A DNA stretch of 64,000 bases from Macrostomum lignano. Taxonomy: Eukaryota. The DNA lies in NCBI GenBank assembly GCA_002269645.1, contig NIVC01000709.1, forward strand, positions 248,001 to 312,000, read 5' to 3'. The position numbers and the translations under genes are program-made. The notes under the pieces were generated by a model. The model was not told where the DNA came from. It saw nothing but the letters and a program-made list of their open reading frames with translations, and made no database searches. The stretch's first letter is position 1. The number at the start of each line of letters is the position of its first letter. Below are positions 1 through 64,000 of this stretch, piece after piece.

Positions 1-296
1 CCTCGGCGAGCGCCAACGGAGACGTGCCGGACAGCTGAAGCTCCCGACGAGAAAAGTTCGCGGCGTCCTTTGAGCTTTGAACTTTGAACGACTCTTGTTT
101 GTACGAGCGTTAAGTCTTCCTTGACTTCAGAGAATGTTTTTGCAGGTCAATTTATTCAGTCGAAACTAAATGGGCAAGCAATTTAAAGACGGAGTCTTTT
201 ACAATTTTTAAAGACTCGCTGTCGCTACTTTCTGGATTTTGACGAATTTTTTGTTTTTGTTTTATTAGCTCATTTCTTTCTTGGGTAGCTGCTTCC

Positions 297-660
297 GGGT
301 CTCCCTAAAACACGTACCGCACCACCCCGCAGTGCTACACATTATAACATTTTTTGTCCATGCAGTATTTGATTGCAGAGAAAACTATTTGTTGTAAGAG
401 TAACGAAATAAATACCATTAATTATTATATTAAACATTATTGTTATTCTTCTTATTTTCATTCTCATTATTAAATTACATAGTTATTATTTTATTATTAT
501 TAATAATATCAGTATTATTCACAGAATTTTAGATTTTAAAGTAATAAAAAACATAAATTTATTAAACACTTAAAGCTTAACACTGTGTCTTAATTTAAAG
601 CGCAATTTGTTTTAATTTGTAGCGTTGCTGGGCGGTGCGGCACGTGTTTTAGGGAGACCC
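297..660. mobile_element. Non-autonomous Mutator-like MITE (364 bp)
   Basis: About 43-bp imperfect TIRs: GGGTCTCCCTAAAACACGTACCGCACC from 297, inverse copy ending at 660. Flanked by 9-bp direct repeats GCTGCTTCC (288-296) and GCTGCTTCT (661-669). AT-rich non-coding core. A 9-bp TSD with GGG..CCC ends is typical of MULEs. Confidence 0.85.
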
Positions 661-1304
661 GCTGCTTCTTGTCTATGTAGCCATTTTCATAGAAAGTTAA
701 AGTATGCACTTATCTTTGTAATTTTATAAATTCATTAACATTGAACTCCTAGCATGTCACAATTGAGGTTTTTTAATGAACAGTTATGACTTCTATTGAT
801 AGATAAATCTTCAAGGGAAAATATCGAAAGTTGTACTGCATAGGAACTAATAATCATATTTATAATCAGTCTTCAATATCTCAAATTAGAATTCAATATT
901 AACCTTAACCGATATTAAACTTCACGCAGAGCAGCTGAGAAGTTTTTGTGCATCTTTTTGTTAACAACTTTTTTCTGTAGATATAGAATCGAATTCCGCT
1001 CATCGCAAATTCATTTAGGCCAATATATGCGCCCTACAGTAGCCTAAAACTCTAGAAGCATATTTTAATTTCTCCATTTTATGAAAATTTAATAAAAAAA
1101 CTAACCACGAGTTTAAATGATTCCAATGCCAAATGTTAAGCACAAACATTTAGTGCCAATTATATTATATTCCTAAAATCTTCAATTGTACAACTTTTTA
1201 TTGTTTATTTACTGTTTAATTCGAAGTTCACGAAGGATGGAGTGTCGGACTCTGGGACTCGTGGAATGGGAAATGGCAGACATAAGCTGGCCTGCCGCAG
1301 ACCG

Positions 1305-1740
1305 CTGGTCACAGGTCACCCGCTCGAATTGGGTCACAGGTCACCCGCTCGAATTGGGTCACAGGTCACCCGCTCGAATTGGGTCATAGGTCACCCGCTC
1401 GAATTGGGTCACAGGTCACCCGCTCGAATTGGGTCACAGGTCACCCGCTCGAATTGGGTCACAGGCTCACCCGCTCGAGTTGGGTCACAGGCTCACCCGC
1501 TCGAATTGGGTCACAGGCTCACCCGTTCGAATTGGGTCACAGGTCACCCGCTCGAATTGGGTCACAGGGTCACCCGTCCGAGTTGGATCACAGATCATCC
1601 GCTCGAGTTGGGTCCCAGTCACCCGTCCGAGTTGGGTCACAGGGTCACCCGTCCGAGTTGGGTCACAGGGTCACCCGCTCGAGTTGGGTCACAGGCTCAC
1701 CCGCTCGAGTTGGGTCACAGGGTCACCCGCCCGAGTTGCA
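1305..1740. repeat. Minisatellite, ~25-26 bp unit (GGGTCACAGGTCACCCGCTCGAATT)
   Basis: Tandem copies directly visible; they explain the ORFs at 1186-2148. Confidence 0.95.
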
Positions 1741-1811
1741 GAAGGGTTGAGAGAAGAGTCCTGTGTCCAGGGTTCTGGATGCTTCCGGCATTCCAGTGCT
1801 AACAGGTCTCT

Positions 1812-1815
<4 letters not shown>

Positions 1816-1878
<63 letters not shown>
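1816..1878. repeat. (CT)n microsatellite
   Basis: Pure CT run. Confidence 0.98.
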
Positions 1879-1882
<4 letters not shown>

Positions 1883-2879
1883 AGTCATCAGTCAAAGTCA
1901 AAATCACACGTCGGTCTAAAATCCTCAGCGCAGATAGTCCCCAAGGTCAGTCACGTGATGCTTTCCGAGATCGTTGCCAGGACAGTCTCTCTCTGATTGG
2001 CTTCCAGTCTTCTGACGTCATTCACCTCGTTCTAAAAATAGAATTATCATGCGGGTCACGAGGAAACGATGAGGAAAGCCGCGATTTTTTGGATGGGTTT
2101 TGGCGCATTCAGGTAGGTAACGACGCAACTTTTGTTTCTGGTAGATAGGGGGTCCGGTAGATAGGAGGTCTGGTAGATAGGGGTCTGGTAGATAGGGTCT
2201 CTGGTAGATAGGGGGTCTGGTAGCTAAGGATAAATAGGAGAGAGCAAGTTGGGGAGACATGAAGGAAAGGGTTTTCATGCAGACACATGAAAAGGGGGAA
2301 ATTTTCAAGACAGAATAGGGAACATCGTGTTCGCGCTCTACGGATATGAGTAGAAAGCAGTGAAAATAAGTATGGGCTAAGGGACATTAGAAGTAGGGAG
2401 AATAACGCCAATATATTAAGGATAACAACTTCAGATAACAAAGTCAGAGCAGTAGACTCACATAGTATGGAGGAAAGACAGGGGGAATGGGACAGCGCCA
2501 CGGGGAATAGCGGAAGGACAGGCAAGGATTAAGAAGTGGCAGAATTCACTCCTAACAAACTAAAAAATTCCTTGTATGGTAGCTCTGGAAAATAGCTTTA
2601 TCTTCCAACCTCTCTTCTTTGTCCGCGAGTTTCACTTGTCAATTCAGAAAAATACGAGTGCACAGGTGTTCCCACAGTTGAGCCGTTGTCACGGCAACAC
2701 GTTCAGTAAAACAAACAAAGCCAGCTGCATGTATGACGATATTCAAACAGGAATATTCTTCCAAAGCAGCTCGAGGCACGTGGCAACGAATTGTCCCAAG
2801 GCTAAGTTGAAGACAGCTATAAAAAAGTGTCGATTTCTTTTGCGGAGTTGGGGAAGCAGTTGAACTCAAGCATCCAGAG

Positions 2880-4848
2880 ATGAAGAGTAGATTCTGGACT
2901 TTGCTCAGCACCTTGGCAGCAGTTTTCATCTCAGCCGCAGCTACCGGTAGTTGCGACCCAGATTTTCCCAGGCTGCTGGGCGACAATTTCACCTGTGTGC
3001 GCACAGAAACAGTCCAGCCAGACACCTGGTGCGGCGCCCAGGCTGCCTGCAGCGGCATCGGCGGCCGGCTTGTGACGTCACCGGATGTGATCCAACGACT
3101 GATGTCGGATCTGAACCAGCGAACTCGGTACTGGATTGGCTACACCGACCTGCTGACTGAGGTGATTCAGAATTTCCTGACCTGGACTGCCTTTTTTTCT
3201 GAGCTAAAAATCTCATACTCTCAAGCGATAAATCCCATACACCATACTGCTAGATCTCATACACCATACTGCTAGATCCCATACACCACACTGCTAGATC
3301 CCATACACCACACTGCTAGATCTCATACACCATACTGCTAGATCCCATACACCACCACACTGCTAGATCCCATACACCACACTGCTAGATCCCATACACC
3401 ACACTGCTAGATCCCATACACCACCACACTGCTAGATCCCATACACCACACTGCTAGATCCCATACACCACACTGCTAGATCCCATACACCACACTGCTA
3501 GATCCCATACACCACACTTCTAGATCCCATACACCACACTGCTAGATCCCATACACCACCACACTGCTAGATCCCATACACCACACTGTTAGATCATCCC
3601 ATACACCACCACACTGCTATAGATCCCATACACCACACTGTTAGATCATCCCATACACCACCACACTGCTATAGATCCCATACACCACACTGCTAGATCC
3701 CATACACCACACTGCTAGATCCCATACACCACACTGCTAGATCCCATACACCACACTGCTAGATCCCATACACCACACTGCTAGATCCCATACACCACCA
3801 CACTGCTAGATCCCATACACCACACTGCTAGATCCCATACACCACACTGCTAGATCCCATACACCACACTGCTAGATCATCCCATACACCACACTGTTAG
3901 ATCATCCCATACACCACCACACTGCTATAGATCCCATACACCACCACACTGCTATAGATCCCATACACCACACTGTTAGATCATCCCATACACCACCACA
4001 CTGCTATAGATCCCATACACCACACTGTTAGATCATCCCATACACCACCACACTGCTATAGATCCCATACACCACACTGTTAGATCATCCCATACACCAC
4101 ACTGTTAGATCATCCCATACACCACACTGCTAGATCCCATACACCACACTGCTAGATCATCCCATACACCACACTGCTAGATCCCATACACCACACTGCT
4201 AGATCATCCCATACACCACACTGCTAGATCATCCCATACACCACACTGCTAGATCCCATACACCACACTGCTAGATCATCCCATACAGCACACTGCTATA
4301 GATCCCATACACCACACTGCTAGATTCCATACGAGTACTCTAGGATGGATCCCATGCTATTAGGCAACTTCCCGAATTCCTCATTGGCAAAGGTCCGCAC
4401 CAGCAAGCTGGGCTGGATGAGCACGGAAGGCCACGAGATGCCAGCAGAGACTCAGTGGACTCCGAATCGGCCCTACTGGACCAGCGGACGCGACGACTGC
4501 CTGGCCCTCAACGCGGAGACCAGCGCCGGCCCGTTCCGCCTGTCGAACAGCCACTGCTCCAACAACTATTACTACGTGTGCGAGCAGGGTCCGCACAGCT
4601 TTGCTCAGGCCTCGATGTTCCGCCATCTGACCAATGTTCCAATCGACTCGGCCAATGAGTACTGCTCGCGGGAGTCCGACACCCAGGTCAGGTCTCAAGG
4701 CCACTGCGCTCTGCTGTGTAGATACAGCCTTCACTGCAAGGCATTTCTCTTCAACGCTGCTCAGGCCAGATGCCACTTCATCAACTTTGCTCTGGCCTCG
4801 GTTGAAGCGGAGTTCAACAGTACCGGCTGGGTGATGTTTGAACGATGA
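2880..4848 (+). CDS. Secreted C-type lectin + C-terminal PAN/apple domain protein (paralog 1), 2 exons
   Basis: Exon1 2880-3161: signal peptide, WCGAQAAC..GGRLV..YWIGYTD. Donor GAG|GTGATT; phase-0 acceptor AAG|GTC at 4393. Exon2 4393-4848: GWMS..DDCLAL..YYYVCE, then PAN-type CALLCRYSLHCKAFLFNAAQARC. The spliced frame is continuous. Confidence 0.85.
3233..4332. repeat. Intronic minisatellite, ~22-bp unit (CCATACACCACACTGCTAGATC) with variants
   Basis: Fills most of intron 1 of lectin paralog 1. Confidence 0.95.
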
Positions 4849-5717
4849 GATGTATAGGAAAAGCTCTTGGAATCCATCCAGTTGCATTGCGCCCAGAGAT
4901 TCCAGCCACCTCGAATGCAGAACTCAACACCTGGTTCAGAGCTCAGCAACCAAGCGGAGGCCAAAGAAAAATGACACCATATTATAGTTAATAACTTCAC
5001 TGAACCAGTTTTTACACCATTTTGTCGCACTTGTTTTCTGAAGAATCGAAGACAAGTTCCAATGAGTATATGGAGCCGCAGAATGAGTATAACTAAAATA
5101 TACTGGTCTAGAAAAAATTGATTGTTTCCGTGTTTCTGTGTTGGTTTGCTCTCTTAATACGGTCAAATCCTTCGGTGGCTACTTGAAGTAGACTATGTAC
5201 AAATCTAGGGGTTTGCAGTTACGCTCGAAGTTGATGCAAGAAGCTTGGTAGCCCGACGGATTCAAATAGGTGAGGTCTCCATAGAGCAGTCTTCATCTAT
5301 CTTGCATCAATCCTTTTTAAGCTGCGATATCTTTCACCTGACTGTCTTTCAAGTGAGATTCTGGTTGTTTCTGATATGCAGTTTAAAATTCGTATCGATT
5401 CAAATCAGACAAGCAGCTTCATGCAGCTTCATGCAGCTTCCACTCTTCAGCCCCTTAGTCATCAATGATGCGTGCATGCAGTGAAAACGGCTGTCTTTAA
5501 CAGCACAGAGAATTTTCAACTATTTTTCTCGCCCTCGGCAATTCGCTCGCGGCGACTCCACCAGTCAGCGTTCATCAGAAATCGATTCCCATAGGATTAA
5601 GGCTGTTTGAATTTTAAATGAACATAAAATTTTTATGCCCATATATCGAGACAGGTAAGGAACATGGACATTTGTTAGAAATCGAAGGAAAATTGGGAAA
5701 GTTGAAGTTTCCCTAAT

Positions 5718-6575
5718 ATGGAACTTGTCCGGTTGTTCATCGTGACTTCGCTAGCGTCAGTGCGTCCCACTGACTACCCAATGCGACTGGAGGACAATGT
5801 CACCTGTCTACACCTGCGTCGCAAGTACATTACCTGGTGCGCCGCACAAACAGCCTGCAGCAACCTTGGCGGACGGCTGGTGACCACCGTTGGTGTCATT
5901 AAGCAACTCCAGACGGCGCTGAATCGGTCAGTGGCCACCCGGTTCTGGGTCGGGTACACGGACATGCTGCGCGAGGTGAGACTTTGCGAACAGCTCGATC
6001 TAAAGTGTCTATTTTCACTGTTTCTTTGGTTTTGGGAATATTGGATCGAATTTTAGCGGGAAAATGAAAACTAACCCATCACCGCTCGCAATGGCTCAGG
6101 CCGGTACCAGCAGACACGGCTGGATCAGCACTGAAAGCGACGAGATGCCAACTACGGCCTCGCTGTGGATGCCCGGCCGTCCGGATGCCCTGACGACGGA
6201 CGACGATTGTCTGAACTTGGCGGTTGGCGGAGGAAGCGCGCAATTCGCTCTCACGGAATCCTTTTGGTCGAATGGCTACGCTTACGCTTGCGAACGGGGC
6301 CGGCACGCTTTTGCTTCTGACGTGTTTTCGGTTTTCGTCAGCGATCAGAGGTTCCGATAGAGTCTGGAAATGACTACTGCCGCTGGGAGGCTAAAGACAG
6401 CGCTTCATCCAGCCGCATGACTCGGATCAACTGTGCCCAACAATGCCTTCAAAGTCGATACTGCAAGGCGTTTCTATTTAGCAAATCACAGGCCAGATGT
6501 CGCCACGTAAACTTTGCTCTGTCTGCAGTCGAGCCCGAGCTCAGCTCAGCAGACTGGGAGTTGTTTGTGCGCTGA
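5718..6575 (+). CDS. C-type lectin + PAN domain protein (paralog 2), frameshifted in exon 2
   Basis: Exon1 5718-5975 (donor GAG|GTGAG at the same codon position as paralog 1). Acceptor CAG|GCC at 6100 with CTAAC branch site at 6071. The PAN part (VPIESGNDYC..CAQQCLQSRYCKAFLFSKSQARC..WELFVR*) ends at TGA 6573-6575 but is out of frame; 35 nt lie where paralog 1 has 30 (~6320-6355). Pseudogene or consensus error. Confidence 0.75.
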
Positions 6576-7671
6576 GTAAGAATCGAAGCATCGGACAGGA
6601 GGTGTGCAGCGATACGAAAATGCAATTGAATTCGCCAAAATGACCCGTTACCATGTCCGGTAGATGCCAATACACATGTCCACATGTCCACATGGAGTAA
6701 ATTTCCTATAGTTCCCTGGATCAGCTCCAGAACCAAATATAAAATGTTATCCCTAAAATAATCCTGATTTTTATAATCCTACTTCACCTATCCATTAAGT
6801 AACAGAGTTTTGCACATCATTCGTTGGAATTTAGGTGTTGCATTGCTTTAATAAAAACTTGCCAATATTTATTCATTTCATGCTTTCATGCAAGATGCTA
6901 ATTTATCAACTACATGCAGGTATAGACAGCCAAGCCTTTCAAGGTAAAATAGTTGGTCGGAAAGTTACTGGAGAGGGTATTGGTTTGTTTAAAGTAATGT
7001 CAAGAAGCCGCGGTTGCCGGAAATGGAGCTGGCAGTTAAAAATGGAATATTGTTTGCAGCTGCGATTGTACAGTACATGCAAGAAAACGATCTGATGATT
7101 GTCAGAACTGATACATGTAGAATTCTAGGATGAATTTGGAATTTCTGTTCTTTAGTCGTCCTTGGTACTGCTACAGTCTTCTTGACCTTTGCAAAAAAGG
7201 ATGTTTTTCGAATATTTAATCCATTATATCATTCAGCAATTTCTTAGCTACGACACATGCACCGTCACCAGAGAATTTCTGATCGAACAGTGCAAGTCTC
7301 ATGAAAATCGATTGAGCCGTTTTTTCTCTAATCAATTACACAGATACCAGGTAGATAGTGGATTCTAAGTTTAGTTGTAGTGAATGATTTTTATTGTTTT
7401 TCAGGCAATAGGCAACACTATGTCAGCAAATGCAAGCGGATACTACTTAAGGCTTTTTGGTTTTAAAATAATAAAAACACGAAATGGGGACGCGCAATTT
7501 TGCTTGCACTTTTGAGAACGAAAGAATATCAAACAGAATGAGAAAAGAATCGAGTAAAAAATGAGAGCATATACCATGCAAGTAAATATCAAATAGGAAA
7601 CCAAAGAGTCAAAGCTCGGTATGGCAGTGTTGGCATTGATAGTGTCAAAAATTTTAGCTTCAGTAGTTTAA

Positions 7672-10071
7672 CCCCGCCAACACTGATGGCACGCCAGGCG
7701 TGCCATGGGTCTCATTTAACCATACACTGAGAATACGTGTCTATTGCCCAGATGGTTTAGCATAAGTATGACTTTTCGACATCCCCATAAGTCACGGATG
7801 GCATGCTGTGCGTACCATGTTATTTTTTCGCAATTTTTTAACTATATTTGACTGCAAGTACAGGATAGGTAACAAAAACTTTAAAAAAGGACAACAACAG
7901 AACAAAAAACAATTAGGTAAACAATATTTAAGACATCGATGAGGCATTTAGGAGGAGCGTTTTGAATTTCGTATTCTGAACGTAATTAAGTTTTACACGG
8001 TACCACCAGTGCAACTACATGTACTGTGCTGCTGCAGTGTGCCAATTCTGAAAGCATGGGACAGCACACAGCCCGGGATCTCCTGGGCAACCAGCGCATA
8101 CGAACACCGTTCTTTTGGCCACACCATTGCTGTAGCAAACTCTGCATCGCTTTGTCGGCCTCGCATTGGCATCTGTCGGCGGCAACTTCGATGGCGCGTG
8201 CTGTGAGACGGCCCTGCGCTTCGATGTATTCAGACGTTTGCCCCGGCCTGTCTGCTCCATGAGAGTGCGGATCGCAGCTTCCAAAAAATCAAAGAATTTG
8301 ATATCGCTTCCTCCTTGGCAATTGCACATCCAGGCATTGCGGACCAACTGCAGCAAAATGTGGAACCCGAGCTTCTGGTGCCATCTGTAGGTTCTTCTCC
8401 CCGCACTGTAAGGCGCTGCAGTGCTGCATCAAGGCGATCAACGCCTCCCATGTACTTATTGTACTGCAGCACCGAAATCGGCTTTAAAACTGACTCCTCC
8501 GCTCCGCCTCGGATCACTCGCCTCACTTCCGTGCTTTCAGCAACACCGTGCGTGTCCAACAAGTACACAGTTTTGCGACCGCTTGCCTTCCTGTCTACAA
8601 GCTTGACTGCGAGAACATCGCCGCGGCGCATCTGGGAGTGACTGACGGGTTGCACGGGCAGCAATTTCAGCTCATTCGGCACACCTCGATTGGGCCTCAC
8701 CGTCCCAGTCAGTAAGGTACTGCGTTCCAGCAGAAACTGCGCCAGACGGAGCGATGTGAACCAGCTGTCACAGAAGACCTTGTACCCCAGGTCCTGCAAA
8801 TTTTTACTCAATTCAACGATGATCTTCTCGCTCATCGACAAATTCCCGCAGTTTAATCCATCTCCAAACTTGTCGTTATCCTGCTTAGCAGCATGTACAC
8901 GAAAGTTCCACAGAAAACCTGTCGAAGCTTCCGTCAAGCAGTAGACCTTGATGCCGAATCTGGCACGCTTGTTGGGCATGAACTGCCGGAAAATGAGCCT
9001 GCCCTTGTACATGACCAGTTCTTTATCGACAGACACCTCTTGACGTGGGCTGTAATTTGCTTGGCAAATATCGCGGGCAATGTTAAGAAAAGGTCGAATC
9101 TTTTTCAAGGAGTCCTGTTGGTTGTCGGTGGTGCAGTCGTAAAATCGAAGGAATGATAATATCTGCACAAACCGATCCCTTCCAAGGCAATGTTCTTTCT
9201 GGAAGTATTCGCCGCCGTAAAAGTCTCCCGTGGACCGTTACATGTGCATTTCGGGCTTCTTCACAAAACCCATGTACAGGACGATTGCTAGTGACTTCTT
9301 CTTCACCTCATTGTCGGTACACGGTCTCCAAGTTGATAGCAAATTGGGAAGAGCTCCGTCCTGATCTTCAGCTGTCAAATGTTGAAGCTCCATGTCAGCT
9401 CCGGCGTTGGTCCAGATGCGAATGGCAGACACCAGATCAGCGGTGAGAAAGTGCTGCAGATAGAATTGCACCTGGGCCATTTTACCTTCAGGAGCTTGTG
9501 CTTGGATGTCTGGGTTCAGGCCAGGTACAGCGAGGAATTCGGGCAGATCGCTGAGACGCGAATCTTCACCATCTTGAGCAGTTGTCCATTCATTCTCGTT
9601 GGCGAACTCGACTCCATGCTCAGCTACTTCACCATTACTCTCACCATCTTCCTCGTCCAGCAAATCTCCATCGACACTCATATATTCACCGTCGCTGCCA
9701 TCGCTGGTGAAAACAGGAGAACCTTCCTTAATTGCAATTGCAGCATCGTCAATGTTGTTAGCCATTTTGAGTCTTGAGTAAGTTGAATTAATTATACAGT
9801 AAAGTTCGACAAGTTTGTGGCATCAGGAAAATTTACTGCATGATTCTGGACTGTTTTTACCATAGACAGTTTTAAAATAAACTGTAGTATCAGTCAAGCG
9901 CAAATTTTAGGACAGTTGGAACTCAATAGTTAAGTAAGCCAGTCAGTAGTCTATGGGAATTTCTTGAGCCGTAAATTGACACAGTGCTCTGTGGCAGTGG
10001 GAAAGAGATTGAAGCCCCATGGTACGCGTTGCATGCCATCCGTCAATAGTGACTGTGTGCGGAAAAAAGCT
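7672..10071 (-). mobile_element. piggyBac-family DNA transposon
   Basis: TTAA at 7668-7671 followed by CCCC..GATGGCACGCC. A second end-like copy lies at ~7783-7819 and its inverted match CATGGTACGC...GCATGCCATCCGT at ~10018-10043. The transposase lies inside. The right boundary is degenerate and approximate. Confidence 0.75.
8015..9765 (-). pseudogene. piggyBac (PGBD4-like) transposase with one in-frame stop and one frameshift
   Basis: Acidic N-terminus; SVDKELVMYKGR..FMPNKRARFGIKVYCL; FCDSWFTS; YNKYMGGVDRLD; C-terminal Cys-rich domain CRVC..C..CP..PGLC..PCFQNWH. TAA CGG at ~9240 where TAC TGG (YW) is expected; 2-nt insertion near 8415. Confidence 0.88.
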
Positions 10072-10196
10072 CAGTGCGCTACTAATAGTTTTTATGAAAT
10101 TTACATGGATGCCAATGAACGATGAAGCCTAGCAACTAACCGTTTCATGGGTTTATGTCACAATTCATTCGGCAGCTTCATTGAACATCCTCAGGG

Positions 10197-10959
10197 CTAC
10201 TTGTTTCCACATAGATAAGCCTTGCTGATCTCCTGCCAGTCGGGCCACAGCTCCCGCCTGATTCTGTTAATGTAATCGCACAGGTTGGGGGCCTGCTGGC
10301 GCATGAACTGCAGGTTGGGATAGTCCAGATCAACGTACATCAGCTGAGCAAGATGACCGAAGGCGTAGCAATCCACGGTAGTCATTCGGTCGCCCATGAT
10401 GAACTTCTTGCTGCCCAGAGCTCTGGACAGCGCCAGAATATCGTCGCAGCCCATGGCGTAGATCTCCGGCACGGTGTTCCGACCGATGCCGTGGTACGCG
10501 CACCGCTTCCTCCAGTATCTTGGGAACGTCAGTATGAGAAACTTCCGAGCCTGCTCAACAAATCGATAGTACATGTACGAGTAGAAGGTCTGGTTCTCCA
10601 GCATCATCTCCAGGCCTCTGGCAAATCCCAACTGCTCGTCAGTCAGCGAATCGTTTGTCTTGAAGTAGTCGGAGAGGCTGGCAATGATCATATTGGACGA
10701 TCGTTGAGCTCTTCTCCGTTGAGAGCTCCACGAACGGAATTTGGCCCTTGCTACTCCAGACGTGTGCTTTACGCACGGCAGTTGTACCGAAATCTGCTTC
10801 ATGCGGAGCCAGGTCTCCAGCTTCAAGGCGAAAGGAGAGATCGTGACTGCTGTGCGGGTACTCGGAAACGTGAACAAAGTATACCATGTCCTTTTCCAAG
10901 TTGGCTATTCGTGGGCTAATGCTGGGATCAAGATTAAAGAAGATTTTCTTAATGGCCAT
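10197..10959 (-). CDS. Failed-axon-connections (FAX)/metaxin-like GST-family protein, intronless, several frameshifts as assembled
   Basis: KDMVY-LFTFP..SPFALKLETWLRM..SSKGQIPFVEL-NGEE..SNMII, then LSRALGSKKFIMGDRMTTVDCYAFGHLAQ. The N-terminal half is split between ORFs 10639-10995 and 10197-10877 by small insertions (extra T ~10880, TC duplication ~10725). Confidence 0.8.
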
Positions 10960-11455
10960 TATTCCAACAGTGCCGCACCTACGGTGAGTAGCCACTTTGC
11001 TGTCGGGGAGCTCAGATGCGACAAGAGTGTCTCCATTGGTCTACCTGAGGGTGCGAAGAACGATCAAGCCACGCGGTCCTAATCTAGCCATTGCATGTAA
11101 GTTTACTACATGCATGTAAATCGTGTAGTTTAAATTAAATTTCACAAGAATTAACTGAAGTTTAAACATATTCGCGAACTAAGGACTAGAGTAACTCCAC
11201 ATCATCCTGAAAAGCTTGTAAGAAAGGTACTGCTTACCTTTTGAGTAATTTTAAGAAGACAGAAACTCCAATATTTTGAGTAAACAACTCACAGCCCCAA
11301 TTATTACAAGCGTGAGTACTTTATAGTTTTTTTGCAGTCCTGCAGCGGTGGGCAGCGGTTGACTGAAGCCCTTCCCTCCCAAATAGTCCTCCCAAAATAT
11401 CTTGTTTTCAGGGGCAGGGCACAGTGCAAGGGCATGTGGGTTGCTGTGAAGTCGA

Positions 11456-12020
11456 GATCAAGCCTCGACAGTGGGCAAGAATCAACCGACAGACATTCTC
11501 AGCTAGTCTCTCAAGCATTCCGTCATCCTCCCGACGCCGTTGGCTCCTTCAACAGATTACACCAGGTGACTATGGACAGCTTGATAAGAATTTCTCTAGT
11601 TTCGCCGATCAAGCCTCGACAGTGGGCAAGAATCAACCGCCAGACATTCTCAGCTAGTCTCTCAAGCATTCCGTCATCATCCCGACGCCGTCGGCTCCTT
11701 CAACAGATTACACCAGGTGATCCTATGGACAGCCTGATAAGAATTTCTCTAGTTTCGCCGATCAAGCCTCGACAGTAGGCAAAAATAAACTGCTGGACAT
11801 CCTCAGCTAGTCAGTCAAGCATTCAGCATCACCCGGACGCCGTCGGCTTCTTCAACAGATTACACCAGGTGACTATGGACATCCTGTTGCAAATACGTCA
11901 GGTTTTTTCTAATCAAGCTTCAATAATGGGCAAACCTCAACTGCTGGACATCCTCAGCTAGTCAGTCAAGCATTCAGCCATCACCCGACGCCGTCGGCAC
12001 CTTCAACAGGTGGCACCAGG
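11456..12020. repeat. Tandem repeat, ~151-153 bp unit, ~3.7 copies
   Basis: Unit starts (GATCAAGC) at 11456, 11607, 11760 and ~11911; later copies are more diverged. Confidence 0.9.
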
Positions 12021-12907
12021 GGAGTAAGGACACCTGAGCGTGATTTTTCATCATGCTCTTAACATATTTCTGAAGCTCTCAAATTTTTTTAAGCACGGCC
12101 GGACATTGCTATAGTTAAGCTTGAACTCATGTTGCTGTATATTTATATTATTACTACACATTACTTTTATGCATACGAGCTACATACATATATTATTCGA
12201 CAAGCTGTTTAGTTTATTCAACTATTTATTGAACCCAATTTTATGCAGAAATTAGGTTATGCTTTTAAGAAGCCAGTAAATTCAATCGGTTTTTTCATTT
12301 TTTAAAAGCATAATAAAAAATTATCTCGATCTTCGCCCTGCTGGTCGTATTACCCTAGGCTTTCATGTACATGTGCATACATTGTCATCACGTGGCCCTA
12401 CATGTATTTCGTAGTTCTGTCAGCCCCCACTCATGTCATCATTAATTAAATAGGCTGTTTGCAAGATGAAATAGATCCAACAATATTTTTGCCACATATA
12501 CACGACACCACAAATATATAACAAGATTTCGCTTGCCCCATTTTAAACGGCCATGAGCACTTGTGCTTTTGGTTCTGGAATTTGGTTTAAGAAAATTTCT
12601 CAAAAGCTGATCGAACTTAGTGTTACTAGAAAGAAGCTGAAATAATTATTTGTATTTGATGATACTCGATACTCTATCTACTTTATATTTGATACGTGAC
12701 TTTGATTTGAATGACCAATGCTGTTAAAAAGTTTTTTACGATTTTTTAAAAAGTATTAGCAGATTTATCTAATTAGATTGTTCGATTAATTCTTTCTACA
12801 TTCACATCGATTTCGATTCTGGAATCAGAATTTTCCCAATCTCCTGGTTCTGAATCTGGAGTAAATCTTCGTGAAAGTTTCTTAAAAGTTGTAGCCCGCG
12901 ATACGAT

Positions 12908-13167
12908 GGGCCTTTTCATATTACCAATTCCAGAACCAGAATCGGTTCGGAATTCTAAGAAAAACAGCAGTATAACTATTAAACTCTGTTAATATTTGAC
13001 TGCCTTAACAACCTAACTTAGCACAATTTTTTACTTTCTTCTTGGCGATTGTCATTCAATAATAAAAACTTTATAGCGCGTATCTCCCTCTAGTTATGGA
13101 GACAAAAAGTTATACTTCACAAATTGTTTCTGGTTCTGGAACCAGAGCAAGCAATATGAAAAGGCCC
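12908..13167. mobile_element. PIF/Harbinger-like MITE (260 bp)
   Basis: TIRs GGGCCTTTTCATATT(A/G)C match 16/17. Subterminal TTCCAGAACCAGAA in inverted orientation at both ends. 3-bp direct repeat GAT on both sides (12905-12907, 13168-13170). Confidence 0.7.
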
Positions 13168-16100
13168 GATATGTCGGATATGCGCTTTGGAATAGCTACT
13201 GGGCCGTCTCCAAACACAAAGAAAGTAAACTCGCAATGATCACAAAATACTTCGAAGTTATTAACAAAATATTTATCTTACACCCATAAAAATATCAGGT
13301 TGTTTAAATCAATGTTTACGACGTGATGTCCAGCATGTTACAAAAAACGTCATCGCCGATATGTTCTAGGAAAATCTTTCGCGTAGGCGCCTTGCCCTGC
13401 TTCTCCGATGTGGCCTAGACGGGGCTAGGCCTAGGGCTAACTAGGTGCCACTAGGCACTGCACTAGCCATTAGGCATTAGTCTTTAAGATTTACACTTCA
13501 CACGCAAGGGTCAATTTAAATACAAAATTTTAGCCTGTCTATATAGCCTACTGTATACAGTTGAGTATCTGTCCTATGACTAGATCTAGATGTCCATCTT
13601 TGTCATGTAATAGACCTTGGATTTTTATTAATATTAGTGTGTTAAATATGGCTATAGAATAATAACTATAGAATAATTAATGGCTATATAGTATAGAACT
13701 TAAGAAGTTACAACAGCTCATACTCATAGGTTCACTTCACAGTCCATTAGGATCAGAGTAGCTAATTGCATATAGGCCTATATAGGCCTAGCCAACATAA
13801 AAATAACAAGTGACAACATACAGGTATTAGGCCCTACACTATATACACAATATTTACTGAATTACTAATATTGATATAGATAAAGTAATACTGATATAAT
13901 TAAATTTCTATTTTCTAACTTCTAGTTACAACTTCCAATTCAAACCAATTATTTTTATACTGTATATGAAATATTAAGCATTTTGCTTTTTTGTTGCCAT
14001 ACCAACAACTGTTATAGCTAGCTACTTTTACTTTTACTACTTTAATACAATGTAAGCTCAGAGTCAGTTCTTTGAATCCTATACTCCTACAAGTCCTAAT
14101 CCTACTCCTAGGCTAGGGCCTACCTAGGTCTAGGAGCCTATTACCTATACTAGTCCTATATAGCTTATAGTATACCAAAAGTATCAAATCAAAATCTAAC
14201 CACACAACAAAATTGTTTATTAATGACAATATATAATAGTTGATAATTTGGTATTAAAATAGATATATATTACATATTACTTTATTCATTTGATCAATAT
14301 GATTGTTAGATCTACACTCTGGATCATATAGTATATGCCCAAAAATTCAGGCATGTGAGGTGGGGGCGGAGAAAGTTTTCTTGGAATGGGTTTATTTGAA
14401 AATTAGTTGCTAACACTAGTGAGGTAAGGTGGATTCCATGTTTGAATTGCCGTTGAGTTTTTTACATTGTGACAATAAAATAACTTTTTTAAATTGTGTA
14501 ATAGACCCTTATTACCAGATAATTTGGTTGCTTTCGCGACTCAAGTCGCGTTGAGTTTGCACAAATGGTTCCGGAAAATCACGCAGAAGAATCACAACAA
14601 ATTACTTTTTCCTGTTTACTCCAACAGCCAGGTCCTCAAGTTCCAGGGGGAGGATAGTTGCAATTGTAGTGGAGCAGTCATATAGCAACACGGTCATTCA
14701 ATTGATAAACACCGGAGATTCTGACACCTTAATCTAATGCGTTGGCTTGTCGAGCTTGTTACTTTCAGTAAGATAGTTGCTGCGACTACCGTAATTTACA
14801 TATTACGGAATGTATGGTCTCAGAGCTTTCTTTGAGATGAGACTTTGGTTATTTTATACCCCATGGCCATGGGCAAAAGACTCAAAATAGACTATAGGCT
14901 TCTTATTTGTTAATGAAAGTATTATCACTTAATAATAATTATTATTATTAACTAAGTATTGAAAATAATATTTAGCAGGCAGGTAACAATTATTATTGTG
15001 TGATCGAAATGATTTGACGAGCAGAGCCGGAGTAAACTAAAAGGTAACAAAAATGCAAGAATAAAAGAAAGTGAGAGAGCGAAAGCAATAATTAGCAGTG
15101 CTTGAAACATGCAATATAAATAGTTAGTATAAATTCCAACTACAGGGGCGAAACTTGGATGGGTAGCTGGGCAGCTGGTTAGGCAAACGAGTGGGTACAA
15201 GGTTGAGCAAAGGCAGTTTTATGTAGAAATTAAAAAAAAAAAATAACAAAAAAGAGTGGGGCAACATGGATTCATAGATGGGACAAATTGGAGGAACAAA
15301 AATTGGGACAAAGGACAACATACCAGAAAGTGACTAAATAAACAACTATTGGAAAACAATACACAAAAATTTCTGGGAGTTGAAGCATGTAATTAAATTC
15401 ATAGAAACTTAGTAAATTGAATGCAAAATTATTAAAGTAATTACAACAAAAATTGAAGTGGCAACCCAACTGCCACACAAGCATTGGCCTTGCATGTGAG
15501 GTGGGGGTGGAGAAAGAATTTTTCCTTTGCTTGGGTTTGGTTTGAAATTTGCTGACACCAGTGAGGTGGGGCAGATTCCACGATTGAATTGTTGCCGACA
15601 TTGAGTTCACACGAGTAAAGGGTCCATGAGACTTGCCCGCAGGCGAACTGCCCGCCGAGATTTGCCCGCAGGAGATTTGCCCGTCGAGATTTGCCCGCCG
15701 AGGTTTGCCCGCAGAGATTTGCCCGCAGTGCATTCTGCCCGCAGGAAATTTGCCCGTCGAGATTTGCCCGTCGAGATTTGCCCGTCGAGATTTTCCCGTC
15801 AAGATTTGCCCGCAGAGATTTTCCCGTCGAGATTTGCCCGCAGAGATTTTCCCGTCGAGATTTGCCCGCAGAGATTTGCCCGCAGAGATTTTCCCGCAAT
15901 GCAGTTTTAATCTTGCAAAAATCGACTTATACTTATCGAAATTATTTACCTGCCAGATTTCAACCGTGTGAATCTGAAACTCTTACTGCCGCAAATGCAT
16001 AAGATATTTCTTTGGCATTCCGCAGACACCTCAAATTTCCTTTCTGCTAAATTACTGTAGCCTGTTCTATAATCTTTTGTAGCAGCAATTTTTTGCTGGT

Positions 16101-16989
16101 GGAGCAGCTCACATAGCTTGTCGCATATTTTAATAAGGTAATGACTATTTTTCCCTTGACAGAACCGCACAATACAATAGCTATTTTTGTACATTCACTT
16201 GGCAAAAAGTAGAACAAGGTATTTAAGCGTCGCAAGTCAAAAGATGGTGAGGCTGTAGGTATCATTGGCATTAATTGCGAATTAACAGGTTCAACAGCGA
16301 TTGTACAATCACTATGCATGCATAATACAAGCGAAAATGAATTGCAGTAGGTAAATTAGCAATTTTCACTCTACTTAGCTCACACATTAACGGAATTTAG
16401 CACCCCAAAGGAGCAAATCTTCCGATGTGCAGCGCCAGCACATCCATTTGATCCTTCCCTATTCATTCCCTTTCAATCAAGTCCTTGGGTTCAATTACTT
16501 AAAACAACTTTGTACTCTACTGCATTTTTCACTTTGCATTCGCTTAACGATAACTTTTGATTGAGCAATAATGAAAACAATATGAAAATGATTGACCAAT
16601 TGTTAACATTTACTGTGCATCGCAAGACAGGAACAGGTGGATGACGGAGTACATGGCAACAAAAGCATTCAGTGATACAGTTACAATGGCAACCTACAAG
16701 AGGAAGGGAAGGGAATGGGGAGGAGGGGTGAGTTGTTATGTAGGCAGAAGACTGTGGGTTCACTGAACTTCTCTGACCTAACCAAATTTCAGAAACTAGA
16801 AGCAACCGCAGTGCTAAATACGAGGGTTTAAAGTGCGCAAAGTGAATGCCTTTGCGAATCCCATGGAAGCGGGAACTATTATTATATAGGCCACAATGAA
16901 ACTAGAGCACAGAATATTAAATTTATTGCTTCTTAGTGTAGTGCAGCAAGAAACCAAAATTGTAAGGATAGCTACCGTTGTCAATCAGA

Positions 16990-18432
16990 TCACTTCTTCA
17001 AATGGTGAGCGATGCCCCTCAGGTAGGAACGCAAAGGAAAGTCAGCAGGCAGACCGCCACCTTCGACGTTCCAACGCTGCGTGACGCGAAGAAGCATCGC
17101 GTTGCTCTGCACGTATCTCTTCCGCTCCTTCGGTGCTTCACCAGCGTTGGCTCGCTGCATCAGCAGTGCCTGGTGTTCAACTTCCTTTTTGAGGTCCTTC
17201 ATGAGCCGAAAAACATTCGGATTGCTGCAACCCAGAATTGACTGGAACCTCCTATGCCAGGCTTCAACTGCGTTGTTCGTGCGATGAAGTCCATTCAAAG
17301 TTCGCTCACGAACATTCCAAATTGAAGGTGAGAATCGAGGCTGCCGTCTTCCTCCGCCAGGAAGTCGATGGCCGACCCACTGGGCTTCAAAATAGTCTGC
17401 TGTTGAAGCCATCTCCGCAGGAAAGTCAGGCAGCATTATTAACTCATCAAATGCTGCTGGAACACTATTAATAGGCACAAAGGCCAAAGCAGAAAGGCAA
17501 CGCAGCCAGACGGACATCTCGCCATCTTCTTCTTTAATCTGACGCTTTAATCCCTCAGCAACTGCTCTTCTGTACACGCACTGAACAAGGTGAAATAGAC
17601 AGCCTGTTGACTCGATGCCAAAGACATGCTGAACAGCATTCATGTTAGCTCGCTCAAAATCTGACATCCAGCGAAGTGGCCTCATGTTCGGCGCCAATTG
17701 ATGCAGAGCCTCGTAAAATCGACAGTACGTTGCTTCAGTCTTGTTGGGTAGCAATGCGTAGATGAGTGGTCTTATGAAGCCTTGAAGTTCGGCATGCACT
17801 GTCACCAGTTGAGCGAACAGTGGCGGCGAGGCATCGAATGTGCCGTCCGAGAAGAAATCTGTCGCCAATTGCAGGGCTTGAATGTTATCCTCGCTACCGA
17901 AGATTAAAATTCGATTGTTGTCCTGTCCGGAGTCATGCAGCAGAAACAGTGCTCCGTTGTTGAATTGAAATTCTTCAGGTATAATGAGCTCGGCTCGGTT
18001 GAGCGGCTGTACTGGAAGACCTTGGTGCGTTTGACGAACATCTTGAACTTGCCGCTTTAATGCGCTTTGAGATGGAAGGGCTATGCCTGCACACTCAGAC
18101 AGCCCATTTGTGTGTTCCATGACGATATTTGCCGTCGAATTCACGGTGTTCCTGGCATCCGATTTAATCTCCCGAAGAGCCTCAAGAACTTGGAATCGAG
18201 AGCCATCAGGTCCGTGATTGTGGTCATTCAGCTGTCGCACTTTAAAGCCATTCCGGATGTGGATTCGAGCAGGACATGATCCCAAGCGCCGTTCTTCACA
18301 CTGCCAAAATGACACCTCTTCGTCGACCAGGCTAGTTCTTTCAAGTGTAAAGTAGTAGCCTTCGCAGGCTGCTTTGCGCTTCCCACGAATTGTTGCACTA
18401 AAGCGCACAGTGATGGGAGGAGCTGCTTCCAT
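16990..18432 (-). CDS. MULE DDE transposase with N-terminal FLYWCH-type zinc finger, 480 aa, uninterrupted
   Basis: EGYYF..FWQC..CPARI..HNH (FLYWCH); FSDGTF (D1), WMSDFE (D2), GCLFHL (CxxH), RTNNAVEAWH (E). Confidence 0.95.
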   Translation of the reverse strand: MEAAPPITVRFSATIRGKRKAACEGYYFTLERTSLVDEEVSFWQCEERRLGSCPARIHIRNGFKVRQLNDHNHGPDGSRFQVLEALREIKSDARNTVNSTANIVMEHTNGLSECAGIALPSQSALKRQVQDVRQTHQGLPVQPLNRAELIIPEEFQFNNGALFLLHDSGQDNNRILIFGSEDNIQALQLATDFFSDGTFDASPPLFAQLVTVHAELQGFIRPLIYALLPNKTEATYCRFYEALHQLAPNMRPLRWMSDFERANMNAVQHVFGIESTGCLFHLVQCVYRRAVAEGLKRQIKEEDGEMSVWLRCLSALAFVPINSVPAAFDELIMLPDFPAEMASTADYFEAQWVGHRLPGGGRRQPRFSPSIWNVRERTLNGLHRTNNAVEAWHRRFQSILGCSNPNVFRLMKDLKKEVEHQALLMQRANAGEAPKERKRYVQSNAMLLRVTQRWNVEGGGLPADFPLRSYLRGIAHHLKK

Positions 18433-19138
18433 GTGGTCTGCTTGTTATTAACGTTGTCTTGAAATTCACTTTATATATGTAGAGTTGTCGCAGTCTAACT
18501 TGACCAGACTAAAGTTGAATACACTAAGCAGTAAGGAAGGGCAGTGTATTTATATATTATAGGAGATAACAGGGGGTTGAGAGAAAGGAGGGGTGGGCAA
18601 AGAGAGGGGTTAGGTTAGGAGGCGCGATCAAAGGAATGAGGGGCACGCAAGACAAGAAGGAGGCTAAAGGGGTGGGGTGCCTGCAGCCAATCAGAAAGAG
18701 AAGAGAGAATGAGAGACCCAGACCCAGAGAGAATGAAATCCAGACAGATTTTATGGACATTTTATCGAAGACTGGGAATTGAGATATAGGGGTCCAGGAT
18801 AGAATTAGCGAGAAAGAATCACATCAGACTTTGTTTACACTGCTTTCTGGATCTTTAGCGAGGAGTTAATAAGCAGGTCTTTAAATTTCATTAAATTTGT
18901 TATATAGATAAGCCAGCTGCCCGTCGCCACATGCACAAGGCGATGTTTTTAGAAAATGCTCTGCATACTCATACTCTATGTAAGGGCCAGATTATAAAAT
19001 GTCGTGGGGTCCCCGACATGCACCATATAGGACTCCATGGCTTATTTACTGGATTTGTTGTTCGGTGGTTGAGCAGATCGAGGTGATAAAATCCAGGCGG
19101 CTGACATGTGAATTTGAAACAGACAGCGCTCCACCAGC

Positions 19139-19325
19139 TAGAGATTCCAATACCGGGACCGGGATTTGAGAGCAAACACCTGGAATTCCAATCTCAGGAC
19201 TTAAAATTGCCCACCATTCAGCGGGATTTCAATTTTTCGGGATTTGCTGGGACTGAAAATGCTGGGGATTTTATGGGAGTTGGACAGGAATATCCCGAAC
19301 CCGACAATCCTGGGATTGGAAACTA
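19139..19325. mobile_element. Possible small degenerate MITE nested in the MULE 5' region
   Basis: Imperfect inverted ends TAGAGATTCCAATACC / GGGATTGGAAACTA and internal CGGGAT motifs; no TSD found. Confidence 0.3.
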
Positions 19326-22300
19326 GCCGGGATTTTACCATCCCTACCACCAGGCACCAGCAAAAAATTCCTGCTACAAAAGATTATAGAACAGGCTACA
19401 GTAATTTAGCAGAAAGGAAATTTGAGGTGTCTGCGAAATGCCAAAGAAATATCTTATGCATTTGCGGCAGTAAGAGTTTCAGATTCACACGGTTGAAATC
19501 TGGCAGGTAAATAATTTCGATAAGTATAAGTCGATTTTTGCAAGATTAAAACTGCATTGCGGGAAAATCTCTGCGGGCAAATCTCTGCGGGCAAATCTCT
19601 GCGGGCAAATCTCGACGGGAAAATCTCTGCGGGCAAATCTCGACGGGAAAATCTCTGCGGGCAAATCTCGACGGGAAAATCTCAACGGGCAAATCTCGAC
19701 GGGCAAATCTCGACGGGCAAATCTCCTGCGGGCAGAATGCACTGCGGGCAAATCTCTGCGGGCAAACCTCGGCGGGCAAATCTCGACGGGCAAATCTCCT
19801 GCGGGCAAATCTCGGCGGGCAGTTCGCCTGCGGGCAAGTCTCGTGCTCCCACGAGTAAAGCCAGAAATTCGCGTAGACGAATCACAACGTAATCTTTCTC
19901 CTTTTACTCCGACAGCTGGGTTCTCAAGTCCGGGGGGAGGGTAGTTGCAGTCATAGTGGCGCAGTCGTTCAAAGCGATGAAAACACAGATGCAGACACCG
20001 TAAATTGTGTCAATTTGCTGAGCTTGTTACTTTCAGTAGGGTAGAGCTGCCACCACCGTAAATTACATATTACGGAACGAATAAGTCTCTGAGCTTTTTT
20101 TTAACTGAGAAAACTTGGTTATTTAACGCCCCACGGGCAAAAGACTCAAGATAGGCTATGGCTTAATGTCAACAAATAAAATATTAATGAATTGGCGGGA
20201 TATTATTAGCTTGAGCAGGAAAAATTGATAAATTACTTATTGACAACAATGAATTCGGCATGCCGCGGTGCAACGACTATTTAGCTAGACAAGTGAAAAA
20301 TTGACAAAACTTAACTAAACTAAAGATAGGCAAGACAAAAGGTGAACTAAACAAACTTAAAACAAGCAAACAAAATGGGAGAGAGCGATAAAGAGAGGGA
20401 AGAGCAAAAAAAACAGAACATAAACACACACACATATATAAGCAAAAGTGAGCAAAATTTGCTGCTGGACTAGAATAAGGAGATTTACACTAATGCATCT
20501 GGTCCAGCGGCGGCAAAGTAATGAAAAGCATAAAATTAAATGGGATACGCAAGGAGGCAAACGGAGGGACAACAATTTACACGGGGTGGAGATTGAAGAA
20601 ATCCCATAGCAAGATGGGGTGCGTGACAAAAATTAAGGAAAACTGTCCCTTCAAGGGGAAACAAAATAACGGCTTGGGAAACGTACATTTGACGGGAAAC
20701 ATCAATTCAAAAGTTAACAAACTGCTAATAAATAAAAATTAAAAAAAACCAGGGGCAGCCACCTGCTACACATGCCAAAATTAGGTATGCAAAGTTAGTG
20801 TGCATCACTCCTAAGAAAATAGTATGCATGCACACCTGGCATGCACTTTATAGAATCACACATAAAAGTTATTGTGAAGTTGAAAAAATATGAAAAAAGT
20901 TCTTTTTTAAGTGCAAATTTCAAGCTTTCTGGTTTTTTCAAGCTCGTAAAAATCATTTAACCAAATCTTTGCGTGTATAAATTTTCTGCTATAAATAGTA
21001 TTGCTGAAAAAGCATAGAAAGCAACCAAATTATCTGGTAATAAGGGTCTATTACGCAATTTAAAAAAGTTATTTTATTGTCACAATGTAAAAAAGGTCAT
21101 TTATCATCGCAACACCAGCATATTTTTTAGAATGGCCATGTGAGGTCGGGGGGGTTTGAAAACTATTCTCTGCTGGGCTTCTTGAAATTCGTTTGTTCTC
21201 GTTTGTTCAAATCGGTGCGCTTTGTCGTTTCAAACAAACTTAACGAAGATTTCGGCTTGTAGATGACAGGGAGCTCCACTGCTAAGTTCCTTAGGCTCAG
21301 GGGGAGGGTAGCTGTGGTCGCGGCTGAGCGGTCTAGTATGCCGACGTTCAGAAGGCTGAATGCAGAGATTTGTAGCCAATGAAGGGCACTTCAAAATAAA
21401 CTAAAATTTCTTGAGAGTGTTACTAATAGTAGTAGGTCGCTGCTGTAGGAAAAGCTCTAAAGCTGGAAACTAGCTCAAGTTTGCTCTAGCGCTTCTCGAT
21501 AGACCTCTAAGGGTCAAAATAAAGTGCTTCCAAGGTCACGAAGTTAAGACACCGTTTCACACACAGAACTAAATGGGCTGGTATAAATATTTGGCCAAAA
21601 ACTGGGTAATTATTATTAGGCGTCACTAAGTTAAGTAGCTAGATTAAGTATAACAAAACAATTCGCTTAATTATTAGACTTAAATTGGTGGACAAGGAGC
21701 TGGTCGGGTCAGGATACTGGGCTTACAAGATAGGGGCCTCTCATAGTAGTCTGAGTTGGGTTGGCGGGATTCCTAGGAGTTCAGGCAAAGGACACGAGAG
21801 ACTCTTAAATTAGGTTCTTAGGAACCACCGGGTGGAAGCGGGTTACCCCGGGTGGGACCAAAGAGACACACGGTGGGGAGAGAGGAAGGTACACCAGGTG
21901 GTCACGACTAAACACCGGGTGGACCCTATGGAAAACGCAGTAAAACAAAATTAGCCAAGGGGTGGGAAAGAAAATTACATTTGCGTAAAACGCTTTCTGC
22001 ACAGGGAAAGTGACGTCAATGTTCGGAATCCACTGAGTAAAATCATTCACCCTGTGGAAAATAAGGTTACATTCAGTGGGAGGTAGTGGGAGGCCTCGCC
22101 TACCAGACATGCACTATATTTTTTTGATGTGCATTTATGATTATTCAATTTTTGTTTGGGCATGCACCCAGAATGATCCGGATTATGGTATTAGATTAGG
22201 CTCTTATTCCTTCTCATAATGCATATTTAATCTACAAATTATGATTCGCGATTTGTAATTCATAAATTACAGTTGAAAAAATACAAATCTTGCATAGAAA

Positions 22301-24046
22301 TAGTTTGTATTAATTACAATGTGTGATATAATGATGTAAAAATAAACTGCAACATTAAATCTTAGCTTGTTTATAAAATAAAATGCTTAAAATTGTTAAA
22401 AATATAATTTAAAAGTGCAAAAACTAGACCAAAAGTGGATTAAAAGCCCCAAACCATTTTTTGGTTAACTGGTTAACTAGAATTGGCATCCCTAGGCATA
22501 AGTTAATAATATAACCTATTGCAATGAAACACAATTATACCCTATTGGAATATGTAGACAAAAGGTATCTAACCATCTATCACAATTTTGGAATTTTACA
22601 ATGGCACATAGTGGCTAGAGTAAAGGCAGGTAGTATTGCAGCATAGTATAGTTTTTGGATAAATAACAAAAGTAACTATGACTGTCCTGATCAGTCTAAA
22701 TGCCATGTTATCTAATTAGTACTAGGCCTATGCCTATATTTGGTGCAAAAGTTAACATGTTCTGTCTTATCACATTTTGAGCTACAATTTTAGACCCCAT
22801 GTTGCATATCTATAAGTTTTTACACTTATTCCAATAGGGACAATATATAAAAATATTTAAAAAATTAAAATAATTTGGTCCTAGGCTCTATATCAGTGCA
22901 AACATACTCAAAACTTAGTAATCAAAAATTTATTTCAAAATAAAAAGGAGACTTCAGTTTTAAACTTTTGTTCTATTTAAATATATTATGGAAACCCTAT
23001 ATATATATAAAATTTTGTAATACTCACTTTATTAAAAATTGACAAAAGTATGCTACAAATTGTAGACAAAAAATCTAATCATATTTTTAACTTTGTCAAA
23101 ACTCTTTTTATTAATTATTCATAAAAGTTGTAATTCCTGAAACTCTGGTAACAAAGTTTCTTTACTAGCATTGGATTAATAATATCAACATAACAATTTA
23201 TAGGCCTTTTCTTTTCTTTAAGTTTAAAAAAACAATATTAAGGCTACAGAAGCTGTAGACTCCAAGTTCAAACCAAGTCTATAGAAATAACTAGCAGTCT
23301 ATTCTCCTCTGTTAGGAAGGCAATCAAACATATTAACCATATATTGGTTTTTACCCTAGTATAGTCACTATGGTTAATCACTCAAGGAAAATTGTTTAAA
23401 GTAAAAAAGACATAGTAAAAGTAAAGTAAGACAAAGTAAAGAAAAAGGGAAAAACAAAAGAAATACTCTCAAAATGATAGCATAGGTCTAACCAAAGGTA
23501 AACATATTTTTAGAATGATAATTGTAAAGGGAAAAACTTTTGTCTATTGCATTCAAATAGTTATGACTTTTTTAAGGTATAATAAGGCTTAAGGCACATA
23601 AATAATGTAAATAATAAAAATAAAAATAATAAGGTACCACTAAACCAAAACATTTTGTACAAAAATTAATGTTTTATATATGAATTAGCATATTTCAAAC
23701 TGAAAAAAAAATAGATGTGGTTTCTTAATTTTATGAAATTTGATTTATCCCAACCTATATCTATAGAAGAGACTCACATTGCAATCCATATACTAAAATA
23801 GTTTGTTGGTATCTATCTACATGTATCTAGGTATATGATCAATTTTAGAAAATGGAACACTAATATATATAGGTATGAATGTCTGCATAATATATATAGC
23901 AATTTTAAAATTGAGTTTCAAAGAGAGAGAGAACATTTTCAGAAAGGTAACTCTTTTAATATTAGCTAATATACAGCCATAATTATAACACTTCATATTC
24001 ACTAATAGAAGCGACTACTATGTCTTTTGCAGCACAGTGGATAACA

Positions 24047-26449
24047 ATGGCGAAAAATGCCTCTGGATTTCACACTGATGTTATTCTAGTCGCAACTGGG
24101 CTGACTTTTCTGAAGCTCCTGTTCTCACAGCTATAGTAAGTGCCATATTAGAAATATATAAATGCTCCAAAAATCAATAATTGTTTCACATTTTTGATTG
24201 AGTATAAAGTTGCTATTATATTCTTTATTCAGCTATTCAACCGACTTTGAGGTGCACAGGAATTGGTTAGCCATCACCCACTCTTTGCCACTGAGCAAGT
24301 GGTACTCTGAGGTAAGGTTTAATTAACAAGCAAGTTTTTTTTTAATTTTGTTGTGCCTTTTTAAACTGGCACTGTTTCTGCAACAGTCAGTCTGTCACCA
24401 CGACAGTATTCAGGTTGTCACCTGTCACCCAATATTCACTGTCACTGCCCCGGTATATTCACTGTCACTGCCCCAGTATTTACTGTCACTGCCCCAGTAT
24501 TCACTGTCACTGCCCCAATATTCGCTGTCACTGCCCCGGTATTCACTGTCACTGCCCTAGTATTCACTGTCACTGCCCCAGTATTCACTGTCACTGCCCC
24601 GCTATTCACTGTCACTGCCCCAGTATTCACTGTCACTGCCCCGCTATTCACTGTCACTGCCCCAGTATTCACTGTCACTGCCCCAGTATTCACTGTCACT
24701 GCCCCGCTATTCACTGTCACTGCCCCAGTATTCACTGTCACTGCCCCAGTATTCACTGTCACTGCCCCGCTATTCACTGTCACTGCCCCGCTATTCACTG
24801 TCACTGCCCTAGTATTCACTGTCACTGCCCCAGTATTCACTGTCACTGCCCCGCTATTCACTGTCACTGCCCCAGTATTCACTGTCACTGCCCCAGTATT
24901 CACTGTCACTGCCCCAGTATTCACTGTCACTGCCCCAGTATTCACTGTCACTGCCCCAGTATTCACTGTCACTGCCCCAGTATTCACTGTCACTGCCCCA
25001 GTATTCACTGTCACTGCCCCAGTATTCACTGTCACTGCCCCAGTATTCACTGTCACTGCCCCAGTATTCACTGTCACTGCCCCAGTATTCACTGTCACTG
25101 CCCCAGTATTCACTGTCACTGCCCCAGTATTCACTGTCACTGCCCCAATATTCGCTGTCACTGCCCCGGTATTCACTGTCACTGCCCTAGTATTCACTGT
25201 CACTGCCCTAGTATTCACTGTCACTGCCCCAGTATTCACTGTCACTGCCCCGCTATTCACTGTCACTGCCCCAGTATTCACTGTCACTGCCCCAGTATTC
25301 ACTGTCACTGCCCCAGTATTCACTGTCACTGCCCCAGTATTCACTGTCACTGCCCCAGTATTCACTGTCACTGCCCCAGTATTCACTGTCACTGCCCCAG
25401 TATTCACTGTCACTGCCCCAGTATTCACTGTCACTGCCCCAGTATTCACTGTCACTGCCCTAGTATTCACTGTCACTGCCCCAGTATTCACTGTCACTGC
25501 CGTCACCAACCAATTTCTCTCAGAATACATCTCAATGGACTCTGGACTACCCACCCTACTTTGCCTACTTCGAGTGGAGCCTCTCGCAGCTGGCTGCACT
25601 TGTCGATCCGGGCATGCTGAATGTCAGCAATTTGAACTACGCCTCCGGCGCCACAGTCATGTTCCAGAGAGTCAGCGTCATTGTCAGCGATGCTGCCCTG
25701 GTTGCTGCCTGTCTGGCGTGAGTTCCCCGCTTGTTTAATGCCAATTCCTGTGTTTGCGCCATTGCAGCGGCTGGTGGGTCATAGAATAGTTTAGAACGGA
25801 CCATAGACAGGGTTTAAAACAGGTCATATGCGGGATTTAAAACAGGTCATATGCGGTGTTTAAAACAGGTCATATGTAGGGTTTAAAACAGGTCATAGAC
25901 AACGTTTAAAACAGGTCATAGACAACGTTTAAAACAGGTCATAGACAACGTTTAAAACAGGTCATAGACAACGTTTAAAACAGGTGATAGACAGCGTTTA
26001 AAACAGGTCATAGACAGGGTTTAAAACAAATCATAGACAGGGTTTAAAACAGGTCATAAGATAGGAGTTAACAAGACATTATGTTAAAATTAGGTCCCTG
26101 ATATGTTATACATGTAGATAGGTTCTTAAAGTTGACATGCGGAGGTATTGATCCGCCTTTGCCAATTATTTCTCCAAGCTCAGAATTGTCTCCGACGTAG
26201 GCGGCGCGGCTTCGAAATCGGCGACGCGCGGCGGTCGCGGTGGCGTCGGCGCGCCAGCATTGTGGACGGCCCTGTTGTTGCTGTGCAACTTTGGACTGCT
26301 CATCGTTGATCGTGAGAACTGTGGCTTTGGGCTGGCCAGCTGCATTGCGTTTGACTTCAGGCTTTTGGCGCTTCAGTGTCTTGTCTGCCTTCAGTGTCTG
26401 TCTTGTCTGTCTCACTGTCTGTCTGTCTGTCTGTCTGTCTCACTGTCTA

Positions 26450-26507
<58 letters not shown>

Positions 26508-26509
26508 AC

Positions 26510-26571
<62 letters not shown>

Positions 26572-29500
26572 ACTGTCTGTCTTGTCTCTCTCACTGTCTG
26601 TCTTGTCTCTCTCACTGTCTGTCTTGTCTCTCTCACTGTCTGTCTTGTCTCTCTCACTCTCTGTCTTGTCTCTCTCACTCTCTGTCTTGTCTCTCTCACT
26701 CTCTGTCTTGTCTCTCTCACTCTCTGTCTTGTCTCTCTCACTCTCTGTCTTGTCTCTCTCACTCTCTGTCTTGTCTCTCTCACTCTCTGTCTTGTCTCTC
26801 TCACTCTCTGTCTTGTCTCTCTCACTCTCTGTCTTGTCTCTCTCACTGTCTTGTCTGCCTTGACTGCGTGTTCTGCCTGCCTGCCTGTCTGTCCGGTTGT
26901 CTTGTTCTATCTAAATGCATTCCGTCTATCTTTCTAACCCTACGGACATTCACCCCACCCCGCAGACATTCACTTCCAGTACAACGGCATGCTGACCGGC
27001 CTTCTGATTGGCTCCCTGCTGTGCATCAGACGCGGACACGCCAAGGCCGGGGCTCTGCTGTTCGCCGCCCTGTTGAACTTCAAGCACATTTATTTGTACT
27101 GCGCGCCTGCCCTGTTTGTCTACTTGCTGCGGCATTATTGCATCGGCCGGTTTTCGACAGGTATTTTGGTTGAGACCAGCTGACTGTTTAGTTGTCTTGT
27201 TGTATTCCTGTATTCCTACACTGTGCCGCTCCAATATCTTGCACTTCAGGCCATCTGGCTGTTAAGCTGCCCGCTATTGGCGGCAGTCTGAGCGTAGCTC
27301 GGCTGGCCTCTCTTGGCGGGATTGTTCTGGCCGTGCTGGCCACTTCTCTGGCCCCGTTCGCCTATCACGTGAGTCCTCGTTTGTTGTTGGCGGGGGTCAG
27401 AGACAGGTCATAGTCGGATTAGGCCATAGACAGGTCATATTCGGATTGGGCCATAGACAGGTCTTAGTCGGATTAGGCCATAGACAATTCAGAGTCGGAT
27501 TAGGCCATAGACAAATCATAGTCGGATTGCGCCATAGACAGGTCATAGATTGGGCCATAGACAAATCATAGTCGGATTGGGCCATAGGTCATTCATAGTC
27601 GGATTTGGCCATAGACAGGTCATTCATAGTCGGATTAGACCATAGACAGTTCGTAGTCGGATCGGGCCGTACCACAGGTTAGAGTCGAATAATTTTACGT
27701 GCTTGTAAATACTCGTAGAATTAAACTCAACTTTTAGTGATGCAGTTTCAATACTAATTTAAGTAGTATGTTTAGCTTGCGTCAGAAGAGTTGCAAATAA
27801 ATAAATAATTTTTTGTACTTTTGGGCGTCGCAGATTCCCCAGCTGCTGTCCCGCCTGTTTCCATTTAAACGCGGCCTCTGCCACGCGTACTGGGCGCCGA
27901 ATTTTTGGACTCTGTACAACTGCTTGGACAAGCTGCTGGAGATTGTCGGTGAGTGTGCCGCTTTCAGTTTGCCGATTTCATAGATCTGTCGATAGACCCG
28001 CCTCTAACTTCTTTTTACTCGAATTCTCAGGTTGTCGCCTCGGCCTGCTCACCAAGCAGCCAGGAGTCGGCGTCATGACGGGTGGTCTGGTTGAGGAGTT
28101 TGAGCACGCTGTGCTGCCCAGCATCAGGCCGGTGCACACCTTCCTGCTGACTGCGCTGTTTCTGCTGGTGAGACGGCACTGATACTTAGATGCCCTATCT
28201 GTAGTGACTCAATTTCTAATATTCTAGTCAATAAGAAATAGATGTAAATACAGACAGTTCACCCTAGGGCCTAGGACAGTAGACAGTAGGGTCATAGACA
28301 GTAGACACTAGGGTCATACAGACAGTAGACACTAGGGTCATACAGACAGTAGACAGTAGGGTCATAGACAGTAGACACTAGGGTCATAGACAGTAGACAG
28401 TAGGGTCATAGACAGTAGACACTAGGGTCATAGACAGTAGACATTAGGGTCATAGACAGTAGACACTAGGGTCATAGACAGTAGACAGTAGGGTCATAGA
28501 CAGTAGACACTAGGGTCAAAGACAGTAGACAGTAGGGTCATAGACAGTAGACAGTAGGGTCAAAGACAGTAGACAGTAGGGTCATAGACAGTAGACAGTA
28601 GGGTCAAAGACAGTAGACAGTAGGGTCATAGACCAGTAGACAGTAGGGTCAAAGACAGTAGACAGTAGGGTCATAGACAGTAGACACTAGGGTCATAGAC
28701 AGTAGACAGTAGGGTCATAGACAGTAGACACTAGGGTCATAGACAGTAGACATTAGGGTCATAGACAGTAGACACTAGGGTCATAGACAGTAGACAGTAG
28801 GGTCATAGACAGTAGACACTAGGGTCAAAGACAGTAGACAGTAGGGTCATAGACAGTAGACAGTAGGGTCAAAGACAGTAGACAGTAGGGTCATAGACAG
28901 TAGACAGTAGGGTCAAAGACAGTAGACAGTAGGGTCATAGACCAGTAGACAGTAGGGTCAAAGACAGTAGACAGTAGGGTCATAGACAGTAGACACTAGG
29001 GTCATAGACAGTAGACAGTAGGGTCATAGACAGTAGACACTAGGGTCATAGACAGTAGACAGTAGGGTCATAGACAGTAGACAGTAGGGTCATAGACAGT
29101 AGACAGTAGGGTCATAGACAGTAGACAGTAGGGTCATAGACAGTAGACACTAGGGTCATAGACAGTAGACAGTAGGGTCAAAGACAGTAGACACTAGGGT
29201 CATAGACAGTAGACAGTAGGGTCATAGACAGTAGACACTACAGTAGACACTAGGCATTGAAAGCGAAAATAGAGACAGGCAACAGGCAGGTAGGGTCACT
29301 GATAGCGGGCCAAAATAGTGGTGGAAAGGGGTCATAGACAGGCGATAATCAGAGCTCAAAGTCTGCCTTTCCCTGCTCACCGACAGCCCATCCTGTATCG
29401 CACCTGGTCTCCTGTGTCCGGCAAGCCGTCCCGAACTCTGTGCATCGAGTCAGCCGTCCTCTGCGCCTGGACCGCGTACAATTTCGGCTGGCACGTGCAC

Positions 29501-31570
29501 GAGAAAGCCATACTGCTCATTATACCCCTGCTCATGTAAGTATATTTGTATAAGCAGTCAGTTTGCTTTGAATTAGATGTTACTAAGTGAGGTTTGATTT
29601 ATTAATCTGAATTTTCCACAGCCTCCTGATGTTCGAATCCGAGTTTCACGCCCGACTGGCCCTTCTGGTGCTGCCGATCGGGCATTTCTCACTGTTCCCG
29701 CTGCTCTTCACCAGCTATGGTATGCGTGTGTTTAGCTGACCATGTGTAGCGACGTTTATACCTAGGTAGTAGTTGTTTAAGGAATTCTTGTAGAGTGTAA
29801 TTACATTAGGGTCATAGCCGGGGGACATATTAGAATCATAGACAGCCAGGGGCAGATTAATGTCAAACAGCCGGGGGCAGATAGGGTCAAACAGCCGGGG
29901 GCAGATTAGGGTCATAGACAGCCTGGGAAGATTAGAGTCATAGACAGCCGGGGGCAGATTAGGGTCATAGACAGCCTGGGAAGATTAGAGTCATAGACAG
30001 CTGGGGGGGCAGATTGAGTCATTGACAGCCGGGGGGCAGATTTAGGGTCATAGACAGCCGCAGGGAGGGGGGATTGGGGTCATAGACAGCTGCGGGCAGA
30101 TTAGGGTCAAACAGCCGGGGGCAGATTAGGGTCATAGACAGCTGGGGGGCAGATTGAGTCATTGACAGCGGGGGGCAGATTTGGTCATAGCCAGCCGGGG
30201 GGGGGCAGATTGGGTCATAGTCATCCAAGGGAGCAGATTGGGTCATAGACATCCGGAGGGGTCAGATTAGGGTCATAGACAGCCGCGGACAGATTGGGGT
30301 CATAGACAGCTGGGGGGCAGATTGTGTCATAGACAGCATAAGGGAGGCAGCTTAGGGTCATAGACAGCCGGATGGCAGATTAGGGTTATAGACAACCATG
30401 GGGGCAGATTCAGGGTCATAGACAGCCTAAGGGAGGGGGCAGCTTAGGGTCCTAGACAGCCATGAGGGCAGATTAGGGTCATAGACAGCCGGGGGCAGAT
30501 TAGGGTCATAGACAGCTGGGGGCAGATTAGGGTCATAGACAACGAGGGGCATATTAGGGTCATAGACAGCGGGGGGGCAGATTAGGGTCATAGACAGCCG
30601 GGGCAGAGTAGGGTCAAAGACAGCCGGGGGCAGATTAGAGTCATAGCCGGGTGGGGGCAGATTAGGGTCAAAGACAGCCGGGGGGCAGATTAGAGTCAAA
30701 GACAGCCGGGGGCAGATTAGGGTCATAGCCGGGGGGCAGATTAGAGTCAAAGACAGCCGGGGGCAGATTAGGGTCATAGCCGGGGGGCAGATTAGGGTCA
30801 TAGCCGGGTGGGGGGCAGATTAAGGTCAAAGACAGCCGGGGGCAGATTAGGGTCATAGACAGCCGGGGGCAGATTAGGGTCCAACAGCCGGGGGCAGATT
30901 AGAGTCATAAACAGCCGAGGGCAGATTGAGTCATTGACAGCCGGGGGCAGATTTAGGGTCATAGACAGCCGCGGGGAGGGGCAGATTGGGGTCATAGACA
31001 GCCGCGGGGAGGGGCAGATTGGGGTCATAGACAGCCGCGGGGAGGGGCAGATTGGGGTCATAGACAGCTGCAGGCAGATTAGGTTCAAAGACAGCCAGGG
31101 GGCAGATTAGGGTCATAGCCGAGTGGGGGGCAGATTAGGGTCATAGACAGCGGGGCGGGGCAGATTAGGGTCAAAGACAGCCGGTGGCAGATTAGGGTCA
31201 AAGACAGCCGGGGGGGGGGGCAGATTAGAGTCACAGCCAAGTTCATAAATATCCTGGCCCGCCCGCAGAGTGCTGGATCAAGTACAGCTTATTCGCCAGC
31301 TACACCCTGGCGACGGCTCACGCAGTCAGCCTCGAATTCCCAGCTTTGCTGTCCGCACCGAGCCGCCTGCTGCCTCCGTGCGTGATCGGCCTGGCCCCGT
31401 TGCTATTGGCAAGTGACTGGCTTCTGCCGCAGCTGCTGGCTCCGCGGCTGCCCTTCCTGCCGCTGATGCTGACCTCCCTGTACTGCGCTGTGTGCCTGGC
31501 CTGGGCCTACTGCACACTGCTTGCCCGCTTCCTGCTGCCTGTCGGTGCCGCGAAGCAGAAAACTGGCTGA
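24047..31570 (+). CDS. ALG8: Dolichyl-PP-Glc1Man9GlcNAc2 alpha-1,3-glucosyltransferase, 11 exons
   Basis: Exons 24047-24135, 24233-24311, 25524-25717, 26184-26311, 26966-27160, 27250-27368, 27834-27948, 28031-28167, 29387-29535, 29622-29719, 31269-31570. All introns GT-AG with compatible phases. Motifs [75 protein letters not shown]; C-terminal KxKxx (KQKTG) ER-retrieval signal. Confidence 0.96.
24432..25505. repeat. Intronic 21-bp minisatellite (ACTGTCACTGCCCCAGTATTC)
   Basis: Highly homogeneous array of about 50 copies in ALG8 intron 2. Confidence 0.97.
25795..26060. repeat. Intronic ~23-bp minisatellite (AAAACAGGTCATAGACAACGTTT)
   Basis: ALG8 intron 3. Confidence 0.9.
26385..26870. repeat. 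(CTGT)n grading into a 21-bp unit (CTCTCTCACTCTCTGTCTTGT)
   Basis: ALG8 intron 4. Confidence 0.95.
27398..27665. repeat. Intronic ~27-bp minisatellite (GGATTGGGCCATAGACAGGTCATAGTC)
   Basis: ALG8 intron 6. Confidence 0.88.
28265..29250. repeat. Intronic 21-bp minisatellite (AGGGTCATAGACAGTAGACA[C/G]T)
   Basis: ALG8 intron 8; an internal higher-order block of variants is repeated. Confidence 0.95.
29805..31235. repeat. Intronic G-rich ~27-bp minisatellite (GGGGGCAGATTAGGGTCATAGACAGCC)
   Basis: ALG8 intron 10; most units contain TTAGGG. Confidence 0.93.
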
Positions 31571-31604
31571 CCGGCTGCTCTGGAGCAGACCATTCGCTAA
31601 TTCA

Positions 31605-31845
31605 AACCTTCACGGATCCGACCCTTCACGGATCCGACCCTTCATGGATCCGACCCTTCATGGATCCGACCCTTCATGGATCCGACCCTTCATGGATCCG
31701 ACCCTTCACGAATCTGACCCTTGGCGGATCCAACCCATTCACGGATCCGACCCATTCACGGATCCGACCCATTCACGGATCCGATCCTTCACGGATCCGA
31801 TCCTTCACTAATTCAAACCCTCACTGATTCGACCCTTCACAAAAT
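31605..31845. repeat. 16-bp minisatellite (GGATCCGACCCTTCA[C/T]) in ALG8 3' flank
   Basis: Starts about 35 nt after the ALG8 stop codon. Confidence 0.9.
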
Positions 31846-32371
31846 CCGAGTTCTCGCATTCCTTATCGAGGCTTTATTTAAATTCTAAGCCAACAAAAAA
31901 TCGTGTGTTGCTACTATACGTAGTTTTATAACAATTTGCCAAATTATTGTAAAATCAATGCATTAACTGTGCTTCTGCTTCAATATTTTCTGCTTTCTGG
32001 TGTCCTTTGTCTTTTTATATTACTTTTTTTTTGCTATGCCAGTGCCCTAATCAGTTTAGCATTTCCATATGCGGTGGGAGCATTTATGAGCAGGCCTGAA
32101 TTCAATATCTTTTTTAACTACAAGGGATATACATAGTTAATAAATTGGTGCAGCCAGAAGTGTCCGGTGATTTCAGTTCGCAGAGCTTATGAGCAATGGG
32201 TCCCAGCCACATCCAATAGCAATAGCTGCAGTCAGGCTGCAGTCACCATGGCCTTGGCATAACCGAGACCAATGCCAAGTTAGTTTCACTGGCCCCCAAG
32301 ATTGTCTATGGCCAAAAGCCCATTGATTCAGTGCAAAGCCAGCGAGACAGAAGCTGTCTGTGGTAAAAACT

Positions 32372-33057
32372 TCACTCGCTGCTGTGTTGACTATAACTGA
32401 TATGCGATTGTATCTTGCTAGTGTCTATTTTAACTGACTTGTTATACTGTGTAAGAAACGCAGTGTCTGGACCATAGACAACTGCGTCGATTACACGCTG
32501 ACCAAAATAAATGAAAGTACGACGTATATCTATTTTTTCAAGCTTCAAGTAACTGATTATATAAACTGTTAACTCGCAATGTAAATCAGTGATTCCGTCC
32601 GCCATGTCCCTAACCACGAAACAGTTGTAGAGCGGTCCGTTGAAATTGAACACAATAGGTCGATTGCCATTGGTAGACGGATGACCTCCATGAAGCGTTC
32701 GAGTTTTCGAACGTAGAGATTCGTGACAGGTGTAACACTACGACTAATGGCTCCATCTTCAATCCCAGTCACTATTTTCTCAAGATCAAGTAGTTCGTTC
32801 TCCTCGCCTGGAAGCTGCGCAAATAGCTTCTCCAACAAACTCTTCAATCTCAATCCGAGCTCTTCAGGTCGATTTCTGCTGGCTAGGGCAGTTGATTCTG
32901 CGAAATATTGTTCATGACTTCCTTGAGCAGGCGTTAAACCGGATATCATTTCGTTTGAAAGGCTCGCAAATCTATAGCTGCAGGCGAATTGTTTGAGCGG
33001 GCTCCATTCTAAAATTCTATTTGCTATCTCGATTGCTCTTTCCTTATAGTCTTGCAG
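32372..33057 (-). other. Unidentified protein-like reading frame, split by one frameshift
   Basis: Stop-free from 33057 (LQDYKERAIEIANRILEWSPL..LERFM), then after a shift near 32690 continues GGHPSTNGNRPIVFNFNGPLYNCF.. to TGA at 32372. Complex, non-repetitive composition; family not recognised. Confidence 0.4.
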
Positions 33058-35009
33058 TCAGTGTGAAAGAAGAGTTGTCTATGAAATATACTATTGAGAT
33101 ACAATCACACTAATATATCGATGCCTTGTGATACGGAGGCATCGTATCACTGTTCTATTCTGAGCGCACTCGTGCCATAGACTATTTTATTATCACGGGG
33201 CATTGATATATTATTCTACCATTTGCAATTCATTTGGTCTTATCTGCTAGACTATTTCAAATTTACCACAGACAGCTGTGTTCCCGCAAAACTTTTGTCC
33301 CCCAGGCTTTTACATTAAACAGCTGGCCTCGTGCTGCCACTGTATCGACTTGTACCTGAGCTTCAACATTCTTCATTCGCACCCGAGACCATAGACTATC
33401 AATTTGGCTACTACCATAAAGAAAAACTTCAGTAAACGAAAAGGTTTTGTAGTTTGAAGGAATTCGATTTAAGTCATTCTGTCTGCAGCCACTCATTGCA
33501 GCTGACTCGTTCCAGACCCCGCGGCCCCATCCATGTTGGCAGATGAAGACTAGCATTTTATTGCTAATGATGCAGTTACAGTTGGGTAATCACTTGGTAT
33601 AGTCCCCCCTGGCCCGTGCGCCTTCGCCTCATCCATTTGGCTAGCAATTTTATACGCGCAGACTATGCATAAAATTTCCCTATAAAGCTTCGATATTGTC
33701 GGCGAGTCGGCCCCGCGGAACACCGCCCCAAAATCGATGAGGCTCCTCGGATTGCACTTTTATTGCTTTTGATCCAGCCATCCATCGGGCTCTCTGCTGG
33801 CTGCGTAATGAAATATTCTCTTTCTCGTGTTATCCTTTGTAAATTTCTTCTCCTGTCTGGCCCCGCCCTGGGCTCACCGTAGTTAGGGAGCACTTCACAA
33901 TATGCATAGCTAGTATAGCTAAGGTATAGCTACTTATTTTATATACTTATTTTATATGAAAAGTATAAAACTTAAATGAATAAGCAGTGAATTAGGCATA
34001 TAATTATAGCCAACAGTTTTTTAATAATATATTGCTAATAAATAGATACATTCGATTAAAAAGATATTGTAAAATTCAAGTTACTCACTAGTTAGCTTTA
34101 AACTATAATTGCTGCATGATATAGCTAGTAACTAAAATAATATGAAGATCAATTAATTGTAAAAAAATATTTATAAAATCCGTTGAAGCAACATGTTTTG
34201 AAAGTTATATCAAAATAAGAGCTTTGTATATCTGCTTCTAATAAAAAGCTATCACCATTTTAAAGTGAAAAAAAAGTGAAAAGTTCCTATCTCGCTAGTG
34301 CATTTTTCCGTGAAAATCAGCCTTTAATAAATTTTCTAAGAAGCGAAGTGTCCCGTCCTTCTTCTAGTGGTCCTTGGAAAAAAGCTGTCTCTTTCTTAGA
34401 ATATTTGTCTCGCTCGGTGAGACAAAAATCGGCCCTCAAATATCGAATATGCTTGCCGGGGGGGGATGAGTCTTAGTGCAGATTATAAATAGAGCTTGGG
34501 TTGTTTGCTGTCTTAATGCCTATTGGTCAATGGTTCTATCTGCTTATTATAGAAACAACTGGAGTGCTTTTTATCGATTTTTATCGCTATTGTATTTCTG
34601 GTGCAGGGCAGACAAGCAAGCAGACGCGCTTCGCAGTAAGTGTTTTTTCTAGCGCTTGCCTTGTGTAGGCGTTGTGATCAGTTTTCTTTCTTTAAATCTG
34701 TTTTTTTCCTGCTTACGCGCCAATTTCAACTATCCAAGTTGGGGCTGCCTTGTATTTCGATACACTTGGGTGGCAACAGTTGCCAATGCGGCTGCTCTGA
34801 TTATTCTAGCTGGTCCGGGGCTGCTCCCACTACTCGCCTCCGTTTATTAATAAATTAATACTTGAAGGCTATTTTTAGGCCGCGGCTGTCGTCAGCACTG
34901 CGGCGGCTTTGGGCTTATTTATTATTCAATTGCTATGAGAGTCGTGTGACTCATTGCCCGTCTGGGCTACTCGCGCTGTTATTAGTTGCTGAGGGGCCTG
35001 ATTGATGGC

Positions 35010-35500
<491 letters not shown>

Positions 35501-35961
35501 AGTAGGATATTTATCATCTAGATTATCAGTACTGATCGGATCGAACGCTCGAGAAAGTCCGAATGCAGGCTGTCGGATTTCATCCGCCTTGAATTGTGCC
35601 AAACAGGCTTTAAATGAATGCAAGTTGAAGAGACTTCTACCCGAACTAATTTTATGAGTCCTTTTTGCGGCCGGGTCAATAGATATTGATAATAAGACAC
35701 GAGTGTATGTGTAAACAGGTGGGCTGATAATAGGCTCAGGTGATTAAGTATTGATAAACACATTATAGGCACTAAGCATATTCACATTTCACATTCCCAA
35801 TAAACACCTTTTTCATGCATATTGAGAACGGCAGCATCGGCAGTTCCAGGCATCTAGCTGCGCCCAGGCCTCTAAATCGAAACTGGACCCCAGCAGCACC
35901 GCCAGACCGCTTCTAGTGGTGCAGCAGTGCGGAGTTCCATTCGCATAAGCGGAAACTGAAG

Positions 35962-37866
35962 ATGAAGCTGTCTGATGAGGCTGAACAGGAGCTGGCCCAG
36001 GTGGAGAGCGTGCTGAAACCGCTGCCCAATGTGAAACTGGAGGCGCGGCTGGACACCACGCTCAGATTTCAGGTTAGTTCTAGGTGTACTTTTAGAGTGC
36101 GCAGGAAACATAATTGTAGTTCTGTCAATCAAAGGTCTCATTATTTTATCCTGGATATGCTGGAACTGCTGAGAGCAATAAAGCAGAACTTGCAATACAG
36201 AATGCAGCAAATCATATTGCCAACAGGAGTGGAACGAATGGGGAGAGCATGCGAGTGCATGAGGCGAACGCATGCTCATTTAATAGTTGGTGCTGCCCTT
36301 GCAGTTCAATCTGCTGGACACCTCTGGATTGAGTCCGGGATCTCGATGCTAATGAAGGGATTTTGAAATTTAGTGTGGGGGTGTTGGGATTTAGTGTGGG
36401 GGTGTTGGGATTTAGTGTGGGGGTGTTGGGATTTAGTGTGGGGGTGTTGGGATTTAGTGTGGGGTGTTGGGATTTAGTGTGGGGGTGTTGGGATTTAGTG
36501 TGGGGGTGTTGGGATTTAGTGTGGGGGTGTTGGGATTTAGTGTGGGGGTGTTGGGATTTAGTATGGGGGTGTTAGGATTTAGTGTGGGGGTGTTGGGATT
36601 TAGTGTGGGGGTGTTGGAATTTAGTGTGGGGTGTTAGGATTTAGGATTTAGTGTGGGGTGTTAGGATTTAGTGTGGGGGTGTTAGGATTTAGTGTGGGGT
36701 GTTAGGATTTAGTGTGGGTGTTAGGATTTAGTGTGAGGTGTTAGGATTTAGTGTGGGGTGTTAGGAATTAGGATTTAGTGTGGGGTGTTAGGAATTAGAA
36801 TTTAGTGTGGGGTGTTAGGATTTAGTGTGGGGGTGTTAGGATTTAGTGTGGGGTGTTAGGATTTAGTGTGGGGTGTTAGGAATTAGGATTTAGTGTGGGG
36901 TGTTAGGATTTAGTGTGGGGGTGTTAGGATTTAGTGTGGGGTGTTAGGATTTAGTGTGGGGTGTTAGGATTTAGTGTGGGGGGTGTTAGGATTTAGTGTG
37001 GGGGTGTTGGGATTTAGTGTGGGGGTGTTGGGATTTAGTGTGGAGATATTGGGATTTAGTGTGAGAATTTTGAAATTTACTGTGTGGGTGTTGGGATTTA
37101 GTGGGAATATTGGGAATTAGTGTGGGGATCTTGGGATTTAGTGTGGGGATATTGGGATTTAGTGTGGGATCTTGGGATTTAGTGTGGGATCTTGGGATTT
37201 AGTGTGGGATCTTGAGATTTAGTGTGATGATCTTGGGATTTAGTGTGATGATCTTGGGATTTGATTGTCGCATAATTGCACCTTGGGATTTAAAAATTCA
37301 ACCTCAAATTACCTCAGCACGTCACCAAATACATTATGTTAATTGAGTCTGTCCAGGAGCATGTTCTACTGTTGATGGGGCTGTTAATAACCCGCGTCCC
37401 GCTGTCATCAGGTGAGCTTCTCCGCCAAGAAGACGCTGATCCTGCGCTGCCACCTACCGAGGGCTATCCCGCCAGCCGGCTGGTCGCGGAGATCCGCAGC
37501 AAGACGCTCAGCCAGAAGCTCACGGACGGCCTGGCCCAGCTGGCCGAGGCCGAGGCCGAGAAGGCCACCGGGGGCCGCAGGTCGCCCGCACGGTTGCCTT
37601 CGTGCACAACTGGCTGCGGGACAACCCGCTCTGCTCGGCCGCCGAGGAGATCGCCGAGATCAAATCGCGCCTGCTGGACAAGCAGGAGGGCGACCGGCTG
37701 AAGCTGCTGCAGGCCGAGTCCCGGGTGCAGCTGACCGCCGCCAAGGCCGGCTACCGCCTGAGCCTGCAGCTCACACTGCCTAATGACTATCCGGAGTCCA
37801 GGGCTGAGGTGAGGCCGGCGACTGACAGACACTAAGAGACAGACAGACAGACAGACACACAGACAC

Positions 37867-37905
<39 letters not shown>

Positions 37906-37956
37906 CTAAGACAGACAGACACACAGACAGACAGACACACAGACAGACAGATACTA

Positions 37957-38005
<49 letters not shown>

Positions 38006-38026
38006 CTAAGACAGACAGACACACTA

Positions 38027-38059
<33 letters not shown>

Positions 38060-39119
38060 CTAAGACAGACAGACACAAAGACAGACAGACAGACAGACAG
38101 ACGGACACTAAGACAGACAGACACTAAGACAGACAGACACTAAGACAGACAGACACAAAGACAGACAGACAGACAGACAGACGGACACTAAGACAGACAG
38201 ACACTAAGACAGACAGACAGACACTAAGACAGACAGACACACAGACAGACAGACACTAAGACAGACAGACACACAGACAGACAGACACTAAGACAGACAG
38301 ACACACAGACAGACACTAAGACAGACAGACACACAGACAGACAGACACTAAGACAGACAGACACACAGACAGACAGACACTAAGACAGACAGACACACAG
38401 ACAGACAGACACTAAGACAGACACTAAGACAGACAGACACTAAGACAGACAGACAGACACTAAGACAGACAGACAGACAGACACTAAGACAGACAGACAC
38501 TAAGACAGACAGACAGACAGACACTAAGACAGACAGACACTAAGACAGACAGCAATATCAGCAGCCAAATGAGCTCCTAATCTCCCCACTCGGACAGGTG
38601 GAGCTGCTCTCCTCCAACCTGCCATCATCGGTTTCACGCCAGGCCGTCGCCCGCTCCGCTGAGATCGCCCGCCGCTGCGTCGAGCCGCCGAGCTACCGTG
38701 GCAAGGACAAGAAGCTTCGCCAGCAGGCGGCGGCCTGGAAGCCCTCGCCCTGCCTGCTGCCCGTTGCCGAATTCGCTTTCAGCTTCCTGCGCAGCTGCGC
38801 CACCCAGCGGTGCCCCGTCTGCGACAAGCCGGCTTTGGCGACTGCGGCCGCTGCGACGGCGACGGCGTCTTCGGTCGAGGACCCTGCCGACCAGCTGGAG
38901 TTCGTGGCCTGCGGCCATTTGTATCACGCCGGCTGTCTGAAGGCCTACATGACTTCGCCACCGTACAGCCCGGATGGCAAGCCGTGCCGGCATGCTGGCT
39001 GCGGGCAGCCGGTCTGTCACGAGCGCTTCCGCACCTCCGCCAAGGTGCTGGAGTCCCGCTGGGCCGCCCAGCAGGCCAAGGAGCGGGAGCTGGCCGAGGT
39101 GGCAGACTTCTTCAACTGA
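35962..39119 (+). CDS. Putative E3 ubiquitin ligase: RWD/UBC-like region(s) + C-terminal RING-H2, 3 exons
   Basis: Exons 35962-36072, 37412-37808, 38598-39119. Two (L)P..YP motifs typical of RWD folds. RING-H2 pattern [15 protein letters not shown]. Exon 2 needs +1 nt in a C-run (~37456) and in a G-run (~37572) to stay in frame. Confidence 0.75.
36365..37275. repeat. G/T-rich ~20-21-bp minisatellite (GGGATTTAGTGTGGGGGTGTT)
   Basis: Intron 1 of the RING gene. Confidence 0.95.
37825..38552. repeat. (GACA)n-based compound microsatellite
   Basis: Intron 2 of the RING gene. Confidence 0.95.
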
Positions 39120-39134
39120 GTGGGGTTCGGATTT

Positions 39135-39395
39135 AAACCCGATCCTGGGATTCCGTGTGGGATATTGGGATTTAGTGCGGGGATCTTGGCATTTAGTGAA
39201 GGGGATTTTAGGATTTAGTGTCGGAATATTGGGATTTTAGTGTGGGAATATTGGCATTTAGTGTGGGGATATTGGCATTTAGTGAAGTGGATCTTGGGAT
39301 TTAGTGAGGGGATCTTGGGATTTAGTGAGGGGATCTTGGGATTTAGTGAGGGGGATTTTGGGATGTGGCGAGGGATCTAAGGATTTAGCTTGATA
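39135..39395. repeat. Degenerate GGGATTTAGTG array in RING gene 3' flank
   Basis: Same core as the array at 36365-37275. Confidence 0.8.
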
Positions 39396-40024
39396 GTTTC
39401 TGGATCTTAGACTCTAATCTAGAGATCGTGGGGGTTTTACATGCTACTGACAAGTAGAGATTGTAACTACAAATGCGGTATGTTCTTATTAAGTCTATTA
39501 TTCCTGCATAATTGTATCCGGGGCTTAGAGAATTAAACTCAGGTGACCCTTCACGTAATCAAATATGGAATTGAGCAGGTGGAGTTGAGCCAGACAATGC
39601 GTGCACTGTGTGAGGCTTCGGAGATTTTTCTGCTCCCGTGCATATGAACCGCCTTTCTATATTACACCCAGTTATATGAGTACCCGTTCGTTCCTTTGGC
39701 ATCGCCGGGCTCCCGGCTAAAAGTGCAGGTGTACCTGTGCTCATTAAGGCATCCGTTTTCGTGCATGTGTTGGGAAGCCTCTCTGTTATTCGAGCCTAAT
39801 TTTGACTAGTTAATGTATTTATATTTGTGTTCCACTTATTATTGTCTAATTGCTTGACTTAATATAATATTTACTGTCAGTGACTTCTAACAGCTATTTA
39901 CCGCTTCAGAGTTACAGATTTCACTCGTGTTGAGTTTGCATTTATTTTTTATTTTTTATATTTGCAATATTTGTTTTATTCTCAGTGCAAATCCCTTTAG
40001 ACACTGGAGGATAGTAGTCCCCTT

Positions 40025-40678
40025 CCTATCCTCACTGATCCCCATTCTATCCTCACTGATCCACGTTCTATCCTCACTGATCCACGTTCTATCCTCACTG
40101 ATCCACGTTCTATCCTCACTGATCCCCATTCTATCCTCACTGATCCCCATTCTATCCTCACTGATCCCCGTTCTATCCTCACTGATCCACGTTCTATCCT
40201 CACTGATCCACGTTCTATCCTCACTGATCCCCATTCTATCCTCACTGATCCACGTTCTATCCTCACTGATCCCCATTCTATCCTCACTGATCCCCATTAT
40301 ATCCTCACTGATCCCCATTCTATCCTCACTGGTCCCTATTCTATCCTCACTCATCCCCATTCTATCCTCACTCATCCCCATTCTATCCTCACTGATCCAC
40401 GTTCTATCCTCACTGATCCCCGTTCTATCCTCACTGATCCACGTTCTATCCTCACTGATCCACGTTCTATCCTCACTGATCCCCATTCTATCCTCACTGA
40501 TCCACGTTCTATCCTCACTGATCCCCATTCTATCCTCACTGATCCCCATTATATCCTCACTGATCCCCATTCTATCCTCACTGGTCCCTATTCTATCCTC
40601 ACTCATCCCCATTCTATCCTCACTCATCCCCATTCTATCCTCACTGATCCCCATTCTATCCTCACTGATCCCTATTCT
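40025..40678. repeat. 21-bp pyrimidine-rich minisatellite (CTATCCTCACTGATCCCCATT)
   Basis: Lies just upstream of the MDC1-like acceptor. Confidence 0.96.
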
Positions 40679-40806
40679 ATATGTAGTCCGAGGATCAGAA
40701 TTTGGGCTGTACCGTCCCTGATCCCCTCAATGTACCCTTCACAAGTTATGCCCACCTACTCAAAAAAACAAATTCGGACTCAAAGCTTCCTCAAAATTGT
40801 CTTCAG

Positions 40807-43800
40807 GCGGCCAGCTTCCCCTGCACTCAGGTGCTGTGCACGCAGCAGTTCGACGCCTGCGCCGACTCTGACAATGACGACAACAATGTCTCCGCTGACG
40901 GCCGAGGCCAGCCTCTGGCCCAGCTGGTGCTGATGGGGCCGGCGGGCGGGGCCCAGCATCCGCTGTACACCGGCGAGAACACGGTCGGCCGCATGGACTC
41001 CTGCGATGTCCGGATCGAAGACCCCTCGGTGTCCGGCCGGCACGCCTGTCTGGAGCTCGGCCGCGGCCAGCAGCTGGTGTACGACCTGCACTCCACCAAC
41101 CGGAGCAGGAAGAACGACATGCCGCTGAAGCCGGAGATTCGCTACGACCTTCGAGATGGCGACCAGCTGAGGTTCGGCTTCGTCATGTGCCGCTTCGAAC
41201 TGCTGAAGCCGCCGGCCAAACCTTCCAAGCCTTCAAAGTCGCCGCAGCCGCAGTCGCCGAGACTCCTGGCTGAGGACGCTGACGGCGGCGGAGACGAGAC
41301 GCGCGAGGCGCTGCTGCTGGAGCAGAGCCAGTTCTTCGTGCCGACAACGCCGCCGCCGGCAGGCGAGGACGACGACAACCAGGAGACGGATATCGAGGAG
41401 GATGCTGGGACTTCCACCGCTGCAGCTGCTGATGGCCGGCCCCCTGCTGCCACGGTGCTGCTGGCTGAAGACAGTCACAACAGCAACGTCGTGCAAGATG
41501 ATGAGCTCCCAGCGCATCAGCAGTCCGCCGCTGCTGCTGCTGCGGTTGTAGTCCCGGACTCGATTCTGCTCATGCAGTCCACGGAGCGCCTGCACGAAGA
41601 CGATGCGGACGTTCAGGGCGCGTCCATTGCGGCTACGGAGCCGCTGCCAGCCGCCACGGCAGCTGTGGTCGACAGCAGCAGCACGTCTTTGATCGCCGCT
41701 GCCACTGACACGCTGCCGGTGCAGGCAAGCCGCGACGTCTCCTTGGCGGTGCCCACTGAGGCCATCAAGGAAACTGCGCCTCTGCCCGACTCCAGCGCTC
41801 TTGACGAGACTTTGCCGTTGACGACCGCCTCTCCCGCTGATGCCGTCACCGTCACCACTGCCACGGCCGTGCGCGCTGCCACGGGCGCTTTCCGTCTGTT
41901 CGGCGACGTCCCCAACGGCAACGCCAGCACCGTGCCTAAAAATTCCTTCGCTGGCGATTCCGCTCTGTTCTCAGCCGAGACCCAGCGGCTGGACTGGGCC
42001 GCTCCGGCCGCATCGGCTGCGGCTGCGACCGCGGCGGCGGCGGAGGACGTCGGGGATGACGACGAAAACGACGCGGCGCTGTTCGGCATGGAGACGCAGG
42101 CCCTGCCGTCTGGGTCTGCGGTCACGCCACCGGCGGCTGCGGCGACTGAGGCTGACAAAGCCAAGCAGCTGGCCGAATTTGATGAAGCTGATGTTGTCGC
42201 GGAGACGCCTTGCAAGGCGGCAGAGAGCGAAGATCCGCAGCTTCTGAGCCAGGCTACTCAAGCGGCTGTGAGCGACCAGCCGCCATCGGACTCACTATCG
42301 CTGCCCATCGACCGGGGGCTGGTCGGCGCCGTTCGGCGACCTCGGATCGATTCGTCGCCGTCCTCGTCGTCTCCGTCCAGTCCGGAAGCGGCGGCGGCGG
42401 CTCCGGCTGTGTCGGGGTCTGCAGCTTCTGGCAGCAGCGGTGCCGATCGCGGCGGTTGGCTTAGCAAAGCCCATCTCGCTTTGCCGTTGACTGCCAAACC
42501 TGCAGCGGCCAGTCGGGGCGGTCCCGGCGGTGGCAGGGGCCGCGGCAGGGGCAGAGGCGCCCGGCAATCTGTCACAACCGGAAGTGACAATGCGGAGCCG
42601 GAAGTAGCCGGAAGTGACGCAGTCCGCGGCGGTAGAGGAAGAGGGAGAGGCGCCAGGCAATCTGTCACAACCGGAAGTGACAATGCGGAGCCGGAAGTAG
42701 CCGGAAGTGACGCAGTCCGCGGCGGTAGAGGCAGAGGGAGAGGAAGAGGGAGAGGCGCCAGGCAATCTGTCACAACCGGAAGTGCTAATGCGGAGCCGGA
42801 AGTAGCCGGAAGTGACGCAGTCCGCGGCGGTAGAGGCAGAGGGAGAGGAAGAGGGAGAGGTGCCAGGCAATCTGTTGCAACCAGAGAGGACAGTCCAAAG
42901 CCGGAAGTGGCCGGAAGCGACAGAGGCAAAATAAGTCAGCAGGCTGGTCAAACTGGATGTGCAAGTACGAAACCGGAAGTGGCCGGAAGCGACGCAGTCC
43001 GTGACGGCAGTGGAAGACCTGCTAAGCGATCCCGAGCTGCCTCTTCTCTCCCCGATGCCGGCAGCTGCTCAGCCGATGCAGCTGGCGGTGAAGCTGTAGG
43101 CCCAGGGTCTCCCGCTCAGGCAAAGTCCATCAAACTGACGACTGACCCGGCACCAGGCGACAGCGCCTCGCCGGCTTCAATCTCTGCCAGGAGGAGCGCG
43201 CGCGGGAGTCCCAGCCCTTCTCCAGGCAGACCGACTCGAGCCTCTGCGCCGCCTTGCAATGCTTTGGCAGGCGCTGGTCCCTGCGGCTCTCCTGCAGCAA
43301 CAAAGACTGCTAGCTCAGATGTAGGAGAAATACAGGCTGACAGGCTATCCAGGAGTCAAACAAAGACTAGCAGCGCAGCCAGTGAGAAAGGCGAGTCTCA
43401 AGTGTCCGAAGTGTCCGAATCGCAAACTTCAGAAGCTGGCGTAACGAAACGGGCCCGCGGCAGGCCAGCCAGGGGCCGGACGACAAAGACTGCTGATTTA
43501 GACGAGCCATCCGACGCGTCGACTTCAACAAGCCAAGCCGCTGCGACCACCGTGCCTAAGAAATCTCGAGGTAGGGTGACAAAGAGTCAAACAAAGACCG
43601 GTGCTAGTGCGGAAGCTGGTCCTGCGGAGGATTCAGCGAAGCAGGAACCAGAATCCACCTCTCGCAGTAGGGGAAGAGCGACAAAGAGTCAAACAAAGAC
43701 CGGTGCTAGTGCGGAAGCTGGTCCTACGGAGGATTCAGCGAAGCAGGAACCAGAATCCACCTCTCGCGGTAGGGGCAGAGCGACAAAGAGTCAAACAAAG

Positions 43801-44772
43801 ACGGAGGCTGCAGAGGCCAAACCTGCAGAGAACTCGGTGAACCAAGAATCGGAATCGGTTGTTTCTAAGAAATCTCGCGGTAGGGGCAGAGTGACAAAGA
43901 GTCAAACAAAGACTAGCGCTCCTGCCGAGGAACCATCTATTGACGGAGCGGCCAGCCAGTCCGCCTCTGAGAGGTCGTCGACGACTTCCCGCGGCAGGCG
44001 AGGTCGCCAAACAAAGACTGTTTCCGTGGACGACGACGACGACGGTGCTTCGTCGACGCGCGGCAGCGAAGTCGGGAGCGCGTCAAACAAACGGCCACGG
44101 AAGCGCGCAACGAGTGTCGGCGACGAGGCCGAAGCCGACGAGCCGGCAAGGAAGCGGTCGACCTCGAGGAAGGCCGCCGCCGCCGCCGCCGATGCAGCGG
44201 ACAGCGTTGCGGTGATGTTCACCGGCGTCGACGAGGCGACTCTGGCGCCGATTGTCCGGCGCCTCGGCGGCCGGGTGACCGAGGTGCCGTCAGAGGCGAC
44301 GCACCTGGTGACAGACCGGGTACGGCGCACCGTAAAGCTGCTCTGCTGCGTGGCCCGCGGCGTCCCCGTCGTCAGCGTCGACTGGCTGACGGACAGCCGC
44401 TCGGCCGGCCGCTTTCTCGACTCCGCCGCCGGCTACCCGGTGGCCGGGGAGGCCGACTTCGGCGTCAACCTGACACAAGTCTGCGAGCGGGCGCGCCGCG
44501 GCCAGCAGCTGCTGTCCGGCCAGACCGTGGCCGCCACGACGTCCGTCCGGCCGGACCCGGCCAGTCTCGCCCAGATCGTCGCCAGCGCCGGCGGTCGCTT
44601 CGTCGGAGTCGGTGCGGCGGCATTCAAAGCCTGCAGCCTCGTGTTCACCTGCGAGGCCGACGCCAAGGCGCTGGCGCGACTGCCGGCCGGGGTGACGGCG
44701 CTGCAGGTCGAAGCGCTGCTGTCGGGCGTGCTGAAGGGCCGCCTGGACACCGAGGCCTTCCGCATGCGATGA
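40807..44772 (+). CDS. MDC1: Mediator of DNA damage checkpoint 1-like protein (FHA, long disordered linker, tandem BRCT)
   Basis: One long open frame. FHA: GENTVGR..SVSGRHA..DLHSTN..LRDGDQLRFG. BRCT1: VMFTG..LGG..ATHLV..RRTVKLLC..VSVDWL. BRCT2: LLSG..IVASAGG..LLSGVLK. The start codon is unresolved; the start given is an in-frame AG acceptor. Confidence 0.85.
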   Translation, partial: AASFPCTQVLCTQQFDACADSDNDDNNVSADGRGQPLAQLVLMGPAGGAQHPLYTGENTVGRMDSCDVRIEDPSVSGRHACLELGRGQQLVYDLHSTNRSRKNDMPLKPEIRYDLRDGDQLRFGFVMCRFELLKPPAKPSKPSKSPQPQSPRLLAEDADGGGDETREALLLEQSQFFVPTTPPPAGEDDDNQETDIEEDAGTSTAAAADGRPPAATVLLAEDSHNSNVVQDDELPAHQQSAAAAAAVVVPDSILLMQSTERLHEDDADVQGASIAATEPLPAATAAVVDSSSTSLIAAATDTLPVQASRDVSLAVPTEAIKETAPLPDSSALDETLPLTTASPADAVTVTTATAVRAATGAFRLFGDVPNGNASTVPKNSFAGDSALFSAETQRLDWAAPAASAAAATAAAAEDVGDDDENDAALFGMETQALPSGSAVTPPAAAATEADKAKQLAEFDEADVVAETPCKAAESEDPQLLSQATQAAVSDQPPSDSLSLPIDRGLVGAVRRPRIDSSPSSSSPSSPEAAAAAPAVSGSAASGSSGADRGGWLSKAHLALPLTAKPAAASRGGPGGGRGRGRGRGARQSVTTGSDNAEPEVAGSDAVRGGRGRGRGARQSVTTGSDNAEPEVAGSDAVRGGRGRGRGRGRGARQSVTTGSANAEPEVAGSDAVRGGRGRGRGRGRGARQSVATREDSPKPEVAGSDRGKISQQAGQTGCASTKPEVAGSDAVRDGSGRPAKRSRAASSLPDAGSCSADAAGGEAVGPGSPAQAKSIKLTTDPAPGDSASPASISARRSARGSPSPSPGRPTRASAPPCNALAGAGPCGSPAATKTASSDVGEIQADRLSRSQTKTSSAASEKGESQVSEVSESQTSEAGVTKRARGRPARGRTTKTADLDEPSDASTSTSQAAATTVPKKSRGRVTKSQTKTGASAEAGPAEDSAKQEPESTSRSRGRATKSQTKTGASAEAGPTEDSAKQEPESTSRGRGRATKSQTKTEAAEAKPAENSVNQESESVVSKKSRGRGRVTKSQTKTSAPAEEPSIDGAASQSASERSSTTSRGRRGRQTKTVSVDDDDDGASSTRGSEVGSASNKRPRKRATSVGDEAEADEPARKRSTSRKAAAAAADAADSVAVMFTGVDEATLAPIVRRLGGRVTEVPSEATHLVTDRVRRTVKLLCCVARGVPVVSVDWLTDSRSAGRFLDSAAGYPVAGEADFGVNLTQVCERARRGQQLLSGQTVAATTSVRPDPASLAQIVASAGGRFVGVGAAAFKACSLVFTCEADAKALARLPAGVTALQVEALLSGVLKGRLDTEAFRMR

Positions 44773-44774
44773 CG

Positions 44775-45735
44775 GGATTGGTTGATAAACTGGGAGAATT
44801 GACTGATAAACTGGGAGAATTGACTGATAAACTGGGAGAATTGACTGATAAACTGGGAGAATTGACTGATAAACTGGGAGAATTGACTGATAGACTGGGA
44901 GAATTGACTGATAAACTGGGAGAATTGACTGATAGACTGGGAGAATTGACTGATAAACTGGGAGAATTGACTGATAAACTGGGAGAATTGACTAATAAAC
45001 TGGGAGAATTGACTGATAAACTGGGAGAATTGACTGATAAACTGGGAGAATTGACTGATAGACTGGGAGAATCGATTGATAAACTGGGAGAATTGACTGA
45101 TAGACTGGGAGAATTGACTGATAGACTGGGAGAATTGACTGATAAACTGGGAGAATTGACTGATAAACTGGGAGAATTGACTGATAGACTGGGAGAATCG
45201 ATTGATAAACTGGGAGAATTGACTGATAAACTGGGAGAATTGACTGATAGACTGGGAGAATTGACTGATAAACTGGGAGAATTGACTGATAAACTGGGAG
45301 AATTGACTGATAAACTGGGAGAATTGACTGATAAACTGGGAGAATCGATTGATAGACTGGGAGAATTGACTGATAAACTGGGAGAATTGACTGATAAACT
45401 GGGAGAATTGACTGATAAACTGGGAGAATTGACTGATAAACTGGGAGAATTGACTGATAAACTGGGAGAATTGACTGATAAACTGGGAGAATTGACTGAT
45501 AAACTAGGAGAATTGAAGGATAAACTGTGAGAACTGATTGATAAACTGGGAGAATTGAGGGATAAACTGGGAGAACTGAGGGATAAACTGTGAGAACTGA
45601 TTGATAAACTGGGAGAATTGAGGGATAAACTGGGAGAACTGAGGGATAAACTGGGAGAATTGATTGATAAACTGGGAGAACTGAGGGATAAACTGGGAGA
45701 ACTGAGGGATAAACTGGGAGAATTGATTGATAAAG
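44775..45735. repeat. 21-bp minisatellite (TTGACTGATAAACTGGGAGAA)
   Basis: Starts immediately after the MDC1 stop codon. Confidence 0.97.
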
Positions 45736-46394
45736 TTTTTCTCGGCTAAGCGCATTTTGTCTTCATTTGTTCATTCTAGCAACTCTCTTTATTCCCACAA
45801 ATAAATTTATTTTTGTATTGCTGCATTTTATATTGATTATTTTGCTTGAGCTCCTGTGCTCGGTTGATCACCTAAGCATGCTAATGTATCAGCTTATATA
45901 ATAAATTATTTATGGCTCATTAATTATCCCGATAGATGCCGCAGGAGCCTGCGCTGCATCTCAGGCATAAATTGTCCCGCGCTGTTATTTGGCTTGCTTC
46001 TTCCTTTGTTGCTATTTTTGCGTAGGGGAGCTGCATGTAGATTTAACTGTCGAATGCCAGACGGTATGTATCGAAAATCAATTTTTATTAGTAAATATTT
46101 GGCACTAATTAAACCCGTTTAATAAAGTTAAAAGAATTCTTTATTTTTAAAGGCTCAGGTCACCAAAAATGGATTCAATCGATCTAAAAAGCCTTTTGTT
46201 CATTCAAAGTTGAATGACTTGCAGGGAGTCGCATTTTAATGAATTGAAATTTGACTATCAAAATTCTAATTGTTTCCACTTCAATCAATTTTTAGTCTCA
46301 GAGCAACTGGATAATTTGCTAGATTAACTTGAGTTGAATGCTAATGGTTCTAATCTCAGCGGCTACTTGCTAAGGCAATCATGCATCTCGATCC

Positions 46395-47975
46395 CACATG
46401 TACTTTGATCCCTGCATTTCAATCCCTACATGTACTTTGATCCCTGCATCTCAATCCCTACATGTACTCCCTGCATCTCAATACCTACATGTACTCCCTG
46501 CATCTCAATACCTACATGTACTCCCTGCATTTCAATACCTACATGTACTTTGATCCCTGCATCTCAATCCCTACATGTACTTTGATCCCTGCATCTCAAT
46601 CCCTACATGTACTCCCTGCATCTCAATACCTACATGTACTCCCTGCATCTCAATACCTACATGTACTCCCTGCATTTCAATACCTACATGTACTTTGATC
46701 CCTGCATCTCAATCCCTACATGTACTTTGATCCCTGCATCTCAATCCCTACATGTACTTTGATCCCAGCATCTTTATCCCTACATGTACTTTGATCCCTG
46801 CATCTCAATCCCTACATGTACTTTGATCCCAGCATCTTTATCCCTACATGTACTTTGATCCCTGCATCTCAATCCCTACATGTACTCCCTGCATCTCAAT
46901 CCCTACATGTACTCCCTGCATCTCAATACCTACATGTACTCCCTGCATTTCAATACCTACATGTACTTTCATCCCTGCATCTCAATCCCTACATGTACTT
47001 TGATCCCAGCATCTTTATCCCTACATGTACTTTGATCCCTGCATCTCAATCCCTACATGTACTCCCTGCATCTCAATACCTACATGTACTCCCTGCATCT
47101 CAATACCTACATGTACTCCCTGCATTTCAATACCTACATGTACTTTGATCCCTGCATCTCAATCCCTACATGTACTTTGATCCCTGCATCTCAATCCCTA
47201 CATGTACTCCCTGCATCTCAATACCTACATGTACTCCCTGCATCTCAATACCTACATGTACTCCCTGCATTTCAATACCTACATGTACTTTGATCCCTGC
47301 ATCTCAATCCCTACATGTACTTTGATCCCTGCATCTCAATCCCTACATGTACTTTGATCCCAGCATCTTTATCCCTACATGTACTTTGATCCCTGCATCT
47401 CAATCCCTACATGTACTCCCTGCATCTCAATCCCTACATGTACTCCCTGCATCTCAATACCTACATGTACTCCCTGCATTTCAATACCTACATGTACTTT
47501 GATCCCAGCATCTTTATCCCTACATGTACTTTGATCCCAGCATCTTTATCCCTACATGTACTTTGATCCCTGCATCTCAATCCCTACATGTACTCCCTGC
47601 ATCTCAATACTTACATGTACTCCCTGCATTTCAATACCTACATGTACTTTGATCCCTGCATCTTTATCCCTACATGTACTTTGATCCCTGCATCTCAATC
47701 CCTACATGTACTTTGATCCCAGCATCTTTATCCCTACATGTACTTTGATCCCTGCATCTCAATCCCTACATGTACTCCCTGCATCTCAATACCTACATGT
47801 ACTCCCTGCATTTCAATACCTACATGTACTTTGATCCCTGCATCTCAATCCCTACATGTAATTTAATCCCTTAATCTTGATCCCTACATGTACTTGATCC
47901 CTGTATCTCGATCCCTACATGTACTTGATCCCTGCATCTCGATCTCTACATGTACTTTCATCCCTGCATCTCAAT
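46395..47975. repeat. 28/32-bp minisatellite with TACATGTA palindrome and higher-order repeats
   Basis: Units TACATGTACT(TTGAT)CCCTGCAT(C/T)TCAAT(A/C)CC; blocks of variants recur. Confidence 0.96.
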
Positions 47976-49231
47976 CTCGACTCTTTCTGCATCACCTTTA
48001 GCTCTTATTAATCTAGCTTCTCTCTCACCGAAAGTTGCTGCCCCACTCCTCGCAACAAGATTTGATATCGCAAGCTGCTTACATGCAGCTCCCTCCTAGT
48101 TCATGTTGGCTGGCACAGTTCTAAGGAGGCTTCTGCCATTCATGTGGCGGCACTGCCAGCCCCACTGCACCTCTCTGCCCATGCAGGTGTATCCTGTGCA
48201 CAGGGCAGGCTCTGCGGCCTACGCTCGTTCACTCGTGTTCTCCGGCCTTGCCTTAATTTGCTTTCAGGGCGCTCCTGGCGGGTATCCAAGTGTCGAATGT
48301 CACGGGTGAGGTGAGCGCGCGACCTCTGTGTGCGAACTGGAGCCTAATCAGTGAGGGCATCATATTGCCCGGCCATTAGCCTACAGCCGATTGACAAGTA
48401 TTTCTACAGCACCGAATTAGCGCTTAACTGCAGTTCAGTGCGCAGTTTTGCCCCCCCCCCCCCTGGCAACTCGTTATCTGCAGAACCCGCGCTTGAGAAA
48501 GGCGTAGGAGTTTTTGTCGCCAAGCAGCCAAGCGGAGCCATTAAAAACGGTTAGCCTAAACTTGTGGAAAACTGCAAGTAATGTAGCTGCGCTGTCTTGC
48601 CAATGGCGATGTCATTTTTTCACATTATTCAAGCAATTGCTTGCTGTTCAGAACTCTCCGCCTTCCCTGCACTCAGGTCCCGTATTCCTTCACTTTTTTA
48701 GCTCTTTCCTCGCGTGTCTCCTGGCAAGTTTGTCTTCTCCCGTGAATTGTTTCAGTCGAGAGCATCCTCTGCAGAAGCGGAGCAGATCTTCTTGAGCGTC
48801 CCGCAGCCATTGGCTCGTGAGGGAATCTGGGGGGGGGGAGCAGCCCGCGGAGCGGACAGTCCAGCGCACATCCGGGATCTCCCTGCTCCCTCCCCCACTC
48901 AGTTCCCCATCGCTCACCCGCCGTCCCACCAGTCCCTGTGCGCACACAGCCCGCGTACACTGCTGCACTGGCCTGTAGGAGTAGGCGTGGAATTGGCTGG
49001 GGGGGGGGGGGCAGGCCGGCCATAAATGAATCTGCCTGCCCCTAAGGTGAAGGCAGAGCCACGCCTAGACCCCCCGGTGCAATCCGAATTCGCGGTCTCT
49101 CCTAACAAAATCAAATCGAATGGAATGCCTCCTGTTGCATCCTTAGATCTTCGGCTGCAGCCTCTTCATCTCTTCCAGCCTCTCCTAGAAGCAGCGCCGG
49201 CAGCAGCAGCCGTTGACGACGCCAGCCGTCG

Positions 49232-51374
49232 ATGCTGAAGAGGTCGCTGCTGCGGATCCTGCATCGTCTGCTGTGCCGACGTCGCCCCCTCAGCCTCATG
49301 CTGGGCCACCTTCGCCACTGCGGCCGCTGGCTGGCCCCGCTGCTGCTTCTGACTGCCGCCACCTGCCTCATCGTCTCAACGGCGCTGACCTCCTCGGCAG
49401 CGGCCGCCGCTGCACCGCCTCCGCCAGCGGTACCGCAGCAGCAGCAGCAGCCGCAACCTCAACAGCAGCAACAAGCTCCGCTTTCTCAGGCTCCAGCAGC
49501 TGCATCAAATCGCTCGGCTGCTCAGCCCGCTGAAGTGCTTCAGCAGCAGCCGTCGGAGCCACAGGCGCCTTCTTTGAACCGGCAGCCGCTCGCAGTCACC
49601 GACTTCCTTCGCCGCGTGGCCGACGCCAGCCATCAGGACCCCGGCGGCCGGCTGATGAGCTCGTTGCGCTCCAAGCTGCCTCTGCTGAACCTCCTGGCCA
49701 CCTCCAGCGCCGATCCAAGGAGCCTCTCGGAGCGCGCCAAGGCCTGCGCCGGCGCCCGCGCCAAGTCGTTCGTCCTGCGCTACGTGCAGAACTTCGCCTA
49801 CGTGCACAACGAGCCGGACCTGTGCGCCGGCCAGCTGCTGCTGCTCACCGCCGTGCACAGCAACGCCAAGAACTTCAACAGGCGCGCCACCATCCGCCGG
49901 ACCTGGGGCTCCCTGCGCTACGTCGGCGCCAACCGCCTTCAGCTGGTCTTCTTCCTGGGCCTGCCGGGAAACCCGGAGCACCAGGCCGAGATTGACGCAG
50001 AGAGTCGCCGGCATCGGGACATTGTGCAGGTGAGTCTGAGCTGTGCTTAGGCGCCATTTTCAGCTGCTGGAGTTCATGCGTTTGGCGCCAATTGCAGTCA
50101 GTTTGAGTTCATGCGTTTGGCGCCAATTGCAGCCGGTTTGAGTTCATGCGTTTGGCGCCAATTGCAGCCGGTTTGAGTTCATGCGTTTGGCGCCAATTGC
50201 AGCCGGTTTAAGTTCATGCGTTTGGCGCCAATTGCAGTCAGTTTGAGTTCATGCGTTTGGCGCCAATTGCAGCCGGTTTGAGTTCATGCGTTTGGCGCCA
50301 ATTGCAGCCGGTTTGAGTTCATGCGTTTGGCGCCAATTGCAGCCGGTTTGAGTTCATGCGTTTGGCGCCAATTGCAGCCGGTTTGAGTTCATGCGTTTGG
50401 CGCCAATTGCAGCCGGTTTGAGTTCATGCGTTTGGCGCCAATTGCAGCCGGTTTAAGTTCATGCGTTTGGCGCCAATTGCAGTCAGTTTGAGTTCATGCG
50501 TTTGGCGCCAATTGCAGCCGGTTTGAGTTCATGCGTTTGGCGCCAATTGCAGCCGGTTTGAGTTCATGCGTTTGGCGCCAATTGCAGCCGGTTTGAGTTC
50601 ATGCGTTTGGCGCCAATTGCAGCAGGTTTGAGTTCATGAATTTGGCGCTAATTGCAGCCAGTTTGAGTTCATGCATTTGGCGCCAATTGCAGCCAGTTTG
50701 AGTTCATGCATTTGGCGCCAATTGCGGTCGCTTTATTTTCCGGATTGGTGACGCGTAAAGCAACTCACCTCTTATTGCCCCCCCCCCTACAGCTGGACTA
50801 CCGAGAGCACTATCGCAACATGTCGCTGAAGCACCTGAGCGTCTACGAGTGGATGATCCTCCACTGCCAGTCGGCGCAGTACCTCGCCAAAGTGGACGAC
50901 GACACCTTCACGGACGTGGTGCACCTAGCTGCGTTTCTGCAGCACAGCCCGCCCGACGGCTTCTACTGCTCCAACACCCGCGGCGCCAAGCCGCAGCGGC
51001 TGAGGCGCGGTCCGAAGGCCAAGTGGGCGGTCAACCGGGCGGAGTTCGCGGCGGCCCGCTACCCCGCCTACTGCGAGGGCTTCGGCTACGCGGTGCGCGC
51101 CTCCCGCCTGCCCGACCTGTACCTGTGCTCTCTGTTCAGCAAGTTCTTCTGGATTGACGATGTCTACGTGACTGGCGTGCTGGCCGCGGCCGCGAAGGTG
51201 CCGCTGGCCGGGTTCTGGGCCGGACACGGGTACACCGGACAGCTGCCCAGCCTGGCGTCCGAGAAGATTCTCGACTACATCTTTCTGGTGGCCGATCACA
51301 ACGAATTCCTGGAGGTTGTCTGGCACCGGCTGTGGCGGTCGGTGCTGCAGTTCAGTCTGGACCTGACGCTGTGA
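49232..51374 (+). CDS. GT31-family beta-1,3-galactosyltransferase (type II membrane), 2 exons
   Basis: Exon1 49232-50029 (N-terminal TM, Gln-rich stem, RRATIRRTWG, LVFFLG). Exon2 50793-51374 (YRNMSLK, AKVDDDTF, YPAYCEGFGY, WIDDVYVTG). Phase-0 GT-AG intron. Confidence 0.93.
50075..50730. repeat. 35-bp intronic minisatellite (TTTGAGTTCATGCGTTTGGCGCCAATTGCAGCCGG)
   Basis: Fills the single intron of the GT31 gene. Confidence 0.96.
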
Positions 51375-51449
51375 TGTTTTTTTACTCCTAGTGCTGGTTG
51401 ACCGAAAATTGACCGAAAATCCGAAGTTCCACGGATTGGATTGGTTATT

Positions 51450-51712
51450 CAGTGAACAGATTAGCAATCCAGTGAATAGATTAGCAATCCAGTGAGCAGA
51501 TTAGCAATCCAGTGAATAGATTAGCAATCCAGTGAATAGATTAGCAATCCAGTGAATAGATTAGCAATCCAGTGAACAGATTAGCAATCCAGTGAATATA
51601 TTAGCAATCCAGTGAATAGATTAGCAATCCAAGTGAACAGATTAGCAATCCAGTGAATAGATTAGCAATCCAAGTGAACAGATTAGCAATCCAGTGAATA
51701 GATTAGCAATCC
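51450..51712. repeat. 20-bp minisatellite (CCAGTGAATAGATTAGCAAT) in GT31 3' flank
   Basis: Directly visible. Confidence 0.93.
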
Positions 51713-52209
51713 AATAGCAACAACATCATGGCTTGAAATCCGAGCGGTGATGTCAGAAGAGAGATGTAGCAAATCCACTTTTCTCAGTAAGAAGTAGAAG
51801 ACAACTAGGATATTCATATCATTATACTATGTAAAGTATGCTCCAACTGCATTGTAATAGACTGCAGTTCATAATCTCAAAGCTGCTAACTGCATGTTTT
51901 CTGCAAAACTGTTGAGTAGCAATCTTATCTGCTTGTTGAACTCAGAGCAGAGCTCATGCTGTGTAGTCGAAGCTCCTCCACCACTCTGCTCTGACCTGCA
52001 TTCCTAAGGCATCCCCAATCTTTCTATGAGCGCTAATTTATTTCATAAAGTACTTTTTTACCCGCCTGCAAGCAAAACATTTTCTTTTCTGTCTGTCTGG
52101 TTCAATAAAATCGGGCGGCTTGGCAACTGAAACTGATTCATTTCTTTTCCAGAAAATGAGATAATCTCGAATTTTATGCTTTTTATTATCCGGGATTCCG
52201 GGACCCAGT

Positions 52210-52530
52210 TGAGCTCAGAGAAGCCTGCACACTCGGCCTGACTCACAACTGAAAGGTCGGGGGTTCGATTCTAGACCCACTCGGAACAATTTGTGTCCTT
52301 GAGCAAGACACCTAACCCTGCATTGCTTCAGATCAACCAGCTGTAAAATGGGTGCCGGCATTAGCTGGGGTAATTGAGGGCGTGTGTGGCGACCCCCCAG
52401 TCCTTGGACTGGACAGCCGTACGCAGCCTTCAGATGCGCCGCGCAATAGCTGCGGCTGAGCTGTCGGTTGCACATCTGGCCATTAGCACAGGTGTAATCA
52501 ATTAATATTATAATTATTGGTTACTATTAT
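52210..52530 (+). mobile_element. tRNA-derived SINE (copy 1)
   Basis: B-box GGTTCGATTCT at ~52262; central TGTGTCCTTGAGCAAGACACCTAACC..CAGCTGTAAAATGGGT; AT-rich tail. Homologous to 59848-60157. Confidence 0.85.
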
Positions 52531-52603
52531 TGTTTATTACCTAAGCCAACCCAACAGCACCTGCATGGTTAACGTTTGCAAGCGACACTGGAGTCTCTGA
52601 ATC

Positions 52604-53745
52604 CAGGGGCGTCGCCATGGATTTTGTGGGGAGGTGGGCAAAGCCAAGAATTCTACATGTAAATGCGTGTATATAATAATTCCTTAATTATTTTGAGAAT
52701 CCGTGTTGTCAGCGCTCATTTTGGCGCTGCAGGCGCTCATTTTGGCGCTGCAGGCGCTCATTTTGGCGCTGCAGGCACTCATTTTGGCGCCACATGCACT
52801 CATTTTGGTGCCGCAGTCACTCATTTTGGCGTCGCAGGCACTCATTTTGGCGCCACATGCACTCATTTTGGTGCCGCAGTCACTCATTTTAGCGCCGCAG
52901 GCACTCAATTTGGCGCCGCAGACAGGCACTCATTTTGGCGCCGCAGACAGGCACTCATTTTGGCGCCGCAGGCATTCATTTTGGCGCCGCAGGCACTCAT
53001 TTTGGCGCCGCAGACAGGCACTCATTTTGGCGCCGCAGGCATTCATTTTGGCGCCGCAGACAGGCACTTATTTTGGCGCCGCAGACAGGCACTCATTTTG
53101 GCGCCGCAGGCATTCATTTTGGCGCCGCAGGCACTCATTTTGGCGCCGCAGACAGGCACTCATTTTGGCGCCGCAGACACTCATTTTGGCGCCGCAGGCA
53201 TTCATTTTGGCGCCGCAGACAGGCACTTATTTTGGCGCCGCAGACAGGCACTCATTTTGGCGCCGCAAGCACTCAATTTGGCGCCGCAGACAGGCACTCA
53301 TTTTGGCGCCGCAGACAGGCACTCATTTTTGCGCCGCAGGCATTCATTTTGGCGCCGCAGGCACTCATTTTGGCGCCGCAGACAGGCACTCATTTTGGCG
53401 CCGCAGGCATTCATTTTGGCGCCGCAGACAGGCACTTATTTTGGCGCCGCAGACAGGCACTCATTTTGGCGCCGCAGGCATTCATTTTGGCGCCGCAGGC
53501 ACTCATTTTGGCGCCGCAGACACTCATTTTGGCGCCGCAGGCATTCATTTTGGCGCCGCAGACAGGCACTTATTTTGGCGCCGCAGACAGGCACTCATTT
53601 TGGCGCCGCAGGCATTCATTTTGGCGCCGCAGGCACTCATTTTGGCGCCGCAGACAGGCACTCATTTTGGCGCCGCAGACACTCATTTTGGCGCCGCAGG
53701 CACTCATTTTGGCGCCGCAGACAGGCTCTCATTTTGGCGCCGCAC
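52604..53745. mobile_element. hAT-type MITE, left part (CAGGGGCGTCGCCA end), with ~1-kb expanded internal minisatellite
   Basis: Left end matches the TIR of the complete copy at 62380. Internal (GGCACTCATTTTGGCGCCGCA) units of 21/27 bp span ~52700-53745. Right TIR not found. Confidence 0.75.
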
Positions 53746-53857
53746 GTGCTATGTTCTCACTAGAAAAGGTGAGAAGCAGTGTGAGTTGGTTGTGCCGCCA
53801 TATTTATTGTTACTGAGCAGGTTTTGGTTCATTGAGTACACTGAGGATGTGCTACAG

Positions 53858-54526
53858 CAGAGGTCGGCAAAGTTTTTTACTTCAAGGGCCAGATAAAGCA
53901 CCTAGCTATTGGCTGCGGCCCAGATGAGAGCGAAAAGAAGAGAGAATAAGAATAAAGGAAAGAAGAGAAGAGATAAAAAGGAGAGAAGAGAGAGGAGAGA
54001 AGAGAAAAGATAAAAGAGGGAAGAGAAGAGAGAAGAAAGGAGAGAAGAGAGGAGAAAGGAGAAGAGAAAAGAAGAGAGAGGAGGGGGAGAGGAGAGAAGA
54101 GAAAAAAGAAAAGAGGGAAGAGAGAAGAGAAGAGAGGAGAGAAGAGAGGAGAGAAGAGGGGGCAGAGGAGAGAAAAGAGAGGAGGGGGAGAGGAGAGAAG
54201 AGAGGAGAGAAGAGGGGGCAGAGGAGAGAAAAGAGGAGAGAAGAGGGGGCAGAGGAGAGAAAAGAGAGGAGGGGGAGAGGAGAGAAGAGAGGAGAGAAGA
54301 GGGGGCAGAGGAGAGAAAAGAGAGGAGGGGGAGAGGAGAGAAGAGAGAAGAGAAAAGAGAAGAGAGGGAGAGGAGAAAAGAGAAGAGAGAGGAGGGGCAG
54401 AGGAGAGAAAAGATCTCAAGCGGACCGGATCGCTGTTGTGAAGTTTCAAAGGACCCTTTTTCTCTCTCGAATAGAGAGGCTTCGCGGGCTGCATGTGGCC
54501 TTCGGGCCGGAGTTCGCTGGCCATTG
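53858..54526. mobile_element. Charlie/hAT-like MITE with expanded purine-rich core
   Basis: 5' CAGAGGTCGGCAAAG..AAGGGCCAGAT and 3' CGGGCTGCATGTGGCC..GGGCCGGAGTT resemble Charlie-type ends. The right TIR and 8-bp TSD (TGCTACAG / TGCTAGGA) are degenerate. Confidence 0.55.
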
Positions 54527-54539
54527 TGCTAGGAAAAAG

Positions 54540-56619
54540 AGGGCCATGGAACCTGGGCGAGAGTTCAAGCTGGGCATGCTAAAACTCTGGTGAAAGCAGT
54601 TTTCCGACCCGACTGGCGCCACCAGGACCGACCGTGCGCCCCGGCCGAGTTGCCGCCGCTGGTGGCGTTGCAGCGACCGCCGGCGCAGAAGGAGCCGCCG
54701 CCGCCTCCCGCCTGGCCGCTGTCGAAGCCGCTGCCGCCGCCGCTTCACCCAACCGGCCAGGAAGTTCATGCCGGTCGAGTCGATGCCGTTCGGTCCGCCC
54801 TGACCGTCGATGCCTGCGGTTGGGTTGGGGGGGGGGTTCGAGCACCGGTCCTGGCCCCTGCGCACACAGGTTGTTCAAGAACTCGCACGTGACCCTTGGC
54901 TGTTACCTGCAAAGTACACCGCTGCGCCTCCTCCGCCACCAGCAGCCAGGAGCAGCTCCGCCTCGGTGTACACGAAGGAGCCTCCGCCTCCGCCGGACAC
55001 GCAGTTGTCAGAGCAGGCCGGGTTAGCATGCGAGCTGCTCCTGCCCCGCTGGCCAACAACAACGGTCAGCACGGTGCCGGCCGAGAGGTTGAAGAACCCG
55101 GCGATGCGGGCACCGCGACCTCCTTCGTACAGCTCTGGCTCGGGGTCGACGGTCTGGCAGTTGATGGAGCCGCCGCTGGCTCCGAGCGCTTCGATGCGGT
55201 AGCAGCCGGTCTGCGGCACGGCGGCGGCCTGCACGGACCCTGCGGCACCTTCGTGTGGGTCTGCAGTGTCGGGGTGGGGCCGCACGGACCCTGCGGAACC
55301 TTCGTGCGGGTCTGCAGTGTCGGGGTGGGGCCGCACGGACGTTGCGGAACCTTCGTGCGGGTCTGCAAAGTGTCGGGGTGGGGGGCGAAGCAGGTCCACT
55401 TTCTCACTCACTGAGGAACTGCGTGTCGTTGGCCACCACCTGCTGCGGAGCAGCCGTGGAGACCTCCGTCTGCTGTCTCATCAGCACTCGGAACTGCTCA
55501 GTCACCCACACCTCGTCGCCTTCAGCGCCTCCCACGGTTGCTCCGTCCCGGCTGCAGCCGTCGGTCTGATAGAAGTGCACCAGCTGGCAGAGGCGGGCCC
55601 TCTGGTTGAAGCTGAGCAGCGCGCACTGCAGCTTGACGCAGAGAGCGGCGCAGTGGCCCAGCGACTTGCCTGCGGCCTCTTCTGCGGCCTTGGCGGACCC
55701 GCGTGCAGGTGCAGCCCGTTGATGCCAGCCTCTGCCGAACTCGCTGAGGCGTCAGTTCGGGTTGGTGTGAGATGTGGCTATTGCTGCAGGTGCAGTGTGA
55801 GCTGAGGTGTTGGTGTGAGATGTGGCTATTGCTGCAGGTGCAGTGTGAGCTGAGGTGTTGGTGTGAGATGTGGCTATTGCTGCAGGTGCAGTGGGAGCTG
55901 AGGTGTCAGTTCGGGTTGGTGTGAGATGTGGCTATTGCTGCAGGTGCAGAGTGAGCTGAGGTGTTGGTGTGAGATGTGGCTATTGCTGCAGGTGCAGTGT
56001 GAGCTGAGGTGTTGGTGTGAGATGTGGCTATTGCTGCAGGTGCAGTGTGAGCTGAGGTGTTGGTGTGAGATGTGGCTATTGCTGCAGGTGCAGTGTGAGC
56101 TGAGGTGTTGGTGGGAGATGTGGCTATTGCTGCAGGTGCAGAGTGAGCTGAGGTGTTGGTGTGAGATGTGGCTATTGCTGCAGGGCAGTGTGAGCTGAGG
56201 TGTTGGTGGGAGATGTGGCTATTGCTGCAGGTGCAGAGTGAGCTGAGGTGTTGGTGTGAGATGTGGCTATTGCTGCAGGTGCAGAGTGAGCTGAAGTGTT
56301 GGTGTGAGATGTGGCTATTGCTGCAGGTGCAGTGGGAGCTGAGGTGTCAGTTCGGGTTGGTGTGAGATGTGGCTTTTGCTGCAGGTGCAGTGTGAGCTGA
56401 GGTGTTGGTGTGAGATGTGGCTTTTGCTGCAGGTGCAGTGGGAGCTGAGGTGTTGGTGTGAGATGTGGCTATTGCTGCAGGTGCAGTGTGAGCTGAGGTG
56501 CCAGTTCGGGTTGGTGTGAGGTCTTTGGGTATTTATCAAGTTATTCTATGCTGCTTACCGCAGTTCCAGCAGATTGCCAGCGCAGACCAGAGCAACTTTC
56601 GATTCAATTTAGCTGTCAT
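54540..56619 (-). CDS. Secreted protein: signal peptide + PAN domain + ALK/LTK-type glycine-rich domain, no kinase
   Basis: Exon1 56559-56619 (MTAKLNRKLLWSALAICWNC). Exon2 55412-55743 (SLGHCAALCVKLQCALLSFNQRARLCQL; 1 nt short in a G-run). Exon3 from 55239 (VPQTGCYRIEALGASGG..GGRGARI..L..VVGQRG..GGGGGSF..AAGGGGG..GGGGGSF..GN..HG). Further frameshifts in exon 3; 3' end uncertain. Confidence 0.72.
55240..55395. repeat. 51-bp tandem repeat (3 copies) spanning a 3' splice site
   Basis: Translates as the 17-aa repeat ADPHEGSAGSVRPHPDT in ORF 54875-55411. Confidence 0.9.
55755..56520. repeat. 48-bp intronic minisatellite
   Basis: Unit TGGTGTGAGATGTGGCTATTGCTGCAGGTGCAGTGTGAGCTGAGGTGT in intron 1 of the PAN/Gly-rich gene. 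Confidence 0.96.
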
Positions 56620-57876
56620 GGCGTTGATTTTTTCTGAGCTGGCAAACAGTCAGGACCGGATCTGCCGGTTTGTCTTCTTTTATACCTGGCATCTCACTGC
56701 TGTGGTTGGTCGCTTTCCATTTATTGGATTGCATTAAATTGATTGCAGCTGCCTGCATCTCTCTGTATATTTTTACTCTCAATTGTATCTCAGGTGCCGA
56801 CGTCAGTAAGAGATTCTGCTGTCAGATGATCGCAGCTCTAATATTTGTTATTGGTTGCATTTTCACTTGCAGATTCTACCCTTCAAATGTGCGATGTGTT
56901 TCCTGCTGAGGTTCTGGCAAGCTTTGATTTGAAAGCCTTCCGGATGGCTTTTTGTGAAGATGTCTGTCGCATTGGTTCTTGAGTATCTTTATCCAGTTTA
57001 GAAAGAAAATTCGGCTCAAAGTTTTGTATTTACTCAAAAACATGATCTTTTTTATTCGCAGAGATCACAGAGATCACGCTCGAAAACTGTAAGATCAGTC
57101 TGCAATCTTATACAGAAATTTTTCTCTCAATCAGTTGTTGATTCCCTCGTAATGCCCGGCATCTGCAACACGAATTTCTTCGACACTTTAATTTTCTTTT
57201 TTCGACTTTTTAATGCTCTACTGTCAGTAGAACAAGTAAATCGATCTTATTTTACATTTCGATCAATAATCGTGTCTTTTGTGCAAAGCGACTGCCTGTC
57301 TCCGCAAGGCTGTAGACTGCCTGTCTCCGCAAGGCTGTAGACTGCCTGTCTCCACAGAGTGTTCGTGCATGTCTGACATGGCTGCGATTCATGCCAGCTT
57401 ACACAGATAGACCAAACAACACTCGCTCAAGGTGAATGTTTGCAATGAGTTTTTTTCAATTCTGGAAACAGCCAGACTTAAAGAACCGGGATCTCCGTAG
57501 CCCAGGCCCAAAAGGAGGCATTAAATTCCGTGTATACTTTGCCAAGCCTATATTTGTTCTGACATATTTGCCCCAGCTTTTGCACTGAGATGCCCTTCCT
57601 AGCGAGAAAAGCTATCAACGCGTGAAATCGTCTCGATGACTGACCCGAGCGTGATAGGCAGGCTGTTAATGAGTTAAATAGTGTTCTACAGCACGGAGCC
57701 TATGCAAGCTTCTGTTGACATGGAAACCAAAGAAATAAAGCCGGAGCGCGAGAGCAACCCCCCCCCATTCCTAGAAATTGGGAATGGATATTGGAGAGCG
57801 CTTTCGCTAGCGTAAATTCGCAACTGAAAGCCAGAAAGCTTCAGAACAGGTTTCTGCATAATCTGAAAATGTACTG

Positions 57877-60800
57877 ATGAAGCTTAACTCTCAGCTACCG
57901 ATCAGCCTGAGTTCCTGATAGCTGGGTGCTCGGCCTCCAGCTGCCAGCAGCCGCTGCTCAAGCTGACCAAGAGCTCCGGCTGCGCGGCCGACCCGGGCTC
58001 CGCACAGCGGTCTCTGCAACAGAGTAGCAAGCAGCAGTGCGCGATGTCCTGCGCCAGGCAGACATGGTGCGCAGCTCTGAGCACAGATGAGTTCGACGTC
58101 TGCCGACTGTTCACAGCGGAGACCGCGCTGCTCCGCTGGAATGCGTCCTGCCGCGGGCAGTCAGCCATGGTTTTCGGCGACAGGCTGCGCAGCTTTCAGG
58201 CCGGTGAGCAGACCGCTGTTTGAACCAATATTTACGCTTTCCCAACTGCAGCTGGGCATCGCCATGAATTCCATGGTAGGTGGGAGACAAAGCCAAGAAT
58301 GCCAGACATCCACTAAATTGCTACGTTATTTTGGGAATCAGTGTTGTTAGCACTCATTCTGACGCCACAGGCACTCATTTTGGCTCTGCAGGCACTCATT
58401 TTGGCGCTGCAGGCACTCATTTTGACGCTGCAGGCACTCATTTTGGCGCTGCAGGCACTCATTTTGGCTCTGCAGGCACTCATTTTGGCGCTGCAGGCAC
58501 TCATTTTGACGCTGCAGGCACTCATTTTGGCGCTGCAGGCACTCATTTTGGCGCTGCAGGCACTCATTTTGGCTCTGCAGGCACTCATTTTGGCGCTGAT
58601 AAGAAGAAAGGAGAGAAGAGGGAGAGAGGAGAAAAGAGAGGAGAGAAGAAAAGGAGAAGAGAGGAGAGAAGAGAAAGGAGAGAAGAGAAGATATAAGAGG
58701 AGAGAGAAGAGAGAGGAGGGGCAGAGGAGAGAAAAGATCTTGAGCGGACCGGATCGCTGTTGTGAAGTTTCAAAGGACCCTTTCTCTCTCTCGGATAGAG
58801 AGGCTTCGCGGGCACTCATTTTGATGCCGAAAGAGCTATATTTTGGCACACTGAAGCAAAACGATTGATTTCCATAACGGGTCCCAAGGTGGGGCGGGGG
58901 GACATTCGCATGTTCCCCTATCGCTTTTCTGGGCAAACAGAGAAAATCTTGCACTATTTTAGACTATTTAGCGGCTCGAAACATGACCCGGAAGTGGCTG
59001 CTCATCCCAAGCAACTCCGCAAAGATCTTTGCCGCCTGGCTGCTGCACCAGCCGGCTGCCTCATCGCTCATTGCCTGCGTTGCCAAGTGCAGCGAAGTGC
59101 CCGCCTGTCGCGGGATTCTGTTCAGTTCCAACTCCAGCAACTGCTCACTGCTCACCGACTACCCGCTGTGCCGCTGGTTTGAGCGCCCACCGAGCAGCTC
59201 TCAGCTCTACGTGAGAGTTGAATAAAATGATTAGTGAATGATAGTAGATGAATGAATTAATGCGTACTGCGTGTGTATAAAACTTTCTTACTCAGGAATT
59301 CTACACAGTGAGGACTCAGCAGTGCTTTGAGACGGTCAACCTACGCGTGTCGGACGCGCTCAGCTTCGACCGGCAGTGGGCCGAGTACAGGACCGGCTTC
59401 GGTGCTTATCATAGCAACTACTTTGCTGGTGAACTGAGTTCTACTCATATTTTATTTTAATGCACTACTGACAGCTTCTACTGATAAATGTCATTAGTTA
59501 AGGTTAGGGTTGGAGTTTAGGTTATGGGTTGGGGTTTAGGTTATGGGTTGAGGTTTAGGTTAGGAGGTTGGGGTTTAGGTTATGGGGTTGGGGTTTAGGA
59601 TATGGGGTTGGAGTTTAGGTTATGGGGTTGGGGTTTAGGTTAGGAGGTTGGAGTTTAGGTTATGGAGTTGGGGTTTAGGTTATGGGGTTGGGGTTTAGGT
59701 TATGGGGTTGGAGTTTAGGTTATGGGGTTGGGGTTTAGGTTATGGGGTTGGGGTTTAGGTTATGGGGTTGGGGTTTAGGTTATGGGGTTGGGGTTTAGGT
59801 TATGGGGTTGGGGTTTAGGTTATGGGGTTGGGGTTTAGGTTATGGTCAGTAATGAATTATTATTATTATTGATTACACCGCCCCTATTGGGCCAGATGTA
59901 CAACCGACAGCTCAGCCGCAGCTATTGCGCGGCGCATCTGAAGGCTGCGTACGGCTGTTCAGTCCAAGGACTGGGGGGTCGCCACACAGCCTCAATTACC
60001 CCAGCTAATGCTGGCACCCATTTTACAGCTGGGTGAACTGAAGCAATGCAGAGTTAAGTGTCTTGCGCAAGGACACAAATTGTTCAAATGGGGATCAGGA
60101 ATCGAACCCTTGACCTTCATGTCGTGAATTCGACGCTCTGACCACTAGGCTACAACCTTCCAGGGTTTAGGCTAGGGTTGGGGATTAGGTTTGGGTTGGG
60201 GATTAGGTTTGGGTTGGGGATTAGGTTTGGGTTTGGGATTAGGTTTGGGTTGGGGATTAGGTTTGGGTTGGAGATTAGGTTTGGGTTGGGGATTAGGTTT
60301 GGCTGGGGATTAGGTTTGGGTTGGGGTTTAGGATATGGTTGGGGTTTAGGTTTGCGTTGGGGATTAGGATTAAGCATAATGTTAGTTACATGTAGGTTCA
60401 GGGCTAGGTTGGCGGTCAAAATGTTGGCGGTCAAATTGCAGCAGACTCACTCTTCGATGCCTTGAATCCAGGCCTGGAGTGGCTGCACAAGCGTACCGGC
60501 GAGCAGCCCAGCAGCAACCGGTTCCGCGTCGACCTGCTGTATTGGAACGACACCTACATCTACGCATATTACCTGAACGTTGTCATCCTTTCGGAAATAA
60601 AAAACTTCACGGTTGCTGCTTACACTTATCTGAGCGTGTCCGGTGGAGGTCTTGAGGATGACCTGTTTGCAGGCCCTGGTGCCCAGTTCTTGACCCGAGA
60701 TCATGGGTCAGTCACTGCGGCAGTGCTGTAAGTTGTGCAGAAATCTACCTGCCGCACTGGCACGGCTGCTGCCACCGCTCGGGACCGTTCGGCAAATACT

Positions 60801-60937
60801 TCAACTATCCGACTGCGGTGAATGTCTCTGCAGCTGACAGAGCCAAGGGCATCGTGTGGGCTCGCAATGCTCCCAGGAACCTGACGGATGGATTTTATTA
60901 CAGCTTCAAGCAGCTGGAGATTGCCATGCTTACCTGA
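57877..60937 (+). CDS. Secreted protein: signal peptide + 2 PAN domains + fibrinogen-related domain (FReD), 4 exons
   Basis: Exons 57877-58203, 58972-59210, 59296-59428, 60472-60937. PAN1 QQCAMSCARQTWCAAL..C; PAN2 IACVAKCSEVPACRGILF..C; FReD FDRQWAEYRTGFG, GLEWLH..RVDL..W..YAYY, FLTRD, SCA..WH..C, GIVW..YSFK. Single-base deletions near 57917 and 60714 shift the frame. Confidence 0.8.
58250..58925. mobile_element. Degenerate chimeric copy of the hAT MITE in intron 1 of the PAN-PAN-FReD gene
   Basis: Left end resembles 52604; contains GGCACTCATTTTGGCGCTGCA 21-mers; carries a purine-rich tract plus ~80 bp (AGCGGACCGGATCGCTGTTGTGAAGTTTCAAAGGACCC) nearly identical to 54418-54490. Confidence 0.7.
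59495..59845. repeat. Telomere-like G-rich 20-bp array (GGGGTTGGGGTTTAGGTTAT)
   Basis: Intron 3 of the FReD gene, left of the SINE. Confidence 0.93.
59848..60157 (-). mobile_element. Full-length tRNA-derived SINE (copy 2)
   Basis: Minus strand reads GGTTGTAGCCTAGTGG (A-box) .. GGTTCGATTCC (B-box), central TGTGTCCTTGCGCAAGACACTTAAC..CAGCTGTAAAATGGGT, then a (TAA)n tail. Confidence 0.9.
60165..60405. repeat. Telomere-like G-rich 18-bp array (GGGTTGGGGATTAGGTTT)
   Basis: Intron 3 of the FReD gene, right of the SINE. Confidence 0.92.
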
Positions 60938-62379
60938 GCAGGTGGAGTGCATGCACATGGTTATTGGCCAAATTTTTACGATATTCCTCTCGTGAACTAT
61001 TTTGTTTAACTACTCACAGTAGCGCAGCAGTTAAAATCCACCGTATTTAAATTCGCATTGTAAGGTTCAAGTCACAAAGTCACGGTGTGACATTCAGCTT
61101 CGGCAGAAAAAGCACAAAATGTTTCTGAAAAGCACAAAAATGAAACTTTCTCTAAATGGCAAAATTGTTTGTTGCTTTTAAATGCTCCGTTTTTTTCAAA
61201 GTCTCATTTCAGTAACCACTAAAAAGAAAATTTACGCAACCATAAATTGTGTTAAATATTTTTGACGGTTGAACTGTAAAATTGCGCATGCAGTCAGAAT
61301 TTTTTGTTCAGAACTTTGGTCTCATCAAAGATAAATAGAATCTAATGCACGACAAAAGCTATCTAGCTATTTGGAGGAAAAGTATACAGAGATAGAGATA
61401 CGCGCGCAAGAGTGTACTACTACATCCGTGTACGTACATACATGCACATGTACATGATAAAGAGGCACGGTGTGCACTCTGCACAGGATCGCATGAAGTA
61501 GCCTAGTTATTTTTGCATCACCGCAAACCAGAGGAATAGCGGAGATGGCTGCAACTTCTTCCGAGCGAGAGATCAAAAATCGTCACAAAGAAACTGCATG
61601 TACATGTATAGTAGCTCTCGCATGCAATCGCATGCAATATCGGAGATTAAGTTTTGATAATCAGTTCGAACTTGTTTGAAAAATATTTGATTTCTAAATT
61701 TTCGGAAATATAGGCAGTATAGCTATGCTTTTATAAAATTAGAATTTTTAGAGTCTGCATGCCTGTCGAAAAGTCGTGACCATAAATTGACTCTTTGCAT
61801 ATGTCATTTGTACATGCATGCTTGGGAAAAAGCTGTTTTACAAACAGATCGACAGAGTTACTTGCACTGTGTATTAAAAGTCTATCAGTGACCTGTAGTT
61901 TAAAGCAATTAAAAATAATTCCTACACTAATTTTTTATGACGATATTTTTAGCTATCTCAAATTAAACGAGTACATGCATGTATTAGGGAATCGTTGTCA
62001 TAGCCTTCGGCAAGCTTTTCAAGAAACGATCGATTGTGTCCCGTCATAAAAGCTTGTTCACACCGCCATCAAAATTTTCATCAAATCCAAAAACTAGCAT
62101 AGAATGCGCAAAGCAACGAGAAATTAAGCTGTACACGCGCTGTATGGTGGCACAACAAATGGAGCTTTTTAAGACGGTTGTGAGCGGCCGGGGCATTCGT
62201 GTCTTTGGTCGCTGAGCATTTCATACCGCCCAAAAGTCGGATATAAGCATGCATCATTTATCAGCCTTTCAAGAACTATTTAACCTTTATCCGAGTGCTG
62301 CTTGCTTCTTCTAAAGCAGGCCTTGGTAACAAATTAATTTTGCTACATTTTGACGTCTCGATACGTACAATAATGCAGC

Positions 62380-62866
62380 CAGGGGGCGTCGCCATGTGGA
62401 TTTTATGGTGGGGGGACCAGGGACAACTTAAACTGAGTTGTCCCTGGGGGGACAAAGCCCATAATTATACATGTACGTCATGTCCCCTCACATGACTAAA
62501 TTCTTAATGCACATTATTTTCAACTGTACATGTAGTTGAGAAACAATGAGATCAGTCACTGACTGTAGTTGAGGAACAGTCACAGCGCACAAACTGAGTC
62601 ACTCAGAATCGGTGTTTTCAGCACTCATTTTAGCGCCGCAGGCACTCATTTAGCGCCGCAGGCACTCATTTTAGCGCCAAAAACAATCCTTTTAGAGCCG
62701 CAGACTCATTTTAGAGCCGCAGGTATTTATGTTTTGTCGCCCAGCAGCAAAATTATTGATTACGGGTCACACGGTGGGGTGGGGGGACAAAGCATTGGCA
62801 TCCCCCCCAGATCTTTTACTGAGGGACATGTCCCCCCCCTTGTCCCCCCGTTGGCGGCGCCCCCTG
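62380..62866. mobile_element. Complete hAT-type MITE (487 bp)
   Basis: TIRs CAGGGGGCGTCGCCA / TGGCGGCGCCCCCTG. 8-bp TSD AATGCAGC / GATGCAGC (7/8). Only about 4 internal CACTCATTT(T)AGCGCCGCAGG units. Confidence 0.88.
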
Positions 62867-64000
62867 GATGCAGCAGTACTTTTACAGGCATAAAAGAGTC
62901 GATTAAAATATTGAGGCATATGTCGCACTGCTTCAATCGCTGAGTGATTGCAACTATGGAGAATTAAAGTGCTTTAGATGACATTGAAAAGGAGTCTATT
63001 TACTAAATATAATTCCGATTTTGGCATTAAACAAAGGGCTTGAAGTTCATTGAATGCTCCGGGTTTTTTGGTCTATTCGTAATTTGCTTTATTTCCTGCA
63101 AAAACCGTTTTTTATCTCGTCCGCATTCGGAGATATTTGGATAAGAATGACGGCGAGACTGCCCAGAATATTGCAATACAGTTACGCCACAGATTACTAG
63201 TCCATGATGATGATATCATAAGTTATCCTGCCCTAGGCCGTAGGCATATCGTTAGCATCAGTAAATAATCTGATTTAGGCCTATCAGGCTAGTATCTCCT
63301 GCTCCTGTAAATCTTCTAGACATTTTAGAGCGCCACTGGCCAGGGCCAGGCTTAGCCTTAGGCCCTACTTATGTTGGTGTGCTTTGTTCAAAAATGCCCA
63401 ACAATTGTGATTGTAATTGTGATCTGGGTTTTATGCGCCAGGAAGTAACAACTTGGCATGCCATAGCCTCTTTAGGCCTAATCTATTTTGGCCTAGGCCC
63501 TTATGTCTATGACTATGACCTAAACCAAAATTGGAGCCTAGGCCTAACTATAGGAAGCCTATGTATGTTTTGTATGAGGCTGAAGCCATAACATGTCATA
63601 TAGGACATAGGCCCTACTCCCTAGCCATTGGTAGGCCCATAGATGGTAGGTGGCAGGCCGGCCTAGGCTTAGGCCCTATGCTTTTTTTATAACCACACAG
63701 TACACAACACATAGTTAGGCCTAGATTTTGATGGCCTAGACCTACCTCATATTGCACCTTAGCCATAGCTGCTACCTGTACCATAGATTTTTAGATTTTT
63801 AAGGTTAAGTCTAACCCTTACCCTAGCCTAGCTAGCAATCTTCAAGTTTTGTTCGTTAAATTATTTTTTCAATGATTCCTGAACTATCTTCCTTAAGAGG
63901 CGTATTTATAGGCCTAATATTTATAATTTAATAGAGGCCTAGGCCTATACCAAATTTTTCATTAAATGTGCATTATTAGGTTTATTTAATTAAATTATTA

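What the first reader, a model, noticed from the sequence alone, without database searches (positions are those of the whole stretch)
40700..40940. MDC1-like ORF has no start codon of its own; a spliced-leader AUG could supply it
Seen: the first in-frame ATG (40933) lies inside the first FHA strand (PLAQLVLM, matching the PVGRLHIF segment of human MDC1 as I recall it), so it would truncate the domain. Two phase-0 acceptors, TTCAG|GCG (40807) and CTCAG|GTG (40831), lie just upstream after a 650-bp pyrimidine-rich array. The sequence that follows (CTQVLCTQQFD) resembles the N-terminal TQ motif by which MDC1 binds its own FHA. I found no convincing upstream ATG exon. Known: flatworm spliced leaders end in AUG, which can act as initiator. 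Inference: trans-splicing at 40807 would give M-AASFPCTQ.., making this DNA-damage gene dependent on trans-splicing for translation.
Basis: partly seen in the sequence, partly recalled or inferred. Interest (0 to 1): 0.72.

Follow-up and report, generated by a model that had tools for sequence, protein, structure and literature searches.

The report
Flatworm MDC1 gene borrows start codon
The DNA-damage scaffold gene MDC1 of the flatworm Macrostomum lignano has no usable start codon in the genome and almost certainly gets its AUG from the spliced leader added by trans-splicing; this mechanism has been known in flatworms since 2006, so the gene is a clean new example and not a new phenomenon.

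Summary
The window is Macrostomum lignano NIVC01000709.1 (Mlig_3_7). Bases 40807-44772 (+) form one intronless 1321-codon frame encoding an MDC1 orthologue. Its FHA domain and its tandem BRCT both match MDC1 best among solved structures. The frame is open back to a TAG at 40684, but its first in-frame ATG is codon 43 (40933). Starting there would delete the conserved N-terminal TQ motif, the acidic run and FHA strand beta1. Third-position GC jumps from 0.45 to 0.89 exactly at 40804-40807, where a CTTCAG| acceptor fits the published M. lignano trans-splice motif [T/C]TNCAG. MDC1 orthologues start M-D-F-P-C-T-Q-K-L or similar, and this exon starts AAS-F-P-C-T-Q-V-L. The GenBank CDS (PAA78066.1, "partial") and both paralogous copies begin exactly at that base. 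The M. lignano spliced leader ends in ...GCATG, so trans-splicing gives AUG|GCG GCC = M-A-A-S-F-P-C-T-Q in frame. I did not see spliced-leader reads or a peptide; that step is inferred. The main rival is an older UniProt model that cis-splices the upstream RWD/RING gene onto the same acceptor through a weak donor. Use of the leader's AUG as initiator is established (Cheng et al. 2006), so this is a new member of a known kind, of modest interest.

The parts
40807..44772 (+). Single coding exon of the M. lignano MDC1 orthologue: 1321 codons plus TGA. The genomic frame has no initiator ATG.
   Evidence: Open frame. Pfam finds FHA plus BRCT_2/RTT107_BRCT_5/BRCT. It is 100% identical to PAA78066.1, which begins AASFPCTQ.
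40801..40806 (+). CTTCAG 3' splice acceptor, the proposed spliced-leader trans-splice site. The exon starts at 40807 in phase 0.
   Evidence: Fits [T/C]TNCAG (PMC8629364). It is the only such motif within 880 nt upstream, against a density of 0.003 per nt. The GC3 change point falls at 40804-40807. The annotated CDS starts here in 3 copies.
40681..40800 (+). Proximal outron: unique AT-richer sequence with out-of-frame ATGs (40730, 40748) that trans-splicing would remove.
   Evidence: GC3 is 0.45 here against 0.83-0.89 downstream. It is 125/126 identical in the paralogous copies. The upstream ORFs were listed.
40018..40680 (.). 21-bp pyrimidine-rich minisatellite in the intergenic/outron region.
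   Evidence: Tandem Repeats Finder: 31.6 copies at 93% match. It is 75% pyrimidine. Copy number varies between paralogous copies, so its length is not constrained.
40825..40887 (+). N-terminal TQ motifs (T7-Q8-V-L and T12-Q13-Q-F) followed by an acidic run (D16-N27). This is the equivalent of the MDC1 pThr4 / pT+3 Ile / acidic stretch.
   Evidence: T7 and Q8 are invariant in alignment A1. FPCTQVL aligns with tunicate FPCTQKL/FPCTQQL. The function of the human motif is described in PMC3351161 and PMC3351156.
40918..41202 (+). FHA domain. Strand beta1 is 40918-40932.
   Evidence: AlphaFold2 model with strands E38-42 through E126-132. The Foldseek top 12 hits are all MDC1 FHA structures, TM-score (target-normalised) 0.79-0.90. 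HMMER against PDB gives 3va1 at E=7.8e-10.
40933..40935 (+). First in-frame genomic ATG (codon 43), immediately after beta1.
44179..44748 (+). C-terminal tandem BRCT.
   Evidence: Pfam. The best PDB hits are MDC1 BRCT 2azm/2etx/2ado at E about 2e-33; the next best is Brc1 at 6e-12.
35962..39119 (+). Upstream same-strand RWD/RING-like gene. Exons are about 35962-36072, 37412-37809 and 38598-39119, with TGA at 39117-9. It is frameshifted in this copy.
   Evidence: tblastn of the intact paralogue PAA80590.1. The distance from its stop to the acceptor is 1687 nt, or 776 nt after subtracting tandem repeats.
39099..39104 (+). Non-consensus donor gag|GTGGCA, which the older fused gene model (A0A1I8ILZ6) joins to the 40807 acceptor.
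   Evidence: The junction ...KERELAE|AASFPCTQ appears in P0155. The donor context is shown.

Best explanation
The MDC1 orthologue of Macrostomum lignano is an intronless gene whose mRNA 5' end is made by spliced-leader (SL) trans-splicing at the CTTCAG| acceptor ending at 40806. The 35-nt SL ends in ...UUGCAUG. Joined to GCG GCC AGC..., its terminal AUG is in phase 0 and becomes the initiator, giving M-A-A-S-F-P-C-T-Q-V-L-C-T-Q-Q-F-D... This restores the short N-terminus that MDC1 proteins have: a TQ phospho-acceptor with a hydrophobic residue at +3, an acidic run, and then the FHA domain that binds that phospho-threonine in trans.

Shown here:
- the organism;
- the acceptor motif;
- the phase;
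- the absence of any in-frame genomic ATG before codon 43;
- the start of the coding signal at 40807;
- homology of the first residues to MDC1 N-termini;
- an annotated CDS 5' end at exactly this base.

Inferred:
- that SL reads map here;
- that ribosomes start at the SL AUG in M. lignano. This has been demonstrated only in Schistosoma mansoni.

A consequence is that full-length MDC1 can be translated only from the trans-spliced mRNA. The precursor carries out-of-frame AUGs and no in-frame one.
For: - Organism: the window is identical to M. lignano NIVC01000709.1. The SL sequence ends in ATG and 30% of genes are trans-spliced (PMC8629364). [quoted passage not shown]
- Acceptor: cttCAG|G fits [T/C]TNCAG.
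- Coding boundary: the GC3 change point is at 40804-40807 (0.45 to 0.89). In 40807-40932, 35 of 42 third positions are G/C, P=3.5e-7 against the upstream rate.
- Homology: phmmer alignments to MDC1 of Phallusia, Athalia and Diprion start at query residue 4 against subject residue 3. N-termini MDFPCTQKL, MEYPATQMF and MDQTQLL compare with AAS-FPCTQVL. T7 and Q8 are invariant.
- Starting at Met43 would delete the TQ motif, the acidic run and beta1.
- Annotation: the transcript-based annotation cuts mRNA 5' ends at SL-read peaks (PMC5730564). Its 5'-partial CDS starts exactly at this base in three copies.
- No phase-compatible ATG exon with a GTRAG donor lies upstream.
- Precedent: the SL AUG is in frame in 28% of S. 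mansoni trans-spliced mRNAs and is required by more than 40 cDNAs (Cheng et al. 2006, as summarised in PMC9851317).
Against: - I could not inspect SL-containing reads, 5' RACE products, ribosome footprints or peptides for this site. GenBank calls the CDS 'partial' and does not describe it as SL-initiated.
- The three copies are 99% identical, and multi-mapping reads make their annotations non-independent.
- The SL AUG has U at -3, although it has G at +4 here.
- An older model (A0A1I8ILZ6) reaches the same acceptor by cis-splicing from the upstream gene.
- Use of the SL AUG has not been shown experimentally in M. lignano.
Confidence: 0.8

Rival explanations
1. Cis-spliced fusion. The ORF is translated as the C-terminal part of a 1612-aa RWD/RING-MDC1 fusion. 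It would be made by splicing from a donor seven codons before the upstream gene's stop (gag|GTGGCA, 39099) to the same acceptor at 40807, and would use the upstream gene's ATG at 35962.
For: UniProt A0A1I8ILZ6 (older ML2 annotation) has exactly this junction...KERELAE|AASFPCTQ, and it is in frame. The genes share a strand and lie 1.7 kb apart, or 776 nt without repeats. They could therefore share a precursor transcript.
Against: - The donor GTGGCA lacks the GT[G/A]AG consensus found at 65% of M. lignano donors. The verified local donors read GTTAGT, GTGAGG and GTGAGT.
- The same model contains another odd internal gap (DADVQ|APATAAVV), typical of ab initio prediction.
- The later evidence-based annotation keeps a complete 343-aa RWD protein with its own stop, and a separate MDC1-like gene.
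- In this window's copy the RWD gene is frameshifted twice, so a fusion could not be translated here.
- MDC1 orthologues have a free N-terminus 3-10 residues before the TQ.
Confidence: 0.07
2. Internal start. Translation begins at the first genomic ATG (40933), and 40807-40932 is 5' UTR. The product would be an N-terminally shortened protein.
For: It is the first in-frame ATG and has G at +4. A +1-frame short ORF (ATG at 40874 or 40886) ends in TGA overlapping this ATG (TGATG), an arrangement that could allow re-initiation.
Against: - The 42 codons upstream have coding-type composition (GC3 0.83, P=3.5e-7).
- They align with the conserved MDC1 N-terminus.
- The product would lack strand beta1, which lies in the middle of the six-stranded sheet that forms the dimer interface (PMC3351156).
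Confidence: 0.06
3. Other origins of the start: non-AUG initiation on an un-trans-spliced mRNA (for example TTG at 40702, which has A at -3 and G at +4), a distant unrecognised cis 5' exon, or an assembly error hiding an ATG.
For: - The frame is open for 40 codons upstream of the acceptor.
- Weak ATG mini-exons exist: 39473 MRY|gttctt, 39644 MNRLSILHP|gttata, and 40730 MYPSQ|gttatg with a 62-nt intron.
- The assembly has indels nearby, in the RWD gene.
Against: - The upstream 40 codons have non-coding composition (GC3 0.45) and no homology.
- Orthologues start at the TQ motif.
- Two out-of-frame ATGs (40730, 40748) precede the ORF on an unspliced leader.
- All three genomic copies agree base for base around the acceptor.
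- A 5'-partial CDS that starts at the acceptor implies that no upstream exon is present in the transcript models.
Confidence: 0.05

Closest known systems
Schistosoma mansoni mRNAs that use the spliced leader's 3'-terminal AUG as initiator methionine (Cheng, Cohen, Ndegwa & Davis 2006, J Biol Chem 281:733); 'slORFs' (slORFfinder, PMC9851317)
   Same: A flatworm spliced leader ending in AUG. A trans-splice acceptor in phase with the main ORF. No genomic in-frame AUG that would give the full-length conserved protein.
   Different: A different flatworm order (Macrostomorpha) and a different gene. The evidence here is genomic, comparative and annotation-based, not cDNA-based or functional. Use of the leader's AUG has not been tested experimentally in M. 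lignano.
Human/mouse MDC1 N-terminal module: pThr4 motif, acidic stretch and FHA (PMC3351161, PMC3351156; PDB 3UNN, 3UOT, 3VA1)
   Same: The order is the same: a TQ with a hydrophobic residue at +3 (TQAI against TQVL / TQQF), an acidic run, an FHA domain, a long disordered middle and a C-terminal tandem BRCT. The FHA phosphate-binding Arg, Ser and Asn are conserved (R62, S76 and N98, invariant in alignment A1).
   Different: - The Met is not genome-encoded.
- There are two TQ motifs, not one.
- The Lys after the conserved Ser (human K73) is Gly.
- I saw no SDTD repeats.
- The middle region carries RG-rich 93-105-bp tandem repeats.
- Identity is only 30-38%.
Downstream genes of M. lignano operons (Ustyantsev & Berezikov 2021, PMC8629364)
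   Same: A same-strand upstream gene lies at a repeat-adjusted distance of 776 nt, under their 1-kb criterion. The intergenic space is filled with minisatellites. The gene is conserved and of the stem-cell type, a class in which 85% of genes are trans-spliced.
   Different: The distance is far from the 100-bp mode. In one paralogous copy the two genes carry different transcriptional-unit prefixes. I have no evidence of co-transcription.

Membership tests
mRNAs initiated at the spliced leader's AUG (flatworm) | The host performs spliced-leader trans-splicing and its leader ends in AUG. | tested here: met
   The window is M. lignano NIVC01000709.1. The leader is CGGTCTCTTACTGCGAAGACTCAATTTATTGCATG (PMC8629364).
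mRNAs initiated at the spliced leader's AUG (flatworm) | [quoted passage not shown] | tested here: met
   cttCAG|GCG fits YTNCAG. No phase-compatible ATG exon with a GTRAG donor was found. The only modelled cis donor (39099) is non-consensus.
mRNAs initiated at the spliced leader's AUG (flatworm) | The leader's AUG is in frame with the conserved ORF, with no stop between them. | tested here: met
   AUG|GCG GCC AGC continues in phase 0 and stays open for 1321 codons.
mRNAs initiated at the spliced leader's AUG (flatworm) | No genomic AUG can give the full-length protein. | tested here: met
   The first in-frame ATG is codon 43. It lies downstream of the conserved TQ motif, the acidic run and FHA strand beta1.
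mRNAs initiated at the spliced leader's AUG (flatworm) | Spliced-leader-containing cDNA or reads join the leader to this acceptor. | not testable with these tools
   The evidence is only indirect. The 5'-partial CDS of the annotation, which is bounded by spliced-leader reads where available, starts exactly at 40807 in 3 copies.
mRNAs initiated at the spliced leader's AUG (flatworm) | Translation from the leader's AUG is demonstrated. | not testable with these tools
   No Ribo-seq or proteomics data are accessible. The precedent exists only in S. mansoni.
MDC1 orthologue | An N-terminal FHA domain closest to MDC1's. | tested here: met
   Pfam FHA at 4.6e-13. The PDB top hit is MDC1 3va1. The Foldseek top 12 hits are all MDC1 FHA structures.
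MDC1 orthologue | A C-terminal tandem BRCT of the MDC1 type. | tested here: met
   2azm/2etx/2ado at E about 2e-33, 21 orders of magnitude better than Brc1 or PAXIP1.
MDC1 orthologue | An extreme N-terminal TQ motif with hydrophobic +3, followed by an acidic stretch. | tested here: met
   T7-Q8-V-L and T12-Q13-Q-F, then DACADSDNDDNN. T and Q are invariant across 12 orthologues.
MDC1 orthologue | Internal SDT(D) and TQXF docking repeats. | tested here: inconclusive
   By eye in the translation I saw scattered TQ/SQ sites (ETQRLDW, METQALP, SQFF) and SQTKT repeats, but no clear SDTD array.
Downstream gene of an M. lignano operon | A same-strand upstream gene lies within 1 kb after subtracting repeats, and the downstream gene is trans-spliced. 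| tested here: inconclusive
   The distance criterion is met: 1687 nt minus 911 nt of repeats gives 776 nt. Trans-splicing is inferred. Co-transcription is untested, and the meaning of the '.gN' gene-name suffix is ambiguous.

The most novel reading that the evidence does not exclude
Loss of the genomic start codon may have made production of functional MDC1 strictly conditional on spliced-leader trans-splicing. The choice between trans-splicing, read-through cis-splicing to the upstream RWD/RING gene (giving a fusion) and scanning to Met43 (giving a form without the TQ motif and beta1, which could not dimerise through the pThr-FHA contact) would then act as a regulatory switch for the DNA-damage response in neoblasts. 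The evidence does not exclude this, and nothing here shows that the alternative products exist.
Probability: 0.1. Interest if true: 0.55.

Novelty: new member of a known kind. Interest (0 to 1): 0.3.

Why it matters
Practical value: the three GenBank entries for this gene are labelled 'partial', and two of them are also truncated at 621-623 aa. With the spliced leader's AUG the CDS is complete: M plus 1321 aa in this copy, running from the FHA domain to the tandem BRCT. [quoted passage not shown]

Conceptual value: this is a clean case where orthologues fix the protein's N-terminus to within one or two residues, so the donated methionine is needed for the full-length conserved protein and is not merely one possible start. 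It extends initiation at the leader's AUG from parasitic flatworms to an early-branching free-living flatworm. It also suggests that many 5'-partial M. lignano models that begin at YTNCAG| acceptors are complete proteins. It does not change what is known about trans-splicing.

Tried and rejected
- Word-indexed protein searches with the whole ORF and with the FHA region found no relatives. The exhaustive HMMER search then found them.
- Exact look-ups of the Met43-start ORF and of a transposase ORF found nothing.
- Exact look-ups of the full-length translations of the other two copies were not in the collection.
- Names of proteins encoded in the window itself are hidden.
- Neither the spliced leader nor a spliced-leader RNA gene is in the window. 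Rfam found nothing at gathering threshold.
- Supplementary tables of PMC5816591 and full-text searches do not mention these gene IDs or MDC1.
- Acceptor 40831 was rejected. It does not fit YTNCAG, would remove the conserved FPCTQ, and is not the annotated 5' end.
- The GTGAGG donor at 39610 could join only to a GAG| acceptor at 40907, skipping 100 nt of coding-type sequence. I rejected it as chance.
- I first read the '.g2' suffix as 'second gene of a transcriptional unit'. I dropped it as evidence because the paper's naming rule is ambiguous.
- I ran no further search on looking for other flatworm MDC1 orthologues, because the main conclusion does not depend on it.
Full report
WHAT IS THERE

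The window is eukaryotic, rich in minisatellites, and has GC-rich coding sequence. On the + strand one reading frame is open from 40687 (after TAG 40684-6) to TGA 44770-2. Pfam finds an N-terminal FHA domain and C-terminal BRCT domains. Against solved structures, the FHA region hits mouse and human MDC1 FHA best (3va1, E=7.8e-10). The last 220 residues hit the MDC1 tandem BRCT at E about 2e-33; the next families, Brc1 and PAXIP1, reach only 6e-12 and 2e-10. An AlphaFold2 model of the first 143 residues was built on a 12-sequence alignment (mean pLDDT 84.5, pTM 0.71). Its top 12 Foldseek hits are all MDC1 FHA structures, with target-normalised TM-scores of 0.79-0.90. The gene is an MDC1 orthologue, and in this genome it has no introns.

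CHECKING THE OBSERVATION

The first in-frame ATG is at 40933, and none lies between 40687 and 40932. In the structure model, strand beta1 is residues 38-42 counted from 40807 (AQLVL, 40918-40932), and Met43 follows directly. HMMER pairs QPLAQLVLMG with MDC1 EPVGRLHIFSG. Starting at 40933 would therefore remove beta1. That strand lies in the middle of the six-stranded sheet that forms the MDC1 FHA dimer interface (PMC3351156). The 'pyrimidine-rich array' is a 21-bp minisatellite at 40018-40680, with 31.6 copies and 75% pyrimidine.

WHERE CODING STARTS

Third-position G+C is 0.45 in the 40 open codons upstream of 40807 and 0.83-0.89 from 40807 onward. A likelihood change-point scan places the switch at 40804-40807. 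In 40807-40932, 35 of 42 third positions are G/C (P=3.5e-7 at the upstream rate). The only [T/C]TNCAG motif in the 880 nt upstream of the ORF ends exactly at 40806 (cttCAG|GCG). The motif's density in the window is 0.003 per nt. That motif is the top enriched motif at M. lignano spliced-leader (SL) acceptors (PMC8629364).

WHICH ORGANISM, AND WHAT THE PUBLIC ANNOTATION SAYS

An exhaustive HMMER search found a 623-aa protein that is 100% identical to the query over residues 1-621 and begins at the query's first residue, AASFPCTQ. It is PAA78066.1, 'hypothetical protein BOX15_Mlig013015g2, partial [Macrostomum lignano]'. Its locus, NIVC01000709.1:278807-300700, is base-for-base identical to window 30807-52700. 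The window is therefore M. lignano assembly Mlig_3_7, and 40807 is contig position 288807.

Two further copies exist in this partly duplicated genome, on NIVC01001892.1 and NIVC01000573.1. In both, the annotated gene starts at the first base after the same cttCAG, no in-frame ATG lies upstream, and the first Met is codon 43.

The annotation is transcript-based. [quoted passage not shown] TransDecoder then called the ORFs (PMC5730564). A 5'-partial ORF must reach the transcript's 5' end, so these transcript models start within 0-2 nt of the acceptor. SL trans-splicing is the known process that places an mRNA 5' end exactly at a 3' splice site. The three copies are 99% identical and reads multi-map, so I count this as one line of evidence, not three.

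HOMOLOGY FIXES THE N-TERMINUS

MDC1 proteins of tunicates (Phallusia, MDFPCTQKLDDDLDE), sawflies (Athalia MEYPATQMFVNDDENEE; Diprion MDYPATQMF) and many unnamed relatives, apparently vertebrate (MDQTQLLDWDE...), all begin 3-10 residues before a TQ that is followed by an acidic run and then the FHA domain. The flatworm exon begins AAS-FPCTQVL-CTQQFD-ACADSDNDDNN. HMMER aligns its residue 4 to residue 3 of the tunicate and insect proteins, and T7 and Q8 are invariant in the alignment.

In human MDC1 this threonine (T4) is phosphorylated by ATM and binds the FHA domain of a second molecule. Ile at +3 and the acidic stretch contribute to binding (PMC3351161 and PMC3351156). The FHA phosphate-binding Arg, Ser and Asn are conserved here as R62, S76 and N98. 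The protein's true N-terminus must therefore lie within a residue or two of 40807, where the genome reads ...CTT CAG|GCG and offers no ATG.

MECHANISM

The single M. lignano SL is CGGTCTCTTACTGCGAAGACTCAATTTATTGCATG. Spliced to 40807 it gives ...UUGCAUG|GCGGCCAGC, that is AUG GCG GCC AGC = M-A-A-S, in frame for 1321 more codons. Thirty per cent of M. lignano genes, and 85% of neoblast-enriched genes, are SL trans-spliced. [quoted passage not shown] 2006, as summarised).

The organism, motif, phase, coding boundary, homology and annotated 5' end are shown here. The presence of SL reads at this site and initiation at the SL AUG in this species are inferred. I put this explanation at about 0.8.

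RIVALS

(a) Cis-spliced fusion. The older UniProt entry A0A1I8ILZ6 (1612 aa) joins the upstream RWD/RING-like gene to the same acceptor...KERELAE|AASFPCTQ, from donor gag|GTGGCA at 39099.
- The donor is non-consensus, and the model has another implausible internal gap.
- The later evidence-based annotation keeps a complete 343-aa RWD protein and a separate MDC1 gene.
- In this window's copy the RWD gene carries two frameshifts.
I give a real, abundant fusion about 0.07.

(b) Initiation at Met43. This is contradicted by the coding composition and conservation of codons 1-42 and by the loss of beta1. I give it about 0.06, possibly as a minor product.

(c) Non-AUG initiation, a hidden exon or an assembly error. 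The upstream 40 codons look non-coding. Out-of-frame ATGs at 40730 and 40748 would intercept scanning on an unspliced leader. All three copies agree around the site. The ATG mini-exons that can be constructed all have poor donors. I give this about 0.05.

CONTEXT

The upstream gene is on the same strand. Its stop (39117-9) is 1687 nt from the acceptor, or 776 nt after removing two minisatellites, and the figure is about 770 nt in all three copies. This is under the 1-kb repeat-adjusted criterion used to call M. lignano operons. An ATTAAA lies at 39532. Operon membership is possible but not shown.

COMPARISON WITH WHAT IS KNOWN, AND NOVELTY

The gene meets every testable criterion for an SL-AUG-initiated flatworm mRNA. 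The two experimental criteria, the SL junction and translation from the SL AUG, could not be tested here. The mechanism has been known since 2006 and has been flagged for Macrostomum, so this is a new member of a known kind.

Its value is mainly in annotation. The three 'partial' entries are complete once the SL Met is added. Two of them are also wrongly truncated by a 22-nt alignment gap inside a coding tandem repeat. It is also a neat case in which orthologues pin the N-terminus tightly enough to make the donated Met necessary for the full-length protein. Interest is about 0.3.

Noticed in passing
window 42666-42687 (within tandem repeats 42553-42921): The GenBank protein PAA78066.1 (623 aa, ending ...ARQSVSRK) is reproduced exactly by deleting 22 nt here. 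The deletion shifts the frame into a stop. The genomic frame actually continues for 1321 codons to the BRCT domains. The 621-aa paralogue PAA62876.1 has the same artefactual ending.
   Followed up: yes
window 35962-39119 (+), especially about 37459-37471 and the G5 run at 37573-37577: The upstream RWD/RING-like gene is intact in the other two genomic copies (343 aa). In this copy, exon 2 changes frame twice relative to the paralogues, and GenBank annotates only a 56-aa tail (38949-39119). This is either a decaying duplicate or long-read homopolymer errors.
   Followed up: partly
window 40730-40933 (+1 frame relative to the MDC1 ORF): A +1-frame ORF with ATGs at 40730, 40748, 40874 and 40886 ends in a TGA that overlaps the first genomic in-frame ATG (TGATG at 40931-40935). 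Trans-splicing removes the first two ATGs. The last two remain between the spliced leader's AUG and Met43, and could support termination-reinitiation at Met43.
   Followed up: no
window 42553-42921 and 43578-43802; L002 and L003 equivalents: The disordered middle of the protein is encoded by 93-105-bp and 102-bp tandem repeats (RGRGRG...ARQSVTTGSDNAEPEVAGSDAV, and KSQTKTGASAEAGP...). Protein length differs between copies: 1321 aa here and 1285 aa in the other two.
   Followed up: partly
UniProt A0A1I8ILZ6 (P0155); window 39099 to 40807: The older M. lignano gene set fuses the RWD/RING gene and the MDC1 gene into a 1612-aa 'RING-type E3 ubiquitin transferase' through a non-consensus donor. This is probably an artefact of the downstream ORF having no ATG.
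   Followed up: partly
window 36368-37262, 37837-38552, 39141-39388, 44783-45734, 46382-47976, 50050-50720 and others: Nearly every intron and intergenic spacer near these genes is filled by a 16-32-bp minisatellite. One array starts 11 nt after the MDC1 stop codon. The copy numbers of the two arrays between the RWD and MDC1 genes differ between the paralogous loci.
   Followed up: partly
window 8230-9168 (-), 16990-18432 (-): Two ORFs that look like transposases by eye, not confirmed with Pfam: a 312-aa piggyBac-like ORF and an intact 480-aa ATG-initiated MULE/FAR1-like ORF.
   Followed up: no
window 4324-4845 (+), 10200-10904 (-), 26938-31567 (+), 49232-51374 (+), 54878-55477 (-): Other genes in the window: a PAN-domain exon, a GST/FAXC-like gene, ALG6/ALG8 glucosyltransferase exons, a beta-1,3-galactosyltransferase with its own ATG at 49232 (donor gtgcag|GTGAGT at 50030), and an exon encoding an ALK/LTK glycine-rich domain.
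   Followed up: partly
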